Shown piece after piece: positions 1 to 64,000 of a stretch of 64,000 nt of DNA. The position numbers and the translations under genes are program-made. Within the stretch, counting starts at the first letter, position 1. Each line of letters starts with the position of its first letter. Source of the stretch: Chlamydiota bacterium. Its GTDB lineage: Bacteria > Chlamydiota > Chlamydiia > Chlamydiales > SM23-39. The stretch covers positions 10,172 through 74,171 of the forward strand of contig JBCAXK010000001.1 of NCBI GenBank assembly GCA_038534095.1, in the 5' to 3' direction. Below the pieces are notes generated by a model that saw nothing but the letters and a program-made list of their open reading frames with translations, was not told where the DNA came from and did not search any database.

Positions 1-811
1 GCAAAGAGCCTGTTTTGGGATCAAAGTGGGCGGCAAAACAATCATATTCTGGATGAGAAAAAAGCAGCGTAAGCTCTTGATTTTCCAAATCAATGGAATA
101 AAGACTTCTAGTATTTTTCTCCTTATAAGCCATAAAGAAGAGCAAGGTTTTTCCAGAAGCGTCCTTGGAAAAATGTAGCAACCTAGGATACCAGTCGTTT
201 TCATCCAACCGGACAAGAAGGCGCCACGACTCCCCATCCCAAAGATCAATGCTTTTTTCTCCGTTAGGAGCAAAGTGGATAGAAGCTTTCGGATTTCCTT
301 CATCATCGCAAAGAGAGTCAAAACGATACTGCATATGACCGGGGACTAAAGAGAGATCCCCCGTTTTCAGATCAAGTTGATAGTGATCACGAAATTTTGG
401 ATCTTCTCGGTTCATACGAAAAAAAAGGATCTCATGATCCTGACTGAAACCTACAAACCATGCCGAAATATCTGGAAATGGGGTCAGATCCCGCTCTTTA
501 CCTTCCAAAGTCACTTCGTATAGGTGGTAATTCCGATCCCCTTTTTCATCATAAAGGTAGATGAGGGAATCGCCTTTAGGACACCAATAAAAATTCGTAA
601 TTCCTCTAGGCCTACTCGTTACACATACACCATCAACATGGACATTGTAGGCTCCTTCCACATCAGGAGCTAAATACGCAAAATGGGAACCGTTTTTGGT
701 GTATTTTGGCTTTGCAAAGTCGTTGATGAAAAAAGGATCTATTTTTTGATGGTCATCAGGAAAAGACGCCATCAAAAAAACAGGAAGGAGAATAGATAAA
801 AACACTTTCAT
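1..811 (-). CDS. S9 (prolyl oligopeptidase family) peptidase, N-terminal beta-propeller part; the gene continues past the left edge of the window
   Basis: Not in the ORF track because it is open at the window edge. I translated it by hand from the ATG at complement 811: MKVFLSILLPVFLMASFPDD... (signal-peptide-like). It continues ...NGSHFAYLAPD..., ...GDSLIYLYDEKGDRNYHLYEVTLEGKERDLTPFPD..., ...MNREDPKFRDHYQLDLKTGDLSLV.... These resemble the propeller blades of S9 acylaminoacyl/dipeptidyl peptidases. The catalytic domain would lie outside the window. Confidence 0.55.
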   Translation of the reverse strand, partial: MKVFLSILLPVFLMASFPDDHQKIDPFFINDFAKPKYTKNGSHFAYLAPDVEGAYNVHVDGVCVTSRPRGITNFYWCPKGDSLIYLYDEKGDRNYHLYEVTLEGKERDLTPFPDISAWFVGFSQDHEILFFRMNREDPKFRDHYQLDLKTGDLSLVPGHMQYRFDSLCDDEGNPKASIHFAPNGEKSIDLWDGESWRLLVRLDENDWYPRLLHFSKDASGKTLLFFMAYKEKNTRSLYSIDLENQELTLLFSHPEYDCFAAHFDPKTGSL

Positions 812-1032
812 AGGATAGAACTTCCCTCCTTCATAAGGAAAAAATTTTAATAAAAAGGTTGTCATTCTACTCTTATGTACGTAAAAATGCTACAAAAAAG
901 GTAGGTCATTAGATCCTCAAAAACCCTATCCTACTTTGGATTCTTGGCTAGAGCCGGGGAAAAGTCAGCTCGCATGAAGAACGTTGAAAAAATATAGCGC
1001 AAAATTCTGGCAAGATCACTTTGAAACAGCTT

Positions 1033-1476
1033 CTAGATAAAGTAAATCAAGCTGCTTACTTTCCTTTCTAGATTACAACTACAAGTCCACAGTTCCTTGG
1101 TGAAAAAATTGAGACAAAGCCCTGCAAGCGAGGTCATACGAACCGACACAAATACAATTTCAGATGCAATGTGTACAGGCAAAAAGGAAAGAGAGCTATA
1201 TAAAAGAGTAATAGATGTTGTGAACTCACAAATAAGGGCAATTTTAGGGTATTTGGCAAGTAGCGCGCTGAAAATAGGATGGACAAGCGCGTGCACAACG
1301 GTTGTTAAGGCAGAAAGGCCCCCTTTGATCAATACGCCCACACAAGAATAGGCAGACAGAAAAATCATCGGAACATTGCACGTCCAAGTAACGAACGTTC
1401 CTAAAGCAGCGTTTTCAAGCGTATTTTTTAGCGCGCATTGTCGGTAGTTTGGAACACAAGAGCTTGGCATAAACAC
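1033..1476 (-). CDS. hypothetical small hydrophobic/membrane protein (147 aa)
   Basis: ORF-track protein with several hydrophobic stretches (VPMIFLSAYSCVGVLIKGGLSALTTVVHALVHPIFSALL...). No recognisable motif. A competing antisense ORF exists at 1097..1351. Confidence 0.35.
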   Translation of the reverse strand: MFMPSSCVPNYRQCALKNTLENAALGTFVTWTCNVPMIFLSAYSCVGVLIKGGLSALTTVVHALVHPIFSALLAKYPKIALICEFTTSITLLYSSLSFLPVHIASEIVFVSVRMTSLAGLCLNFFTKELWTCSCNLERKVSSLIYFI

Positions 1477-1610
1477 CCTAAGAATACTATTTCTTCAAAA
1501 ATCTCGCCCATTCTATGAATGCGAATCTATTTTTTACAAGGATAGATCTTGCTTACTGATGAAAAATACTGATCCAAAATACTGTGACAAGCCCTTCGTG
1601 CTCACGATCT

Positions 1611-2297
1611 TCACGAGCTACTCTCTATCGAGCGGATTTCGAAAGGCAGATCGTAGACAACTAAGCCCTTCCCCTCAACATTTACGCTCCAATTTTTCGA
1701 GGAGGTTTTGTTGCGTAGCGACAGATTCTGTTCTAAAGAAAGTCTATTTCCTGTAAGAGGCCATGTTAGACCTGTTGAATAACAGACCATTTCTGGGAAA
1801 GGGAGAAGAGAGACATTGGTACCTACCGGGCTTTTCCCGTAAAATATTTCATTAGCAAGGGGAACGCCTACTTTGATGATCGTTCTATTTTTGTGTTGTT
1901 GCGCATCTAAAAAAGTCACTGTTCTAGGCTCTTTTTCCTGCATCACGATATAGAAGTTCCCTAAAATATGATCAAATTCTCCACCATTGACCCCCAATAC
2001 AAGAGTAGGACGTTTTCCTTGATTGTAAGTAAATTGCAAAGACTTTTGAAAGTCTGTGGTCGTTTGCTCTTCAATCAACTGGTAACGCTCTTTGCACCGG
2101 TCCATGATACAAGAATCCCCGTCTCCCACAACGTATTGGGGAGAAATGCCGATCGCTCCCAAACTATCAGCAGCTCCATCAGCAGCCACAAGAAAAGGAG
2201 CCTTTGCAAGGTGTCGTACAAAGGGATTCCAATCCAGCAAACCATCGAGAACAATGATACTTTTTGCTTGAGCAAAAAGCAGGTCAATCTCGTACAC
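1611..2297 (-). CDS. thiN: thiamine pyrophosphokinase (TPK)
   Basis: GDGDS (compare the GDFDS motif), TTDFQKSL, and LGVNGGEFDHILGN (compare GGRxDHxLxN). The C-terminal thiamine-binding-like region is STGLTWPL...LSLRNK. The length of 228 aa is typical for a TPK. Confidence 0.85.
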   Translation of the reverse strand: MYEIDLLFAQAKSIIVLDGLLDWNPFVRHLAKAPFLVAADGAADSLGAIGISPQYVVGDGDSCIMDRCKERYQLIEEQTTTDFQKSLQFTYNQGKRPTLVLGVNGGEFDHILGNFYIVMQEKEPRTVTFLDAQQHKNRTIIKVGVPLANEIFYGKSPVGTNVSLLPFPEMVCYSTGLTWPLTGNRLSLEQNLSLRNKTSSKNWSVNVEGKGLVVYDLPFEIRSIESSS

Positions 2298-2544
2298 GAT
2301 ACCTTCGAGAAAGAATCAAAAGAGTAGAAGAAAAAATAGTCATCAAGATGTTTGTGACCCAAATAGCCGTTGCATCGATCAAAATGCCGTAAATGACCCA
2401 GCTAAGAGAGCAGATGAACAAATTCCACAACATACCAGGAGATAGATCGGTAGAAGAGCGGGTTTGGTAGGTCCGGTAAATTTGGGGTAAAAGGGAGATG
2501 GTTGAAGTAACCATGGCAATAAGTCCAATGACGTTAGCAAACAC
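2284..2544 (-). CDS. SemiSWEET / PQ-loop family 3-TM transporter (86 aa)
   Basis: Three hydrophobic helices with a PQ motif in TM1 (VIGLIAMVTSTISLLPQIYRTYQTRSSTDLSPGML...WVIYGILIDA...TNILM...). Size and motif spacing match bacterial SemiSWEETs. Its stop overlaps the TPK start by 14 nt. Confidence 0.8.
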   Translation of the reverse strand: MFANVIGLIAMVTSTISLLPQIYRTYQTRSSTDLSPGMLWNLFICSLSWVIYGILIDATAIWVTNILMTIFSSTLLILSRRYRVRD

Positions 2545-2765
2545 AAAAATCCTTTATCTTGATTTTATCAAACAGACACAAAAAAGCACGAAAAATTCTT
2601 AAGGACCTTTGCAGCTTTCCCAAAAAATCGATTTTGGTGACCATATTAGTCGGCTTGTAGAAATCCCCCCTTATCCCAGTTGCGCTGTTTGGAAAACGAT
2701 GACACATTTTCTCAAATAAGAACAATTTGGGCCCTTTTGAACAAATCTAGACCCAACGCTGCGCA

Positions 2766-2802
2766 AGAGAATAAAGGTTCCCTATTTTGGAGTTTATTCT
2801 CT
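2766..2802 (-). terminator. 10-bp stem-loop about 22 nt downstream of the ATPase stop (non-canonical, no U-run)
   Basis: agagaataaa (2766-2775) pairs with tttattctct (2793-2802) around a 17-nt loop. No T-tract follows on either strand, so terminator function is uncertain. Confidence 0.3.
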
Positions 2803-2824
2803 CATGATTTCTGGGCGCCTTACT

Positions 2825-5485
2825 TTAATCCCAATGTTTCACGCGCCATTTTCCAAAAGAAAAAATTTTAGGATAAAGCCGTTTGCGGATAGACTCTAAG
2901 CAAAACATCAACGCGCCAGGCAAAAGACAAAGACCCCAATCTTGTAAAGAGAGGGGGACCGTTTGGAAAATCTTCCCTAAAAAAGGGACATAGAGCAGCA
3001 AAAACAAGAGACCAAAAGCGACCAAACCCATCAGAGCAAGAGATGGATTGGAGAAAAAGCCTAAAGCAAAAGGGGATCTTTCATCAGACCGAACGTGAAA
3101 AGCTAAGAACCATTCAAAAAGCACAATCATTGCAAAGGTGACGCTGCGCGCTTTTACAAGAGTTTCCTCGTAGAAAGAAAATAGGGCAAAAGCAGACAGG
3201 CTCATCAAAATCGATAGAAAAAGAATGCGCCAGATCATACCAGGATAGAGAAGGCCCACACGAGCATCTCTTGGAGGGTGATGAAGCTCATGACCTGTTT
3301 TCGGCTCTAGCCCCAAAGGAATCGCTATTAAGGAGCCTGTAATCAGATTGATCCACAAAATTTGTATCGGTTCTAAAGGAGCTTTTTGCCAAGCAAAAAA
3401 TACTAGGAAAATCGTTCCCACTTCTCCAAAGCACGTAGTGAGTAAAAATAGCGCAGAAGAGCGTATCCGGGTAAAAATAGAGCGTCCCTCTTCAATGCAA
3501 GCTAGAATCGTCTCAAAGGCGTCGTCTACTAAAATCAGGTCAGAGGCTTCTTTAGCGACATCGGTCCCCTCTTTCCCCATAGCAATTCCGATATCGGCTT
3601 TCTCAAGGGCTGGGGCGTCATTGACGCCATCTCCAGTCATCGCAAGAATGTGGCCGTCGCTTTTTAAAGCGCTGACAATACGCAGTTTATGCATCGGTTC
3701 AATCCGAGCGAAAATCGAGGTCTCTTCCGCTTTTTCTACAAGCTCTTTCGGAGAGAGCTTCTCAATGTCTGTTCCGATCAGAGCGCTTTGCGCTTTCAAT
3801 CCTAGAGATTGCCCAATATGCATCGCTGTTTCTGGGCTATCTCCTGTCAAAATCAAGACAGTTATACCAGCCTGCCTGCACTCATCGACCGCTTGCTTCA
3901 CCCCTTCTCGAAGGGGGTCGCTCATACCATAAAAACCGACAAAAATCGCGTCCCGAGTCAGCTCTTTTTCTCCAATCTTTTTACTATAGGTGTTCTGGGC
4001 TTTGTAAGCTCCTCCTAGAACCCGCATGCCACTTTTTGCTAACTGTTTTGCCTCTTCTAGAAGGGCGTTTTTCCTATCTGGAGAAAGCGGCTCGATACCC
4101 CTCTTACCAAGGTACTTTGTACAAAAAGAGACGATCACCTCGGGAGATCCTTTCAAAAGCACTTCTATCTCTCCGTCAAGATCGCAAAGAGTAGCCATGT
4201 AACGCCGTTCACTAGAAAAAGGCACTTCAAAAAGGCGCTTGTTTGTTTTTGGCAAAAACGGAGAAAAGAGTTCATGCAACGTTTTGATCAGGCCCACTTC
4301 TGTCGGATCCCCGAGATATTCTGCGCCCCTTTCTTGCTCTTTTTTTACTGCATTGTTGCACAAATAGGCAATGTCGATCAGCTTACGGCAAGCCCTACTT
4401 TGTAGATCAGTTTTTGTGACTTGATGGCACGCTAGCTTCTCCTCAGCTGTAATCAGATCGGTCCACTGCATCGCATTATTCGTCAACGTTCCTGTTTTAT
4501 CTGTGCAAATCACATCGGCAGAACCTAATGTTTCAACCGCTACCAGTTTCCGAATGAGCCCTTTTTTGCGAGCAATCCGGCGCACCCCTACAGCAAGGAC
4601 GGCTGTGACCGTTGCCGGCAATCCTTCTGGAATGGCAGCTACCGCGAGCGCAATCGTTAAAAGAGAAATTTCGATCCAGGTGAGCCCAAGAAAAGCGCCT
4701 AAACCAATGAAGCAAAGGGCAAAAAGCATCACAACAACCAGCATAAATTGGCTAAGCTGTTTGATGTTTCTCTGCAAAGGGCTTGGTTCTGTTTCCATTT
4801 CTTGGATACTACTTGTGATTTTTCCAAGGGCTGTATCCATCCCTGTAGCTGTGAGATAGGCCAGTCCTTTTCCAGAGGTCACTAACGTCCCTGAAAAAAC
4901 CATATTTGTTTGGCTAGCAAGGGGGGTGTTTTCTGGAAGGGCTTCCTGACTTTTTTCTACAGGGAGCGACTCCCCTGTTAAAAAAGATTCATTCATCTGT
5001 AGTTCGTAGACTTCTACTAATCTAGCATCTGCAGGCACTTTATCCCCTGCTTCTAAAAGTAAAAGATCGCCAGGTACTAGCTCTTTTGTAGGAACGGTTT
5101 CTACTTCCCCTTTTCTTCGCACTCTGGCTGAAAGCGTTGTAAGTTTTAACAAAGCAGCGACAGCATTTTCTGCCTTGGCTTCCTGAATAAATCCTACAAG
5201 CACCATGATGAGTGTTGTGAGAAAAATCACGCCCCCTTCTAAATAAGATCCTAGAAAACACTTGATCAAGCAGGCGACAAAAAGAATCCCCACCAAAGGG
5301 TTTACGCACTGCAGAAAAAAGATCTGTAACAGATGTTTTTTCTTTTTTACTTTGAGTTCATTGCTTCCAAATTTCTTTTGAAGAGCGTTCACTTTTTCTG
5401 GACTTAAGCCCTCTTTCTCAACAAAAAACTCAGCAACATTTTTGGTATGCCACATGACTTCCCCCCATTTTTTCAGTAAATGCAA
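2825..5485 (-). CDS. P-type cation-transporting ATPase (type II, Ca2+/Mg2+-ATPase-like)
   Basis: ICTDKTGTLT phosphorylation motif, TGES, MTGDGVNDAPAL, and about 10 TM segments. The ORF-track start at 5485 is a TTG. An ATG at 5455 (MWHTKNV...) preceded by GGGGGAAG is an alternative start. Confidence 0.95.
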   Translation of the reverse strand: MHLLKKWGEVMWHTKNVAEFFVEKEGLSPEKVNALQKKFGSNELKVKKKKHLLQIFFLQCVNPLVGILFVACLIKCFLGSYLEGGVIFLTTLIMVLVGFIQEAKAENAVAALLKLTTLSARVRRKGEVETVPTKELVPGDLLLLEAGDKVPADARLVEVYELQMNESFLTGESLPVEKSQEALPENTPLASQTNMVFSGTLVTSGKGLAYLTATGMDTALGKITSSIQEMETEPSPLQRNIKQLSQFMLVVVMLFALCFIGLGAFLGLTWIEISLLTIALAVAAIPEGLPATVTAVLAVGVRRIARKKGLIRKLVAVETLGSADVICTDKTGTLTNNAMQWTDLITAEEKLACHQVTKTDLQSRACRKLIDIAYLCNNAVKKEQERGAEYLGDPTEVGLIKTLHELFSPFLPKTNKRLFEVPFSSERRYMATLCDLDGEIEVLLKGSPEVIVSFCTKYLGKRGIEPLSPDRKNALLEEAKQLAKSGMRVLGGAYKAQNTYSKKIGEKELTRDAIFVGFYGMSDPLREGVKQAVDECRQAGITVLILTGDSPETAMHIGQSLGLKAQSALIGTDIEKLSPKELVEKAEETSIFARIEPMHKLRIVSALKSDGHILAMTGDGVNDAPALEKADIGIAMGKEGTDVAKEASDLILVDDAFETILACIEEGRSIFTRIRSSALFLLTTCFGEVGTIFLVFFAWQKAPLEPIQILWINLITGSLIAIPLGLEPKTGHELHHPPRDARVGLLYPGMIWRILFLSILMSLSAFALFSFYEETLVKARSVTFAMIVLFEWFLAFHVRSDERSPFALGFFSNPSLALMGLVAFGLLFLLLYVPFLGKIFQTVPLSLQDWGLCLLPGALMFCLESIRKRLYPKIFSFGKWRVKHWD

Positions 5486-5858
5486 TAGAAAAAAATTTGT
5501 CTAGAAGATCTAGAGTTTTAAATCACAAAGGAGCCTTTTTTTAGGGAGATCATCGTAAGGAACGCGCAGTAAAAAATTGTTGAGGTTACAAAATGCTCCT
5601 AGATACGCTTTCTGAAAGCGTCAAAAAAGGCCGTAAGAACTACGTCTCTAGATTGATACCAAGAGCGAAAAATAGACAAGAAGAGTATCTACGTTTATTT
5701 CGGCGCTCACTTTGATAAAGATAGATCCAAGACGATGCATTTCTCTCAATATTTCAAGCCCAAAAAGGAGCTCTTCTAACCTAGGGTGAAAAGTAGGAAT
5801 CATGCTTCAGCAAGAAACCACGCTCTAAATCCAAATCGAACGAATAGGAGCTAGAAAA

Positions 5859-5899
5859 GTGGCGCAACCCAAACCTTCAATTGGCTTGCGCCACTTTTT
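5859..5899 (-). terminator. bidirectional Rho-independent-type terminator downstream of the M48 peptidase gene
   Basis: gtggcgcaa (5859-5867) pairs with ttgcgccac (5886-5894). It is flanked by an A-run at the 5' side and a T-run (5895-5899) at the 3' side. It lies about 120 nt past the stop at 6016. Confidence 0.6.
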
Positions 5900-6015
5900 A
5901 TAGGGATTTTCGAGCAAAGATCCCTGCTTACTAACATAATCGCAAGAAACCCTTTACAAAGCGACTTTATAACTGGTCGTAAGATTTGCAATCATTAGAG
6001 AGCATCGCCATCTTT

Positions 6016-7479
6016 TTAAGCGTTAGAAACCACCGGTTTGCTACCTAAAAACTTATGAAAATCTTCACAAAACTTTAAGGCATTATCTGAACAATACGGA
6101 TGAGGCTTTGGCAGTTCTATCACAGTAGCATGCTGCCTTAAAAATTCTGGAGCGATTTTTTTTGCCCCCATAAGAAGAGCCAGCAATCGCTTCTGCGCAG
6201 GTGGATGGGTAAGGAAAAGCTCACAACGATTCAAACAGCTATCGACTTGAATATCCTCTAAAAACGCCTGAAGCCAAAGAGCTCCAAAAAGATTGCATTT
6301 TGCGTTGTGCGCCGCTAACATACCAAGTCCATCTGCTCGAAATTCCGCGTTTCTACTACGGGCCTTTTCAATAAAAAACTGAGAAAATTTTCCAAACAAT
6401 TCTAAGATTACACGTATCGCATCTTGTTGTTCTTCTTTGCTTCTAAATACCTTCCATTCTTCAGGAGTGAGCTCAAATGAGGGCTTATTTTTAATCTCTT
6501 GATAAGTAGAGTCGTTTTTTTGTAACAGATAAACTGTAAAAAAAGTAGCAACTGTTCTTAAGCACAACATTACAAAGTTCATGACAATAGTAACAATCCC
6601 ATCCCTGACAGCAATGTGTACTCCCTCATGACCGAGTAGAGCAGCTAAAACATCTTTTGATGTCACAAACAAGCCGCCTGAGGGATTAGAAAATGCTACT
6701 CGAATCACAGAATCATCGGGAAGGCGAATATCTGTATGAGTGATTGTGCCTTCTTGCAGCGCTCGCTCAATGGCATCTACCAATCTGTCACCTACACAAA
6801 TGCCACCTCCGGGTACTGCGTAAGCGTTTAGTTGCTCAGACCGATCAAGAAAGGTACGATAGTGGAATTGCGCACGCTCTTTAGGATTGAATAACTCTCG
6901 ATTGGCTGTAACGATCTCGTCTAAAATGTTCTGAAGATGGTTGCTCATCCGTTCACCATCATGCGTAGTTTTTCGAGATTGAAGCTTGTGTGAAGAAATC
7001 AGCTGCGGATAAAAAAGATTGTCTCCAAGCCATCTCTCTACGCCTCTTGATATCAGCGTAAAATGTCTTTTTCCATCTGCCGGATTGATCGGGTAAATCG
7101 TGTTGTAAAAACCGCCCATGCAATGAGAAATAGGCTCAAATAAACGGCAAGACAGTTTGTTTAACAGAGAAAACATATACACAGAAAGTCCATAAATTTT
7201 TCTCACTACAAACGAAAATCCTTCAGAAACAGAAGAAACAATGGTGGTAGCGCATAGATAGATCTGCTTGTAGCCAAGCAAAGTATACTTATAACAACCC
7301 GTTTGCCCTTCAATATACCGATCATTAGAAGGAGTGAACCAAGACCACTCATTAAAATGATGATACACCTCTTGCTGACCAGCAAGTAGGGAAGGTGTTT
7401 GTAAAGAAACATTTTGTGAGCCCATAAATACCTCAAGTAAACTAAGATATTTTACAACAAAACTTGCAATAATTTCCAT
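6016..7479 (-). CDS. M48-family zinc metalloprotease-like protein with unusual inserts
   Basis: NAYAVPGGGICVG, the zinc site HEGVH (HExxH), SRNAEFRADGLG (third-ligand Glu region), and LTHPPAQKRL. The order and wording fit peptidase M48. Hydrophobic segments follow the HExxH. Confidence 0.7.
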   Translation of the reverse strand: MEIIASFVVKYLSLLEVFMGSQNVSLQTPSLLAGQQEVYHHFNEWSWFTPSNDRYIEGQTGCYKYTLLGYKQIYLCATTIVSSVSEGFSFVVRKIYGLSVYMFSLLNKLSCRLFEPISHCMGGFYNTIYPINPADGKRHFTLISRGVERWLGDNLFYPQLISSHKLQSRKTTHDGERMSNHLQNILDEIVTANRELFNPKERAQFHYRTFLDRSEQLNAYAVPGGGICVGDRLVDAIERALQEGTITHTDIRLPDDSVIRVAFSNPSGGLFVTSKDVLAALLGHEGVHIAVRDGIVTIVMNFVMLCLRTVATFFTVYLLQKNDSTYQEIKNKPSFELTPEEWKVFRSKEEQQDAIRVILELFGKFSQFFIEKARSRNAEFRADGLGMLAAHNAKCNLFGALWLQAFLEDIQVDSCLNRCELFLTHPPAQKRLLALLMGAKKIAPEFLRQHATVIELPKPHPYCSDNALKFCEDFHKFLGSKPVVSNA

Positions 7480-7900
7480 AAAATTTTTTTTTAAATCTTT
7501 GAAGGATCAGAATATTAAAGAGAACGGAAGTCGTGCAATCATTAGGAGAAGAGCATCCCCAAAGTAACGATCTATATGAGAAAAAATACTTAAAAAAGCG
7601 GGTAAAAAATGTTTACATCGATAGTAACCGGTCTATGGAGACTCACTTAAATGACTTTCCTGAAAAAAACTTTTTACGATGTAATGCAAAACGGCAAAAG
7701 CACTTTGTTCAATCCAGGCTTTTACGCATGTACTCTCCGGATCAATACCCTGTTTGCAATGGATCAACACTTGCCACCAAAACAGGTTGCTTTCTTCTCT
7801 GAATAGACCCACTTCTTCCACTACAATAGTCTTAGAAAAGGAGAAGAAGTCTTGATTCTCTCTTGCGGTTTAAGAAAACTCTACTGTAAGATGGAGCTTT

Positions 7901-7972
7901 TCCGGGTTAGCTCAGCGGTAGAGCAGTGGACTGTTAATCCATTGGTCGCAAGTTCGAATCTTGCACCCGGAG
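7901..7972 (+). tRNA. tRNA-Asn (anticodon GUU)
   Basis: I folded the cloverleaf by hand. Acceptor stem TCCGGGT/ACCCGGA, D arm GCTC/GAGC, anticodon stem GTGGA/TCCAT with loop CT-GTT-AA, T arm GCAAG/CTTGC with loop TTCGAAT. CCA is not encoded. Confidence 0.95.
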
Positions 7973-7974
7973 AT

Positions 7975-8490
7975 TCGCTGGTTGATGTGACACTGCAAGG
8001 ATCGTTGAAAATGGTTAACGCAGTGTTACAGACACCTTTTTCCCATCCAATTTTCAGTTCGAAAAGACGAAATTTACCAGCTGCTGTTTTTCCTTTAATT
8101 TTGAACTCATAAAGATTTCCTTAGCACGTTTCTCCAAATCTAGGACCGTTTTTTCTGTAATGAAACACTTTTTATACCCGTTGATATCCTCCCTCATTTC
8201 ATTCGTAATGCTACGCTGCCGTATTTTGTACTGCCCTACTTTAGCGTGGCAGCTAGTCAGTCGATTGCACTGTCGATGTGCCTATAAATGCGTTTAGAAA
8301 GCCGCTTTTGCATTTGGTCTAACTCCTTCACGCAAGAAGTTTTGAGAATTTTTAAAAAGTTCCTGCTCTATTTGGAAAGATTTCTTTAATTAGGCAACAA
8401 TGATCTTTTTGAAGGAATGGATACCCGATGGGTATAGCTCGAACATTTTCATTACATATGGAGTAATGAATGCTTCCAAACTCCATCTCG
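7975..8490 (-). pseudogene. decayed ORF fragments of unknown family next to the tRNA-Asn 3' end
   Basis: My hand translation of the minus strand gives protein-like pieces interrupted by stops and frame changes. Examples are MDSKCIEMEFGSIHYSICNENVRAIPIGYPFLQKDHCCLIKEIFPNRAGTF*, ...MQKRLSKRIYRHIDSAID*, and ...GQYKIRQRSITNEMREDINGYKKCFITEKTVLDLEKRAKEIFMSSKLKEKQQLVNFVFSN*KLDGKKVSVTLR*. I could not recognise a family. Confidence 0.3.
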
Positions 8491-8908
8491 ATACATTTTG
8501 AATCCATCTAGAAACTTCCTATGGAAAGCAAACTTGACAATCAATTTTTACAACTTCTTAAGCGATGAATTTTATAGTTGAGAGCTCTTGAGAAAAGCCT
8601 GCCAATCAAAAGTGCGAAGTCTACTCAGTAACTGGAGACTGTTTCATGGATGTGAGATGGGGCATAAGGTTAAAAAGGACTATAAATGCTTCATGATTAT
8701 TTTCATCGGTTCTGTTTCAGCTCTCCCAAAACACCTCTCTTTCCATTTTGTTTTTTTCTCAATGCCAAGTGATAAAACTTTCCTCAAGGACCGATCCCCG
8801 TTCCTATAGTGATTTTTTAGGCATGATATCCTGATAAGGAATTTACATCTTTTTTTCAAATTTTCCATTTGTTATGGTTTCCGATCATTCAAATTTGGAG
8901 AAAGATGT

Positions 8909-9394
8909 ATGGCTACAGTATCGTTTGAGGGGTTTTCACAAAAATTGAATAAATGGGATATTTATCCAGGCGTTTCTACTGTTTACTCGGGGCCTGTTCG
9001 GATACTTGTCGCCATAGCTCAGGTTGTTTCTGGGGTTGCTTTAGGCATTTTTTCCTGCGCTTTTGGATGGACCAATGGCGCTTCTTCATGGGGAAAGAAT
9101 GTCAGCGCAAATGCCCAAGAAACTTGGTGCGGAGCTTGTAACTTAGTAAGAGGCGTAGTCGCAACAGTTCCTGTTTTAGGCAACCTACTCATTTATCTAT
9201 ATGAAAACTCTCCGTTAGGACCTACCGTGTTAAGAAGAGATGCGAGTGGGCTATATACTTTACCTCCTGTTGATGTACCAGGATTCAAAAATATGGGAAC
9301 GATCACAGGAGAGGAACTCAACATCCGTATTGGTGATTTTCATATTGATACAAAAAATGGTATTGTTCCTCAGGGTTGGATCTTAATCGAGTAA
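8909..9394 (+). CDS. hypothetical membrane protein (161 aa), two hydrophobic segments
   Basis: GGAG lies 9 nt upstream of the ATG. The two TM-like segments are ILVAIAQVVSGVALGIFSCAFGW and LVRGVVATVPVLGNLLIYLY. No known motif. Confidence 0.5.
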   Translation: MATVSFEGFSQKLNKWDIYPGVSTVYSGPVRILVAIAQVVSGVALGIFSCAFGWTNGASSWGKNVSANAQETWCGACNLVRGVVATVPVLGNLLIYLYENSPLGPTVLRRDASGLYTLPPVDVPGFKNMGTITGEELNIRIGDFHIDTKNGIVPQGWILIE

Positions 9395-9793
9395 TTCGCT
9401 CAAAATCTAGAATCAAGATTACGCGCGCTATTTCGAACGTTTGCAAAAGTATTCTAAGCCCTTCTAAAACCGTTTGCAAAGGCAGTTTTTGTAACAGAGA
9501 TTGCTAATTTTTAACCACAAACCAAAGCGGCTCTGTTGGATTGCGTCCAAACGAAGCTAGAGCAAAAAAGGACCGATTTTTAGAAAAAACAGAATAGGTC
9601 ATCAGTGGTCATGTGAAAAAAGTTCTGCGCGCTAACTATGAAAAATCCTACGTGATTGATCGCTCTCTCGAAGCAAACCATCTGTAGATCAAAGAGAAAT
9701 AGGTCTCCATAATCTGTGAACGAAAGTAGGGCTTTATAGACATCTCCCTATGCTCGTCTTGCTCTCCACTTTTTTTGTCCTATTTGATAAGCT

Positions 9794-12025
9794 ATGTTAC
9801 TAAAGGCTCAAATAGGAAGATTTTTGGACAGTATTCAAGGCCATATAGAAACGATTGTTTTTCACGCAGAAGAAACTGGCTTCACCGTAGCAAGGTTGCA
9901 TTCTGAAGAACAAAAAAATCTTGTAACGATCATCGGACCTATGCCCAATGCGAGGGCCGGACAGTACATCAAGGCGCAAGGCAATTGGCAAACCCATCCG
10001 CAACATGGGAAACAATTCTCATTGCAGTCTTTTGAAACCGTTCAACCCTCCACAACTTTAGGGATACAAAAATACCTAGAATCGGGGCTTATACAAGGAA
10101 TCGGACCAGTCTACGCAGAAAAAATTGTTGCGAGGTTTGGTGAAACTACTCTCGATATCATTCAAAATGCACCCCAAAGGTTAAGAGAGATCCCTGGACT
10201 TGGAGAAAAGCGGCTGAGGCAAATCATCGCGTCTTGGGCTGAGCAGCGCTCGATTCGGGATGTGATGATCTTTTTACAAGGTCTTCACATCACCCCCACC
10301 TACGCGCAAAAAATTTACCGGGTGTATAAAGAACAAAGCATTGAAGTTGTGAAAAACAGGCCTTATGACCTTGCAAAAGAGATCTTTGGTATTGGCTTCA
10401 AAATGGCTGATGCGATTGCTCTTCGTGTGGGCTTAAAAAAAGACTCTTTAGAACGGAAGGTAGCCGGTCTCTGCTACTTCCTTTGGGATAGCGGCACCAA
10501 AGGGCATACCTGTTTGCCCTTAGCGCTACTCTGCAAAGAGACAGCCCGCATGCTTGATGTGGAAGAGGCGCAGATGGAAGAGGCGATCTCTGCAGCAAAA
10601 GAACAGCGATTGATTGTTGTAGAAGAAAACACCAAGGATCCAGGCTTTTTGTACGTCTGGGCAAATACCTTTTATCGCACCGAACAAGCGATTGCGCAAG
10701 AGCTTTTTCGCGTAAAAAAAGCGCCCACTTCTTTAAGAACCCTCCATATTCTCAAAGCGATCGCTTGGGTAGAAAATGAGCTCTCTTTGCAGCTAGCTGA
10801 TGAGCAAAAACAGGCCGTAGAGTCTTGTCTTCAAGAAAAAATCCATATTGTGACAGGAGGCCCCGGTACGGGGAAAAGCACCATCATTAGCGCCATCATC
10901 ACAATTCTTGCTAAAATTACAAGCCGGATTGTTTTGGCCGCTCCTACAGGAAGAGCCGCGAAAAGGCTAACGCAAATCACAAGAAAAAAAGCGCTTACCA
11001 TTCATAGCCTTTTGGAGCCCGACTTCGCGTTAGGAGGATTCAAAAGAGGAAAAGCTGTTCCCTTAAAAGCGGACGTTCTCATCATTGATGAGGTCAGTAT
11101 GGTCGACACGCAGCTCATGCTATCTCTTCTGTACGCGATTCCCGATCATACAATCGTCTTACTAATAGGAGATGTGGATCAGTTACCTTCGGTTGGGCCA
11201 GGCGCTGTCCTTCAAGATCTGATTCAATCGGGCGTGATCAGCACAACAAAGTTACAAAAAATCTTCCGCCAAGCAGCTGGCTCAAAAATTGTGGTCAATG
11301 CGCACAAAATCAACCATGGAGAATTTCCTGACTTAGGACAGTTCGCCTGGAGCGATTTTCATTTTTACCCAAAAGAGCATACCGAAGATATTTTGTCAGA
11401 AGTGCTCCGCCTGGTGCAGAAAGAGATTCCTGAGAAAAAAAAGTTGCACCCCGTTTGGGATATCCAAGTGCTCTCTCCCATGAAAAAAGGGCCTATAGGA
11501 ACCTTGGCACTCAACGCAGCGTTGCAAAATGCGCTCAATCCCGGAAAAAGCACCCTTATGCAAGGAGGCAAGCAACTGCGCATGCATGATAAGGTGATGC
11601 AGATCAAAAACAACTACCAAAAAAATGTTTACAATGGTGACCTAGGAGAAATCATCGAGATCGCTACGCAGAACTCTTGCGTAAAAATTGCTTTTGATGA
11701 GGGGAAGATTGTGGAGTATGATTTTTCTGAATTAGACGAATTGCAACTAGCTTACGCCGTATCGATTCATAAATCCCAAGGAAGCGAATTCCCTTGTGTC
11801 GTGATCCCGGTCCATACTGCCCATTACGCTCTTTTATGGAGAAACCTTCTCTATACAGCCGTTACAAGAGGAAAGCGGTTTGTTGTCCTTGTTGGACAAA
11901 AAAAAGCGGTAGGCATTGCTATCGGGAACAACCAAGCTTTTTGTAGGAACACAGGCTTAGCTATGGCGTTAAAAACGTGCGTTCCTCTAGAAGATCCTAA
12001 ATTACCTTTGCACTTCTCTAACTAA
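9794..12025 (+). CDS. recD2: RecD2-type SF1B DNA helicase
   Basis: Walker A GGPGTGKST, DEVSMVD, GDVDQLPSVGPG, C-terminal AVSIHKSQGSEF and YTAVTRGK. The N-terminal region is helix-hairpin-helix-like (GIGPVYAEKIV). Confidence 0.9.
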   Translation: MLLKAQIGRFLDSIQGHIETIVFHAEETGFTVARLHSEEQKNLVTIIGPMPNARAGQYIKAQGNWQTHPQHGKQFSLQSFETVQPSTTLGIQKYLESGLIQGIGPVYAEKIVARFGETTLDIIQNAPQRLREIPGLGEKRLRQIIASWAEQRSIRDVMIFLQGLHITPTYAQKIYRVYKEQSIEVVKNRPYDLAKEIFGIGFKMADAIALRVGLKKDSLERKVAGLCYFLWDSGTKGHTCLPLALLCKETARMLDVEEAQMEEAISAAKEQRLIVVEENTKDPGFLYVWANTFYRTEQAIAQELFRVKKAPTSLRTLHILKAIAWVENELSLQLADEQKQAVESCLQEKIHIVTGGPGTGKSTIISAIITILAKITSRIVLAAPTGRAAKRLTQITRKKALTIHSLLEPDFALGGFKRGKAVPLKADVLIIDEVSMVDTQLMLSLLYAIPDHTIVLLIGDVDQLPSVGPGAVLQDLIQSGVISTTKLQKIFRQAAGSKIVVNAHKINHGEFPDLGQFAWSDFHFYPKEHTEDILSEVLRLVQKEIPEKKKLHPVWDIQVLSPMKKGPIGTLALNAALQNALNPGKSTLMQGGKQLRMHDKVMQIKNNYQKNVYNGDLGEIIEIATQNSCVKIAFDEGKIVEYDFSELDELQLAYAVSIHKSQGSEFPCVVIPVHTAHYALLWRNLLYTAVTRGKRFVVLVGQKKAVGIAIGNNQAFCRNTGLAMALKTCVPLEDPKLPLHFSN

Positions 12026-14051
12026 CAACAGATCCTGCCGAAGCTTTTTCAACAGTCGGAATTTCTAACGCCTCTTTTTCTCCCGCAGCGAGAATCATCC
12101 CTTCGCTCAAAATGCCCATGATTTTTCTAGGCGCTAAATTGGCTAAGAATAACACATGTTTCCCAAGAAGCTCTTCTGGGGAAAACCGTTCAGCAAGCCC
12201 AGAAACGACTTGTCTTTGAGCAAAACCGAGATCGACCTGAATGCAAAGAAGCTTACGACTTTTTTTCACCTTTTCTGCGCTGATGATCTTAGCTACCCGA
12301 AGATCAAGAGCCGAGAATTGATCAAATTCAATCGTTTCTTTTCCAGGGACAGGCGCATTTTCTACCGAAGAAGCAAGCATTTTTTCCTCATATTCTATCG
12401 ATTCATCTTCAATTTTTTCAAAAAGGACCTCAGGGTCCTCAAGAACTGTTCCAAATGGAAGCTCCTCTTCTAGAGTATTTTCCCATAACTGCTGCTCAAT
12501 AGGACGAGAAAACCCAAGCATCTTCCAAAGGCGGGAAGAGGTATTTGGAATGATTGGAAAGGCAGCAACAGCCAGGAGTTTCATACAAAAAAAACAGGCA
12601 AACAGCACCTCATTGACAGCGCTTACGTTCCCCTCTTTCACAAGCTTCCAAGGCGCATTCGCATTAAAAAACGCGTTGCCTAACGAGGCCATTTTCATGA
12701 GGCAACTACACGCCTTTCTCACCTGAAATTGATCGTAACTCTGCCCAATTGTTTCCCAGCAAGAGCGCAGATTGTTCATGAACTCTTCTCCCCCCTCACC
12801 AAGGTGGGAAAACGCTGTAGAAGAGCCTTTTGGCAAAGTAGCGTCCCCATACCGTTTAGCAAATACGAACACTCTATGCACAAAATTCCCAAATTTCCCT
12901 AACAGATCTGCGTTCGAGCTAGTTTGAAAATCTTTCCAAATGAAATCAGCGTCGGCCGTTTCTGGCGCGTTCGCTGCTAAATAATAGCGTGCCTGGTCAG
13001 CGCTGTATTTTGTAAAAAACTGTTCAAGATCGATCGAATGCCCATCAGACTTGGAGAATTTTTTCCCTTCGAGTTGTAGAAACTCATTGGCAGGAAGCTC
13101 ATCGACGAGTTTATAAGGCGCATTTTGTCCCATGACCATGGCAGGAAAAAAGACCGAGTGAAAAGGAATGTTATCTTTTCCAATAAATTGGACAAAAGAG
13201 GTGTTAGGATCGAGCCAGAAGTCTTTCCAAAGGTCTGGGAATCCCTGTTTTTGCGACCAATCCTTTGCCGCTGAAATGTACCCAATCGGCGCATCAAACC
13301 AGACGTAGAATACTTTTTTCGAACCATCGTCCAAGGTGATCGGAATTCCCCAAGTGGCGTCTCTTGTGATCGCTCTTGGTTTTAGATCTTCGATGTATTT
13401 TTCAGAAAAATTGCGTACGTTTTCTTTCCAATGTTTTTCTGCGATCCACTTTTTCAAAGGCTCTTTAAACTGGTCAAAGCGGAGGTAACAGTGCCGGCTT
13501 TTTTTCAGAGAAAGGGGGGATCCAGTCATTTTAGAGCGGGGGTTCTTTAGATCGAGCGATTCGTAATTTGCCCCGCAAGACGTGCACTCATCTCCTCTAG
13601 CTTCGGTAAATCCGCATCTGGGGCAGGTACCAACCACATACCTGTCTGCTAAAAATTTCCCCTCTTTTTCCGAGTAGAGATGTAACTCCTCTTTTTCCAT
13701 GAGAAAGCCATTTTTTTTCAGATCCTGAAAAAAGGCGAGGACGGTTTCTTCGTGCCCCTCCCAGGTAGTGCGAGAATAGTGATCGAAAGAAAAAGAGAGC
13801 TTGTGAAAGAGGGCCTCATTGAGATTGTGATAAAGATCTACATGCTCTTTAGGTGTTTTCCCCGCTTTTTCTGCCGATAACGTAATCGGCATGCCATATT
13901 CATCAGAGCCAGATAAAAAGAGAACACGGTCCCCTTGCAATCTGCGGTAACGCGCGTAAATATCTGCAGGAAGATAGGCTCCTGCAATATGCCCAAAATG
14001 GGCTGGGCCATTTGCGTATAAAAGAGCTGATGTAATCAGCGTCTTTTTCAT
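12018..14051 (-). CDS. metG: methionyl-tRNA synthetase with C-terminal tRNA-binding (Trbp111/EMAP-like) domain
   Basis: YANGPAHFGHIAG (HIGH region), a zinc knuckle CPRCG...CTSCG, KFSKS (KMSKS), and a C-terminal LDLRVAKIISAEKV...LLCIQVDLG. Confidence 0.95.
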   Translation of the reverse strand: MKKTLITSALLYANGPAHFGHIAGAYLPADIYARYRRLQGDRVLFLSGSDEYGMPITLSAEKAGKTPKEHVDLYHNLNEALFHKLSFSFDHYSRTTWEGHEETVLAFFQDLKKNGFLMEKEELHLYSEKEGKFLADRYVVGTCPRCGFTEARGDECTSCGANYESLDLKNPRSKMTGSPLSLKKSRHCYLRFDQFKEPLKKWIAEKHWKENVRNFSEKYIEDLKPRAITRDATWGIPITLDDGSKKVFYVWFDAPIGYISAAKDWSQKQGFPDLWKDFWLDPNTSFVQFIGKDNIPFHSVFFPAMVMGQNAPYKLVDELPANEFLQLEGKKFSKSDGHSIDLEQFFTKYSADQARYYLAANAPETADADFIWKDFQTSSNADLLGKFGNFVHRVFVFAKRYGDATLPKGSSTAFSHLGEGGEEFMNNLRSCWETIGQSYDQFQVRKACSCLMKMASLGNAFFNANAPWKLVKEGNVSAVNEVLFACFFCMKLLAVAAFPIIPNTSSRLWKMLGFSRPIEQQLWENTLEEELPFGTVLEDPEVLFEKIEDESIEYEEKMLASSVENAPVPGKETIEFDQFSALDLRVAKIISAEKVKKSRKLLCIQVDLGFAQRQVVSGLAERFSPEELLGKHVLFLANLAPRKIMGILSEGMILAAGEKEALEIPTVEKASAGSVVS

Positions 14052-14254
14052 TACGCGATGCCTACCTGATCTTTTTCACTTTGTTCGGTAACGCTTTGTG
14101 CTTGTTTTTGAATCTCTGCAAGAAGGCTATCGAGGTTGGAGTACTTGCCAGCCATCACCGTATCTCTTGCGATATGAATCGCGTAGTTGGTGAGAAGGTA
14201 GTTACCTTTGAAAATTTTTTTTAACTGCTCATTTGTCAGATGTTTTTTCGCCAT
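14051..14254 (-). CDS. small conserved protein; possible RNA polymerase omega subunit, judged by position
   Basis: This 67-aa ORF lies directly downstream of gmk, where rpoZ sits in the common yicC-gmk-rpoZ arrangement. It forms a TAATG overlap with the metG start. Similarity to omega is weak (...NYLLTNYAIHIARD...). Confidence 0.45.
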   Translation of the reverse strand: MAKKHLTNEQLKKIFKGNYLLTNYAIHIARDTVMAGKYSNLDSLLAEIQKQAQSVTEQSEKDQVGIA

Positions 14255-14260
14255 ACTGGT

Positions 14261-14845
14261 TTATGTCCTCAAATATTTTGTTTTATGCTCTTCGGCTTGC
14301 ACAATACTTTTTAAAATGGTATATGACTCTTCCAAAACGTCATTGATAATATAATAATCGTAATAAGGGAGCATCTCAAGTTCTTTTTTCGCCCTATCAA
14401 GGCGTATTTTGATTTCTTCGTCCGTCTCGGTGTTTCTACTAGTAAGACGTCGTTCTAGCTCTTTATAGGAGGGGGGAAGTAAAAACAGCGTTACGCAGGC
14501 AATTTCTTTCATAAGACGAAGGGCTCCTTCTACATCAATTACAAAGATCGTGTGCATCCCTTTTGCTCGATTGCTTTCTAGCTGAGATTTACTCGTAGCA
14601 TAATGACCACTTGTATGGGTAATGCTTTCTAAAAAATCGTCTTGCTTTTGGAAAAACTCGTTTTCCTGTAGAAACCAGTAGTCATGCCCCTGCTTTTCCC
14701 CTTCACGAGGCTTTCTCGTTGTGTAGGAGACATGCTTCCTCATCATGGGGTGTTCTTCCAAAAGAAGATTGACCAAGGTGGTTTTTCCCGTCCCGGCAGG
14801 AGCGCTTATGATGAAGGATAGAGGGGGCACACCTTTACTGAACAT
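14261..14845 (-). CDS. gmk: guanylate kinase
   Basis: P-loop SAPAGTGKTTL, plus YTTRKPREGE..G.DYWF. Confidence 0.9.
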   Translation of the reverse strand: MFSKGVPPLSFIISAPAGTGKTTLVNLLLEEHPMMRKHVSYTTRKPREGEKQGHDYWFLQENEFFQKQDDFLESITHTSGHYATSKSQLESNRAKGMHTIFVIDVEGALRLMKEIACVTLFLLPPSYKELERRLTSRNTETDEEIKIRLDRAKKELEMLPYYDYYIINDVLEESYTILKSIVQAEEHKTKYLRT

Positions 14846-15707
14846 TTTGTATCTGCTCTTTGATTCTTTCTAACTCTGCCTTGATCACAAGAGCATTTTT
14901 TAATGTGATCTGATCAGAAGATTTCACAGAAGCTGTATGAATTTCTCGGGACATCTCCCTAAGGAGAAATTCCATTTCTTTACCTACGCTCTTCTTAGAG
15001 GAAAAGAGCAAACTTTCTGTCTCTTCTAAATGGGAATAGAGCCTGGTAATTTCTTCTTGAATATCCATTTTGGTCAGGTAAAGAGCAGCCTCTCTTCGAA
15101 GGCGCTCTTCTTGATCACTTAAGTGGGCAAATTCCTCAAGTTTTTTCTCCAGCTTACTGCGCAGGTTTTTTTCAATAATAGGAGATCTTTTCACAATTTT
15201 TTCTAACGATTTTTCGATCATTTTTAGCGATTTGAGCAGGTCTTTTTTCAATCTAACCCCCTCTTTTTCCCTCATAGAAATCAGCGCTTTTAGCGCGCTT
15301 TGCGTCAGTTGCGTTAAGGTTTTTTCCCACTCTTTTCCTGTGTAAGAGGATTGCAATCCCGATTTTTCAATCTGTTCCAGTAGAAAAGGCAGCGTGATTT
15401 CCTCTTTAGAAACTCCAAGAGCGCTCGCCACATGCTCCCATTGGTGTTTCCAATGCTTTAAGCTATGAAGGTCTTCTTCTGATAATCCGTTATATCCCTC
15501 GACGCTAAAGAAAAAGCGCGCGGTCACTTGTCCCCTTTCAAGACCTTTTTGTAGAATTTTTCTTACAAGCACTTCAAACGAAGAGAGTTCTTTTGGCAGG
15601 CTGATGACAATATCTAAATGCTTTCGGTTCACAGATTGTAGTTCTACAACAAGCAGGCCCTTTTCCACCGTAGCATCTGCCCTTCCAAAACCTGTCATAC
15701 TATACAT
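14835..15707 (-). CDS. yicC: YicC-family stress-induced protein / endoribonuclease
   Basis: N-terminal MTGFGRA, a SVNRKHLD-type motif, and C-terminal EIHTASVKS...ELERIKEQIQNV. This is the typical YicC_N plus DUF1732 layout. Confidence 0.85.
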   Translation of the reverse strand: MYSMTGFGRADATVEKGLLVVELQSVNRKHLDIVISLPKELSSFEVLVRKILQKGLERGQVTARFFFSVEGYNGLSEEDLHSLKHWKHQWEHVASALGVSKEEITLPFLLEQIEKSGLQSSYTGKEWEKTLTQLTQSALKALISMREKEGVRLKKDLLKSLKMIEKSLEKIVKRSPIIEKNLRSKLEKKLEEFAHLSDQEERLRREAALYLTKMDIQEEITRLYSHLEETESLLFSSKKSVGKEMEFLLREMSREIHTASVKSSDQITLKNALVIKAELERIKEQIQNVQ

Positions 15708-16114
15708 GAACGACCCGCTCCATAGACCCTATTCTTACAGAAATCCTTGAAAAAACATACGAAATTCTCACTACTGTCAAGCGCGTGAGCAATAAAGACT
15801 AGAGTAAGCTCGGAAATTCCCTCTCTTCCCTTATTTTGCTAAAAAACACCTCTCAAATTCCCTATTTCTATTCTACAAAGAAAAGACTCTTACTAAGCCT
15901 AATCCATAAGCCATCTCTTTTGCTTCAAGAAGAAGCGTTCGACTAACCTAGAGAGATCCCACTTTACCCAAAGCAAAAATTCCTTTCCCTAAAAATAGGT
16001 TACTTTTTAGAAAAACAGACTAATACCATTCCTAAAGAAAATTTATTAAAAATAAATCATACATATTGTAAATAGAAAGAATAGCCGAATACTTTAGTAA
16101 AAGGAGCATATCTG

Positions 16115-16264
16115 ATGAAAAAGAAACCTTGGACATTTTTTACAAAAATTCCAAAAGAGGGATGGGGCGTAGGAATGAAAAGATCTTCCCCTTATGAAAA
16201 GAAGAAAAAACCGTTAAAAGACATTGTCAAAAAGGTTCTGGAAAAAAAACTTCCTACTTCATGA
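16115..16264 (+). CDS. unannotated small basic ORF (49 aa)
   Basis: Below the ORF-track size cut-off. AAGGAG lies 8 nt upstream of the ATG. The translation is MKKKPWTFFTKIPKEGWGVGMKRSSPYEKKKKPLKDIVKKVLEKKLPTS*. The 3' end overlaps the rnhB 3' end by 11 nt. Confidence 0.35.
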   Translation: MKKKPWTFFTKIPKEGWGVGMKRSSPYEKKKKPLKDIVKKVLEKKLPTS

Positions 16265-16898
16265 TTTTTTGAATGGGCGCAAAAGAAGTTCTATGCACCC
16301 CTGGAACAATCCCACTCATCTCAAGAGCTTCTTTGTGCTTTTTTGTCCCATAACCTTTGTGCTCATCAAACCTGTACTCGGGAGCAAAATTGTGGATTTG
16401 TTCCATGATCCAGTCTCTTCTCACCTTTGCAAGAATAGACGCTGCTGCGATGAGAGCGCTTCTTTTATCCCCTCCAATCACCATTTCTTGGTGCACCGAT
16501 GAAGGCAGGCCATGAGGTGGGTGTTTTCCATCAATCAATAGGCAATCTGGAGGCGTAAGAAGCGTATCGCAAGCCCTTTTCATTGCTAGAAAAGAGGCTT
16601 GATGAACGCCCATTTGGTCAAGAGTTTGTACATCGACAAGACCTATACCGAATTCTACTTGAAATGAAGAGACAAGCTGAAGATAGATCGAGTATCTTTG
16701 TTTCTCGGTCAAAGATTTTGAATCGTTGATTTGAGGGAGATAGAAGGAAGCGGGAAAAAGACAGATAGAGGCAACTACAGGCCCAGCAAAAGGACCTCTA
16801 CCCACCTCGTCTATACCCGCTACCCTTTGAAATCCTTTACGTCGAAAGGTTTCATCAAATTGATACAGCGAAGAACGAGTTTCTTCGAAAGGCATCAA
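16254..16898 (-). CDS. rnhB: ribonuclease HII
   Basis: GIDEVGRGPFAGPVV, DSKSLT, and the HKGYGTKKH region. Confidence 0.9.
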   Translation of the reverse strand: MMPFEETRSSLYQFDETFRRKGFQRVAGIDEVGRGPFAGPVVASICLFPASFYLPQINDSKSLTEKQRYSIYLQLVSSFQVEFGIGLVDVQTLDQMGVHQASFLAMKRACDTLLTPPDCLLIDGKHPPHGLPSSVHQEMVIGGDKRSALIAAASILAKVRRDWIMEQIHNFAPEYRFDEHKGYGTKKHKEALEMSGIVPGVHRTSFAPIQKIMK

Positions 16899-17311
16899 GA
16901 TTCTGAAGAAGTTTCTTCAGAAGGAGCTGTTTCTTTTGGCTCTTCTTTTACCTGCTTAACAGGTTTTTTGAAAAGACGCTCTTTTACTTTCGCTTTCTTC
17001 CCCTTCTTACCTCGAAGGTGATAGAGTTTGGCTCTCTTGGTTTTCCCTGCGCGCACCACCTCAATCTTCTGGATTTTGGGGCTGTGCAATAGAAAGAGCT
17101 TTTCCATGCTTGATCCGTAGGCGTGCCGGTACACGCAAAAGGCTTCGGACAGACCGCTTCCTTGCTTACCAATCACAATCCCTTCAAAGACTTGGATTCT
17201 TTCTTTGTTCCCTTCAATGATTCGGATATGTACACGAACAGTATCGCCTACACAAAAGGAAGGGAGATCCTTTTTCAGGTGTTCCTGTTCTATTTCTTCA
17301 ATAATGCTCAC
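16895..17311 (-). CDS. rplS: 50S ribosomal protein L19 with Lys-rich C-terminal tail
   Basis: FCVGDTVRVHIRIIEGNKERIQVFEGIVI... and YRHAYGSSMEKLFLLHSPKIQKIEVV. An extra tail reads KKGKKAKVKERLFKKPVKQVKEEPKE.... Confidence 0.95.
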   Translation of the reverse strand: MSIIEEIEQEHLKKDLPSFCVGDTVRVHIRIIEGNKERIQVFEGIVIGKQGSGLSEAFCVYRHAYGSSMEKLFLLHSPKIQKIEVVRAGKTKRAKLYHLRGKKGKKAKVKERLFKKPVKQVKEEPKETAPSEETSSES

Positions 17312-17314
17312 TAG

Positions 17315-18007
17315 TTACTCCTTTGTTTCCCAAAGATCTGGGCGCATTTCCCGTAGTTTTTTTCGCCCTTGCTCTTCTCTCCATTTCTGGATGTTTGCTT
17401 GGTGACCGCTTGTCAATATTTCTGGGACAAGACTCCCAGAAACATCTTGCGGTCTTGTATATTGTGGCCCTTCAAATAAAGAAGGGGCTCCCTTAGAAAA
17501 TGAATCAAAATAGGGCCCTTCCTGATTACCCAAAACCCCTGGTATAAATCTTGCAATTGCTTCAAGTAACACAATCGCAGGGGCGCATCCACTGGGTAAA
17601 ATATAATCGCCTATGCTAATTTCCTCATCAATTTCCTGATCGATGATTCTCTGATCAACCCCCTCATAATGTCCTGCAAGCAAAATGAGGTGGTCTTCTT
17701 GAGCAAGCTCTTCACATTTTTTTGCTGTCAGCAATCTCCCCTGAGGAGATAAAAAAATGGTTTTTGCTTTCTCTGTTCGCACGCTACGAATTGCTCGGAT
17801 ACAAGGTTCTGCCATCAGAACCATTCCAGGGCCCCCTCCAAAGGGGCGATCATCGACCCGATCGTGTTTATTCGAAGCAAAATCCCGAATATCTACCTGA
17901 TCAATGGTCAAGATTCCCTTCTCCTGAGCTTTTTTGATGATACTTACAGAAAAAGGACCAGAAAAATATTCAGGAAAAAGAGAGAGGATATGGAAGCGCT
18001 TAGGCAT
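17315..18007 (-). CDS. trmD: tRNA (guanine37-N1)-methyltransferase
   Basis: MPKRFHILSLFPEYF, DDRPFGGGPGMV, and GHYEGVDQR. I moved the start to the ATG at 18007. The track ORF up to 18112 would overlap rpsP by more than 100 nt. Confidence 0.9.
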   Translation of the reverse strand: MPKRFHILSLFPEYFSGPFSVSIIKKAQEKGILTIDQVDIRDFASNKHDRVDDRPFGGGPGMVLMAEPCIRAIRSVRTEKAKTIFLSPQGRLLTAKKCEELAQEDHLILLAGHYEGVDQRIIDQEIDEEISIGDYILPSGCAPAIVLLEAIARFIPGVLGNQEGPYFDSFSKGAPSLFEGPQYTRPQDVSGSLVPEILTSGHQANIQKWREEQGRKKLREMRPDLWETKE

Positions 18008-18326
18008 CTTCCTTGATCTGCTTCTCTTTTTTTCGCTGTTTTGCGCGCAGTTTTGCTGCTTGCTTTTTCTGAGCAAGCTCTTGCAAGACCGCAGGAGAAC
18101 TTCTTTTGACAAGGGCTTTTGCCTTATCAGAAATTTCGGCTCCTTGCTCTAGCCAGCGAGCGACTTTTTCTTCGTAAATACAAACATCTTGCTCTAAAGC
18201 AGGGTTGTACCAACCTAAAAGATCGATGTACGCTCCATCTCTTGGAGCCGTTTTTTTCATCACAACAAGACGGTAGGTCTGTCTATTTCTATTTCCTTGT
18301 TGTCTTAAACGAATAATCAATGCCAT
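18000..18326 (-). CDS. rpsP: 30S ribosomal protein S16 with Lys-rich tail
   Basis: MALIIRLRQQGNRNRQTYRLVV...DGAYIDLLGWYNP, then the tail ...KKQAAKLRAKQRKKEKQIKEDA. Confidence 0.95.
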   Translation of the reverse strand: MALIIRLRQQGNRNRQTYRLVVMKKTAPRDGAYIDLLGWYNPALEQDVCIYEEKVARWLEQGAEISDKAKALVKRSSPAVLQELAQKKQAAKLRAKQRKKEKQIKEDA

Positions 18327-19660
18327 TTCATTTTTCCCATGGTTTTTTGTAAATCGCGCAAACTGCCCATCTGCTTATTTTTAGGCATATTTTTGCACAT
18401 TTGTTTAATCCTTCCAAACCCTTTTACAGTTTGGTTGATGACCGAGACCGGCACTCCCGAGCCTTTTGCAATCCGCTCCTTTCTTTGGCGACATAGAGTC
18501 ACCTCCTCATTTCTTTCTTTGAGGGTCATAGAAAGGATCATCGCCTCGATTTGTCCTAATCGCTCATCTGATGTATCGATATCGGGCATATTTCCTGCGC
18601 CTGGCAACATACGAAGTAGACTTTTTAAAGAGCCCATCTTTTTGATGGCGCGCATTTGCGTTAAATAGTCGGCGTAGGTAAAGCGGGCTTTGCGGATTTT
18701 CTCCTCCATCGCCTTGCTTTCTTGCTCATCAAACAGATCTTCTGCATGCCTGACAAGATTCACGATATCTCCCATCCCCAAAATCCGGTCAGCCATCGAT
18801 TTTGGATGAAAGGGTTGTAGGTCCTGGATTTTCTCTCCAACGCCTTCAAATTTCAACGGTTTTTTCGTCTCCTCACGAATCGAAATAGCCGCGCCTGCTC
18901 GAGCATCTCCATCTAACATCGTTAAAATCGATCCGGTGATTTGCACCGTCTCGTTGAATGCTTTAGCCGTTTTGACAGCGTCCTGTCCTGTAGCTGCGCT
19001 AGCAACAAAGAGCACTTCCTGAGGGCGCGTGACCTTTTTGATCGCAAGCAACTCCTCCATTAAAGGCGCATCCACATGCAAGCGACCTGCCGTGTCAATA
19101 ATGACAACATCAAACTTTTCTCGAAAAGCAAAATCGAGCGCATTTTTTGCAACCTTGACAGGATCTTTGGCTTCTTTTTCTACAAACACAGAAAGATTGT
19201 GTTCCTCAGCCAGCCTTTCTAATTGCAAAATTGCGGCGGGTCTTTGCAAATCACAAGCGGCGATTAAAACCCGTTTTTTCTGTTTCTTCTGCAAAAAGTA
19301 GGCTAGTTTTGCTGCGTGGGTTGTTTTCCCCGCTCCCTGCAAACCACAAAGCATGATCGGAGAAGGCCTTTCCGAAAGCTGTAAAGAAGCCTCTTTCGAA
19401 CCCATCAAGGTTTGCAAGGCGTCGTGCACAATCTTTACAAATTGCTCTTTTGGTTTGACCGATTTAAGAAGAGCTTTCCCAAGAGCCTCTTCTTTGACCT
19501 GTTTGATGAATTTGCTCACAACAGAGTAGTTGACATCTGCGTCTAAAAGAGCCAAGCGAACAGAACGGATCGCTTCGGTGAGATTTTTCTCATTAAGGGT
19601 TTTCCCTTTACCCATGAAGGCAAAAGCTTCTTGAAATTTTTTAGTTAACGTCCGAAACAT
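18317..19660 (-). CDS. ffh: signal recognition particle protein Ffh
   Basis: GLQGAGKTT, DTAGRL, and a Met-rich M domain (MRAIKKMGSLKSLLRMLPG). Confidence 0.95.
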   Translation of the reverse strand: MFRTLTKKFQEAFAFMGKGKTLNEKNLTEAIRSVRLALLDADVNYSVVSKFIKQVKEEALGKALLKSVKPKEQFVKIVHDALQTLMGSKEASLQLSERPSPIMLCGLQGAGKTTHAAKLAYFLQKKQKKRVLIAACDLQRPAAILQLERLAEEHNLSVFVEKEAKDPVKVAKNALDFAFREKFDVVIIDTAGRLHVDAPLMEELLAIKKVTRPQEVLFVASAATGQDAVKTAKAFNETVQITGSILTMLDGDARAGAAISIREETKKPLKFEGVGEKIQDLQPFHPKSMADRILGMGDIVNLVRHAEDLFDEQESKAMEEKIRKARFTYADYLTQMRAIKKMGSLKSLLRMLPGAGNMPDIDTSDERLGQIEAMILSMTLKERNEEVTLCRQRKERIAKGSGVPVSVINQTVKGFGRIKQMCKNMPKNKQMGSLRDLQKTMGKMKWH

Positions 19661-19715
19661 TTACGAATTTTTAGTAAAAAACAATGATCAATTTTCAATA
19701 ATATTATACAAAAAA

Positions 19716-20567
19716 TCATTCTATTTCAAGGAAAAAGAACCGGGGAAGCCTAGCCCAATCCAAAAAAACGCGCGGATTTTTCCAAAAAGAGCCAGAAAAA
19801 ATTTTGCAGAGAGCCTCCCCTTGCTGGCTACCAATTTCAAAAAATATTTTTGAGGTTTTTTTCAAAAAAGGCTTGCTCTCTTTTTCAAATCTTTCATAAA
19901 ACTCAAGGCCCGTTTGCCCTCCAAGAAGAGCCATTTTAGGCTCAAAAAGCAAGGTGGGGTGCGCTCCCTCATACTCCTCTTCAGAAAGGTAAGGGGGGTT
20001 GGAGACAAGAATATCGACCTTCTCCCCTTTTGGAAAAGCGGAGAAAAGATCGCCTTGCAAGCACCTAACGGCAAGCGCATGTTTGTTTGCGTTGCTTTGC
20101 GCCAAGGCAAGAGCTTCTTGTGACAAGTCGCTTATAGTGACACAAAGGCTTGGAAGCGCTTTCTTAAGAGCAAGACCAATTGCTCCCGTTCCCGTTCCAA
20201 TGTCCCAAAGCGCTGTCTTGCTTGAAAGAGTTCCTCGGATTTCTTGTACAATCTTATCGACAAATATTTCGGTTTCAGGACGAGGAACAAGAGCTTTAGA
20301 AGTCACGGTAAGATCGAGCCCATAAAACTTTTGCCGAGCAACCACGTACTCTAAAGGCTCATGCTCTGCAAGGCGCTTCACCCCTGCCCGAATCTCTACA
20401 AGCTCCCCTTCTTCCAAAGGCTTCTCGAGTTGCATGTAAAGATCGCAGCGACTACAACCAAAATATAGCGCCAAAAAATCCTCTATACATCTTTTAGGAT
20501 GCAAGACTTTTCGGCTTTCTAAAAAAGCTTTTCCCTTTTCTACAATATCTCTTAACGTTTGCATCAT
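19716..20567 (-). CDS. prmC: release-factor glutamine N5-methyltransferase
   Basis: [13 protein letters not shown] motif and NPPY. A 4-nt overlap links it to prfA. Confidence 0.9.
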
Positions 20568-21631
20568 TCGCGGTTCAGCGCTTCTTGATAAAAATAGGAG
20601 ACAAGAGCGCTTGTCATGCCCTCCAATTTCCCTTCCATGAACTGATCTAAATCATAGGAAGTGTAATGAATCCGGTGATCAGTGATCCGGTTTTGTGGAA
20701 AATTGTAGGTGCGTATTCTTTCGGAGCGATCTCCGGAACCAACCTGCGCCGAGCGAAGATCTGACTCCTCTTTTTGCCGCTCTTTTTCCTGCTTTTCTTG
20801 TATTTTTGCGGACAAGATCCGCATCGCTTTGTCTTTGTTTTTGTGTTGAGAACGCTCATCTTGACAAACGACGACAATCCTTGTTGGAAGGTGGGTAATG
20901 CGAACAGCAGAATCGGTCACATTGACGTGCTGACCACCTGCCCCTGAAGCCCGAAAGGTTTCTATCCGAAGATCGACTTCATTGATCGAGACCTTTTCTT
21001 GTTCGGTTGGCTCCATAAGCACAGCAACCGTTACAGCAGAAGTGTGCACTCTACCCTGAGTTTCTGTCGCCGGAACTCTTTGTACCCGGTGCGTTCCCGC
21101 TTCATATTGCATTTGCCGGTGTACCCCCTTCCCAGAAAGAACAAAGATGTACTCCTTGAACCCTCCCGATCCAGAAGAGGTGGAAGATAACGACTCAAAG
21201 GTCCATTTTTTTTCTGCAGAAAAATTTTTGTACATCCTAGCGCAGTCTGCGACGAAAAGGGCCGCTTCCTCACCACCAGTTCCGGCCCGAATTTCTATGA
21301 TGGTATTTCGGTCATCATTTGGACTGGGAGGAACGAGAAGAGTTTCTAGGTTAGACTTGGCTTTAGAGAGGTTTTCTTCGATCTCACTAGTATCTTCTTT
21401 CAAAAGAGCCTTCATCTCTTCGTCAGACTCTTCTGTCAAAAGCTGGAGATTTTCTGTTTGCCGTTTTAGAAGAAGGTCATACTCTTCGAAGGCCGTTTTG
21501 ATGGAAGATAGATAAGCGTGCTCTTGGGTAAGAGCTCGGTAAGAAGTTTGATCAGAAAGCGTCTCCGGCTGACCTAAAAGCTGTTCCACTTCTTCGAGTC
21601 GCTGTAAAAGCCGGATCACTTTTTCTTTCAT
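20564..21631 (-). CDS. prfA: peptide chain release factor 1
   Basis: GGQHVN (GGQ), PATE-type recognition region ([14 protein letters not shown]), and [11 protein letters not shown]. Confidence 0.95.
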
Positions 21632-21948
21632 TTTTTCTTCTTTTTTTGCTTCGCTTGTTCTTTAAAAGCCTGCTCACTTTGCTCTTTATTCCGCTTTTCT
21701 TCTTCTCTTTTCTTAGCGTACCGTTTTGCAAAGCGGCTAACTCTTCCTTCAGAATCGATGAATTTTTCACTACCTGTGTAAAATGGATGAGAAGCAGAGG
21801 ATACAGGGACTCTCACAGCAGGGTAGGTTTTCCCTTCGTATTCTTCTGTTTCTTTTGGTTGCATGGTGCTACCGATCACAAATTTCTTTCCTGTAGAAGA
21901 ATCGATAAAAAGAACATCTTGATACGGAGGGTGTATAGATTTTTTCAT
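21628..21948 (-). CDS. rpmE: 50S ribosomal protein L31 (type B-like, no CxxC) with Lys-rich tail
   Basis: [23 protein letters not shown]...[10 protein letters not shown], followed by the tail [12 protein letters not shown]...KQKKKKK. Confidence 0.85.
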
Positions 21949-22035
21949 TGAACAATCCTTAGGTTGTCGTAAATTTCACATTTTTTATTAGATTAATTCT
22001 ATTTTTTTTACCTTAAAAAAACAAGATTTTTCCTA

Positions 22036-23403
22036 ATGCAATTTTTTACTAATAAGGAGAGCATTTGGGGGATTTTTTGCTCCTTACTTAGCCTGTTTTA
22101 CAGGCTTTTTACCTCCGCTCCATTGAAGCGGATAACGACTATGTTTTTAGAAGTAAAAAACCTGACACCCCTTTCAAATAATCCTTATCGCGCGCCCTTT
22201 AGAGAGAAGGGCTTGCAAACCACAGAACCTCGTCATAAAACGGGATCATCGGAACAAAAGAATAGAAGTATTTTTTGGATAAAAAGACAAAAAAACCAGC
22301 TCCCCCATAGAGAAAAGGTAAACTTCATCCTCTTACGACCTTCAATAACCCTGCTTTTCCCAAGCAAGAAAAACCCTCTCCACTTACAGAAAAACAAGCT
22401 CAAAAAAAGAGGCACTGCATTTGAGAGCACTCACTTGCAAGAGGAAAACAGTTCCTGCAACGATCTACCAACACCTATGAAATCCACTAGAAATCAAATA
22501 GAGCTTTTGGGTAAGATATCTTTTATGTATGGACACACGTTACAAGCAGGACCAGAGAAGACCCCTAAATCTGTAAAATATCTTTTATGTATCATTCTAG
22601 GAGCTAGCCTGCTATGGGCTGTTTCTACAAAATTCCTCCCCTACTTTGCCTACAATTATTTACTCCACGCGATCACTCTTAGCCCAGATGCCCTTTTTCG
22701 AGGTTACATTTGGCAGCTTTTCACCTATCCTTTTGTACAACCTGTTGCAGGAATCTTATCATTCAACTATTTACTTGATCTTGCGTTTAAGCTCTACCTC
22801 ACTTGGGTCGTCGGCTCTTCTCTTGTAGAGTCTCGAGGAGAAAAATCATTTTTAACCCTGTTTTTTTCGGGCGTTGCTATTTCTGGAGCCTTGACTGCGC
22901 TATTTATGGGCCTAACAGGACACAGCCAACCTTTCATGGGAGCGCATAGTCCGCTCTATATTCTTTTATTTGCGTGGATGATTCTCAATCCTTACGCCAA
23001 AGTGTACCTGTTTTTCACGGTACCTCTCAACGTAACCCTAGTCATCCTTGGTCTATGGTCCTGTAATCTTTTTCTATCACTCATGAACGGAAGTTTTTCG
23101 ATTGTATTTAGCTATTTCATTTGCGGCGCCTATGGTTACCTCTATTCGGTCGGTATGTATCAAGCATTTAGTCCGTTTTTACCCCTACGCTCTTTTGAAT
23201 CAAAGCTCCAAGATAGCCTGCACAGGAAACCGAAAAAAAAAACAGAAAGTAGGGTTTACGATTTTAAAACAGGCAAGCCCCTTTCAAAGGATGCCCTCTT
23301 TATGGATGCGATGCTCGCGAAAATTGCAAAGTTTGGGAAAAACAGCCTTACAAAAGAGGAACTTTCTCGGATGCACTCCATCTCAAAAAAATCTCCTTCC
23401 TGA
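22036..23403 (+). CDS. rhomboid-fold polytopic membrane protein, catalytic residues not evident; basic N-terminal extension
   Basis: The TM core aligns loosely to rhomboid. IWQLFTYPFVQ stands in place of WRxxTxxFxH, GAHSPLY in place of GxSGxxxG, and the last TM GAYGYLY has no His. The start is uncertain; 22141 MFLEV... is an alternative. Confidence 0.4.
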   Translation: MQFFTNKESIWGIFCSLLSLFYRLFTSAPLKRITTMFLEVKNLTPLSNNPYRAPFREKGLQTTEPRHKTGSSEQKNRSIFWIKRQKNQLPHREKVNFILLRPSITLLFPSKKNPLHLQKNKLKKRGTAFESTHLQEENSSCNDLPTPMKSTRNQIELLGKISFMYGHTLQAGPEKTPKSVKYLLCIILGASLLWAVSTKFLPYFAYNYLLHAITLSPDALFRGYIWQLFTYPFVQPVAGILSFNYLLDLAFKLYLTWVVGSSLVESRGEKSFLTLFFSGVAISGALTALFMGLTGHSQPFMGAHSPLYILLFAWMILNPYAKVYLFFTVPLNVTLVILGLWSCNLFLSLMNGSFSIVFSYFICGAYGYLYSVGMYQAFSPFLPLRSFESKLQDSLHRKPKKKTESRVYDFKTGKPLSKDALFMDAMLAKIAKFGKNSLTKEELSRMHSISKKSPS

Positions 23404-23585
23404 TCTCTTGAAAGACTCTACTTCTTTTCGAACACCTAACAGGACCGTATGTTCAAGACAACGTAATTGTTGAATAGTTGTACAAGACTGATTGCTTAAC
23501 CCTTCTAATCTTCTTCGAAATATGAGCAAATAGCATAGATATTTTAGAAATGGAATTCTAACAGCTTTTCTTAAACTCGTACCTA

Positions 23586-25271
23586 TTGTTAATATTCCTT
23601 GGTTTATTAAAAATACGTTCCTCCAAACACATTAGGTACGCAATGTCAACGATCCATTTTTCCTCAGACTCTTCTAAAGAATACTACTTTTGCTCTATAG
23701 AGGCCGCAGAGAAATTTGCGCAAACAAGCCGACCAATCGATGTAATTTCATTATTCAACATCGGAACTAAACCGGCAAAATTCCAGTACATGATCGCTGT
23801 TTGCAAGTCGATAGGACAAAAGGTTTTTACTCAGAAAAACGCGCCTATTGTACAAGAAACTCTTAAACGTTGCTTCTCGCTGAGCGCTTCCCCTTCAGAT
23901 GAAAAACGTACCGTTTTTTGGGTCGATCTAATTGCCGGTTTCTTAAACAAGGAAGATACACATGAACTAGGCTTTTCTTTGCTAGAAGAAAAATACAGTG
24001 AAGAGATCGAGAACAATGTGAACCAAGCTCCAAAATTGCCAGAATCTGTTGCAAAGAAGCTTGCAAATAGTAGTAATCAGGACGTAAAAAAATATTTTTC
24101 TGGAGCTTTTCGTTATTGTAAGAAAGTAAACTGTATACAGCTTTTTTGTTTCGACGTTTTTAATTGTTTATGTAGAGAAAGTCGAGATTCTTTATTTATT
24201 GATTTATTCAACACCATTCCAAAAAATGGCGCGCACCATATCCTTGGCAAAAATGTTGTAACGCTAGCCGTGCACTATGGTTTATTCCGATTTTTAAGTG
24301 ACTTTTGTTTTTTTTTGGAACAACAATACGAGGGGGCAATAGCTCAAGAAAAACCCAGTTTCCTCTCTTATCATGAGCTGCTAGATACAATTTTCCGTTT
24401 TCAAAGCAAAGAATTCACAGAAAAGTTCTTCAAATCGTTCAACTTGGATAACAATATTAAAACAGCATGTTTTGTAAAATGTATCCGTAAAATGTTTCAA
24501 AATCCTGCGTTTCAGGATACAATGTGTATCCTTGCAGATCGTTACCCAGGTAAGATGATCGGATGGTTTGAGGAAAAATTTCAACACATATCAAATACAT
24601 TTTCTGAAGCCTTATTATTTGGAATGCTATCGGATGAATCTAATTTTCTAACTCCTCTGCAAGCTTCCGTTACTTCTCTTGATGATGTGAAAAATCAATA
24701 TTGGAGACTGCGAAAAATTGCGCTGTGTCCTGAAAAAGAAATAGACGATTTATATTTAAATCCAGACATAGTCATCGAAAAGTATTTACATAAAAGTGAA
24801 AGGGAAAGCATCGAGAAACTATCAAACCAAGATCGCTCGGAATTATTTTGTATTTTAAATCAATTAGCTGTTGCTAATCTCCCTCTAATTTCAAAGTATT
24901 TCTCTTGTTTATGTGATGAAATGGAATTTACCATGCAAGTTGATAAAAGTATCAATCTTTCTACAATCAAAGACCCCATCATTGTTGATTTTTTGAAGGA
25001 ATTGGACGCAGTAAAAATGTTTAACAACACCAATAATCCTAGTACTCTGCATTTTGTGTTATGGTTCCGTGCCCAACAGGTAGATAAAAACAAAAGCTTT
25101 GAACTTCTGCTCTCGGCTTCAGATCATGGCTCACAAGATACCCCTACAAGCGTAGAGGAGTTAAGCACGCCGAGCCATTTAGGAAAAAGAGCTTATCCTT
25201 TTGAGGAAAAGAAAAAAGACCCAAAAAAACCCGCTCCTTTAAGTAATGAGCAAAACGGGATAGAAAGATAG
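23586..25271 (+). CDS. hypothetical protein (about 542-561 aa), helical, orphan
   Basis: Long uninterrupted ORF. The track start is a TTG, and the ATG at 23643 (MSTIHFSSDSS...) is more likely. The C-terminal tail is basic (GKRAYPFEEKKKDPKKP). No catalytic motif recognised. Confidence 0.6.
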   Translation: MLIFLGLLKIRSSKHIRYAMSTIHFSSDSSKEYYFCSIEAAEKFAQTSRPIDVISLFNIGTKPAKFQYMIAVCKSIGQKVFTQKNAPIVQETLKRCFSLSASPSDEKRTVFWVDLIAGFLNKEDTHELGFSLLEEKYSEEIENNVNQAPKLPESVAKKLANSSNQDVKKYFSGAFRYCKKVNCIQLFCFDVFNCLCRESRDSLFIDLFNTIPKNGAHHILGKNVVTLAVHYGLFRFLSDFCFFLEQQYEGAIAQEKPSFLSYHELLDTIFRFQSKEFTEKFFKSFNLDNNIKTACFVKCIRKMFQNPAFQDTMCILADRYPGKMIGWFEEKFQHISNTFSEALLFGMLSDESNFLTPLQASVTSLDDVKNQYWRLRKIALCPEKEIDDLYLNPDIVIEKYLHKSERESIEKLSNQDRSELFCILNQLAVANLPLISKYFSCLCDEMEFTMQVDKSINLSTIKDPIIVDFLKELDAVKMFNNTNNPSTLHFVLWFRAQQVDKNKSFELLLSASDHGSQDTPTSVEELSTPSHLGKRAYPFEEKKKDPKKPAPLSNEQNGIER

Positions 25272-25555
25272 AAAAAAAGCCCCTTCAAAATAGGAATGCA
25301 GCAAAGAGAAACACAGATTGTAGCTTTCAAATGAAACATTGTTCACAAGTGTTCGTAATACTTTTGCAGCGTTTCTTGTACAAATCGGCCAATTTGAAAG
25401 ACTAGAACAAGGGATGCAAAAGGAAAACGATTGCTTTTTCTAGGATCAAGACCTATTAGCGCCTAAGTTCTTCAGAAATAAAAGGATAAAATCCTTTACA
25501 AAAATCAAATATTATCATTATAAACTTTCTGTTTACACGATAAAGGAATAACAAT

Positions 25556-26035
25556 ATGGTAACAGCAATACAGCAGAGCTTTTCGGGGAACCATTCATCA
25601 GAACCTCCCACTAATCAAACAGCTACACATCGTCAAGAAACAAATACAACTATAGATAAGATTAAAAGAGGTCTAACTACTGTAAACATAAATTCTCCAC
25701 AAACAGGACTAACGCCGTATTCACGAAATTGGGTTGCTTTGAAAATGCAACTTACAAAACAACCAAAGCATTCATCATCTATTGGGAGGCCCCTAGCTGC
25801 AAGGGTGAGCAATACCAGACAAAATCCAAAAATAACGATGAGAGCTAACGAGCAAGAGCCTGCCACAACACAAAACAATCTATCGTCTAACAACACAGCA
25901 TCAACAAACCAAATAGACGGACGTTTTAACCCTCAAGCACATAGAGATGGTAGCTTGTGGACACCTTTTATTCGCAATGGTATGAAAAGCAAGCCACAAC
26001 ACCCTCCTAAAAAATTCTTGTCAAATCTCTCCTAA
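25556..26035 (+). CDS. hypothetical low-complexity (N/T/Q/P/K-rich) protein, 159 aa
   Basis: AAGGAA lies 8 nt upstream of the ATG. The composition looks disordered and no TM segment is present. Confidence 0.45.
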   Translation: MVTAIQQSFSGNHSSEPPTNQTATHRQETNTTIDKIKRGLTTVNINSPQTGLTPYSRNWVALKMQLTKQPKHSSSIGRPLAARVSNTRQNPKITMRANEQEPATTQNNLSSNNTASTNQIDGRFNPQAHRDGSLWTPFIRNGMKSKPQHPPKKFLSNLS

Positions 26036-26202
26036 AACAAAAAATCAGAAAGAACGATCAGAGAAACGCCTAAGAATGTAGACAGAAAGAACGCAAATCT
26101 GAAGATTTTTTTGATGTAGAAAGAATTTTGGAAGATTGTTACTTGGCGCTACTTTGCAACTCAGAGTAGCGCTCTAACTTAGCAAAAGCTCATGAAAAGA
26201 GA

Positions 26203-26225
26203 AGCGGAAAAATCATTTTTCCGCT
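26203..26225 (-). terminator. terminator hairpin just downstream of pnp
   Basis: agcggaaaaa (26203-26212) pairs perfectly with tttttccgct (26216-26225) around a 3-nt loop. It lies 10 nt past the pnp stop. The trailing sequence on the minus strand is T-rich (tctcttttc). Confidence 0.6.
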
Positions 26226-26235
26226 GATTATTTTC

Positions 26236-28344
26236 TTATGCTTGCTTGAGTTTTTCTTTTTTTGGCAAAAGCACTTTATGACTGAGCTTGATCTGTCCTC
26301 GATCATTGATCTCTAGCACCTTCACTTCGATGGTATCCCCTTCTTTATAGAGGTCTTGTAGATTTTGTACTCTGGTATGGGATACCTCAGAGATATGACA
26401 AAGCCCCTCTTTCCCAGGTAAAATCTCTACAAAAAGACCAAAAGCAACAATTGAGGTAATTTTCCCCACATAGACTTTCCCAGATTCCGCTTCTGCAGTT
26501 AGGCCATGGATGATTTCTTTTGCTTTTTCCATCGACTCACCACTAGTAGAAGCGATCGAGATGAGACCTGCGTCATCAATATCAATTTCTACGCCTGTCT
26601 CTTCGATGATGGCACGAATTTGCTTGCCACCTGGACCAATTACAACGCCAATCTTACTAGGCTTAATCTGTATGTGCTCAATTCTAGGAGCATGTTTCGA
26701 CAGATCTGCTTTCGACTCAGGAAGCGCCTGCAACATCCTCTCTAAAATGTACACTCGCCCTTTTTTTGCCTGCTCTAGGGCTTTTTTCAGGGTATCTTTG
26801 TTAATTCCTTCCACCTTGATATCCATTTGGAAGGCTGTGATTCCTTCAGCATCTCCTGTGATTTTGAAATCCATATCACCAAGAGCATCTTCGGCACCTA
26901 AAATGTCCGATAAAACAGCGCTCTTGTTTCCTTCTAGAATGAGCCCCATAGCAATCCCTGCGATAGGTCTTCGAATAGGAACGCCAGCGTCCATCAAGGC
27001 AACGCAGCCGCCACAAACAGAAGCCATCGAGGAAGAACCGTTCGATTCTGTAATGTTGGATTCTAAACGGAGCACGTAAGGAAACTCTTCCTTGGTAGGA
27101 AGGGCGCTCATGAGCGCTCTTTCCGCAAGTTTACCATGACCCACTTCTCTTCTGCTAGCAGGTCCTACGCGGCCCACCTCACCGACGGAAAATGGAGGAA
27201 AAGAATATTGCAGGTAAAAGCGCTGCGTTCCCTCCCCTTTTAAATCTTCAAAGCGCTGGACCATGGTTTCTCCGCCAAGAGTACATACAGCAATCGCTTG
27301 CGTTTCTCCTCTTGTGAATAGTGCGCTTCCATGCACTCTTGGAAAAAGGCTATGCTCCACATCAATCGGACGGATTTCGTCGAGTTTTCTTCCATCAATT
27401 CTTGTCTTGCTTTCCAGGATCATTTCACGCATCAACTTCGAAGAAAGTTTCTTAAAAGCCATTTTCACATCCCGCATACTAAAGCGAGCATCTTCCGGAG
27501 CAGCAAGAGCCTCAATAACAATGTCTCTTGCTTTCGACAAGAGCTCTTCACGATTTTGTTTTGTCGCTACTTTGAGAGCGTCTTGGAGCAAGGTCTTGGC
27601 AATTTTTTCCACTTCGTAGTGGACTTCTTCAGGAATGGGACGGAGAGCTTCCAAATTTTTCTTTTTCCCAAGACGTTTTTGCCATTCTTCTAAAGCGTGG
27701 CAAATCGTTTGGATCGCTTGATGCCCCTCTTCAATAGCTTGTAACACATCTTCTTCTGGCAAAAAGTCACAGTATCCTTCGATCATTAAGATTGCGCTGC
27801 TTGTTCCTGCTAAAACGAGATCGAGACTCGAACGTTTGATCTCTTCTTCTGTAGGATTGATGATGAAAGATCCGTCGATTTTACCAACGCGGACCGCGCC
27901 AACAGGGCTGCTAATTGGAATCTCAGATAACACCAAAGCGGCAGAAGAAGCGCAGATCGCAAGAACATCTGGTTTGTGAACACCATCATAAGAATAGACA
28001 TAAGAAAGAATTTGGGTGTCGTTGTAATACCCATCTGGAAACATCGGACGAATTGGTCGATCGATCAATCTACAAACAAGGATTTCCCGCTCTGTTGGAC
28101 GCCCTTCTCTTTTGATCCAACCACTGAGCGTTTTTCCTGCGGAAGAAAATTTTTCCTGGTAATCTACGCGAAGTGGAAGAAAATCGACATCTTCCATCGG
28201 CTCTTTCGTTGCAGAGGCGGTCGATAAGACGGTCGTTTCCTCTAAATGGAGTAAAACTGAGCCGCCTGCTTGACGCGCAATTTTACCCGTTTCAAAAATA
28301 AGGGTTTTCCCTTGAATCTTGACTTCAATTGTTTCTCTTTTCAT
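26236..28344 (-). CDS. pnp: polyribonucleotide nucleotidyltransferase (PNPase)
   Basis: Two RNase PH domains (GETQAIAVCTLG, SNGSSSMASVCG), a KH domain (IGVVIGPGGKQIRAI), and a C-terminal S1 domain (GKVYVGKITSIVAFGLFVEI). Confidence 0.97.
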   Translation of the reverse strand: MKRETIEVKIQGKTLIFETGKIARQAGGSVLLHLEETTVLSTASATKEPMEDVDFLPLRVDYQEKFSSAGKTLSGWIKREGRPTEREILVCRLIDRPIRPMFPDGYYNDTQILSYVYSYDGVHKPDVLAICASSAALVLSEIPISSPVGAVRVGKIDGSFIINPTEEEIKRSSLDLVLAGTSSAILMIEGYCDFLPEEDVLQAIEEGHQAIQTICHALEEWQKRLGKKKNLEALRPIPEEVHYEVEKIAKTLLQDALKVATKQNREELLSKARDIVIEALAAPEDARFSMRDVKMAFKKLSSKLMREMILESKTRIDGRKLDEIRPIDVEHSLFPRVHGSALFTRGETQAIAVCTLGGETMVQRFEDLKGEGTQRFYLQYSFPPFSVGEVGRVGPASRREVGHGKLAERALMSALPTKEEFPYVLRLESNITESNGSSSMASVCGGCVALMDAGVPIRRPIAGIAMGLILEGNKSAVLSDILGAEDALGDMDFKITGDAEGITAFQMDIKVEGINKDTLKKALEQAKKGRVYILERMLQALPESKADLSKHAPRIEHIQIKPSKIGVVIGPGGKQIRAIIEETGVEIDIDDAGLISIASTSGESMEKAKEIIHGLTAEAESGKVYVGKITSIVAFGLFVEILPGKEGLCHISEVSHTRVQNLQDLYKEGDTIEVKVLEINDRGQIKLSHKVLLPKKEKLKQA

Positions 28345-28374
28345 AGCTTTTCCTTAAAAGTATTCGAAATAGCA

Positions 28375-28430
28375 GAAAGAATAGAAAGCAAAGACAAATA
28401 GTAAAATTTATCTTTGCTTTCTATTCTTTC
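28375..28430 (-). promoter_or_regulatory. perfect 20-bp stem-loop in the rpsO-pnp intergenic region (terminator/attenuator or processing site)
   Basis: gaaagaatagaaagcaaaga (28375-28394) pairs with tctttgctttctattctttc (28411-28430) around a 16-nt loop. It sits between the rpsO stop (28481) and the pnp start (28344). Confidence 0.7.
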
Positions 28431-28480
28431 AAAAGTTTTTAATGTAGTAATAACGTTCAGATGCGTGTTTCTATAATATG

Positions 28481-28750
28481 TTATTTTCTGAGGTTCAATC
28501 TTGCAATCAGCGTTTGGTAACGTTTTGTATCTGTAGAATTGAGGTAGTCGAGCAATTTTCTTCTTTGCCCTACGAGTTTTAAAAGAGCGAGTCTTGAAGC
28601 GTGATCTTTTGGAGAGAGTTTTAAGTGTTCGGTGAGCTCGGCAATTCTCTCAGTAAGAATAGCGATTTGAACATCAGCAGATCCGGTGTCCTTTTCGTGT
28701 AATTGAAACTTTTTGGTGATTTCTTCTTTCGTACCTTTATCTAGTGACAT
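28481..28750 (-). CDS. rpsO: 30S ribosomal protein S15
   Basis: [45 protein letters not shown]. Confidence 0.97.
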
Positions 28751-28890
28751 GAGTAACTTTTCTCCATGAAATACGCGTTAATGCAATATGCTCTTTTATG
28801 TTAAAGTCTAGAGGAAATTCGTTTATAAATCAATAGCAACCATTTTTAGAAAGCGCAGGAAAAAATTGAAATACGGGCCACGATCTTTTT

Positions 28891-29370
28891 ATGAAAAATT
28901 TTAGTAGTCAAAAGCTTGATCGGTGGTTCATGCAAGAAGCTTTACTCGAAGCCAAAAAAGCGTTTCTCGAAGAAGAGGTTCCTGTTGGAGCCGTCATTGT
29001 TCGGGAAAATCTGGTGATTGGAGCAGGGCATAATCGGGTAGAATCTCTCAAAGATGCTACGGCGCACGCAGAAATCCTTGCGCTGAAAAGTGCTAGCCAG
29101 TCTATGGGAGACTGGCGCCTTTTAGATACTACGTTGTACGTGACTTTAGAACCCTGTGTCATGTGCGCGGGAGCGATCATGCAATCCCGCGTAAAAAGAG
29201 TTGTTTTTGGAGCAAAAGACCTGCGTTTAGGAGCCAATGGCAGCTTTGTTGATCTATTTAAAGAAAAGCATCCCATGCACCAAGTAGTGATTGAAGGAGG
29301 GGTTTTGGCTGAGGAATCTTCCGTTCTATTAAAAACATTTTTTCAAAAAAGAAGATCGAAAAAAATCTAA
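28891..29370 (+). CDS. tadA: tRNA-specific adenosine deaminase
   Basis: HAEILAL and PCVMCAGA, the CDA zinc motifs. Confidence 0.9.
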   Translation: MKNFSSQKLDRWFMQEALLEAKKAFLEEEVPVGAVIVRENLVIGAGHNRVESLKDATAHAEILALKSASQSMGDWRLLDTTLYVTLEPCVMCAGAIMQSRVKRVVFGAKDLRLGANGSFVDLFKEKHPMHQVVIEGGVLAEESSVLLKTFFQKRRSKKI

Positions 29371-29547
29371 GAGACTCTTCTTAAAAAGATCCTTTGAAGA
29401 AAAAATTGTACCTATACAAGTAAAAAAACCATTCTACCAGTAAGCTCATTTTAGTGATTAGCCTTAGAAAAAACCAAAACCTTTCCTAGCAAGACCCCTT
29501 CCACTTTTGCTTTTTCGATTCATCCCTCTTTTCTCCGATAAGTGAGA

Positions 29548-30075
29548 TCAGCTGCTTGATGGTACCAAACCAAGAGCTTCTTGCATTTTTGCGATGTGGA
29601 AAGCGTTGTTTTGTAAAAACTGCGCATTTTCTTCTCCGCTGTAAATGAAACTCGATCCTAAATATTCGATCCCCAAATAGGTGCAAATGTCCTCAAAGGT
29701 CTCTTCAAAGCTTCTTGGATAGGAAGTACCAAAACTTGCAACGACAAATAACTGTTTCCCACGCAGTTTCCGTCCCAAATCCTTTCTGACGGATAGTAAA
29801 TCACTGATTCGATCAAAAAAGATTTTATGTTGCGCGCTCATCTGGTACCAATAGACAGGCGTAGCGATGATGAGCGTATCGTAGTTTAAGAGATCTTCTA
29901 TAAGGGGGATGAAATCATCCCCTATGTTTCGATGGGCATAGTCAAAAGGGGTGATGGTAAAATCACTTAGATCGTGGAGCGGAAAGGAAAAAGCTCCTAG
30001 GAGCTCATCGACCACTTTTCTTGTATTGCCATCGCTTCTTGAAGAACCAAAAAGAATCACAGGTTTTTTTTGCAT
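29548..30075 (-). CDS. flavodoxin-like fold NAD(P)H-dependent FMN reductase family protein
   Basis: ILFGSSRSDGNT... and LIIATPVYWYQMSAQHKIFFDR, typical of flavodoxin-like/NADPH-FMN reductase proteins. Confidence 0.7.
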   Translation of the reverse strand: MQKKPVILFGSSRSDGNTRKVVDELLGAFSFPLHDLSDFTITPFDYAHRNIGDDFIPLIEDLLNYDTLIIATPVYWYQMSAQHKIFFDRISDLLSVRKDLGRKLRGKQLFVVASFGTSYPRSFEETFEDICTYLGIEYLGSSFIYSGEENAQFLQNNAFHIAKMQEALGLVPSSS

Positions 30076-30188
30076 GGGTTAGACATCCTATAGATTTTCC
30101 TCCGTTAGAACACCGAAGACCTGTGTCTTTTTATTCGTTTTCCCCAAGTGTTTTTCAGAAACTTGGGGAAGGGCTCATCAAAGAGAGG

Positions 30189-32915
30189 TTAGGCTGTCCC
30201 TGGCTCGGGGCTTGGAGAAATGCCAGAAGAGGAAGAGATTGAATCATCACACGTCGGAGGCTTGGGAGGAATGATCTTATTTTTTTGATCAAGATCTTTG
30301 AGCCTCTTCCTTTTTTTCTCTGCGTCCCAATCGCCGTCCATGATGGATTGTACATCTTCTGCGTCGAGAGTTTCAAATTCCATCAGCATATCGGTCATCA
30401 GCTGCACTTTTTCTTTACGCTCTTCGATAATTTTGTAAGCTCGATCGTAAGCATCTTGCAGAAGTTTATGAATTTCTGCGTCAATCTGACGAGCCGTTTC
30501 TTCCGAATAACTTTTCTCTGAGCGGTTCGACATCCCCAAATACTGCCCCGACTCGCTACGCTCATCGTAAGAAACAAGCCCAATCGCGTCGCTCATCCCC
30601 CACTCACAGACCATGCTACGGGCCATTGCTGTTGCGTGAGCAATGTCCTGCCTAGCACCTGATGACTGATCTTGCACAAAAAGATTTTCCGCAGCGCGAC
30701 CTCCCATCAGCACGGCCAAAATATCGATCACCTCTTTTTTCCAGTAGCCAAGGCGGTTTTTTTTCGGCATAAAATGGGTCGATCCAAGGGAGCTTCCTCT
30801 TGGAATGATCGTCACCTTATCGATCGGATCGTAATGCTGGACCATCAGGCCTACAACGGCATGTCCCGATTCGTGATAAGCAGTAGTTTTCTTTTCTGAC
30901 TCATCCATTTCAAGACTTTTGCGCTCTTTACCGAAACGGACCTTATCGCACGCTTCTCTTGTTTCTGCTTCTGTAACTGCAGACCTGCCTTTTCTCGCGG
31001 CTAAAAGGGCCGCTTCATTCAAAATATTTTCTAAGTCAGCGCCTGATGACCCTGGGGTTTTCTTAGCAATACTGAGCAGGCTCACAGAAGCGTCAATTTT
31101 GATTTTTCGCGCGTGCACTTTTAAGATTTCATGGCGCCCTTTCACATCGGGCAAGTCGAGAACAACCCTCCGATCAAAACGTCCTGGACGAAGGAGCGCT
31201 TTATCCAAAATATCGGGACGATTCGTCGCTGCGATCAAAATCACCCCTTCTCTTGTATCAAAACCATCCATTTCTACAAGAAGCTGGTTTAAGGTTTGCT
31301 CTCTTTCATCGTGACCTCCTCCGATGCCAGCTCCCCTATGCCGTCCTACAGCGTCAATTTCATCCATAAAAATGATGCAGGGTGCATTTTTTTTCGCCTG
31401 ATCAAACATGTCCCGGATACGACTGGCCCCAACGCCCACAAACATTTCGACAAAATCTGAGCCTGAAATGGAAAAAAAGGGGCGATTTGCCTCTCCTGCA
31501 ACCGCTTTCGCAATGAGCGTTTTTCCCGTTCCTGGAGGTCCTACTAGGAGGACACCTTTTGGAATTTTTGCTCCAAGGGCTGTGAACTTGCCAGGGTCAC
31601 GTAAAAAATCGACAATTTCCTTGAGCTCTTCTTTCGATTCTTCAGCGCCAGCAACATCTTTGAAGGTGATTTTGTTCGCTTCTTTCGTCAATAAACGGGC
31701 AGGCGATTTACCAAAATTCATGGCTGTTGATCCCATCCCCTTCATTTGTCTAGAGAAAATGAAGTAGAGAAGAGCGGCAACAATGATGACGGGCAGAAAA
31801 GTGAAAATGTAGCCGAAGTAATTGGGGGAAGGTTCTTCACTTTTATAACGCGTTTGCAAAACCGCGTTGATTGGCTGATCGGGAGCCTTAAAATATAACC
31901 CCTGATTTTGACTGAAATTTTCCCACTCTTTCTTACCCTGTTTGAACCAGCGGAAAAAAGATTCTCGATCCTGTTTTTCGAGCTGATTGGTACTAATTTC
32001 CTGGTTGTTAAAAAACCAGATCACATCGGCAACCTTAGCGCGCGCTTTTTTCAAAAGGGGGCGTTGCTGACTTAGCTCATCAAATATGAGGGCATATTGC
32101 GCTACATCTTCGGTGTAAGCGCGGAGAGATCGGAGCGTTTGCAAACGGAGACCTTCCCCTTCTTGATCGATTTTCGTGGTGATTTCTCTTAAAGAGCCTA
32201 AAACGCTACGCACCTTTTCTAATGACGAAAAGCTCGCGTTCATCGAACGCACTTCTTGATTGAGGTTTTGAAGAGTTTCTTTGCTAGAGCTATCCCCAAT
32301 GCCAAGCGACGGGGATTGATAGAGCTGCACAAGGGACAAAAGATCTTTTTGAAAGGCCGCTAGATCAGCAGAAGTCCTCAAAGAAGGGAGGCGCTCTTCC
32401 ATAGAGGCTAAATTGATCGAGCTTATCTTAGGAGCCTTTTCGATCACAATAGCGTTTTGCCGATCTGGAGTATCGTACATACGGCCAACGACCACGTAGC
32501 CACTTTCAGGAACACTCAGCCCCGAAATACTCAGGAAGTAGGTGGCGGCGGCTGTTACATTTTTCTTAAGGATGGTTAAAGATGCGCTCAGTTTTTCTTT
32601 TTCTACAGCCCATTCTTGCTGTTGATTGAGGAGGGTAAGGTACTGAAAACGCTCTTTCCCTTCTGCGCTGACCTGGCCCAGAAAACGGCCAGAAAAGGTG
32701 ACAAGATTGTCATTAACCGCCACTTTGCGGCTTTGATCACGGTCGATCAAGTGTAAATTTTCGAGATGCTCTAGCTGATGGCTATACGATACCCGTCCCA
32801 TTTTTCCAGGCGAGAGACTTTGCAGTGTCAAGATAATCAAAATGATCGCAAAAATAAAAACAAGGAATCCTCCAGGAACGCCTCTTCTTGGGGGAGTGTT
32901 GTTAAAATCAGCCAT
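30189..32915 (-). CDS. ftsH: ATP-dependent zinc metalloprotease FtsH with a very large periplasmic insert
   Basis: [16 protein letters not shown] region, and HESGHA. About 330 aa lie between TM1 ([15 protein letters not shown]) and TM2 ([19 protein letters not shown]). Confidence 0.97.
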
Positions 32916-33097
32916 CGATAACTTCCCTTATGTAATTGGTTTTGTAATCTTTGAATAGCAAAAATTGCTTCATTACATCATACGATGCATTTTTTCGTAA
33001 AGATTTGCGCTAATAAAGAATTGAAAAATCCCCCTATATAGTATAGCCTCATCCCCATTTTGGAATATAGCAAAAACAAATGTTTATGGGGAGAGTT

Positions 33098-34375
33098 TTA
33101 TACAGAAACAAGATCCTCAAAAAAAAACTCTACGCAAACACCTAAAGAAAGCTGCGAGCAAAATGGTGTGTACACTTCCCCGTGGTCACTCATAAGAACA
33201 AGGCACTCGTTTCTAATGGGGAGGGGGATCTTTTGCTTGCCGAGTTTTTTCCTCCAATACGTTGAAGCGCGCTTTACAGTATAATAGTTCCCTTTTGGCA
33301 CAAAAAAAGAGACCTTTCCTTGAAAGTAGTCGGTCCATGAATACTCCCTTCTACAAGATTCTTCTAAGCCGTCGCCTAGATAAAACCGTTTTTCGTGTAG
33401 GTGATCTGTGGCATCAGATGTCTTGTTCAAAAAAAAGAGCGCATCTTGATGGAGGTAGAGCGTTGTGTTCTTAAGAGGTAAAGAAACAGAAGATTTTTTC
33501 TGCGCGGTCCAAACAAGCAGCTCCTCCAAAGGGGCTCTTTTACAAAAGTCCCCCCTTTTTTCTAGCAATTTTTGAATCAGGTATTTTTTTTCAAAATCGC
33601 TCATAGCAGAAATGTTGGGGACCATCATTCCAAAGGGTCCCTCGATCTGTTGGTCAAGCCGCTTTTGGACAGTTTGCTCCAAATACTTAGATAGGTCCTG
33701 ACTTTGTTTAGCAAGGTGGATCAGGCTTTTTTGTACCCCTTTCCCAAAAGATGCCTCTAATTGAGGTAAGAGGTGCTGCCTTAGGCGCGCCCGAAGATAC
33801 TTCGTACAGTGATTCGTCGGATCTTCTAGGTAGGTTTTTCCTATTCCGTTTAAAAAGTGTAGAAGCTCTTTTTCAGAAACGTCCAATAAGGGGCGAAAAA
33901 TCGTGAGATTCCCTAGGTGTTTTTTCGGCAACATGCCATGGAGTTTTTGAAGAGAGGCCCCTTCAAGTAGACGTTTGAGAACCGTTTCGGCTTGATCTTG
34001 ACGGTGATGGGCTAAAACGATCCCTTGCGCGCCCGTTTTTTCCGCCACCTCGTTAAAAAAGGAGAGGCGATCTTCACGCGCTCGATCCTCACGATTATTT
34101 TGCTCACTGCGCACAATTTTTTTGGTATACACCGCTTTTTTAAGAAAAGCGGCCTCTTTCCTTATCTCCTTTTCTTCTTGATCTGCTTCTTTTCGCCACC
34201 CATGATTGATGTGGACAATAATCGTAGGAAACGGGGGCTTAAGAGCGTGAAGGGCGTAGAGAAGCGCCTTCGAATCGCGCCCCCCTGAATACCCCACCAT
34301 AAGAGGCTTTTTCGGAGACAAGCTACTCATCCACTTTGATAATTGAGAAAAGAATCTGGGCTCTGAAGAGAACAT
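33098..34375 (-). CDS. tilS: tRNA(Ile)-lysidine synthase
   Basis: VGYSGGRDS PP-loop, HINHGWR, DPTN. Confidence 0.85.
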   Translation of the reverse strand: MFSSEPRFFSQLSKWMSSLSPKKPLMVGYSGGRDSKALLYALHALKPPFPTIIVHINHGWRKEADQEEKEIRKEAAFLKKAVYTKKIVRSEQNNREDRAREDRLSFFNEVAEKTGAQGIVLAHHRQDQAETVLKRLLEGASLQKLHGMLPKKHLGNLTIFRPLLDVSEKELLHFLNGIGKTYLEDPTNHCTKYLRARLRQHLLPQLEASFGKGVQKSLIHLAKQSQDLSKYLEQTVQKRLDQQIEGPFGMMVPNISAMSDFEKKYLIQKLLEKRGDFCKRAPLEELLVWTAQKKSSVSLPLKNTTLYLHQDALFFLNKTSDATDHLHEKRFYLGDGLEESCRREYSWTDYFQGKVSFFVPKGNYYTVKRASTYWRKKLGKQKIPLPIRNECLVLMSDHGEVYTPFCSQLSLGVCVEFFFEDLVSV

Positions 34376-34391
34376 CGAATATAGTAGGGGT

Positions 34392-35432
34392 ATGACGCTT
34401 TTTTTGTATTTGCTGCGGCTCTTTTTGTGCCGGTTTTTTTTGTGCTTTTTCAGCCTTTGCGCAGGTCTAATCGTTACAAGATTTACCTCTTTGCACCTGT
34501 TTTTTTCTTTAAACCCGAGCTGGAAGCTCTTTTTTACGTTTGTAGTTTACCAAACGGCGTATATTATTCCGATGGCTATTGCAGGTGCCAGCATGCTAGC
34601 ATCGATCCTATTCATGTTGCAACTAGAAGAAAGCGGACAAGGAATCGCCCTTCGCTCATCAGGACTCCCTTTCTTCTATCTTTTTTTTCCTCCTTTTCTT
34701 GTATCTCTTGTATTTTGTTCCCTCTGTTTTTTTGCAGGAGAGGTGGCAAGTGGGGCAAAGACGCATCAAAGAGGCCTTGTACAAGAGGCTGTGAAACACT
34801 CCCCTGCCGCATTACTCCGCTTGCAAATATTCCCTAACACCTCTCTCTGGTGGCAAAATGCTCCCTACCACCCGACGCTCCTGATAGGAGAAGAAAATGG
34901 GCAGGAATTTCTTCTATCGGGATCGATGGAATCTACCGCAAGCGCCATCAAAAGCGAGCGCCTTTCTTGGATTTCATGCAAAAACCAGCGTGGCACCCCC
35001 CCTTTTTTCCCTGAAATCCAGATTGATGCCTACGAAGATGCCTGCCTTGAGCTAAAAGCGCTCGCTCTACTCGAAAAACCTTCTCAAGAAAAACCAAGAT
35101 ACTTGCTTAGCAAAACCCTTTGGAAAAGGCGTTGTGGCGATGAGGCTCAAAAACATCTTCATGAACTTTTCCGCCGGATTTCTCTAAGCCTTTCTCCTTG
35201 CACCCTCACCTTTTTAGGGATGGCAATGATCCTTGGAATAGAACGGTTGCGGCGCCCCCCGGTTCTTGCGAAGGTGTTTGCCTGTTTTCTACTCTTTTTT
35301 CTGTTCTATTTTCTAGCAAAACTCTTCAAAGAAAGTGCTTTTCTTAGCTCCCTCTTTTTCTGCCTCAATCACCTTCTCCTTTTGGCTCTAGGGGCCGTTC
35401 ATTTACATCAGTATAGAAAGGGCTTACCATGA
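34392..35432 (+). CDS. lptF: LptF/LptG (YjgP/YjgQ) family permease
   Basis: Six-TM layout with a central periplasmic domain and a GIALRSSGLPF motif region. It is paired with a second family member through a 4-nt overlap. Confidence 0.7.
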   Translation: MTLFLYLLRLFLCRFFLCFFSLCAGLIVTRFTSLHLFFSLNPSWKLFFTFVVYQTAYIIPMAIAGASMLASILFMLQLEESGQGIALRSSGLPFFYLFFPPFLVSLVFCSLCFFAGEVASGAKTHQRGLVQEAVKHSPAALLRLQIFPNTSLWWQNAPYHPTLLIGEENGQEFLLSGSMESTASAIKSERLSWISCKNQRGTPPFFPEIQIDAYEDACLELKALALLEKPSQEKPRYLLSKTLWKRRCGDEAQKHLHELFRRISLSLSPCTLTFLGMAMILGIERLRRPPVLAKVFACFLLFFLFYFLAKLFKESAFLSSLFFCLNHLLLLALGAVHLHQYRKGLP

Positions 35433-36409
35433 ATCTTGCTCTTCGATGGATCTTTTGCCGATATTTTCTCTCTTGGCTTAGCTACTCCCTATGTTTAGTA
35501 GTATTTTATATGCTTGTAGAGCTCCTGCTGGCTTTCCCCCATACGCATGCTAGCGCTCCTACCACTACAGCGTTTGCGATCTTGGCCTTCCGCGCTCTTG
35601 AGCAAAGCCATCTTATTGCGATCATCGCATTTTATCTCAGTTTATTGACCATAGCAGCGCAAATAGAATCACAACAAGAATGGCTCCCCCTTGCGATCAG
35701 TGGCCTTACAAGAAAGCGGTTTTTTTTCCCCTCCCTTCTTTTAGCCTGTCTTTTGAGCCTGCTTTGCATGGTACACGAAGAGTACCTGCAGCCTTATGCT
35801 CATGAACAGCTCTGTTTTTGGGAAAAGAGGCCCCCTTCTCCAAACGCTCTTTACTTTGAAGATGCTAGCGCTCTTCTTTACGCAACCAAAAGCGACCAGA
35901 ATATCTATCGGGTCTATTGGATCAAAAATGACCAAGAACTGTGGCGTATGGAGCAATTCGACCTGCAGAAAAGAAGGGGCAACTTTGTCGATCATTTCGT
36001 AAAAAATGCAGAAGGACTTTTTGTAAAAAGCGGTTCTTGGGAACAACGATCTTTTCACGAAATGCCCCTTTTTACCTGTGGCAGAGGGGGCCTACGTACC
36101 TTATGTGAAGAGATTAGTTCTTTCGGCTATCCGACAAAACGTTCGATGAGGGGCGCTGGGGCTACCATTGCGGGGGGATGCTTTCCTCTTGTAGCCTCCC
36201 TTCTCCTTTTCCCTTTTTGCGCACGCTTTGAAGAGAAAACCTCAAGGAGAAAAGCAGGCCGGTACGGACTTGTGGGAGGGATTCTCCTCTATTTTGTACA
36301 AACAGCGCTACTAACCTGTATCCCCCTTTCGGAAAGCTTGTGGCTCACTTTTTCTCTTATCTACTTGAGCAGCTGGGGGATTGGGATTGGTTTATACTTA
36401 CGCGGCTAA
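35429..36409 (+). CDS. lptG: LptF/LptG (YjgP/YjgQ) family permease
   Basis: Same architecture as its neighbour, translationally coupled to it. From memory, the position next to tilS-ftsH matches chlamydial synteny. Confidence 0.65.
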   Translation: MNLALRWIFCRYFLSWLSYSLCLVVFYMLVELLLAFPHTHASAPTTTAFAILAFRALEQSHLIAIIAFYLSLLTIAAQIESQQEWLPLAISGLTRKRFFFPSLLLACLLSLLCMVHEEYLQPYAHEQLCFWEKRPPSPNALYFEDASALLYATKSDQNIYRVYWIKNDQELWRMEQFDLQKRRGNFVDHFVKNAEGLFVKSGSWEQRSFHEMPLFTCGRGGLRTLCEEISSFGYPTKRSMRGAGATIAGGCFPLVASLLLFPFCARFEEKTSRRKAGRYGLVGGILLYFVQTALLTCIPLSESLWLTFSLIYLSSWGIGIGLYLRG

Positions 36410-39400
36410 TTTCTGCGCTTAAAGCTTCTAGAGGGTTTTCATAATAGCGCTTTGGATTTTTTGTCACCCACATCCCATGCTCAGGCGAGTAATACCGATT
36501 TTTGTAATACACCTTATTCGAATAGGAATCTACGCGGGATGAAGCAAAGCGCCACGGATTGATCCAAGGCACATCGAGCACGTTGATTTCCTCACCAAAC
36601 AGGGTGAAGTTGGACTGCTCAACTAGCGCAAGATTTTCTCCAAGAAGACCTACGGTATTGCCAAAAAAATCTTGTAACGGGTAGTAGATTTCATCATAAA
36701 GCTCTAAACAGATCATACGAGGAAATGGACTCACATCTGGATTTTTTAGGACGCGCATTTCGACCAAAGAACCTTTTTGATAACGACCAATCTCTAGCTC
36801 CCCATCATAGAGAAACTGGGTATCATACTTCTTCTTCCAGTGGGTCTCATCGGGCTCAAATACGCTCATGCCAATCCTTCTATGATACCCGTCGTAATCG
36901 TAATGTATATTGAACTTGTCCTCAATCGCGTAGCAAATCAAACGGTCGAGCGCATCGTAGGTATACAAAATTGTTTTGTTCCCAAGAATTTCTGAACAAA
37001 GATTTCCATTTTTATCATAAATTAACTTAATTCTTGTTCCCTTTCCAATCTCTTGGTGATGCTCTTTTTCTCCGAGGTCCTGACCCCACAGTGGCTTGCG
37101 TATCCAGTCAGAATAGTCCTTAGACACAATGCCGCTCTCTTGTAAGGGATGCCCTAAAGGATCGTACAAGAAGAGATCTTCTTCTTTATGACCATAAATT
37201 GTGGTTTCAAGTGTTTCGATCGCTCCACTTGGACCGGTAGCTAGAATTTTTTGTCGAAACTTTTCTTGAGACTTTTCGATCAATCTACCACCCTGGTCAT
37301 ACTGGTATAGCGTATCAAAAGAGGAGCGCTCCCGAAGCACATTGCCTGCTAAATCATATTGCAAACACTGGTGTGAAAACACCTTTTCTCCATAATGATC
37401 ATAACGGGAAATAGAGCTGAGATAGATAGGATCGTATTTATACACAACGCGTGAGGTGTCGGGGAGGGAGATTTCTGTTTTTTGCCCCATCGAATTGTAA
37501 TCAAACTGCAAAAAAAGACCATTTTCTAATATCTCTTTTGCAAGGCGCCCTTCTCGATTATATACTCTCGCGGTTTTTTGCCCTGTGAGATGATCCTGAC
37601 AACCAAGAGACCTCCCATACGCATCGTAAAAGTACGTGTAATCAACAGTCCCATCAGAAGAGAAAAGACGCGTCAAGCGATCTTGAAAATCATAGTTCCT
37701 TGTAATCGCTACTCCATCGGGTTTAAACGTCTCAAACAACTTCCCTGTAGGTGTATAGGTGTAGTAATACTGCCGTTCTAATTCTGAATCAGCAAACTCA
37801 ATCAGGGATTGAATCTGATTCATCGTATTGTACTCATAGGCATTTTTGGTCACCCTTTTTTCTCCCATTGGAGTAAAGAGCGTTTCTGCATGCTCAATAA
37901 GATTGCCTCGAAAGTCGTAAAAATAGGCATCTTCTTCGAGAAGGCTCTCACCATGCCTTTTTTTGCTACTAACAAGACGTCCTAAAGCGTCGCGGAGTTC
38001 TACCACTTCGATTCCTGAAGGATTTTTCCTAGTCTGCTCTTCAAGAATAAGACCGTTTTCTAATTGATGCTTTTCATAGAAATAGTCGGTGCGTCTCCCT
38101 TCAGGGTCGATGGTATGGGTGAGCCTCAAAAATCCATCATAGGCTCTTGTTGTTAATGAAGGTGCATTATTAACGTAAGAAACGGTATTGATACAACAGT
38201 CCATTGGATCATACCGGTACGATTCTCGGAATAAAATCCGATTTCTTGGATAGTCTTCCTGGATAGACTTTTCGATCACCCTACCCAAAAAGTCCCTTGT
38301 ATATTCCTCATGAAACTGCGTTCCTGTATTATGATGCCGCACTTTTGTTAAACGCCCTAACGGATCGTACTCATAAAACTCGATATTTTGTCCCATTTTT
38401 TTCCCAACTTTTTTCCCCGAAAAATCGTAGGTATACAAAATAGGATTTCCCTCTTCATCTGTTTCTGACAAAAGGTGAAACGCGTCGTAGGTTTTTCGTC
38501 TTTCTTGTAAGACTTTTCCAGTAGGAGAAACGACTTGTTCCGATAAGCAGCGACCAAATCCATCGTATGCGTAACGGGTAACGACTCCTAAAGCATTGGT
38601 GATACTCTGCAACCGACCTGCTGAGTCATAGGTGCGTAGTTCTTTGGTTCCATCAGCATATTCTATTGAGGCCAATTGATCATCTAGCGTGTAGGTCATG
38701 GCCGTTTCTTGTTTTTTTTCAAACCACTCCTCGATCAATCGACCATAGGAATCATAATGGGAAGTATAGGTGGGCCTACGAACGACGCCACTTTTTGTGC
38801 TGACTGCAGGGGTAATGCGTTTCACCATCTGCCCAAGACGGTTATACTGATAATTCTCTACTTGGCCCAAGTAATTTTTCTTCTTGATCATCCTTCCTAA
38901 AAGATCGTAGGAAAAACGTTCATGGTGCGTTTCTTCTTCATCAGAAATGGTCTCTTTTAAGATCACCTGCCCTAACGAATTGAACGACCGTAACGTTTTC
39001 CTCTTCCCTTGAATCTCTTCTTCTCCGATCCTCCGATGATGCTCATCATGAAACACCATGTTTGCGTAAAGAGCATTTGACTCCCGTTTTAGAAGTCCCT
39101 TCTCATCGTAAGCAACCTTTTCTGCGTAGCAATATGCGCCCGTTGCGTCGTACACCGCTTTTTTGGTCACTTTTCCTAAATGGTTGTATTGAAACGTTTC
39201 TTTACCCGAAAAAACGTCCTGCTGGTTTTTAGCATCGTAGTACCAATGCTCTTTGATATCTACAATGCCAATAAAGGGCGCTTCCGTTCTCAAAAGATAT
39301 TTGGTGATCTGCCTCTGCGTAACTCCGTCTAAATCGTTTTTTGCAAAACTTTTCCCATCATCTACAATCTGAGCAATCCGTTGTCCATGGGCGTCGTATT

Positions 39401-41048
39401 CGTAAAAGGTTCTTCTAGAAAACTGCTTTTCTTTCTCTATCTTGGTTTGTAAAAGATTGGTACTGCTATCATAGTCATAAGCAATTTGCAAACCTGCACG
39501 CTTCTCTACAAGGAGTAAATTTTTTCCATCATCCGAATAGATTTTCCTATGAGAACGGGACTCAGCGTTGTTAGGATCAGGGAGCCGGTCATACAAGTAC
39601 ATGGGAGGCGCTTGCCCGGAAATATTTCCATATTCTCTCTTTTCTTGTACATTGCCTGCCTGATCGTAAAAATACCTTGTTGCTTTTAAACAGTTCCCTT
39701 CTGCGTCTACCCGGGCCTCTGCAAGAAGATACCGCAGTTTACGTAAGCTGCCTAAGCTCTTTTTTTGCTCACTTGTCAGGTGCATTTCTGCTGCAAGCCT
39801 ATTTAACGAAAATTTCGTATCCTCTCCCCAACAAAACAGATCTTTATGAGACAATATTTGTCGATCTGACTCTAAATAATAGTGTTCCACCGCATCTAAA
39901 CGCAAAAAGGGATCGTAACGGTAGACCGTTTTGTTTCCCTCAGCATCGTAGACGTCCGTGTGTCCTTCAGTTTTTCCATAATTGCCAGGATAATATTCAA
40001 AAGAGCGGAGAATTTGTACGGTTCCGTCGGGCATTTTCCTGGCCAAGCTAACAGCTTTTTTGTGTGTTTTACCTTTGCTTCTACTGTAACGGAGTGTGGT
40101 CACATCTCCATTTGGAAGAGTGCGCTCATGAATGAGCGCGGTGCCAGGATGATAGGTAAACGTCTTTTTCGGCTCTGTTGTGCTCACAATCGAATAAAGC
40201 TGCTTAGCTTCTGCATGTTTCGCGCGAAAGCTATAGGTGATGCTTTGTCCATCTGAGGTTTCTACTTGGACAATATCTTGCCCTTGCCCCCAAAAGTGGA
40301 AACGAATCCAAGCAAAGATGACCTCCCCTGTAGCGCTTTTGGACTGAATTTCACTCAAACGGATTGATCGAAGTGAGTCGTAGGTGTAACAAATACGGTT
40401 TTTATTCGGAAGGATCTCTTCTTCCAAACGGTACGTAAAAGCTTCTCTTTGCCCCGCATTTTCTACCGAATCGAGAACCCTTCGGTATCTTCTTATATGT
40501 CCAGACGGAGCAGTGATGGTAAATCCCGTCCCTTTGTAATCCATTTGCAACTGATTGTAACGCGTTGCGTAGTACTTAGAAGGCTTTTTATATCCGTAAT
40601 GGGCGAGATTGCGCAAAAAAACGACCGGGTCAACACAAAAATCTAAAATTTTTGATCCTTCTGATTTTCGTCGATACATATACTCTACAGGGATCAAATT
40701 CTTTTCTAAGACCTGGAGTCGCATGTTGTATTCGTGTGCTTTACGACCTAAAGCATTTTCCGGATGTTTCCAAGTGCTTTTTGCGAATAGATACTGATTG
40801 GCAAACCACCCTTGAAACACCTGTTCCTCATCAGAAAACGTACTGAAATGGCGCAAATCAAACTCGAGAGGCTCAGCTCCTTGCACAGTCACAAGTTCTT
40901 GCAAAACATAATCCCCTGTTATGGGATTGACGCATCCGTCCACCGCAAAATCAGCATCTTGCTGATACGCAGAAAAAAATGCGGGAGTGGGACAAGACGC
41001 AAAGAGGGTAAAAACAGAAAAAAGGGTACATAGGCATAAAACGCGCAT
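36357..41048 (-). CDS. YD/RHS-repeat protein (1563 aa) with signal peptide/possible lipobox and RHS core but no C-terminal toxin domain
   Basis: More than 30 YD repeats (YxYDxxGRL-like: YEYDPLGRLTKV, YAYDGFGRCLSE, YQYDQGGRLIEK and others). The N-terminus is MRVLCLCTLFSVFTLFASC. The RHS core end is NPWRFASSRVDSYSNKVYYKNRYYSPEHGMWVTKNP, followed by only about 31 aa. Confidence 0.9.
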   Translation of the reverse strand: MRVLCLCTLFSVFTLFASCPTPAFFSAYQQDADFAVDGCVNPITGDYVLQELVTVQGAEPLEFDLRHFSTFSDEEQVFQGWFANQYLFAKSTWKHPENALGRKAHEYNMRLQVLEKNLIPVEYMYRRKSEGSKILDFCVDPVVFLRNLAHYGYKKPSKYYATRYNQLQMDYKGTGFTITAPSGHIRRYRRVLDSVENAGQREAFTYRLEEEILPNKNRICYTYDSLRSIRLSEIQSKSATGEVIFAWIRFHFWGQGQDIVQVETSDGQSITYSFRAKHAEAKQLYSIVSTTEPKKTFTYHPGTALIHERTLPNGDVTTLRYSRSKGKTHKKAVSLARKMPDGTVQILRSFEYYPGNYGKTEGHTDVYDAEGNKTVYRYDPFLRLDAVEHYYLESDRQILSHKDLFCWGEDTKFSLNRLAAEMHLTSEQKKSLGSLRKLRYLLAEARVDAEGNCLKATRYFYDQAGNVQEKREYGNISGQAPPMYLYDRLPDPNNAESRSHRKIYSDDGKNLLLVEKRAGLQIAYDYDSSTNLLQTKIEKEKQFSRRTFYEYDAHGQRIAQIVDDGKSFAKNDLDGVTQRQITKYLLRTEAPFIGIVDIKEHWYYDAKNQQDVFSGKETFQYNHLGKVTKKAVYDATGAYCYAEKVAYDEKGLLKRESNALYANMVFHDEHHRRIGEEEIQGKRKTLRSFNSLGQVILKETISDEEETHHERFSYDLLGRMIKKKNYLGQVENYQYNRLGQMVKRITPAVSTKSGVVRRPTYTSHYDSYGRLIEEWFEKKQETAMTYTLDDQLASIEYADGTKELRTYDSAGRLQSITNALGVVTRYAYDGFGRCLSEQVVSPTGKVLQERRKTYDAFHLLSETDEEGNPILYTYDFSGKKVGKKMGQNIEFYEYDPLGRLTKVRHHNTGTQFHEEYTRDFLGRVIEKSIQEDYPRNRILFRESYRYDPMDCCINTVSYVNNAPSLTTRAYDGFLRLTHTIDPEGRRTDYFYEKHQLENGLILEEQTRKNPSGIEVVELRDALGRLVSSKKRHGESLLEEDAYFYDFRGNLIEHAETLFTPMGEKRVTKNAYEYNTMNQIQSLIEFADSELERQYYYTYTPTGKLFETFKPDGVAITRNYDFQDRLTRLFSSDGTVDYTYFYDAYGRSLGCQDHLTGQKTARVYNREGRLAKEILENGLFLQFDYNSMGQKTEISLPDTSRVVYKYDPIYLSSISRYDHYGEKVFSHQCLQYDLAGNVLRERSSFDTLYQYDQGGRLIEKSQEKFRQKILATGPSGAIETLETTIYGHKEEDLFLYDPLGHPLQESGIVSKDYSDWIRKPLWGQDLGEKEHHQEIGKGTRIKLIYDKNGNLCSEILGNKTILYTYDALDRLICYAIEDKFNIHYDYDGYHRRIGMSVFEPDETHWKKKYDTQFLYDGELEIGRYQKGSLVEMRVLKNPDVSPFPRMICLELYDEIYYPLQDFFGNTVGLLGENLALVEQSNFTLFGEEINVLDVPWINPWRFASSRVDSYSNKVYYKNRYYSPEHGMWVTKNPKRYYENPLEALSAEISRVSINQSQSPSCSSR

Positions 41049-41372
41049 AAATATTCCTTAAGAAGAAAAAAATTTTTGAAAAATGTAAAAGAAAACTAGG
41101 AAAACATCAAGAAAAACTCCTAGAAGATGTGACCATTTTGCTTTGTCCCACGCTGAGAAATTCTGGGTAAAAACCGCTCTACATCGCTAGATTGTGAGCC
41201 ACGATCCTGCAAAATTAGGATGGAAAGTCAACTGATGAGACATGGAACGCTCTTCCCCCTTTGGAAGCCTCTCTTCAAAAAGCTTTCGACTTACGCAACG
41301 CAAAGAACAGACCTTACTTTGTCATACGGCGTTTGTTGATGACGCTTGGCAACCACTTTCTCTCCTCACTCT

Positions 41373-41831
41373 TTAGAGGAGCTTCTTTCTTGATGGTGAA
41401 TCAGTGTCTCTTTCATTGCGCACTTTTCCGATTTCAAGATCAGGCTGACTAGCAACGCTGTTTTGGTTATCCCCCTTTTGAAAAGCCCCCTGACTAAATG
41501 ACGAAATGGCTCGAAGAAATAAAAGTATGCAGTCTGCGTAAATCAGGACTTTTGAGAAGATATGGAACACTTCCAATACGCCCCTAGACAGCAAAAGATA
41601 CCAGCTCGTCTTATTTTGATTAGCGATTTCTGCAAGCAAGTGATATACGGAAAAAACTAGGCGAGCTATCCCCACGATCCATTTGATACAAGGGAGATGA
41701 GAAAGAGCGTTTCCAATGTTGATAAAGACCCTGCGATGGTTTTTCTCAAGAGGATCGAAAGAACTACTTAGACCATAAAATCCGTGAAAATAGGTCCACT
41801 CACTAAAAGACTGTTGTACATGAAACGGCAA
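41373..41831 (-). CDS. hypothetical membrane protein (152 aa)
   Basis: Hydrophobic segments IKWIVGIARLVFSVYHLLAEI and VLIYADCILLFLRAISSF. No motif. It lies upstream of the RHS gene on the same strand. Confidence 0.4.
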   Translation of the reverse strand: MPFHVQQSFSEWTYFHGFYGLSSSFDPLEKNHRRVFINIGNALSHLPCIKWIVGIARLVFSVYHLLAEIANQNKTSWYLLLSRGVLEVFHIFSKVLIYADCILLFLRAISSFSQGAFQKGDNQNSVASQPDLEIGKVRNERDTDSPSRKKLL

Positions 41832-42451
41832 TCAAACTGCCCCTTAGTTGGTATCGTATTTTCAAGAATCTTATTATAGTTGGGTCATTTGCTCAAGAAA
41901 TTTTGCGTAGCAAGCCCCCTCTTTTTCGAAAAAACCGTTGCAGCGGGAATAGGTTGTTTGGATTCCCGAAATATTTGCGCAAAGAATTGCAAAAACAGAA
42001 TCGATTGCCCACAAAATCACCCCGCATCAAAGCCTTTTGCCCTTTTATGCCCGAAGATGTAGCTGCATTAAGGCTATCTACGGACGGTTGTTCCCACTTG
42101 TGCTTGTGCTGTCTTTCGGCTCTCTTACTGGTAGACTGTAGCATAGAACGATCTTGCAGAAGGCAAAAACTTTTTGAGAAAAAATGCGAAGAAAAAAACA
42201 ATGCTTGGATCTTTGTAAAAAATAGAAGAGAATAATTTTTGAAAAAATATTCTTCAGCGCCTATTTAGGAGCAGATCGAATCGCTTGAGGGAACCTCGGC
42301 ACACTTAAAGCCAAGATTCTTCGAAGCTTCCTTGCTATTATGAATCAGGGAATGTTTTCTTAGCCTACCTTCGCTGATCCTACTTTAAGTAGAACTGCCT
42401 AGTTGCTGGATGTTTGTAAATCTTATATCGTATTCAAAAAGGAACGTATGT

Positions 42452-43537
42452 ATGGACATTTTCGTTGTTTTTCTTTTCATCATCAATTCTTTATGGTGTT
42501 TTGAAAACATTTCCCCTCCCTACATCGAGGAGCTAGGTCAGAGCGCATGGTATCAAAATGAACAGATAGATTCTGATCAATACGCAGATCTACCCGAAGC
42601 GCTTATTGCCCCAGGCCGTTTCTTGCACATCTCTGCTGAAGGTCGCTTTCTCTACTGGGAGGCGCGTGAGGAAGGGTTAGCCCTCGGAAAAATCAAACCG
42701 AGTCAAAAAAGCCTCGACAATGAAGTACTCCAACAAGATTACGCTTTCAAACCAGGCTTCAATCTATCCCTGATGTTCCAGTTGAGTCGTAGCAATTGGG
42801 ATACAACTTTTTCGTATACACAGTTTGACTCTATGATCCATACAAAAATACAGGGAAAAAATACGGAGGTGATTCTTTCTCCTTTTTTTGATCCTATTAT
42901 CGAACTCGAGCGACTTGAATCTGATTGGACACTAAAACTCACTCTTTTAGACACAGAACTTGGAAAAACCTGCTTTTTGGGTGAGCACTTTTTCTATAGA
43001 CCCTTCATCGGCCTACGCTTCTATTTGCTCAACCAAAAACTTTTTTTAGATGGTTATCCGTTTCCTGTAGGGCTCTTTATGAATCCCGCATTAGCAAGCG
43101 TCACATTCTATTCACAAACAGCCAACCACTGGTCCCGATCTCATTCTCTTGGTCCCCGGGTAGGGACAGATTTGGACTTTCTTTTGGGTTACGGGCTGCA
43201 AGCCCATTGCAACGTCGCTTCCTCTATTGTCTATTTTAACTACGACGCCTCTGCCCAACGATCGATCGATCTTGAAGAAGACATAGAAACAAAAATCACG
43301 ATAAACAATGACGCTTTTCTGAGAGCTCTTAGCGAAATTTCTACAGGACTTTCCTTTGGAGGACATCTATTTCACGAGCAATTGTACGTAGATGTTGGGA
43401 TCTTTTTTGACGCAAAAGTATTTTCTGGACACAATCCATTTTCCGATTTGCTGCGCAACCTTTCCAATCAGATCAATGGGTATTACGGCAATCTCTACTT
43501 TTGGGGACTATCTTGCGCTCTTCGATCAGAATTTTAA
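42452..43537 (+). CDS. MOMP-like outer-membrane beta-barrel protein (Legionella-type major OMP family)
   Basis: I chose the start at the ATG at 42452, which has AAGGAA 9 nt upstream; the track start is 42410. The signal peptide is MDIFVVFLFIINSLWC. Family hallmarks are ISAEGRFLYWEAREEGLAL, YAFKPGFNLSL...W.TTFSYTQF, W.L.LLDTELGK...YRPFIGLRF, and GPRVG. The C-terminus ends in F (ALRSEF). Confidence 0.75.
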   Translation: MDIFVVFLFIINSLWCFENISPPYIEELGQSAWYQNEQIDSDQYADLPEALIAPGRFLHISAEGRFLYWEAREEGLALGKIKPSQKSLDNEVLQQDYAFKPGFNLSLMFQLSRSNWDTTFSYTQFDSMIHTKIQGKNTEVILSPFFDPIIELERLESDWTLKLTLLDTELGKTCFLGEHFFYRPFIGLRFYLLNQKLFLDGYPFPVGLFMNPALASVTFYSQTANHWSRSHSLGPRVGTDLDFLLGYGLQAHCNVASSIVYFNYDASAQRSIDLEEDIETKITINNDAFLRALSEISTGLSFGGHLFHEQLYVDVGIFFDAKVFSGHNPFSDLLRNLSNQINGYYGNLYFWGLSCALRSEF

Positions 43538-43552
43538 TTAGGCTACGTATTT

Positions 43553-44383
43553 GTGAGGCATTTGTACTATTTTTCTCTGTTTTTCCTCCCCTTTTCTATA
43601 GAAGCCATCCAGCAAGTTTCTTTAGAGATTGGATACGCGCATACAGACTGTTCTTTTGGGTTTTCTCAGACCTTGTTTCAACAAATTGAAGAGGATTGGC
43701 ATGATGTAAGTAGCGTAATTACTGGTTTAGAGTACTCTTATAAAGAGCCAGACTACATCGAATCAAGAACAGCTGTTACTTACAGCAATACGCTCTCTGA
43801 TCATGGCTCTTGCTTCTTAAAAACAGGATTGCCTGAGGAAGCTAGCGCCACTTTTTCTCACAAGCTCCGAGGATACAGCTATAGCCTCGAGGAGAGGCTT
43901 GGATACCCCTTTCGCTTAGGAGCTATTTACTGGTCTCCACTTGCTGGCTTCTTTTTTGAATCGATTTGCTGGAAGCGCAAAAATCTTTCGAAAAAGATGT
44001 CGAGCGCAGGTACATTCTTTCCCCAGAAACGTATTCACGTGCGCAACATCATGCCACTTGTGGGCTTAAACGTATCGTATCAGCCATGGAGAAGCGCTTC
44101 TTTCCTCATCGATGGATCCTACGCTTATCAATTTGGTGCGATGCGACTAGAATCTTCCTATGAAAGAAACGGCAACACTACCAAAGAAAAGGTGGAAGAG
44201 TTTTCAGGGATTCATGATGCAACAATTCGGGGACTGCTGCGCATCAGTCATTATGCCTATATTGGAATTGCAGGAAGTTACCGAAAGCAAAAAGCGAAAG
44301 AGAAAACTCTTTCGCGAGGAAAATTTACAGGAATGACAAGAGAGGTGCTTGCCATAAAAACAAGCCTCTCGTTTGTGTTTTAA
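43553..44383 (+). CDS. putative outer-membrane beta-barrel protein (276 aa)
   Basis: GTG start. The signal peptide is MRHLYYFSLFFLPFSIEA. Aromatic/hydrophilic residues alternate, and the C-terminus is ...LSFVF (terminal Phe). Confidence 0.55.
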   Translation: MRHLYYFSLFFLPFSIEAIQQVSLEIGYAHTDCSFGFSQTLFQQIEEDWHDVSSVITGLEYSYKEPDYIESRTAVTYSNTLSDHGSCFLKTGLPEEASATFSHKLRGYSYSLEERLGYPFRLGAIYWSPLAGFFFESICWKRKNLSKKMSSAGTFFPQKRIHVRNIMPLVGLNVSYQPWRSASFLIDGSYAYQFGAMRLESSYERNGNTTKEKVEEFSGIHDATIRGLLRISHYAYIGIAGSYRKQKAKEKTLSRGKFTGMTREVLAIKTSLSFVF

Positions 44384-44781
44384 CGCTTGGAGAATTGGAA
44401 ACGCTTACGAGCTCCTGCAAGCCCATATTTTTTACGCTCTTTCTTCCTAGGATCTCTTGTAAGGTAGTTGAGATCTTTGAGTACTTTTCTAAAGTCCTCG
44501 TTCCACTCAACAAGAGCCCTTGCAATCCCTAAGCGCGTTGCTACGGCTTGCGCTTCTAAGCCTCCGCCCTTTACCCGAATCACTGCGTCATATTCACTAT
44601 CAACAGACATTTTGATGAGAGGGGCCTTTAGAGTATCTTGCATGTAAGACGCTTTGAAATAGTCTTTACACTCCTTCCCGTTGACACGAATTTTTCCGCT
44701 TCCCTTCCTAAGTCGTACAGAGGCTACAGCGGTTTTTCTTCTACCAACGCCAATATTTTCTTCTAATAATTTCTTTGCCAT
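44380..44781 (-). CDS. rpsI: 30S ribosomal protein S9
   Basis: GRRKTAVASVRL..G.GKI.VNG, GGG..AQA.A.RLGIARAL, and the end ...RKRFQFSKR. Confidence 0.97.
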   Translation of the reverse strand: MAKKLLEENIGVGRRKTAVASVRLRKGSGKIRVNGKECKDYFKASYMQDTLKAPLIKMSVDSEYDAVIRVKGGGLEAQAVATRLGIARALVEWNEDFRKVLKDLNYLTRDPRKKERKKYGLAGARKRFQFSKR

Positions 44782-44790
44782 ATCTTCTTC

Positions 44791-45231
44791 TTAAATGTTT
44801 ACTTTGATCGGTTGTTGGGCTTGCATATTATGCTCACCACCCTTAAATACATGCATCTTTTTGATTTGAGCTCTTCCCAATTTTGTTTTCGGTAGCATCC
44901 CTTTAACAGCATGTTCAAGAATGTATTCGGGCTTTTTCTGCAGCATCACTGCGTAAGGGATTTCTTTCAACTGCCCTACATGTCCCGAGTGTCTATAATA
45001 GTTTTTTTGCGCTTTTTTATTACCAGTAACGAGAATCTCTTCCACGTTAATCACGATCACGCCATCACCTGTATCTTGGTTAGGAGTGAAGTTTGGTTTA
45101 TGCTTTCCTCGAAGGACTTTTGCAATCTCAGAGGCAAAGCGGCCTAAAGTTTTCCCTTTAGCATCAAAAAGATACCACTTACGTTCTTTGATCGCCTCTT
45201 CTTTACTAACAAATTTTGTTTTATCTTTCAT
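44791..45231 (-). CDS. rplM: 50S ribosomal protein L13
   Basis: WYLFDAKGKTLGRFASEIAKVLRGKHKP.FTP and GDGVIVINVEEI. I moved the start to the ATG at 45231; the track start is 45267. Confidence 0.95.
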   Translation of the reverse strand: MKDKTKFVSKEEAIKERKWYLFDAKGKTLGRFASEIAKVLRGKHKPNFTPNQDTGDGVIVINVEEILVTGNKKAQKNYYRHSGHVGQLKEIPYAVMLQKKPEYILEHAVKGMLPKTKLGRAQIKKMHVFKGGEHNMQAQQPIKVNI

Positions 45232-45529
45232 TGTTTTACAGTTCCAATAACACACTATGATAAGCAATCATAAAAAAGCAGAAGTTTTTTTTCAAAGCTT
45301 TTCCAAGGGAATTTCTACCCCTCTCAAGTTTTTATCCTCTAAAAGATCTACAGCTTCTCCTAACCACGCTTCAGATGGTTCAGAGAGAGCTAGAAAAGAT
45401 CAAACAGATTTTTGATCAAAACAAGATTTTTTATAAAGAAAGATTGTTTGTTTCCTCGTAGGTTTTGATTGAAAAAATGTCTTTAACTATTTTTGGCAAG
45501 AGATGGATCTGACCCCTTTCCTCAACTAT

Positions 45530-45800
45530 TTTTTATAAAAATACGCAATAAAGGAGAAAGAGACAGTTCAATGCATCCAACCAGACAAATGAAATCAACG
45601 TTTCACTGATGACGATCTTTGATAAGGCATATGGAATATTGCTGTAAGAATCCCCCGTGTTTTTCCTCGTGGGTAATTTGTTCCCCCTTAATGAGATTTC
45701 GTAACTTTTCGCTGAGTGTTTTTTCTGATCTACTCGATAAATTTTTAAACTGCCACGAATGGACTGTAACCCGATTTCGCAATTTCTCTTCACAAATAAA
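45530..45800 (-). repeat. copy A of a diverged ~270-300-bp duplicated element (frameshifted relative to copy B)
   Basis: My hand alignment to 46396-46672 gives roughly three quarters identity. A 32-nt perfect core, atgacgatctttgataaggcatatggaatatt, lies at 45609-45640. Two overlapping minus-strand ORFs (45603..45863 and 45533..45826) match the N- and C-halves of the copy-B ORF. They are offset by one extra nt beside a poly-A run. Confidence 0.8.
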
Positions 45801-45950
45801 AAGACGTTCCTGTTGCCAAGATCCATCTGAGCAACAAAACCTCAAGTTAAAAACCGTTATCACTTTCTGCGTTAATGGGTCCCTTCCCCAGATAACCGGC
45901 TTTTCCTGATTTATGTTATAGGAACCTAATCCAGCTCTTGCATCTTGAAG

Positions 45951-46229
45951 CTATTTGTGCACGTTAGGAGAATAATTCTCTTGATTGAGCGTATGTCCTG
46001 CTGCACTTAAAGCCTCCTTGAAAAAGAGTGGCAAATTGGCATAAGGATCGTTAGAAGAGCGCAGATAACTATTTGGGTTCTTGCTGAAACATTTTCTTGC
46101 AACCTTCGATACAATGTTTGTGATAAAGGCTATTCCAGCAAATACTGCAAACACCTTAAGACCATAAAACATGTCGTAAGTATCTTTTGGATGAAATTGC
46201 TTTGAATGAACGGATACGTTGAAGGCCAT
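45951..46229 (-). CDS. hypothetical single-TM small protein (92 aa)
   Basis: One hydrophobic helix (GLKVFAVFAGIAFITNIV). No motif. Confidence 0.4.
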   Translation of the reverse strand: MAFNVSVHSKQFHPKDTYDMFYGLKVFAVFAGIAFITNIVSKVARKCFSKNPNSYLRSSNDPYANLPLFFKEALSAAGHTLNQENYSPNVHK

Positions 46230-46389
46230 GTCTCTCTCATTAAAGAAATTTAGAAAAATATTTTTACTCGAAATGGGATAAAACTGCAGTGTTTTTTTAT
46301 TGCGAGATGAGAGTCAGTGCCTTTTATCTCCCATTATGTAAAAAAACGAGCAAATCCCCGATTTTCCTAAAAGCTTGTTCCAGCCTTTT

Positions 46390-46692
46390 TTAAAGTATTT
46401 TTGGTAAAAATATGCAGCAAGGGAGAAGTAGCCGGTTCAATGCATCAAATCGCCCAAATGAAAGTAGCGTTTCACGCATGACGATCTTTGATAAGGCATA
46501 TGGAATATTTCTCTGAGAATCTCCAGAATTTTTCCTCATGAGTACTTTCTTGCCTCTTGATGAGGTTTTGTAACTTTTTGCTGAGTTTTTTTCTGATCTA
46601 CTCAATGAACTTTGAAACTGCGATGAATGAATGGGAAATCGATCTCGCAATATCCCTTCACAAATAAAAACGCCTCTCTTCACAAATTCCAT
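46390..46692 (-). repeat. copy B of the duplicated element; contains an intact 100-aa minus-strand ORF of unknown function
   Basis: The 32-nt core lies at 46478-46509. The ORF is MEFVKRGVFICEGILRDRF...NIPYALSKIVMRETLLSF.... Coding status is unresolved. My hand comparison of the codons gave about 7 synonymous and about 22 nonsynonymous differences against copy A. Confidence 0.7.
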
Positions 46693-46751
46693 AGAAAACG
46701 CTAAGCAAGATCGATTTTTACAAACGTTTTGTAGCTTTTAAAAAGCATTTG

Positions 46752-47597
46752 TCAACAGGAATGTCTCGAAAAGATTACGTGAACTATGCGCTCATCAGTC
46801 GTTGTACTACGTTGAGCCTGCGGCGAAGAAGGTATTCCGTATTCAGTCCTAGACGGAGAACTGGAAACCAGCTTCAACTGAGGTGCGACGTATTGAGCAC
46901 CAGGTTGAGGATTGAGAGCCAATGCCAAAGGAATTGTAGAATGTCCAGCGATAGGTTGAGGATTTGGAGGCAGTGTCAACTGATGTGTAGGATATTGAGT
47001 CATACCCTGAGTACACGGACATTGAGAGGTGGGATGTTGAGCGATAGGTTGACGATTGGAATTAGATCCTAAAAGATCGGGATCAGGTTCTAACTCAGGC
47101 ATTTCATCGTAATTTTCCTCGGTAGAGAGGAGGGCTGTATTTTGCTGCTTTTGAGTAGTAACTAGACTCTTCGAAGCTCTAGGATCAGCTTCTAAAGCAG
47201 ACATGCCATGGGATTTTTGCGTGGAAGGAACTGAGGATGTTTTTTCCTCCTGTTTATTAGTCGTTGGATCGGTTCTTGTCCGTTTGTTGGGTTGTTCTTC
47301 GCTTTTTGAAACACCTGATTGCTTGTTTGCGAAGTAGGCTTCTGTACCATCAGACAAGCGGAACGACCGTTTTTTTATTATTAAGGCAGGGCGGTATCGG
47401 TGTAAGCCGAAATGTAGAATTGTTTCTATTTTTCGAGCTTGTCTTAACATCTCCGGATTTGTGGGTCCGTGCAGTGCCGATGCGATGTCTAGATCAGAAT
47501 CTTTCGCTAGATTAGTCGGAACACTCATGGGCATAGTCTCTCTAGGAGTAGTTTGGTAATAATTTGTATTGAGATGGATAGGGGGGGTGGAACTCAT
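46752..47597 (-). CDS. low-complexity P/Q/T-rich protein; N-terminal module paralogous to the 1081-aa ankyrin protein
   Basis: I prefer the start at the ATG at 47597 (MSSTPPIH...) because it matches MSSIPPFR... of the gene at 53708. The track start is 47633. Shared pieces are GPTNPEMLRQARKIE versus GNPTDYVTVRQTAREIE, and KRTRTD versus KRRRTD. The C-terminus has degenerate N(R/P)QP(I/G)A(Q/G)(H/Y) repeats. Confidence 0.6.
   Translation of the reverse strand: MSSTPPIHLNTNYYQTTPRETMPMSVPTNLAKDSDLDIASALHGPTNPEMLRQARKIETILHFGLHRYRPALIIKKRSFRLSDGTEAYFANKQSGVSKSEEQPNKRTRTDPTTNKQEEKTSSVPSTQKSHGMSALEADPRASKSLVTTQKQQNTALLSTEENYDEMPELEPDPDLLGSNSNRQPIAQHPTSQCPCTQGMTQYPTHQLTLPPNPQPIAGHSTIPLALALNPQPGAQYVAPQLKLVSSSPSRTEYGIPSSPQAQRSTTTDERIVHVIFSRHSC

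Positions 47598-64000: not shown

What the first reader, a model, noticed from the sequence alone, without database searches (positions are those of the whole stretch)
1611..2544. SemiSWEET (PQ-loop) gene translationally coupled to thiamine pyrophosphokinase: a possible minimal thiamine-salvage module
Seen in sequence:
- An 86-aa, 3-TM protein carries a clear PQ motif (LLPQIYRTYQTRSSTDLS).
- Its stop overlaps by 14 nt the start of a TPK (GDGDS, GGEFDHILGN).
- The pair is therefore almost certainly co-transcribed and co-translated.

Established knowledge, from memory:
- Pnu-type vitamin transporters act by facilitated diffusion plus metabolic trapping by a cognate kinase.
- PnuT is often found clustered with TPK.
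- The Pnu fold is a full-length SWEET-like fold.
- Characterised SemiSWEETs are sugar facilitators.

Inference: this SemiSWEET may be the thiamine facilitator, trapped by the downstream TPK, in a lineage that as far as I recall cannot make thiamine. That would be a new substrate class for SemiSWEETs. I saw no convincing THI-box upstream.
Basis: partly seen in the sequence, partly recalled or inferred. Interest (0 to 1): 0.62.

Follow-up and report, generated by a model that had tools for sequence, protein, structure and literature searches.

The report
SemiSWEET–thiamine kinase salvage gene pair
A tiny 86-residue membrane protein of the "SemiSWEET sugar transporter" family sits fused end-to-end with the enzyme that activates vitamin B1, and comparison with about two dozen relatives (most of them switched off by a vitamin-B1-sensing RNA) indicates that this branch of the family imports vitamin B1 rather than sugar into intracellular bacteria.

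Summary
On the minus strand, an 86-aa SemiSWEET (2284-2544) overlaps by 14 nt a 228-aa thiamine pyrophosphokinase (TPK, 1611-2297).

The pairing is not peculiar to this genome.
- **Conserved pair:** I found 24 distinct SemiSWEET sequences followed by a TPK that overlaps or abuts them. They come from Chlamydiota and from MAGs labelled Rickettsiaceae and Holosporaceae, and the flanking genes differ.
- **Outgroup:** three general SemiSWEETs (40-45% identical) have no TPK neighbour.
- **Riboswitch:** 21 of the 24 carry a TPP riboswitch whose closing helix includes the SemiSWEET start codon.
- **Displacement:** in related TPK loci the same slot holds a riboswitch-controlled PnuT, or a ThiB-like binding protein lies alongside.
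- **Fusion:** a natural SemiSWEET-TPK fusion protein occurs on four contigs.
- **Signature:** the linked clade keeps the pocket Trp and Asn but differs from general SemiSWEETs at about 12 positions, including gate and pocket sites.

Best explanation (about 0.75): a thiamine facilitator with trapping by TPK. This is inferred, not assayed. The only precedent I found is one sentence in Jia et al. 2018. I rate it a new variant of a known kind, interest about 0.68.

The parts
2284..2544 (-). SemiSWEET (PQ-loop/MtN3) gene, 86 aa, three transmembrane helices. It belongs to the TPK-linked clade and is the predicted thiamine facilitator.
   Evidence: ORF and translation. Pfam PQ-loop and MtN3_slv above their cut-offs. 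AlphaFold2 model with three helices, pLDDT 82. Foldseek TM-score 0.89 to 4RNG. Carries every clade-signature residue: T13, S14, L18, S30, L39, N41, C45, S46, A60, W62, T64, M68, L75.
1611..2297 (-). Thiamine pyrophosphokinase (TPK) gene, 228 aa. It is the predicted trapping enzyme.
   Evidence: TIGR01378 scores 93.4 bits against a cut-off of 76.4. Pfam TPK_catalytic E = 8e-15. Invariant AADGA, GDxDS, QxxTDxxK and GxExDH motifs in an 11-sequence alignment. Similar to solved TPKs 2OMK and 3K94. 100% identical to a protein that NCBI names thiamine diphosphokinase, from a Chlamydiota MAG.
2284..2306 (-). Translational-coupling junction. It holds a Shine-Dalgarno-like GAAGG (2302-2306), the TPK GTG start (2295-2297) and the SemiSWEET TGA stop (2284-2286), giving a 14-nt overlap.
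   Evidence: Read from the sequence. The same overlap, or a gap of at most 2 nt, is seen in all 26 related loci tabulated.
2545..2824 (-). The 280-nt leader between the P-type ATPase stop and the SemiSWEET start. It holds the AAGGA Shine-Dalgarno at 2550-2554. The TPP riboswitch found at this position in most relatives is absent here.
   Evidence: No RF00059 match at gathering threshold or at E <= 10. No match to my own model R1. Sequence read. No sigma-70-like promoter on the minus strand in a simple scan.

Best explanation
The two genes form a minimal vitamin B1 salvage unit.

- The 86-aa SemiSWEET is presumed to be a homodimer with six transmembrane helices, like the solved SemiSWEETs. It is proposed to let free thiamine cross the inner membrane by facilitated diffusion. 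Because thiamine is a cation, the membrane potential would add to the driving force.
- The TPK is made from the same mRNA by coupled translation. It converts incoming thiamine to thiamine diphosphate, which cannot leave the cell. Uptake is thereby made directional and the cofactor is produced in a single step.
- In most relatives a TPP riboswitch closes the loop. Its closing helix P1 includes the A and U of the SemiSWEET start codon, so TPP binding blocks translation of the SemiSWEET and, through coupling, of the TPK.
- The window's sublineage has lost this riboswitch and probably expresses the pair constitutively or under another control.

Shown: gene identities, the overlap, conservation of the pair, the riboswitch, the displacement by other thiamine transport genes, the fusion protein, and the clade-specific residues.

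Inferred: the substrate (thiamine), the direction of transport, the uniport mechanism, and the dimeric state.
For: 1. **Conserved pair.** 24 distinct SemiSWEET sequences are each followed by a TPK that overlaps or abuts them. The flanking genes differ between lineages.
2. **Specificity, both ways.**
   - SemiSWEETs P0109, P0080 and P0095 (40-45% identical) have no TPK neighbour.
   - Among 80 metagenomic TPK loci, only the TPKs scoring at least 175 bits against the clade profile have a SemiSWEET upstream. Fifteen loci do; L034 is the one exception with adequate upstream sequence. None of the TPKs scoring below about 170 bits has one.
3. **TPP riboswitch (RF00059) abutting the SemiSWEET start.**
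   - Found in 11 of 12 loci in the first scan (63-77 bits against a gathering score of 54.3).
   - Found in 7 more by Rfam.
   - Found in 6 more only by my own model R1.
   - Total: 21 of 24 distinct pairs.
   - Helix P1 is 86% paired, 4 of its 8 pairs show compensatory changes, and it covers alignment columns 115-116, which are the A and U of the AUG.
4. **Non-orthologous displacement.**
   - L074: TPP riboswitch, then a Pnu-family transporter (PF04973, E = 1.8e-21), then TPK.
   - L053 and L076: a TPP riboswitch controls a ThiB-like binding protein transcribed divergently from the TPK. L082 and L086 have the same riboswitch divergent from the TPK, but the gene it controls runs off the contig.
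5. **Fusion.** P0267 (319 aa) carries a PQ-loop domain and a TPK_catalytic domain. The identical sequence occurs on 4 contigs; the two shown come from separate ENA and JGI assemblies.
6. **Clade-specific residues.** The linked clade differs from general SemiSWEETs, with almost no overlap in residue usage, at these sites: Lb T13 (pocket) to S; F17 and Y38 (intracellular gate) to L; M40 to N; G44 to C or T; V45 to S; P59 to S, A or T; I61 to W; T67 to M. The pocket Trp and Asn are kept (roles taken from PMC4309421 and PMC5972207).
7. **Pocket size.** The described SemiSWEET pocket is 8-9 by 11 A and fits a disaccharide. It is therefore large enough for thiamine (my inference).
8. **Mechanistic precedent.** PnuT is a thiamine facilitator that relies on metabolic trapping, and its genes are co-located with kinase genes (PMC5749112).
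9. **Auxotrophy in relatives.** Related chlamydiae are reported to lack thiamine biosynthesis. No thi gene appears among the window's ORFs of 150 aa or more.
Against: - There is no transport or binding experiment for any member of this clade.
- The canonical sugar-pocket residues Trp49 and Asn65 are retained, so residual or dual sugar transport is not excluded.
- No acidic residue is evident in the pocket to match the thiamine cation.
- The window itself lacks the riboswitch. For this particular gene the regulatory argument is borrowed from relatives that are only 48-60% identical.
- The rest of this genome could not be inspected for ThiT, PnuT, ThiBPQ or thi biosynthesis genes.
- Characterised SemiSWEETs are low-affinity carriers, which would be a poor match for scarce free thiamine unless this clade has gained affinity.
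- The NCBIfam SemiSWEET_2 score (58 bits) is below its cut-off of 80. This shows divergence and says nothing about substrate.
Confidence: 0.75

Rival explanations
1. It is an ordinary sugar SemiSWEET (glucose or sucrose facilitator), and its adjacency to TPK carries no functional meaning, or at most loosely links sugar catabolism to TPP-dependent enzymes.
For: All characterised SemiSWEETs carry sugars. The pocket Trp49 and Asn65 are conserved. Public annotation calls the relatives 'SemiSWEET family sugar transporter'.
Against: The pair is conserved in 24 distinct sequences while the flanking genes differ. A TPP riboswitch that shuts off a sugar importer when TPP is plentiful has no rationale, yet it is present in 21 of 24 pairs. 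PnuT or a ThiB-like protein takes the corresponding place in related TPK loci. An in-frame fusion to TPK exists. About 12 positions, including gate and pocket sites, differ from sugar-type SemiSWEETs.
Confidence: 0.05
2. The SemiSWEET carries a thiamine-related molecule other than free thiamine: a pyrimidine (HMP) or thiazole precursor, a thiamine degradation product, or a phosphorylated form.
For: TPP riboswitches also control precursor transporters such as CytX and ThiW in other bacteria (from my own knowledge of Rodionov et al. 2002, not checked here). Context alone cannot tell thiamine from close analogues. PnuT also carries oxythiamine and pyrithiamine.
Against: The only enzyme conserved with the transporter is TPK, which uses thiamine. 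No ThiD, ThiM or ThiE gene is seen in any locus examined. Related chlamydiae lack the biosynthetic pathway that would use precursors. Import of TPP would make the TPK unnecessary.
Confidence: 0.12
3. The small membrane protein is not a transporter here. It would act as a membrane anchor or regulator that localises TPK next to some other, unidentified thiamine or TPP importer.
For: The fusion protein would also fit a tethering role. The protein is very small.
Against: The full SemiSWEET transport apparatus is conserved across the clade: the PQ hinge, the pocket Trp and Asn, and the Tyr-Gly gate. The model superposes on transport-competent structures at TM-score 0.89. In sister loci bona fide transport components (Pnu, ThiB-like) sit next to the TPK.
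Confidence: 0.04

Closest known systems
PnuT-TPK thiamine uptake modules (Pnu family; PnuT of Shewanella woodyi, PMC5749112)
   Same: Same proposed logic: a facilitator plus metabolic trapping by a co-encoded kinase, often behind a TPP riboswitch. I found this exact arrangement (riboswitch, Pnu, TPK) in locus L074, among relatives of the window's TPK. The Pnu fold is described as a distant full-length SWEET homologue.
   Different: The window protein is not a Pnu protein. It has no PF04973 match, has 86 aa and 3 TMs instead of a core of about 7 TMs, and carries a PQ motif. It would have to dimerise to form a pore.
Characterised SemiSWEETs (L. biflexa 4QNC, Thermodesulfovibrio 4RNG, E. coli 4X5M, Bradyrhizobium BjSemiSWEET1 9KAX)
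   Same: Same family and fold: 30% identity, TM-score 0.82-0.89, PQ hinge, pocket Trp and Asn, Tyr-Gly extracellular gate.
   Different: Those proteins carry glucose or sucrose, and the three general SemiSWEET loci I checked have no TPK alongside. The linked clade replaces Lb T13, F17, Y38, M40, G44, V45, P59, I61, A63 and T67 with S, L, L, N, C/T, S, S/A/T, W, T and M. It sits in a thiamine regulon.
SemiSWEET-TPK cluster of Legionella cherrii, noted by Jia et al. 2018 (PMC5972207)
   Same: The same gene association, from which the authors suggested that SemiSWEETs may carry molecules other than sugars.
   Different: It is one sentence and one figure panel about one genome. It gives no riboswitch, no survey of conservation, no fusion, no residue analysis and no assignment of thiamine as substrate. 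I could not retrieve that locus to see whether it belongs to the same clade.
Canonical bacterial thiamine importers: ThiBPQ (ABC) and ThiT (ECF S-component)
   Same: They sit in the same regulon (TPP riboswitch). A ThiB-like binding protein lies next to distant relatives of this TPK (L053, L076).
   Different: Those are ATP-driven, multi-subunit, high-affinity systems. This would be a single 86-aa polypeptide with no energy-coupling module.

Membership tests
SemiSWEET (PQ-loop / MtN3_slv, TCDB 2.A.123) | Significant match to the PQ-loop or MtN3_slv profiles | tested here: met
   PF04193 scores 45.9 bits (cut-off 22). PF03083 scores 31.5 bits (cut-off 23.7).
SemiSWEET (PQ-loop / MtN3_slv, TCDB 2.A.123) | About 80-100 aa with a single three-helix bundle and a Pro-Gln hinge in TM1 | tested here: met
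   86 aa. Helices at residues 2-28, 36-56 and 59-83 in the AlphaFold2 model. P20-Q21 are invariant.
SemiSWEET (PQ-loop / MtN3_slv, TCDB 2.A.123) | Fold superposes on solved SemiSWEET protomers | tested here: met
   4RNG: TM-score 0.89, rmsd 1.2 A. 4QNC: TM-score 0.82. 4X5M: TM-score 0.79-0.81.
SemiSWEET (PQ-loop / MtN3_slv, TCDB 2.A.123) | Conserved pocket Trp (Lb W48) and Asn (Lb N64) | tested here: met
   W49 and N65 are invariant in 24 linked and 20 general sequences.
SemiSWEET (PQ-loop / MtN3_slv, TCDB 2.A.123) | Reaches the curated NCBIfam SemiSWEET subfamily cut-off | tested here: not met
   SemiSWEET_2 scores 58.3 bits against a cut-off of 80. SemiSWEET_3 scores 31.8 against 100. The protein is a divergent branch of the family.
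SemiSWEET (PQ-loop / MtN3_slv, TCDB 2.A.123) | Homodimer that forms the translocation path; sugar uniport | not testable with these tools
   Only a monomer could be modelled.
Thiamine pyrophosphokinase (TIGR01378 / PF04263 + PF04265) | Equivalog-level profile match | tested here: met
   TIGR01378 scores 93.4 bits against a cut-off of 76.4.
Thiamine pyrophosphokinase (TIGR01378 / PF04263 + PF04265) | Catalytic-domain motifs (DGA, GDxDS, TDxxK, GGxxDH) and a C-terminal B1-binding domain | tested here: met
   D40, G41, A42, D59, D61, S62, T81, D82, K85, E107, D109 and H110 are invariant in 11 orthologues. The B1-binding domain match is weak (17.4 bits against a cut-off of 22) but is aligned to the solved TPK 3K94.
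Pnu vitamin transporters (PF04973) | Match to the NMN_transporter profile and a core of about 7 TMs | tested here: not met
   No PF04973 hit for the window protein, which has 3 TMs. A true Pnu protein at the same position in L074 scores E = 1.8e-21. The window protein may work like PnuT but is not a member of the family.
TPP-riboswitch (RF00059) regulon | THI element in the 5' leader of the gene | tested here: not met
   Absent from window 2545-2824 and from the closest relative, L006/L022. Present in 21 of 24 distinct orthologous pairs.
Thiamine transporter (functional class) | Binds and translocates thiamine | not testable with these tools
   This needs uptake or binding assays. Only genomic-context evidence is available.

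The most novel reading that the evidence does not exclude
A distinct SemiSWEET subfamily transports vitamin B1 rather than sugar.

- Its signature is S30, L39, N41, C/T45, S46, no Pro at 60, usually W62 and M68. About 24 of the best 150 clusters at 50% identity carry the core of it.
- At 83-98 aa per protomer it would be the smallest vitamin transporter known.
- It would be the first bacterial SemiSWEET whose physiological substrate is defined by a riboswitch, a dedicated kinase and a natural fusion.
- The module appears to have spread among unrelated obligate intracellular bacteria (Chlamydiota, and MAGs labelled Rickettsiaceae and Holosporaceae). It would explain how they obtain thiamine diphosphate from free host thiamine.
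Probability: 0.7. Interest if true: 0.72.

Novelty: new variant of a known kind. Interest (0 to 1): 0.68.

Why it matters
- **An open question about SemiSWEETs.** Their physiological roles in bacteria are essentially unknown (PMC5972207), and every characterised member carries sugars. A thiamine-specific branch would add a vitamin (an aromatic cation) to their known substrates. It would also give a second example, on a similar fold, of the facilitator-plus-kinase uptake strategy shown for PnuT.
- **A tractable structural system.** An 86-residue protein with a dozen clade-specific substitutions next to solved sugar-type structures is a good system for studying how substrate specificity is set.
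- **Biology of intracellular bacteria.** It fills a gap in the metabolic maps of environmental chlamydiae and of some Rickettsiales-like symbionts, which depend on TPP enzymes but cannot make thiamine.
- **Annotation.** It corrects a systematic error: these genes are named "sugar transporter" or, as in L103, are not called at all.

Tried and rejected
- **First genome scan.** A 4-sequence alignment worked but returned only 7 species loci.
- **Remnant riboswitch in the window.** Rfam at E <= 10 on 2450-2950, and my own covariance model, found nothing. The same holds for L006. I therefore reject a hidden or degenerate THI element in this lineage.
- **Promoter and terminator scan of 1000-6000.** It gave no more sites than shuffled sequence, and none on the minus strand in the leader. 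It says nothing about whether the pair is co-transcribed with the upstream P-type ATPase.
- **The DAO-family ORF at 62591-63664 as ThiO.** Rejected: 60 bits against a cut-off of 250.8.
- **Structure search for a Pnu-like fold.** The Foldseek list contains SemiSWEET, SWEET, MPC and cystinosin but no Pnu entry.
- **Holosporales TPK P0158 (L102).** It has no SemiSWEET and only a divergent MFS gene upstream, so the link is not universal in that group.
- **Literature.** Searches combining riboswitch or thiamin with SemiSWEET, PQ-loop or MtN3 found only Jia et al. 2018.
Full report
**1. What is in the window**

Both genes lie on the minus strand.

- **SemiSWEET.** ORF 2284-2544 encodes 86 aa from a GTG start, preceded by AAGGA at 2550-2554.
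  - It matches Pfam PQ-loop (45.9 bits) and MtN3_slv (31.5 bits), both above their cut-offs.
  - It scores 58 bits on NCBIfam SemiSWEET_2, below the cut-off of 80.
  - An AlphaFold2 model built from 28 clade members has three helices and mean pLDDT 82.
  - The model superposes on solved SemiSWEETs: 4RNG at TM-score 0.89 and rmsd 1.2 A, and 4QNC at 0.82.
- **TPK.** ORF 1611-2297 encodes 228 aa.
  - It passes the equivalog model for thiamine diphosphokinase (TIGR01378, 93.4 bits against a cut-off of 76.4).
  - It keeps the catalytic motifs.
  - It resembles solved bacterial TPKs.
- **Junction.** The TPK GTG start (2295-2297) follows a GAAGG and lies 14 nt upstream of the end of the SemiSWEET stop codon (2284-2286).
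- **Source.** The TPK is 100% identical to a protein from an NCBI Chlamydiota MAG contig of 84 kb. The rest of the window holds chlamydial housekeeping genes and no thi gene.
- **Riboswitch.** Rfam finds only a tRNA in the window. No TPP riboswitch appears in the 280-nt leader, even at E <= 10.

**2. Is the pairing conserved?**

SemiSWEET homologues fall into two groups. A close group is at least 48% identical to the window protein. The general SemiSWEETs are 32-45% identical and come from Nitrospirota, archaea and other lineages.

Every close-group locus I could read has a TPK directly downstream on the same strand:

- seven GTDB species loci, including two complete Simkaniaceae genomes and a MAG labelled Rickettsiaceae;
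- contigs for P0003, P0004, P0008, P0083 and P0072.

The genes around the pair differ in every lineage. Three general SemiSWEETs (P0109, P0080, P0095) have no TPK nearby.

I then ran the reverse test, a metagenome scan with a TPK profile that returned 80 loci.

- A SemiSWEET ORF lies immediately upstream in 15 of them.
- These are the TPKs that score highest against the clade profile (175 bits or more). L034 is the one exception with adequate upstream sequence.
- None of the TPKs scoring below about 170 bits has a SemiSWEET.

A Holosporaceae MAG (L103) also has the pair, but the public gene call missed the SemiSWEET.

In total there are 24 distinct SemiSWEET sequences in 26 tabulated loci. All have an overlap of 4-41 nt or a gap of at most 2 nt.

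**3. Independent evidence for thiamine**

*(a) Riboswitch.*
- Rfam finds a TPP riboswitch (RF00059) abutting the SemiSWEET start in 11 of 12 loci.
- Rfam finds it in seven further metagenomic loci.
- A covariance model built from ten of these finds it in six more.
- The total is 21 of 24 distinct pairs.
- The exceptions are the window, its closest relative L006/L022 (76% identical), and L103.
- The aptamer's 3' end reads GGAGGA, about 7 nt, then AUG.
- Helix P1 pairs the 5' flank with the spacer and with the A and U of the AUG. It is 86% paired, and 4 of its 8 pairs show compensatory changes. The whole structure is 94.9% paired, against 35-52% when the partners are slid.
- This is a compact translational OFF switch.

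*(b) Displacement.*
- In L074 the order is TPP riboswitch, Pnu-family transporter (PF04973, E = 1.8e-21), TPK.
- In L053 and L076 a riboswitch-controlled ThiB-like binding protein lies divergently next to the TPK. L082 and L086 show the same divergent riboswitch, but the gene it controls runs off the contig.
- In L079 and L039 the riboswitch controls the TPK alone.

*(c) Fusion.*
- P0267 (319 aa) is a SemiSWEET fused in frame to a TPK.
- The identical sequence occurs on four contigs. The two shown come from separate ENA and JGI assemblies, so an assembly error is unlikely.
- The TPK sits at the C-terminus. From my own knowledge (not tested here), the SemiSWEET C-terminus is cytoplasmic and both proteins are homodimers, which would make the fusion topologically sensible.

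*(d) Auxotrophy in relatives.*
- A Simkania MAG makes no vitamin or cofactor other than menaquinol (PMC11809670).
- Algichlamydia lacks thiamine biosynthesis, as reported for other chlamydiae (PMC11317633).

**4. What distinguishes the clade**

I compared 24 linked sequences with 20 general ones, including three solved structures.

- Both groups keep P20, Q21, D33, S35, W49, Y52, G53 and N65.
- The linked clade has T13, S14, L18, I22, S30, L39, N41, C/T45, S46, S/A/T60, W62, T64, M68 and L75.
- At those positions the general proteins have C/L, T, F, V, E/H/Q, Y/F, I/V, G, I/M/V, P, I, A, S/T and I.
- By the published structural roles (PMC4309421 and PMC5972207), these positions include:
  - the pocket Thr (Lb T13);
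  - the intracellular gate residues (Lb F17 and Y38);
  - residues one helical turn from the pocket Trp and Asn;
  - the conserved Pro near the extracellular gate.
- The window protein carries the whole signature, so it is a true member of the clade despite having lost the riboswitch.
- In a search of 1.84 billion cluster representatives, 4,971 clusters match at E <= 0.001. Of the best 150, 24 carry the core signature and 36 carry the general G45 + P60 type.

**5. Mechanism**

The best-supported reading has three parts:
- thiamine enters by facilitated diffusion through a dimeric SemiSWEET;
- it is trapped as thiamine diphosphate by the translationally coupled TPK;
- in most lineages the product feeds back through the TPP riboswitch.

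This copies the logic shown experimentally for PnuT. That transporter is a facilitator, does not carry phosphorylated thiamine, and is encoded next to kinase genes (PMC5749112).

The substrate, the direction of transport and the uniport mode are inferences. The retained Trp and Asn leave room for residual sugar transport, and the low affinity of known SemiSWEETs is a concern.

Rivals, with my estimates:
- an ordinary sugar carrier, 0.05;
- a carrier of a thiamine precursor or analogue, 0.12;
- a membrane anchor with no transport role, 0.04.

**6. Comparison with what is known, and novelty**

- By sequence, motif and fold the protein is a member of the SemiSWEET family, though below NCBI's subfamily cut-off.
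- It is not a Pnu protein, although it would work like PnuT.
- In the searchable literature I found one precedent: Jia et al. 2018 mention a TPK next to a SemiSWEET in Legionella cherrii and suggest that SemiSWEETs may carry non-sugar substrates.
- No paper in the library combines riboswitch with SemiSWEET or PQ-loop.
- Public names for these proteins are "sugar transporter", "PQ-loop repeat-containing protein" or "MtN3 and saliva related transmembrane protein".

I rate this a new variant of a known kind. The fold and the uptake strategy are both known; the proposed substrate class is new, and the comparative evidence is unusually coherent.

**7. Verdict**

| Item | Rating |
|---|---|
| Observation | confirmed |
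| Confidence in the thiamine-facilitator model | about 0.75 |
| Interest | 0.68 |

The decisive steps are complementation and proteoliposome assays, plus a whole-genome census of thi genes and thiamine transporters in the genomes that carry the pair.

Noticed in passing
L106 3001-3960 and L107 3001-3960 (protein P0267): A natural in-frame SemiSWEET-TPK fusion protein of 319 aa. The identical sequence is on four contigs; the two shown come from separate ENA and JGI assemblies. Neighbouring genes include ankyrin-repeat and YceG proteins. No riboswitch is present, and the upstream gene overlaps its start.
   Followed up: partly
L103 2736-3035: A SemiSWEET ORF directly upstream of the TPK in a Holosporaceae MAG was not called by the public gene prediction. 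Short genes of this kind are probably under-annotated, so context surveys based on called genes will undercount the pair.
   Followed up: partly
L009 / L104 (JAQXDF010000040.1, MAG labelled Rickettsiaceae): The riboswitch-SemiSWEET-TPK unit sits in a non-chlamydial intracellular bacterium, next to a T4SS coupling protein, ankyrin-repeat genes and a LepB_N-domain gene. Classical Rickettsia are reported to lack TPK and to import ThDP (PMC5615194). This points to horizontal transfer of the module among intracellular bacteria.
   Followed up: partly
L017 2823-3826: A BioY biotin-transporter component and a NUDIX hydrolase lie immediately upstream of the riboswitch-SemiSWEET-TPK unit. This may be a small vitamin-uptake neighbourhood.
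   Followed up: no
window 2825-5485 (-): An 886-aa P-type cation ATPase ends 280 nt upstream of the SemiSWEET on the same strand. Its best match is the PMR1-type Ca2+ ATPase model, at 656 bits against a cut-off of 798. Whether it is co-transcribed with the pair is unknown, and it is not conserved next to the pair elsewhere.
   Followed up: partly
window 1033-1476 (-): A 147-aa hydrophobic ORF lies just downstream of the TPK and has no Pfam or NCBIfam match. It is not found next to the pair in other loci.
   Followed up: partly
window 36357-41048 (-): A 1,563-aa RHS-repeat protein, possibly a toxin-delivery type of protein, in a chlamydial genome.
   Followed up: no
window 42410-43537 (+): An ORF matching the Legionella major outer membrane protein family (PF05150, E = 9.6e-17).
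   Followed up: no
window 53708-56953 (+), 23586-25271 (+), 46752-47633 (-), 51278-52216 (-): Large ORFs (1,081, 561, 293 and 312 aa) with no Pfam match.
   Followed up: no
window 62591-63664 (-): A DAO-family FAD oxidoreductase whose best NCBIfam hit is ThiO, but at 60 bits against a cut-off of 250.8. It is not evidence for thiazole biosynthesis.
   Followed up: yes
L079 2312-2416 and L039 2391-2492: In some relatives a TPP riboswitch sits directly in front of the TPK gene with no transporter gene between them.
   Followed up: no
L030 109-217: A 5S rRNA gene lies immediately upstream of the TPP riboswitch of a SemiSWEET-TPK unit.
   Followed up: no

Follow-up and report, generated by a model that had tools for sequence, protein, structure and literature searches.

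RHS cocoons are understood as single-use containers that hide a toxin and release it once their own aspartyl protease has cut it off. One natural exception is known, the teneurins of eukaryotes, with their uncleaved plug and empty shell. To our knowledge it has been unclear so far whether bacteria themselves took a teneurin-like step. This question is raised by a 64,000-nucleotide stretch of DNA from an uncultured member of the Chlamydiota (hereafter the window). An initial annotation, made from the letters alone, described a giant RHS protein encoded there that ends right after the RHS core with neither a toxin tip nor an immunity gene, and offered two explanations: an empty YD shell or a decayed polymorphic toxin.

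The gene product is an RHS/YD-repeat protein and has the same sequence (100%) as P0001, a hypothetical protein of a Chlamydiota metagenome-assembled genome. Pfam RHS_repeat (PF05593) matched with 163.8 bits against a cut-off of 22, and TIGR01643 with 117.4 bits against a cut-off of 15.8. The initial count of more than 30 YD repeats in 1563 residues agrees with these matches and with the 35 YD dipeptides present, where 7.4 are expected from composition. The NCBIfam equivalog for RHS element core protein (NF041261) scored 70.1 bits, below its cut-off of 2000 bits. A Pfam search of the N-terminal 661 and C-terminal 194 residues at E ≤ 10 returned nothing credible besides RHS_repeat, and no toxin domain; the matches to Taeniidae_ag in the N-terminal piece and to 2-thiour_desulf in the C-terminal piece were dismissed as noise. 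The features of the locus are listed in Table 1.

Table 1. Features of the RHS locus, with positions in the window
Feature	Position	Strand	Description or basis
Whole RHS/YD-repeat ORF	36357..41048	-	ATG start, 1563 aa
N-terminal hydrophobic segment, aa 1–21, read as a Sec signal peptide	40986..41048	-	Hydropathy
N-terminal cap region, aa 22–165	40554..40985	-	Short helix, DGC-x-x-x-ITGD, beta strands, two helices
YD-repeat shell body, ~aa 166–1440	36729..40553	-	Nearly all beta-hairpins; AF2 and Foldseek
Group-specific 24-aa insertion, aa 412–435, KFSLNRLAAEMHLTSEQKKSLGSL	39744..39815	-	Predicted: two short helices
Proximal half of RHS-associated core, aa 1483–1536	36441..36602	-	Ends W-x-T-x-x-P-x-R-x-Y
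Codon for Asn1531 at the first catalytic Asp position	36456..36458	-	Alignment column, codon read
Non-conserved C-terminal tail, aa 1537–1563, and stop	36357..36440	-	Last 53 nt antisense to lptG
Two LptF/LptG-family permease genes	34392..35432, 35429..36409	+	Convergent, fixed downstream boundary
Small ORF directly upstream of RHS gene	41373..41831	-	152 aa, one or two hydrophobic segments

Orthologues were found in three other lineages (P0002, P0003 and P0004), where they are 1550–1576 aa long, 36–46% identical and set in a matching gene order. All four lineages are uncultured and known from metagenome assemblies. The four proteins share approximately 250 invariant residues, many of which are Tyr, Asp and Gly of the repeat type. 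When compared to 41 canonical relatives, the sole differences are a C-terminal loss and the 24-aa insertion, which is the only insertion of at least eight residues that sets the four apart.

The initial annotation recognized a core end with about 31 residues left, and this was reproduced: the window protein reads NPWRFASS...RYYSPEHGMWVTKNP, with 31 residues after TKNP. What remains is the proximal part of the core. TIGR03696 (Rhs_assc_core) matches aa 1483–1533 only (positions 3–51 of 76) with 24.3 bits, below the cut-off of 32.5 bits and short of a full-length core, and a 62-position core HMM that we built from 119 canonical RHS cores matches at positions 1–42 only. Across the proximal core the pLDDT is approximately 90, and W1527, T1529, P1532, R1534 and Y1536 are invariant in the four orthologues.

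The two-Asp aspartyl autoprotease of RHS polymorphic toxins is not present in the window protein. In an alignment of 45 RHS proteins, at least 90% have an Asp in the column of the first catalytic Asp, whose role was taken from TccC3 D651, Tse15 D1369 and BiTLP D2116. P0003 and P0004 keep this Asp; the window copy has Asn instead, and P0002 has Gly. The conserved autoprotease Arg is retained as R1518 in the window protein. The second catalytic Asp (DPxGL) and the cleavage site are missing from all four orthologues, and the initial failure to find a DPxGL-type motif extends to the whole window, none of whose six frames contains it or another distal-core motif. There is a small chance that the first Asp supports some residual chemistry in the two lineages that keep it.

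Beyond the conserved end lie 27 disordered and non-conserved residues, at the place where relatives carry a median of 260 aa. The pLDDT falls below 50 for aa 1542–1563, and the tails of the four lineages, which vary in length from 14 to 40 residues, cannot be aligned. The lack of a C-terminal toxin in the initial annotation is consistent with this tail and with the Pfam result. A toxin or cleavage domain hidden at either end, which would have spoken against an empty shell, was detected neither by Pfam nor by a PDB search with the C-terminal region.

The point at which the core breaks off is shared. All four orthologues end their match at positions 41–44 of the 62-position HMM; among the other RHS homologues, 250 of 258 reach the cleavage site with a full core and go on for a median of 260 further residues. 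Since the same break is found in four lineages that are only 36–46% identical, the truncation is not recent. The initial annotation had allowed for a recent mutation that longer orthologues would expose, and the orthologues are not longer. When the C-terminal 224 aa were used in an exhaustive HMMER search against 1.84 billion representative proteins, only these four were recovered (215–515 bits), the next match scoring 142 bits. Some other RHS proteins with short C-termini were considered as further toxin-less examples and rejected: P0149, P0207, P0216 and P0219 still have the distal core, and P0178 has all of it but the last six positions. These short C-termini look like contig-end fragments or frameshifts.

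The convergent lptG gene reported downstream overlaps the RHS 3' end by exactly 53 nt; both genes on that side belong to the LptF/LptG family (PF03739, 80.3 bits for 34392..35432 and 42.3 bits for 35429..36409), with the name lptG taken from gene order only, as the NCBIfam LptG equivalog is far below cut-off. The overlap measures 53, 56, 25 and 107 nt in the four lineages. An immunity gene is absent, as initially noted, and the next gene downstream is the convergent LptF/G-family gene in all four. The RHS gene also adjoins two outer-membrane protein genes, one of them porin-like, and the gene order is the same in five independent assemblies. In an outgroup chlamydial genome (L013), the porin-like gene lies 23 nt after lptG with no RHS gene between them, from which it follows that the RHS gene was inserted in the ancestor of the group. 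The rest of the window contains housekeeping genes only. Neither a TcB-type beta-propeller gate, nor SpvB/TcB N-terminal domains, nor a TcA partner were found by Pfam in the window. An Rfam search of the window identified a single tRNA and nothing more. A promoter scan around the RHS gene performed no better than on shuffled sequence, and a terminator scan was uninformative.

Averaged over all pairs of the four lineages, the RHS protein is 41% identical, LptG 28%, LptF 33% and TilS 38%, while the two outer-membrane proteins beside the RHS gene reach 38% and 35%. PNPase is 76–80% identical. The RHS orthologues resemble one another more closely (41%) than the flanking proteins do (28–38%), and the gene is therefore under constraint, gauged here by identity relative to neighbours because synonymous sites are saturated at 36–46% protein identity. 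These comparisons argue for purifying selection and vertical inheritance of the RHS gene; conservation of this kind points to constraint and is silent on its purpose.

The protein was modeled with AF2 in two overlapping pieces, aa 1–640 (pLDDT = 88.0, pTM = 0.86) and aa 364–1563 (pLDDT = 87.5, pTM = 0.79). Beyond the N-terminal end, only a loop at aa 1318–1338 and the tail are disordered. The best Foldseek match was 8qjd_B (E = 5e-43, TMt = 0.62), and the matches ran in order from T6SS Rhs cocoons to a teneurin-like protein, TcB-TcC complexes, teneurins and SGS1. The N-terminal model gave generic cocoon matches with low TM-scores that do not distinguish the type of plug. From these models, the window protein is predicted to fold as a complete Rhs cocoon. 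Its shell would be closed and essentially empty. The structure prediction proposed with the initial annotation is thereby answered as to the fold, the top matches all being Rhs, Tc or teneurin cocoons.

Approximately 165 residues lie N-terminal of the repeats. Within this region the DGC-x-x-x-ITGD motif (aa 37–46) is invariant in the four orthologues, G45 and W81 are at least 90% conserved among 45 aligned sequences, and two predicted helices at aa 141–164 end the cap. The cap region is common to the toxin-bearing chlamydial RHS proteins and, by analogy with RhsA (PMC8765631), may plug the shell and so close it. A Pfam search (E ≤ 10) of the N-terminal 661 aa found no FN-plug, NHL beta-propeller or TTR domain.

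Taken together, we consider it somewhat better than an even bet (approximately 55%) that this is an RHS cocoon without a toxin and cleavage site which has been kept under selection and reused for a non-toxin role. Of the two initial explanations, the empty YD shell is supported by both architecture and evolution: there is no toxin, cleavage site or immunity gene, the truncation is shared, the sequence is conserved and the predicted fold is a cocoon. The decayed polymorphic toxin fits the ancestry, since the closest relatives are chlamydial RHS proteins that do bear toxins, but it does not hold if a pseudogene or a recent loss is meant. The gene would go back to RHS polymorphic toxins of the Sec-dependent type found in environmental chlamydiae. 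In the ancestor shared by a small, uncultured lineage of chlamydiae, it would have come to lie between lptG and the porin-like outer-membrane gene, and there all sequence beyond the proximal half of the RHS-associated core would have been lost. With it would have gone the second Asp of the catalytic pair, the site of cleavage, the toxin and, if there was one, the immunity gene. The signal peptide, the N-terminal cap, the complete YD shell and the inward-spiralling part of the C-terminal plug would have been retained, together with a short, unconstrained tail that reads through into the antisense strand of lptG. The protein would be exported by Sec and stay uncleaved. With no self-cutting and no payload, it would therefore not deliver a toxin, and since an uncleaved and payload-free shell seems to have been retained under purifying selection, the closed, empty shell would be the functional unit. 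By analogy with the teneurins, whose YD shell was similarly reused, it may act as a scaffold or binding module at the chlamydial envelope or host interface.

A different account of the same shell, unlikely but the best placed of the alternatives, is a lipid-anchored surface adhesin, in which lipoprotein signal peptidase cuts LFAS|C and the protein is tethered to the outer membrane. The initial annotation had read LFASC as a Sec/lipoprotein signal. The window copy does match a PROSITE-type lipobox pattern at Cys19, two outer-membrane protein genes adjoin the RHS gene, and chlamydial RHS proteins are among outer-membrane proteins predicted in silico (PMC2811131). However, a pattern scan found no lipobox Cys in the signal region of any of the three other orthologues, so lipidation is unlikely to be the conserved mode of localization. 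It is the Sec-like hydrophobic segment that is conserved: it exceeds the set threshold in three of four orthologues, and in the fourth it is hydrophobic but below threshold. In the window protein, aa 1–21 form the only hydrophobic segment, with no other membrane segment (pLDDT < 50 for aa 1–17). The conserved N-terminal feature is thus probably a Sec signal rather than a lipidation site, and export by Sec would follow.

Slightly less probable again is that the locus still encodes a toxin system, with a payload that could be the peptide at the tail, a segment at the N-terminus or inside the protein, or the product of another gene. The modeled shell fold is intact, export is plausible, and the first Asp is kept in two lineages. 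There is a group-specific insertion, with helices predicted at aa 415–421 and 426–431, and three of the four lineages have a small ORF in the same orientation immediately upstream. Against a tail payload, the tails are unalignable, of 14 to 40 residues, disordered and antisense to lptG. Relatives that bear toxins have a homologous N-terminal region, which is therefore not a replacement cargo here, and Pfam detected no toxin family at either end. The small ORF has no Pfam match; two of the three further lineages have a homologue at the equivalent place (phmmer E = 1e-6 to 1e-15), but it is missing from the P0002 lineage and from beside canonical RHS genes, and any association with the RHS gene is tentative. 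We know of no RHS protein that is loaded in trans. A related and still more doubtful reading is that the shell is a cage or docking module for something supplied in trans, either a host molecule or the product of another chlamydial gene, for instance the small membrane protein whose gene lies directly upstream. If true, this would be the first RHS shell working without a cis-encoded cargo, and a bacterial parallel to the step from RHS toxin to teneurin receptor.

That the gene is a non-functional relic, a tip-less polymorphic toxin gene decaying but still open by chance or for want of time, is already disfavoured and very improbable. The toxin, cleavage site and immunity gene are all lost, the tail is junk read-through into lptG, and truly broken RHS genes are known in other chlamydiae (e.g., P0014, P0024 and P0178). 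In contrast, the 4.7-kb frame is intact in four lineages whose PNPase is only 76–80% identical, the RHS orthologues are more conserved than the essential flanking LptF, LptG and TilS, and the break point is common to all four, as opposed to the scattered singleton frameshifts seen elsewhere. An artefact, either a chimeric contig or a frameshift hiding the real C-terminus, can practically be dismissed even for a metagenome-assembled genome, since the same end and neighbours recur in independent NCBI, ENA, Logan and GTDB representative assemblies, the downstream DNA is an intact convergent gene, and no frame of the window holds a distal-core motif.

In this lineage, then, an RHS protein of bacteria has shed toxin, cleavage site and immunity gene, taken up a core-genome position and long been kept under selection. 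The case spans four uncultured lineages, with the function of the shell proposed by analogy. If the shell alone is functional, it would offer a simple natural system, free of extra domains, for asking what a YD cocoon does, as well as a candidate protein of the envelope or host interface in a group of chlamydiae about which little is known. In the literature searched there were chlamydial RHS toxins and predicted RHS outer-membrane proteins, and no naturally toxin-less bacterial RHS cocoon.

The nearest relatives are the Sec-dependent RHS toxins of chlamydiae (Protochlamydia naegleriophila plasmid P0007 and Neochlamydia P0009), with 25–28% identity over 85–98% of the length; this class of polymorphic toxins in environmental chlamydiae has been described (PMC3482391). 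They share with the window protein a signal-peptide-like N-terminus, the DGC-VN-ITGD region, the length of the shell and the proximal core NPWRF...RYY.P..G.W. Unlike the four orthologues, they go on with GPNLYAYV.N.P....D..GL and a variable toxin of 150–330 aa. The two canonical chlamydial RHS loci that were inspected have small same-strand ORFs downstream, whereas the four orthologous loci have none and, unlike the toxins, occupy a fixed core-genome position.

The best structural matches, and likewise the best in a sequence-profile search of the PDB, are T6SS Rhs effectors (S. bongori 8QJD, P. protegens RhsA 7Q97, Tse15 8UXT, Tre23 7PQ5 and RhsP 8H8B), whose Foldseek E-values range from 1e-37 to 5e-43 with TMt of at most 0.62. 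Their YD cocoon with an inward C-terminal plug, closed in the effectors, resembles that modeled for the window protein. In the effectors, the N-terminus is of the PAAR or VgrG-linked kind, the two-Asp autoprotease is active and a toxin is enclosed in the shell (PMC8765631); the window protein has a putative Sec signal instead, and neither protease nor toxin. BiTLP (PDB: 9IFO, 9PT5), a secreted bacterial YD-shell protein among both the structural and sequence matches, retains the catalytic residues D2116, D2140 and R2103 and undergoes cleavage; inside it lies a toxic C-terminal domain, for which there are associated immunity proteins (PMC13018210).

The BC cocoons of Tc toxins share the cocoon fold but consist of two proteins with a beta-propeller gate, TcA docking and an active protease. 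By its entry title, 6H6G (TcdB2-TccC3 without the hypervariable region) indicates that a cargo-free cocoon can be solved as a structure, in this case an engineered and not a natural one. Mosquito SGS1 (8FJP), also among the structural matches, places an Rhs/YD shell outside the classical toxin-immunity setting; unlike the window protein, it is eukaryotic, approximately 2900 aa long and equipped with extra domains. SGS1 probably arose through reuse of a bacterial gene.

Fly teneurin-m was the best PDB sequence match to the C-terminal 194 aa, and the low TM-scores of the Foldseek matches to teneurins fit an alignment of the shell alone. The teneurin C-terminal YD plug is uncleaved and the cocoon has been described as empty and scaffolding (PMC8765631), the catalytic motif being missing from the mammalian proteins (PMC13018210). 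In teneurins, which are membrane receptors of eukaryotes, the shell is accompanied by an FN-plug, an NHL propeller and an external Tox-GHH remnant, features that were not detected here. The likeness to teneurins is one of outcome and not of shared descent of the loss.

The window protein had been described in the initial annotation as a giant RHS/YD protein with more than 30 YD repeats, and this description is borne out by 35 YD dipeptides, where 7.4 are expected from composition, and by matches to Pfam RHS_repeat (163.8 bits) and TIGR01643 (117.4 bits). It was also said to stop shortly after the RHS core with about 31 residues left. Thirty-one residues indeed remain beyond RYYSPEHGMWVTKNP; the core match itself is partial, being confined to aa 1483–1533 (TIGR03696 profile positions 3–51 of 76) and scoring 24.3 bits, below the 32.5-bit cut-off. 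The reported lack of a DPxGL autoproteolysis motif extends to all six frames of the 64-kb window, in which no distal-core motif was found either.

When 5.8 billion protein clusters were searched for homologues, the matches included an identical protein, recorded as hypothetical in a Chlamydiota MAG, and three relatives that share 42–46% identity and are 1562, 1550 and 1576 aa long. These are the orthologues P0002, P0003 and P0004 from three other chlamydial lineages. The next tier of relatives (25–28% identity, 1677–1822 aa) includes the named Protochlamydia and Neochlamydia RHS proteins. In a C-terminal alignment, the four short proteins have NPWRF...Y.P..G.W.T..P.R[FY]Y in common, past which their tails of 14–40 residues are unalignable; in the longer relatives GPNLYAYV.N.P....D..GL comes next, with another 150–330 residues after it. 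The single hydrophobic segment of the window protein is N-terminal, in keeping with the Sec/lipoprotein signal proposed initially; the lipobox part of that proposal holds less generally, as LFASC satisfies a PROSITE-type rule in the window copy only among the four, and a lipid anchor may be possible for that copy alone.

A 62-position core HMM built from 119 canonical cores was scored on 265 collected RHS homologues. It matched 258, of which 250 reach the core end with a median of 260 further residues, and all four short proteins end at positions 41–44. Three other partial matches (P0014, P0024 and P0178) have differing breakpoints and run into unrelated sequence; judged from their sequences, these look like genuinely frameshifted, decaying copies, in contrast to the conserved truncation. 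A further homologue, P0084, gave a weak partial match with 343 aa beyond it, and in the few relatives with short ends the distal core is still present. When the last 224 aa of the window protein were searched exhaustively with HMMER against 1.84 billion representatives, the four stood alone at 215–515 bits, with the next match at 142 bits. A recent truncation, for which longer C-termini in orthologues had been suggested as a check, was rejected since the same breakpoint region is found in all four lineages. One ancestral loss is the simplest account.

In solved proteins, RHS autoproteolysis involves two aspartates about 22–24 residues apart and a conserved arginine. The catalytic aspartates include D651 in TccC3 and D1369/D1391 in Tse15 (PDB entry titles), and the catalytic residues of BiTLP are D2116/D2140 and R2103 (PMC13018210). 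By motif alignment, the first aspartate would correspond to Asn1531 of the window protein, to Gly in P0002 and to Asp in P0003 and P0004, in a column that is Asp in at least 90% of a 45-sequence alignment. The second aspartate and the scissile site fall within the missing part in all four.

A toxin system with its payload elsewhere is unlikely, though less clearly so for a cargo supplied in trans. The tail is disordered in the predicted model and is not conserved because it is whatever the lptG antisense strand encodes up to a stop. Because toxin-bearing relatives have a homologous N-terminal region, this end of the protein is no replacement cargo. Relative to 41 canonical relatives, the only group-specific insertion of at least 8 residues is 24 aa long (aa 412–435), and all group-specific deletions lie after about aa 1540. 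The proposed HMM search for toxin domains returned nothing relevant at either end (Pfam E<=10, first 661 and last 194 residues).

The structure was predicted in two overlapping pieces, aa 1–640 (pLDDT 88.0, pTM 0.86) and aa 364–1563 (pLDDT 87.5, pTM 0.79). The predicted fold consists of β-hairpins nearly throughout from aa 47 on, with low confidence only in the signal peptide, a loop (aa 1318–1338) and the tail (aa 1542–1563). A Foldseek search against the PDB placed T6SS Rhs cocoons at the top (8qjd_B, E 5e-43, TMt 0.62), followed at lower ranks by Tse15, Tre23, RhsP, a bacterial teneurin-like protein, TcB-TcC complexes, teneurins and mosquito SGS1. The best PDB sequence match of the C-terminal 194 aa is fly teneurin-m.

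The possibility that the gene is a dead relic is contradicted both by the truncation point common to all four lineages and by its conservation. Compared pairwise between the four lineages, the RHS proteins are on average 41% identical, as against 28% for LptG, 33% for LptF and 38% for TilS; the values for outer-membrane proteins 1 and 2, RpsI and FtsH are 38%, 35%, 68% and 76%. There are about 250 invariant residues, many being Tyr, Asp and Gly residues within the repeats, and conservation extends to R1534 and Y1536. A gene whose 4.7-kb frame remains open and is more conserved than its essential neighbours is not decaying.

The gene order is identical in every orthologue-bearing assembly (NCBI, ENA, Logan and GTDB representatives), and this agreement of independent assemblies excludes an assembly artefact. 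The order is rplM-rpsI, two outer-membrane-protein-like genes (one of the Legionella_OMP family), a small ORF, RHS, convergent lptG and lptF, tilS and ftsH. Pfam LptF_LptG matches both genes of the convergent pair, which are named by gene order only. The 53-nt overlap with lptG, correctly noted at the outset, has counterparts in all four lineages (53, 56, 25 and 107 nt). Both outer-membrane-protein-like genes are conserved beside the RHS gene in all four. The 152-aa small ORF has no Pfam match and may code for a small membrane protein that is perhaps Inc-like. Two of the three other lineages have a homologue at this position; the P0002 lineage yielded none, nor did the neighbourhoods of canonical RHS genes. 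The remaining window genes are housekeeping (metG, ffh, trmD, prmC, pnp, ligA, hflX, dapA and others).

Features of the RHS locus and its surroundings (window coordinates unless a contig is named)
Feature	Position	Strand	Remarks
RHS/YD-repeat ORF, 1563 aa	36357..41048	-	ORF list; ATG start
Codon of Asn1531	36456-36458		first-Asp position
LptF_LptG-family ORF (called lptG)	35429..36409	+	ORF list and Pfam; convergent, ends 53 nt inside RHS ORF
RHS/lptG overlap	36357..36409	convergent	same junction in orthologous loci L001, L003, L004; lengths differ
Small ORF, 152 aa	41373..41831	-	directly upstream of RHS gene, same strand; one or two hydrophobic segments
Small-ORF homologues	L003 9426-9854; L004 2294-2767		phmmer E 1e-6 to 1e-15
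Outer-membrane-protein-like gene 1	42410..43537	+	Legionella_OMP family, 61 bits
Outer-membrane-protein-like gene 2	43553..44383	+	weak autotransporter beta-domain match only, E 0.044
ORF, 293 aa	46752..47633	-	no Pfam match
ORF, 312 aa	51278..52216	-	no Pfam match; between ligA and MiaB-like radical-SAM gene; unannotated counterparts in L001 and L003 at matching place
ORF, 1081 aa	53708..56953	+	no Pfam family at E<=1e-5; amid housekeeping genes
Outgroup site (MAG GCA_964609715.1)	L013 16325..19574		Legionella_OMP-family gene 23 nt after lptG, same strand; no RHS gene between
Canonical Parachlamydiales RHS gene	L007 5476..13059		apparently split, ORFs of 1197 and 629 aa

The PNPases of the three other lineages are 76–80% identical to that of the window and all other chlamydial PNPases at most 70%, so the four lineages form a distinct, uncultured group. 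The nearest outgroup among the contigs obtained is L013 (PNPase 69%), with the order pnp-ftsH-tilS-lptF-lptG. Its lptG/Legionella_OMP junction marks the empty site that received the RHS gene in the window lineage; the RHS gene, along with the small ORF in lineages that have it, was thus inserted in the ancestor of the group.

All solved RHS proteins have a conserved C-terminal region that spirals into the cocoon and closes it at one end. This region doubles as the protease in Tc toxins and RhsA, whereas the C-terminal plug of teneurins is uncleaved and their cocoon has been described as empty and scaffolding (PMC8765631). The chlamydial protein retains the inward-spiralling part and has dropped the protease and the cargo, and it is therefore read as a Sec-exported, uncleaved and essentially empty cocoon of which the shell may be the functional part. 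A role at the envelope or host interface would fit its position beside outer-membrane and LPS-transport genes. RHS proteins of chlamydiae had been listed earlier as outer-membrane proteins on the basis of in silico prediction (PMC2811131).

In the literature searched, no account was found of a naturally occurring bacterial RHS cocoon that lacks both toxin and protease, which is weak negative evidence. The window protein is related by descent to the chlamydial Sec-type RHS polymorphic toxins (PMC3482391) but does not have the features that define them, namely a complete core, protease, toxin and immunity gene. At the canonical locus L007, the split RHS gene is followed by four tandem same-strand ORFs of 169–188 aa that resemble an array of immunity genes or orphan cassettes, unlike the window locus. 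In outcome the window protein resembles the teneurins, although it lacks their FN-plug, NHL propeller and external domains. Known from four uncultured lineages only, and with its function inferred, it would be a clear-cut natural example of a cocoon that is retained for itself.
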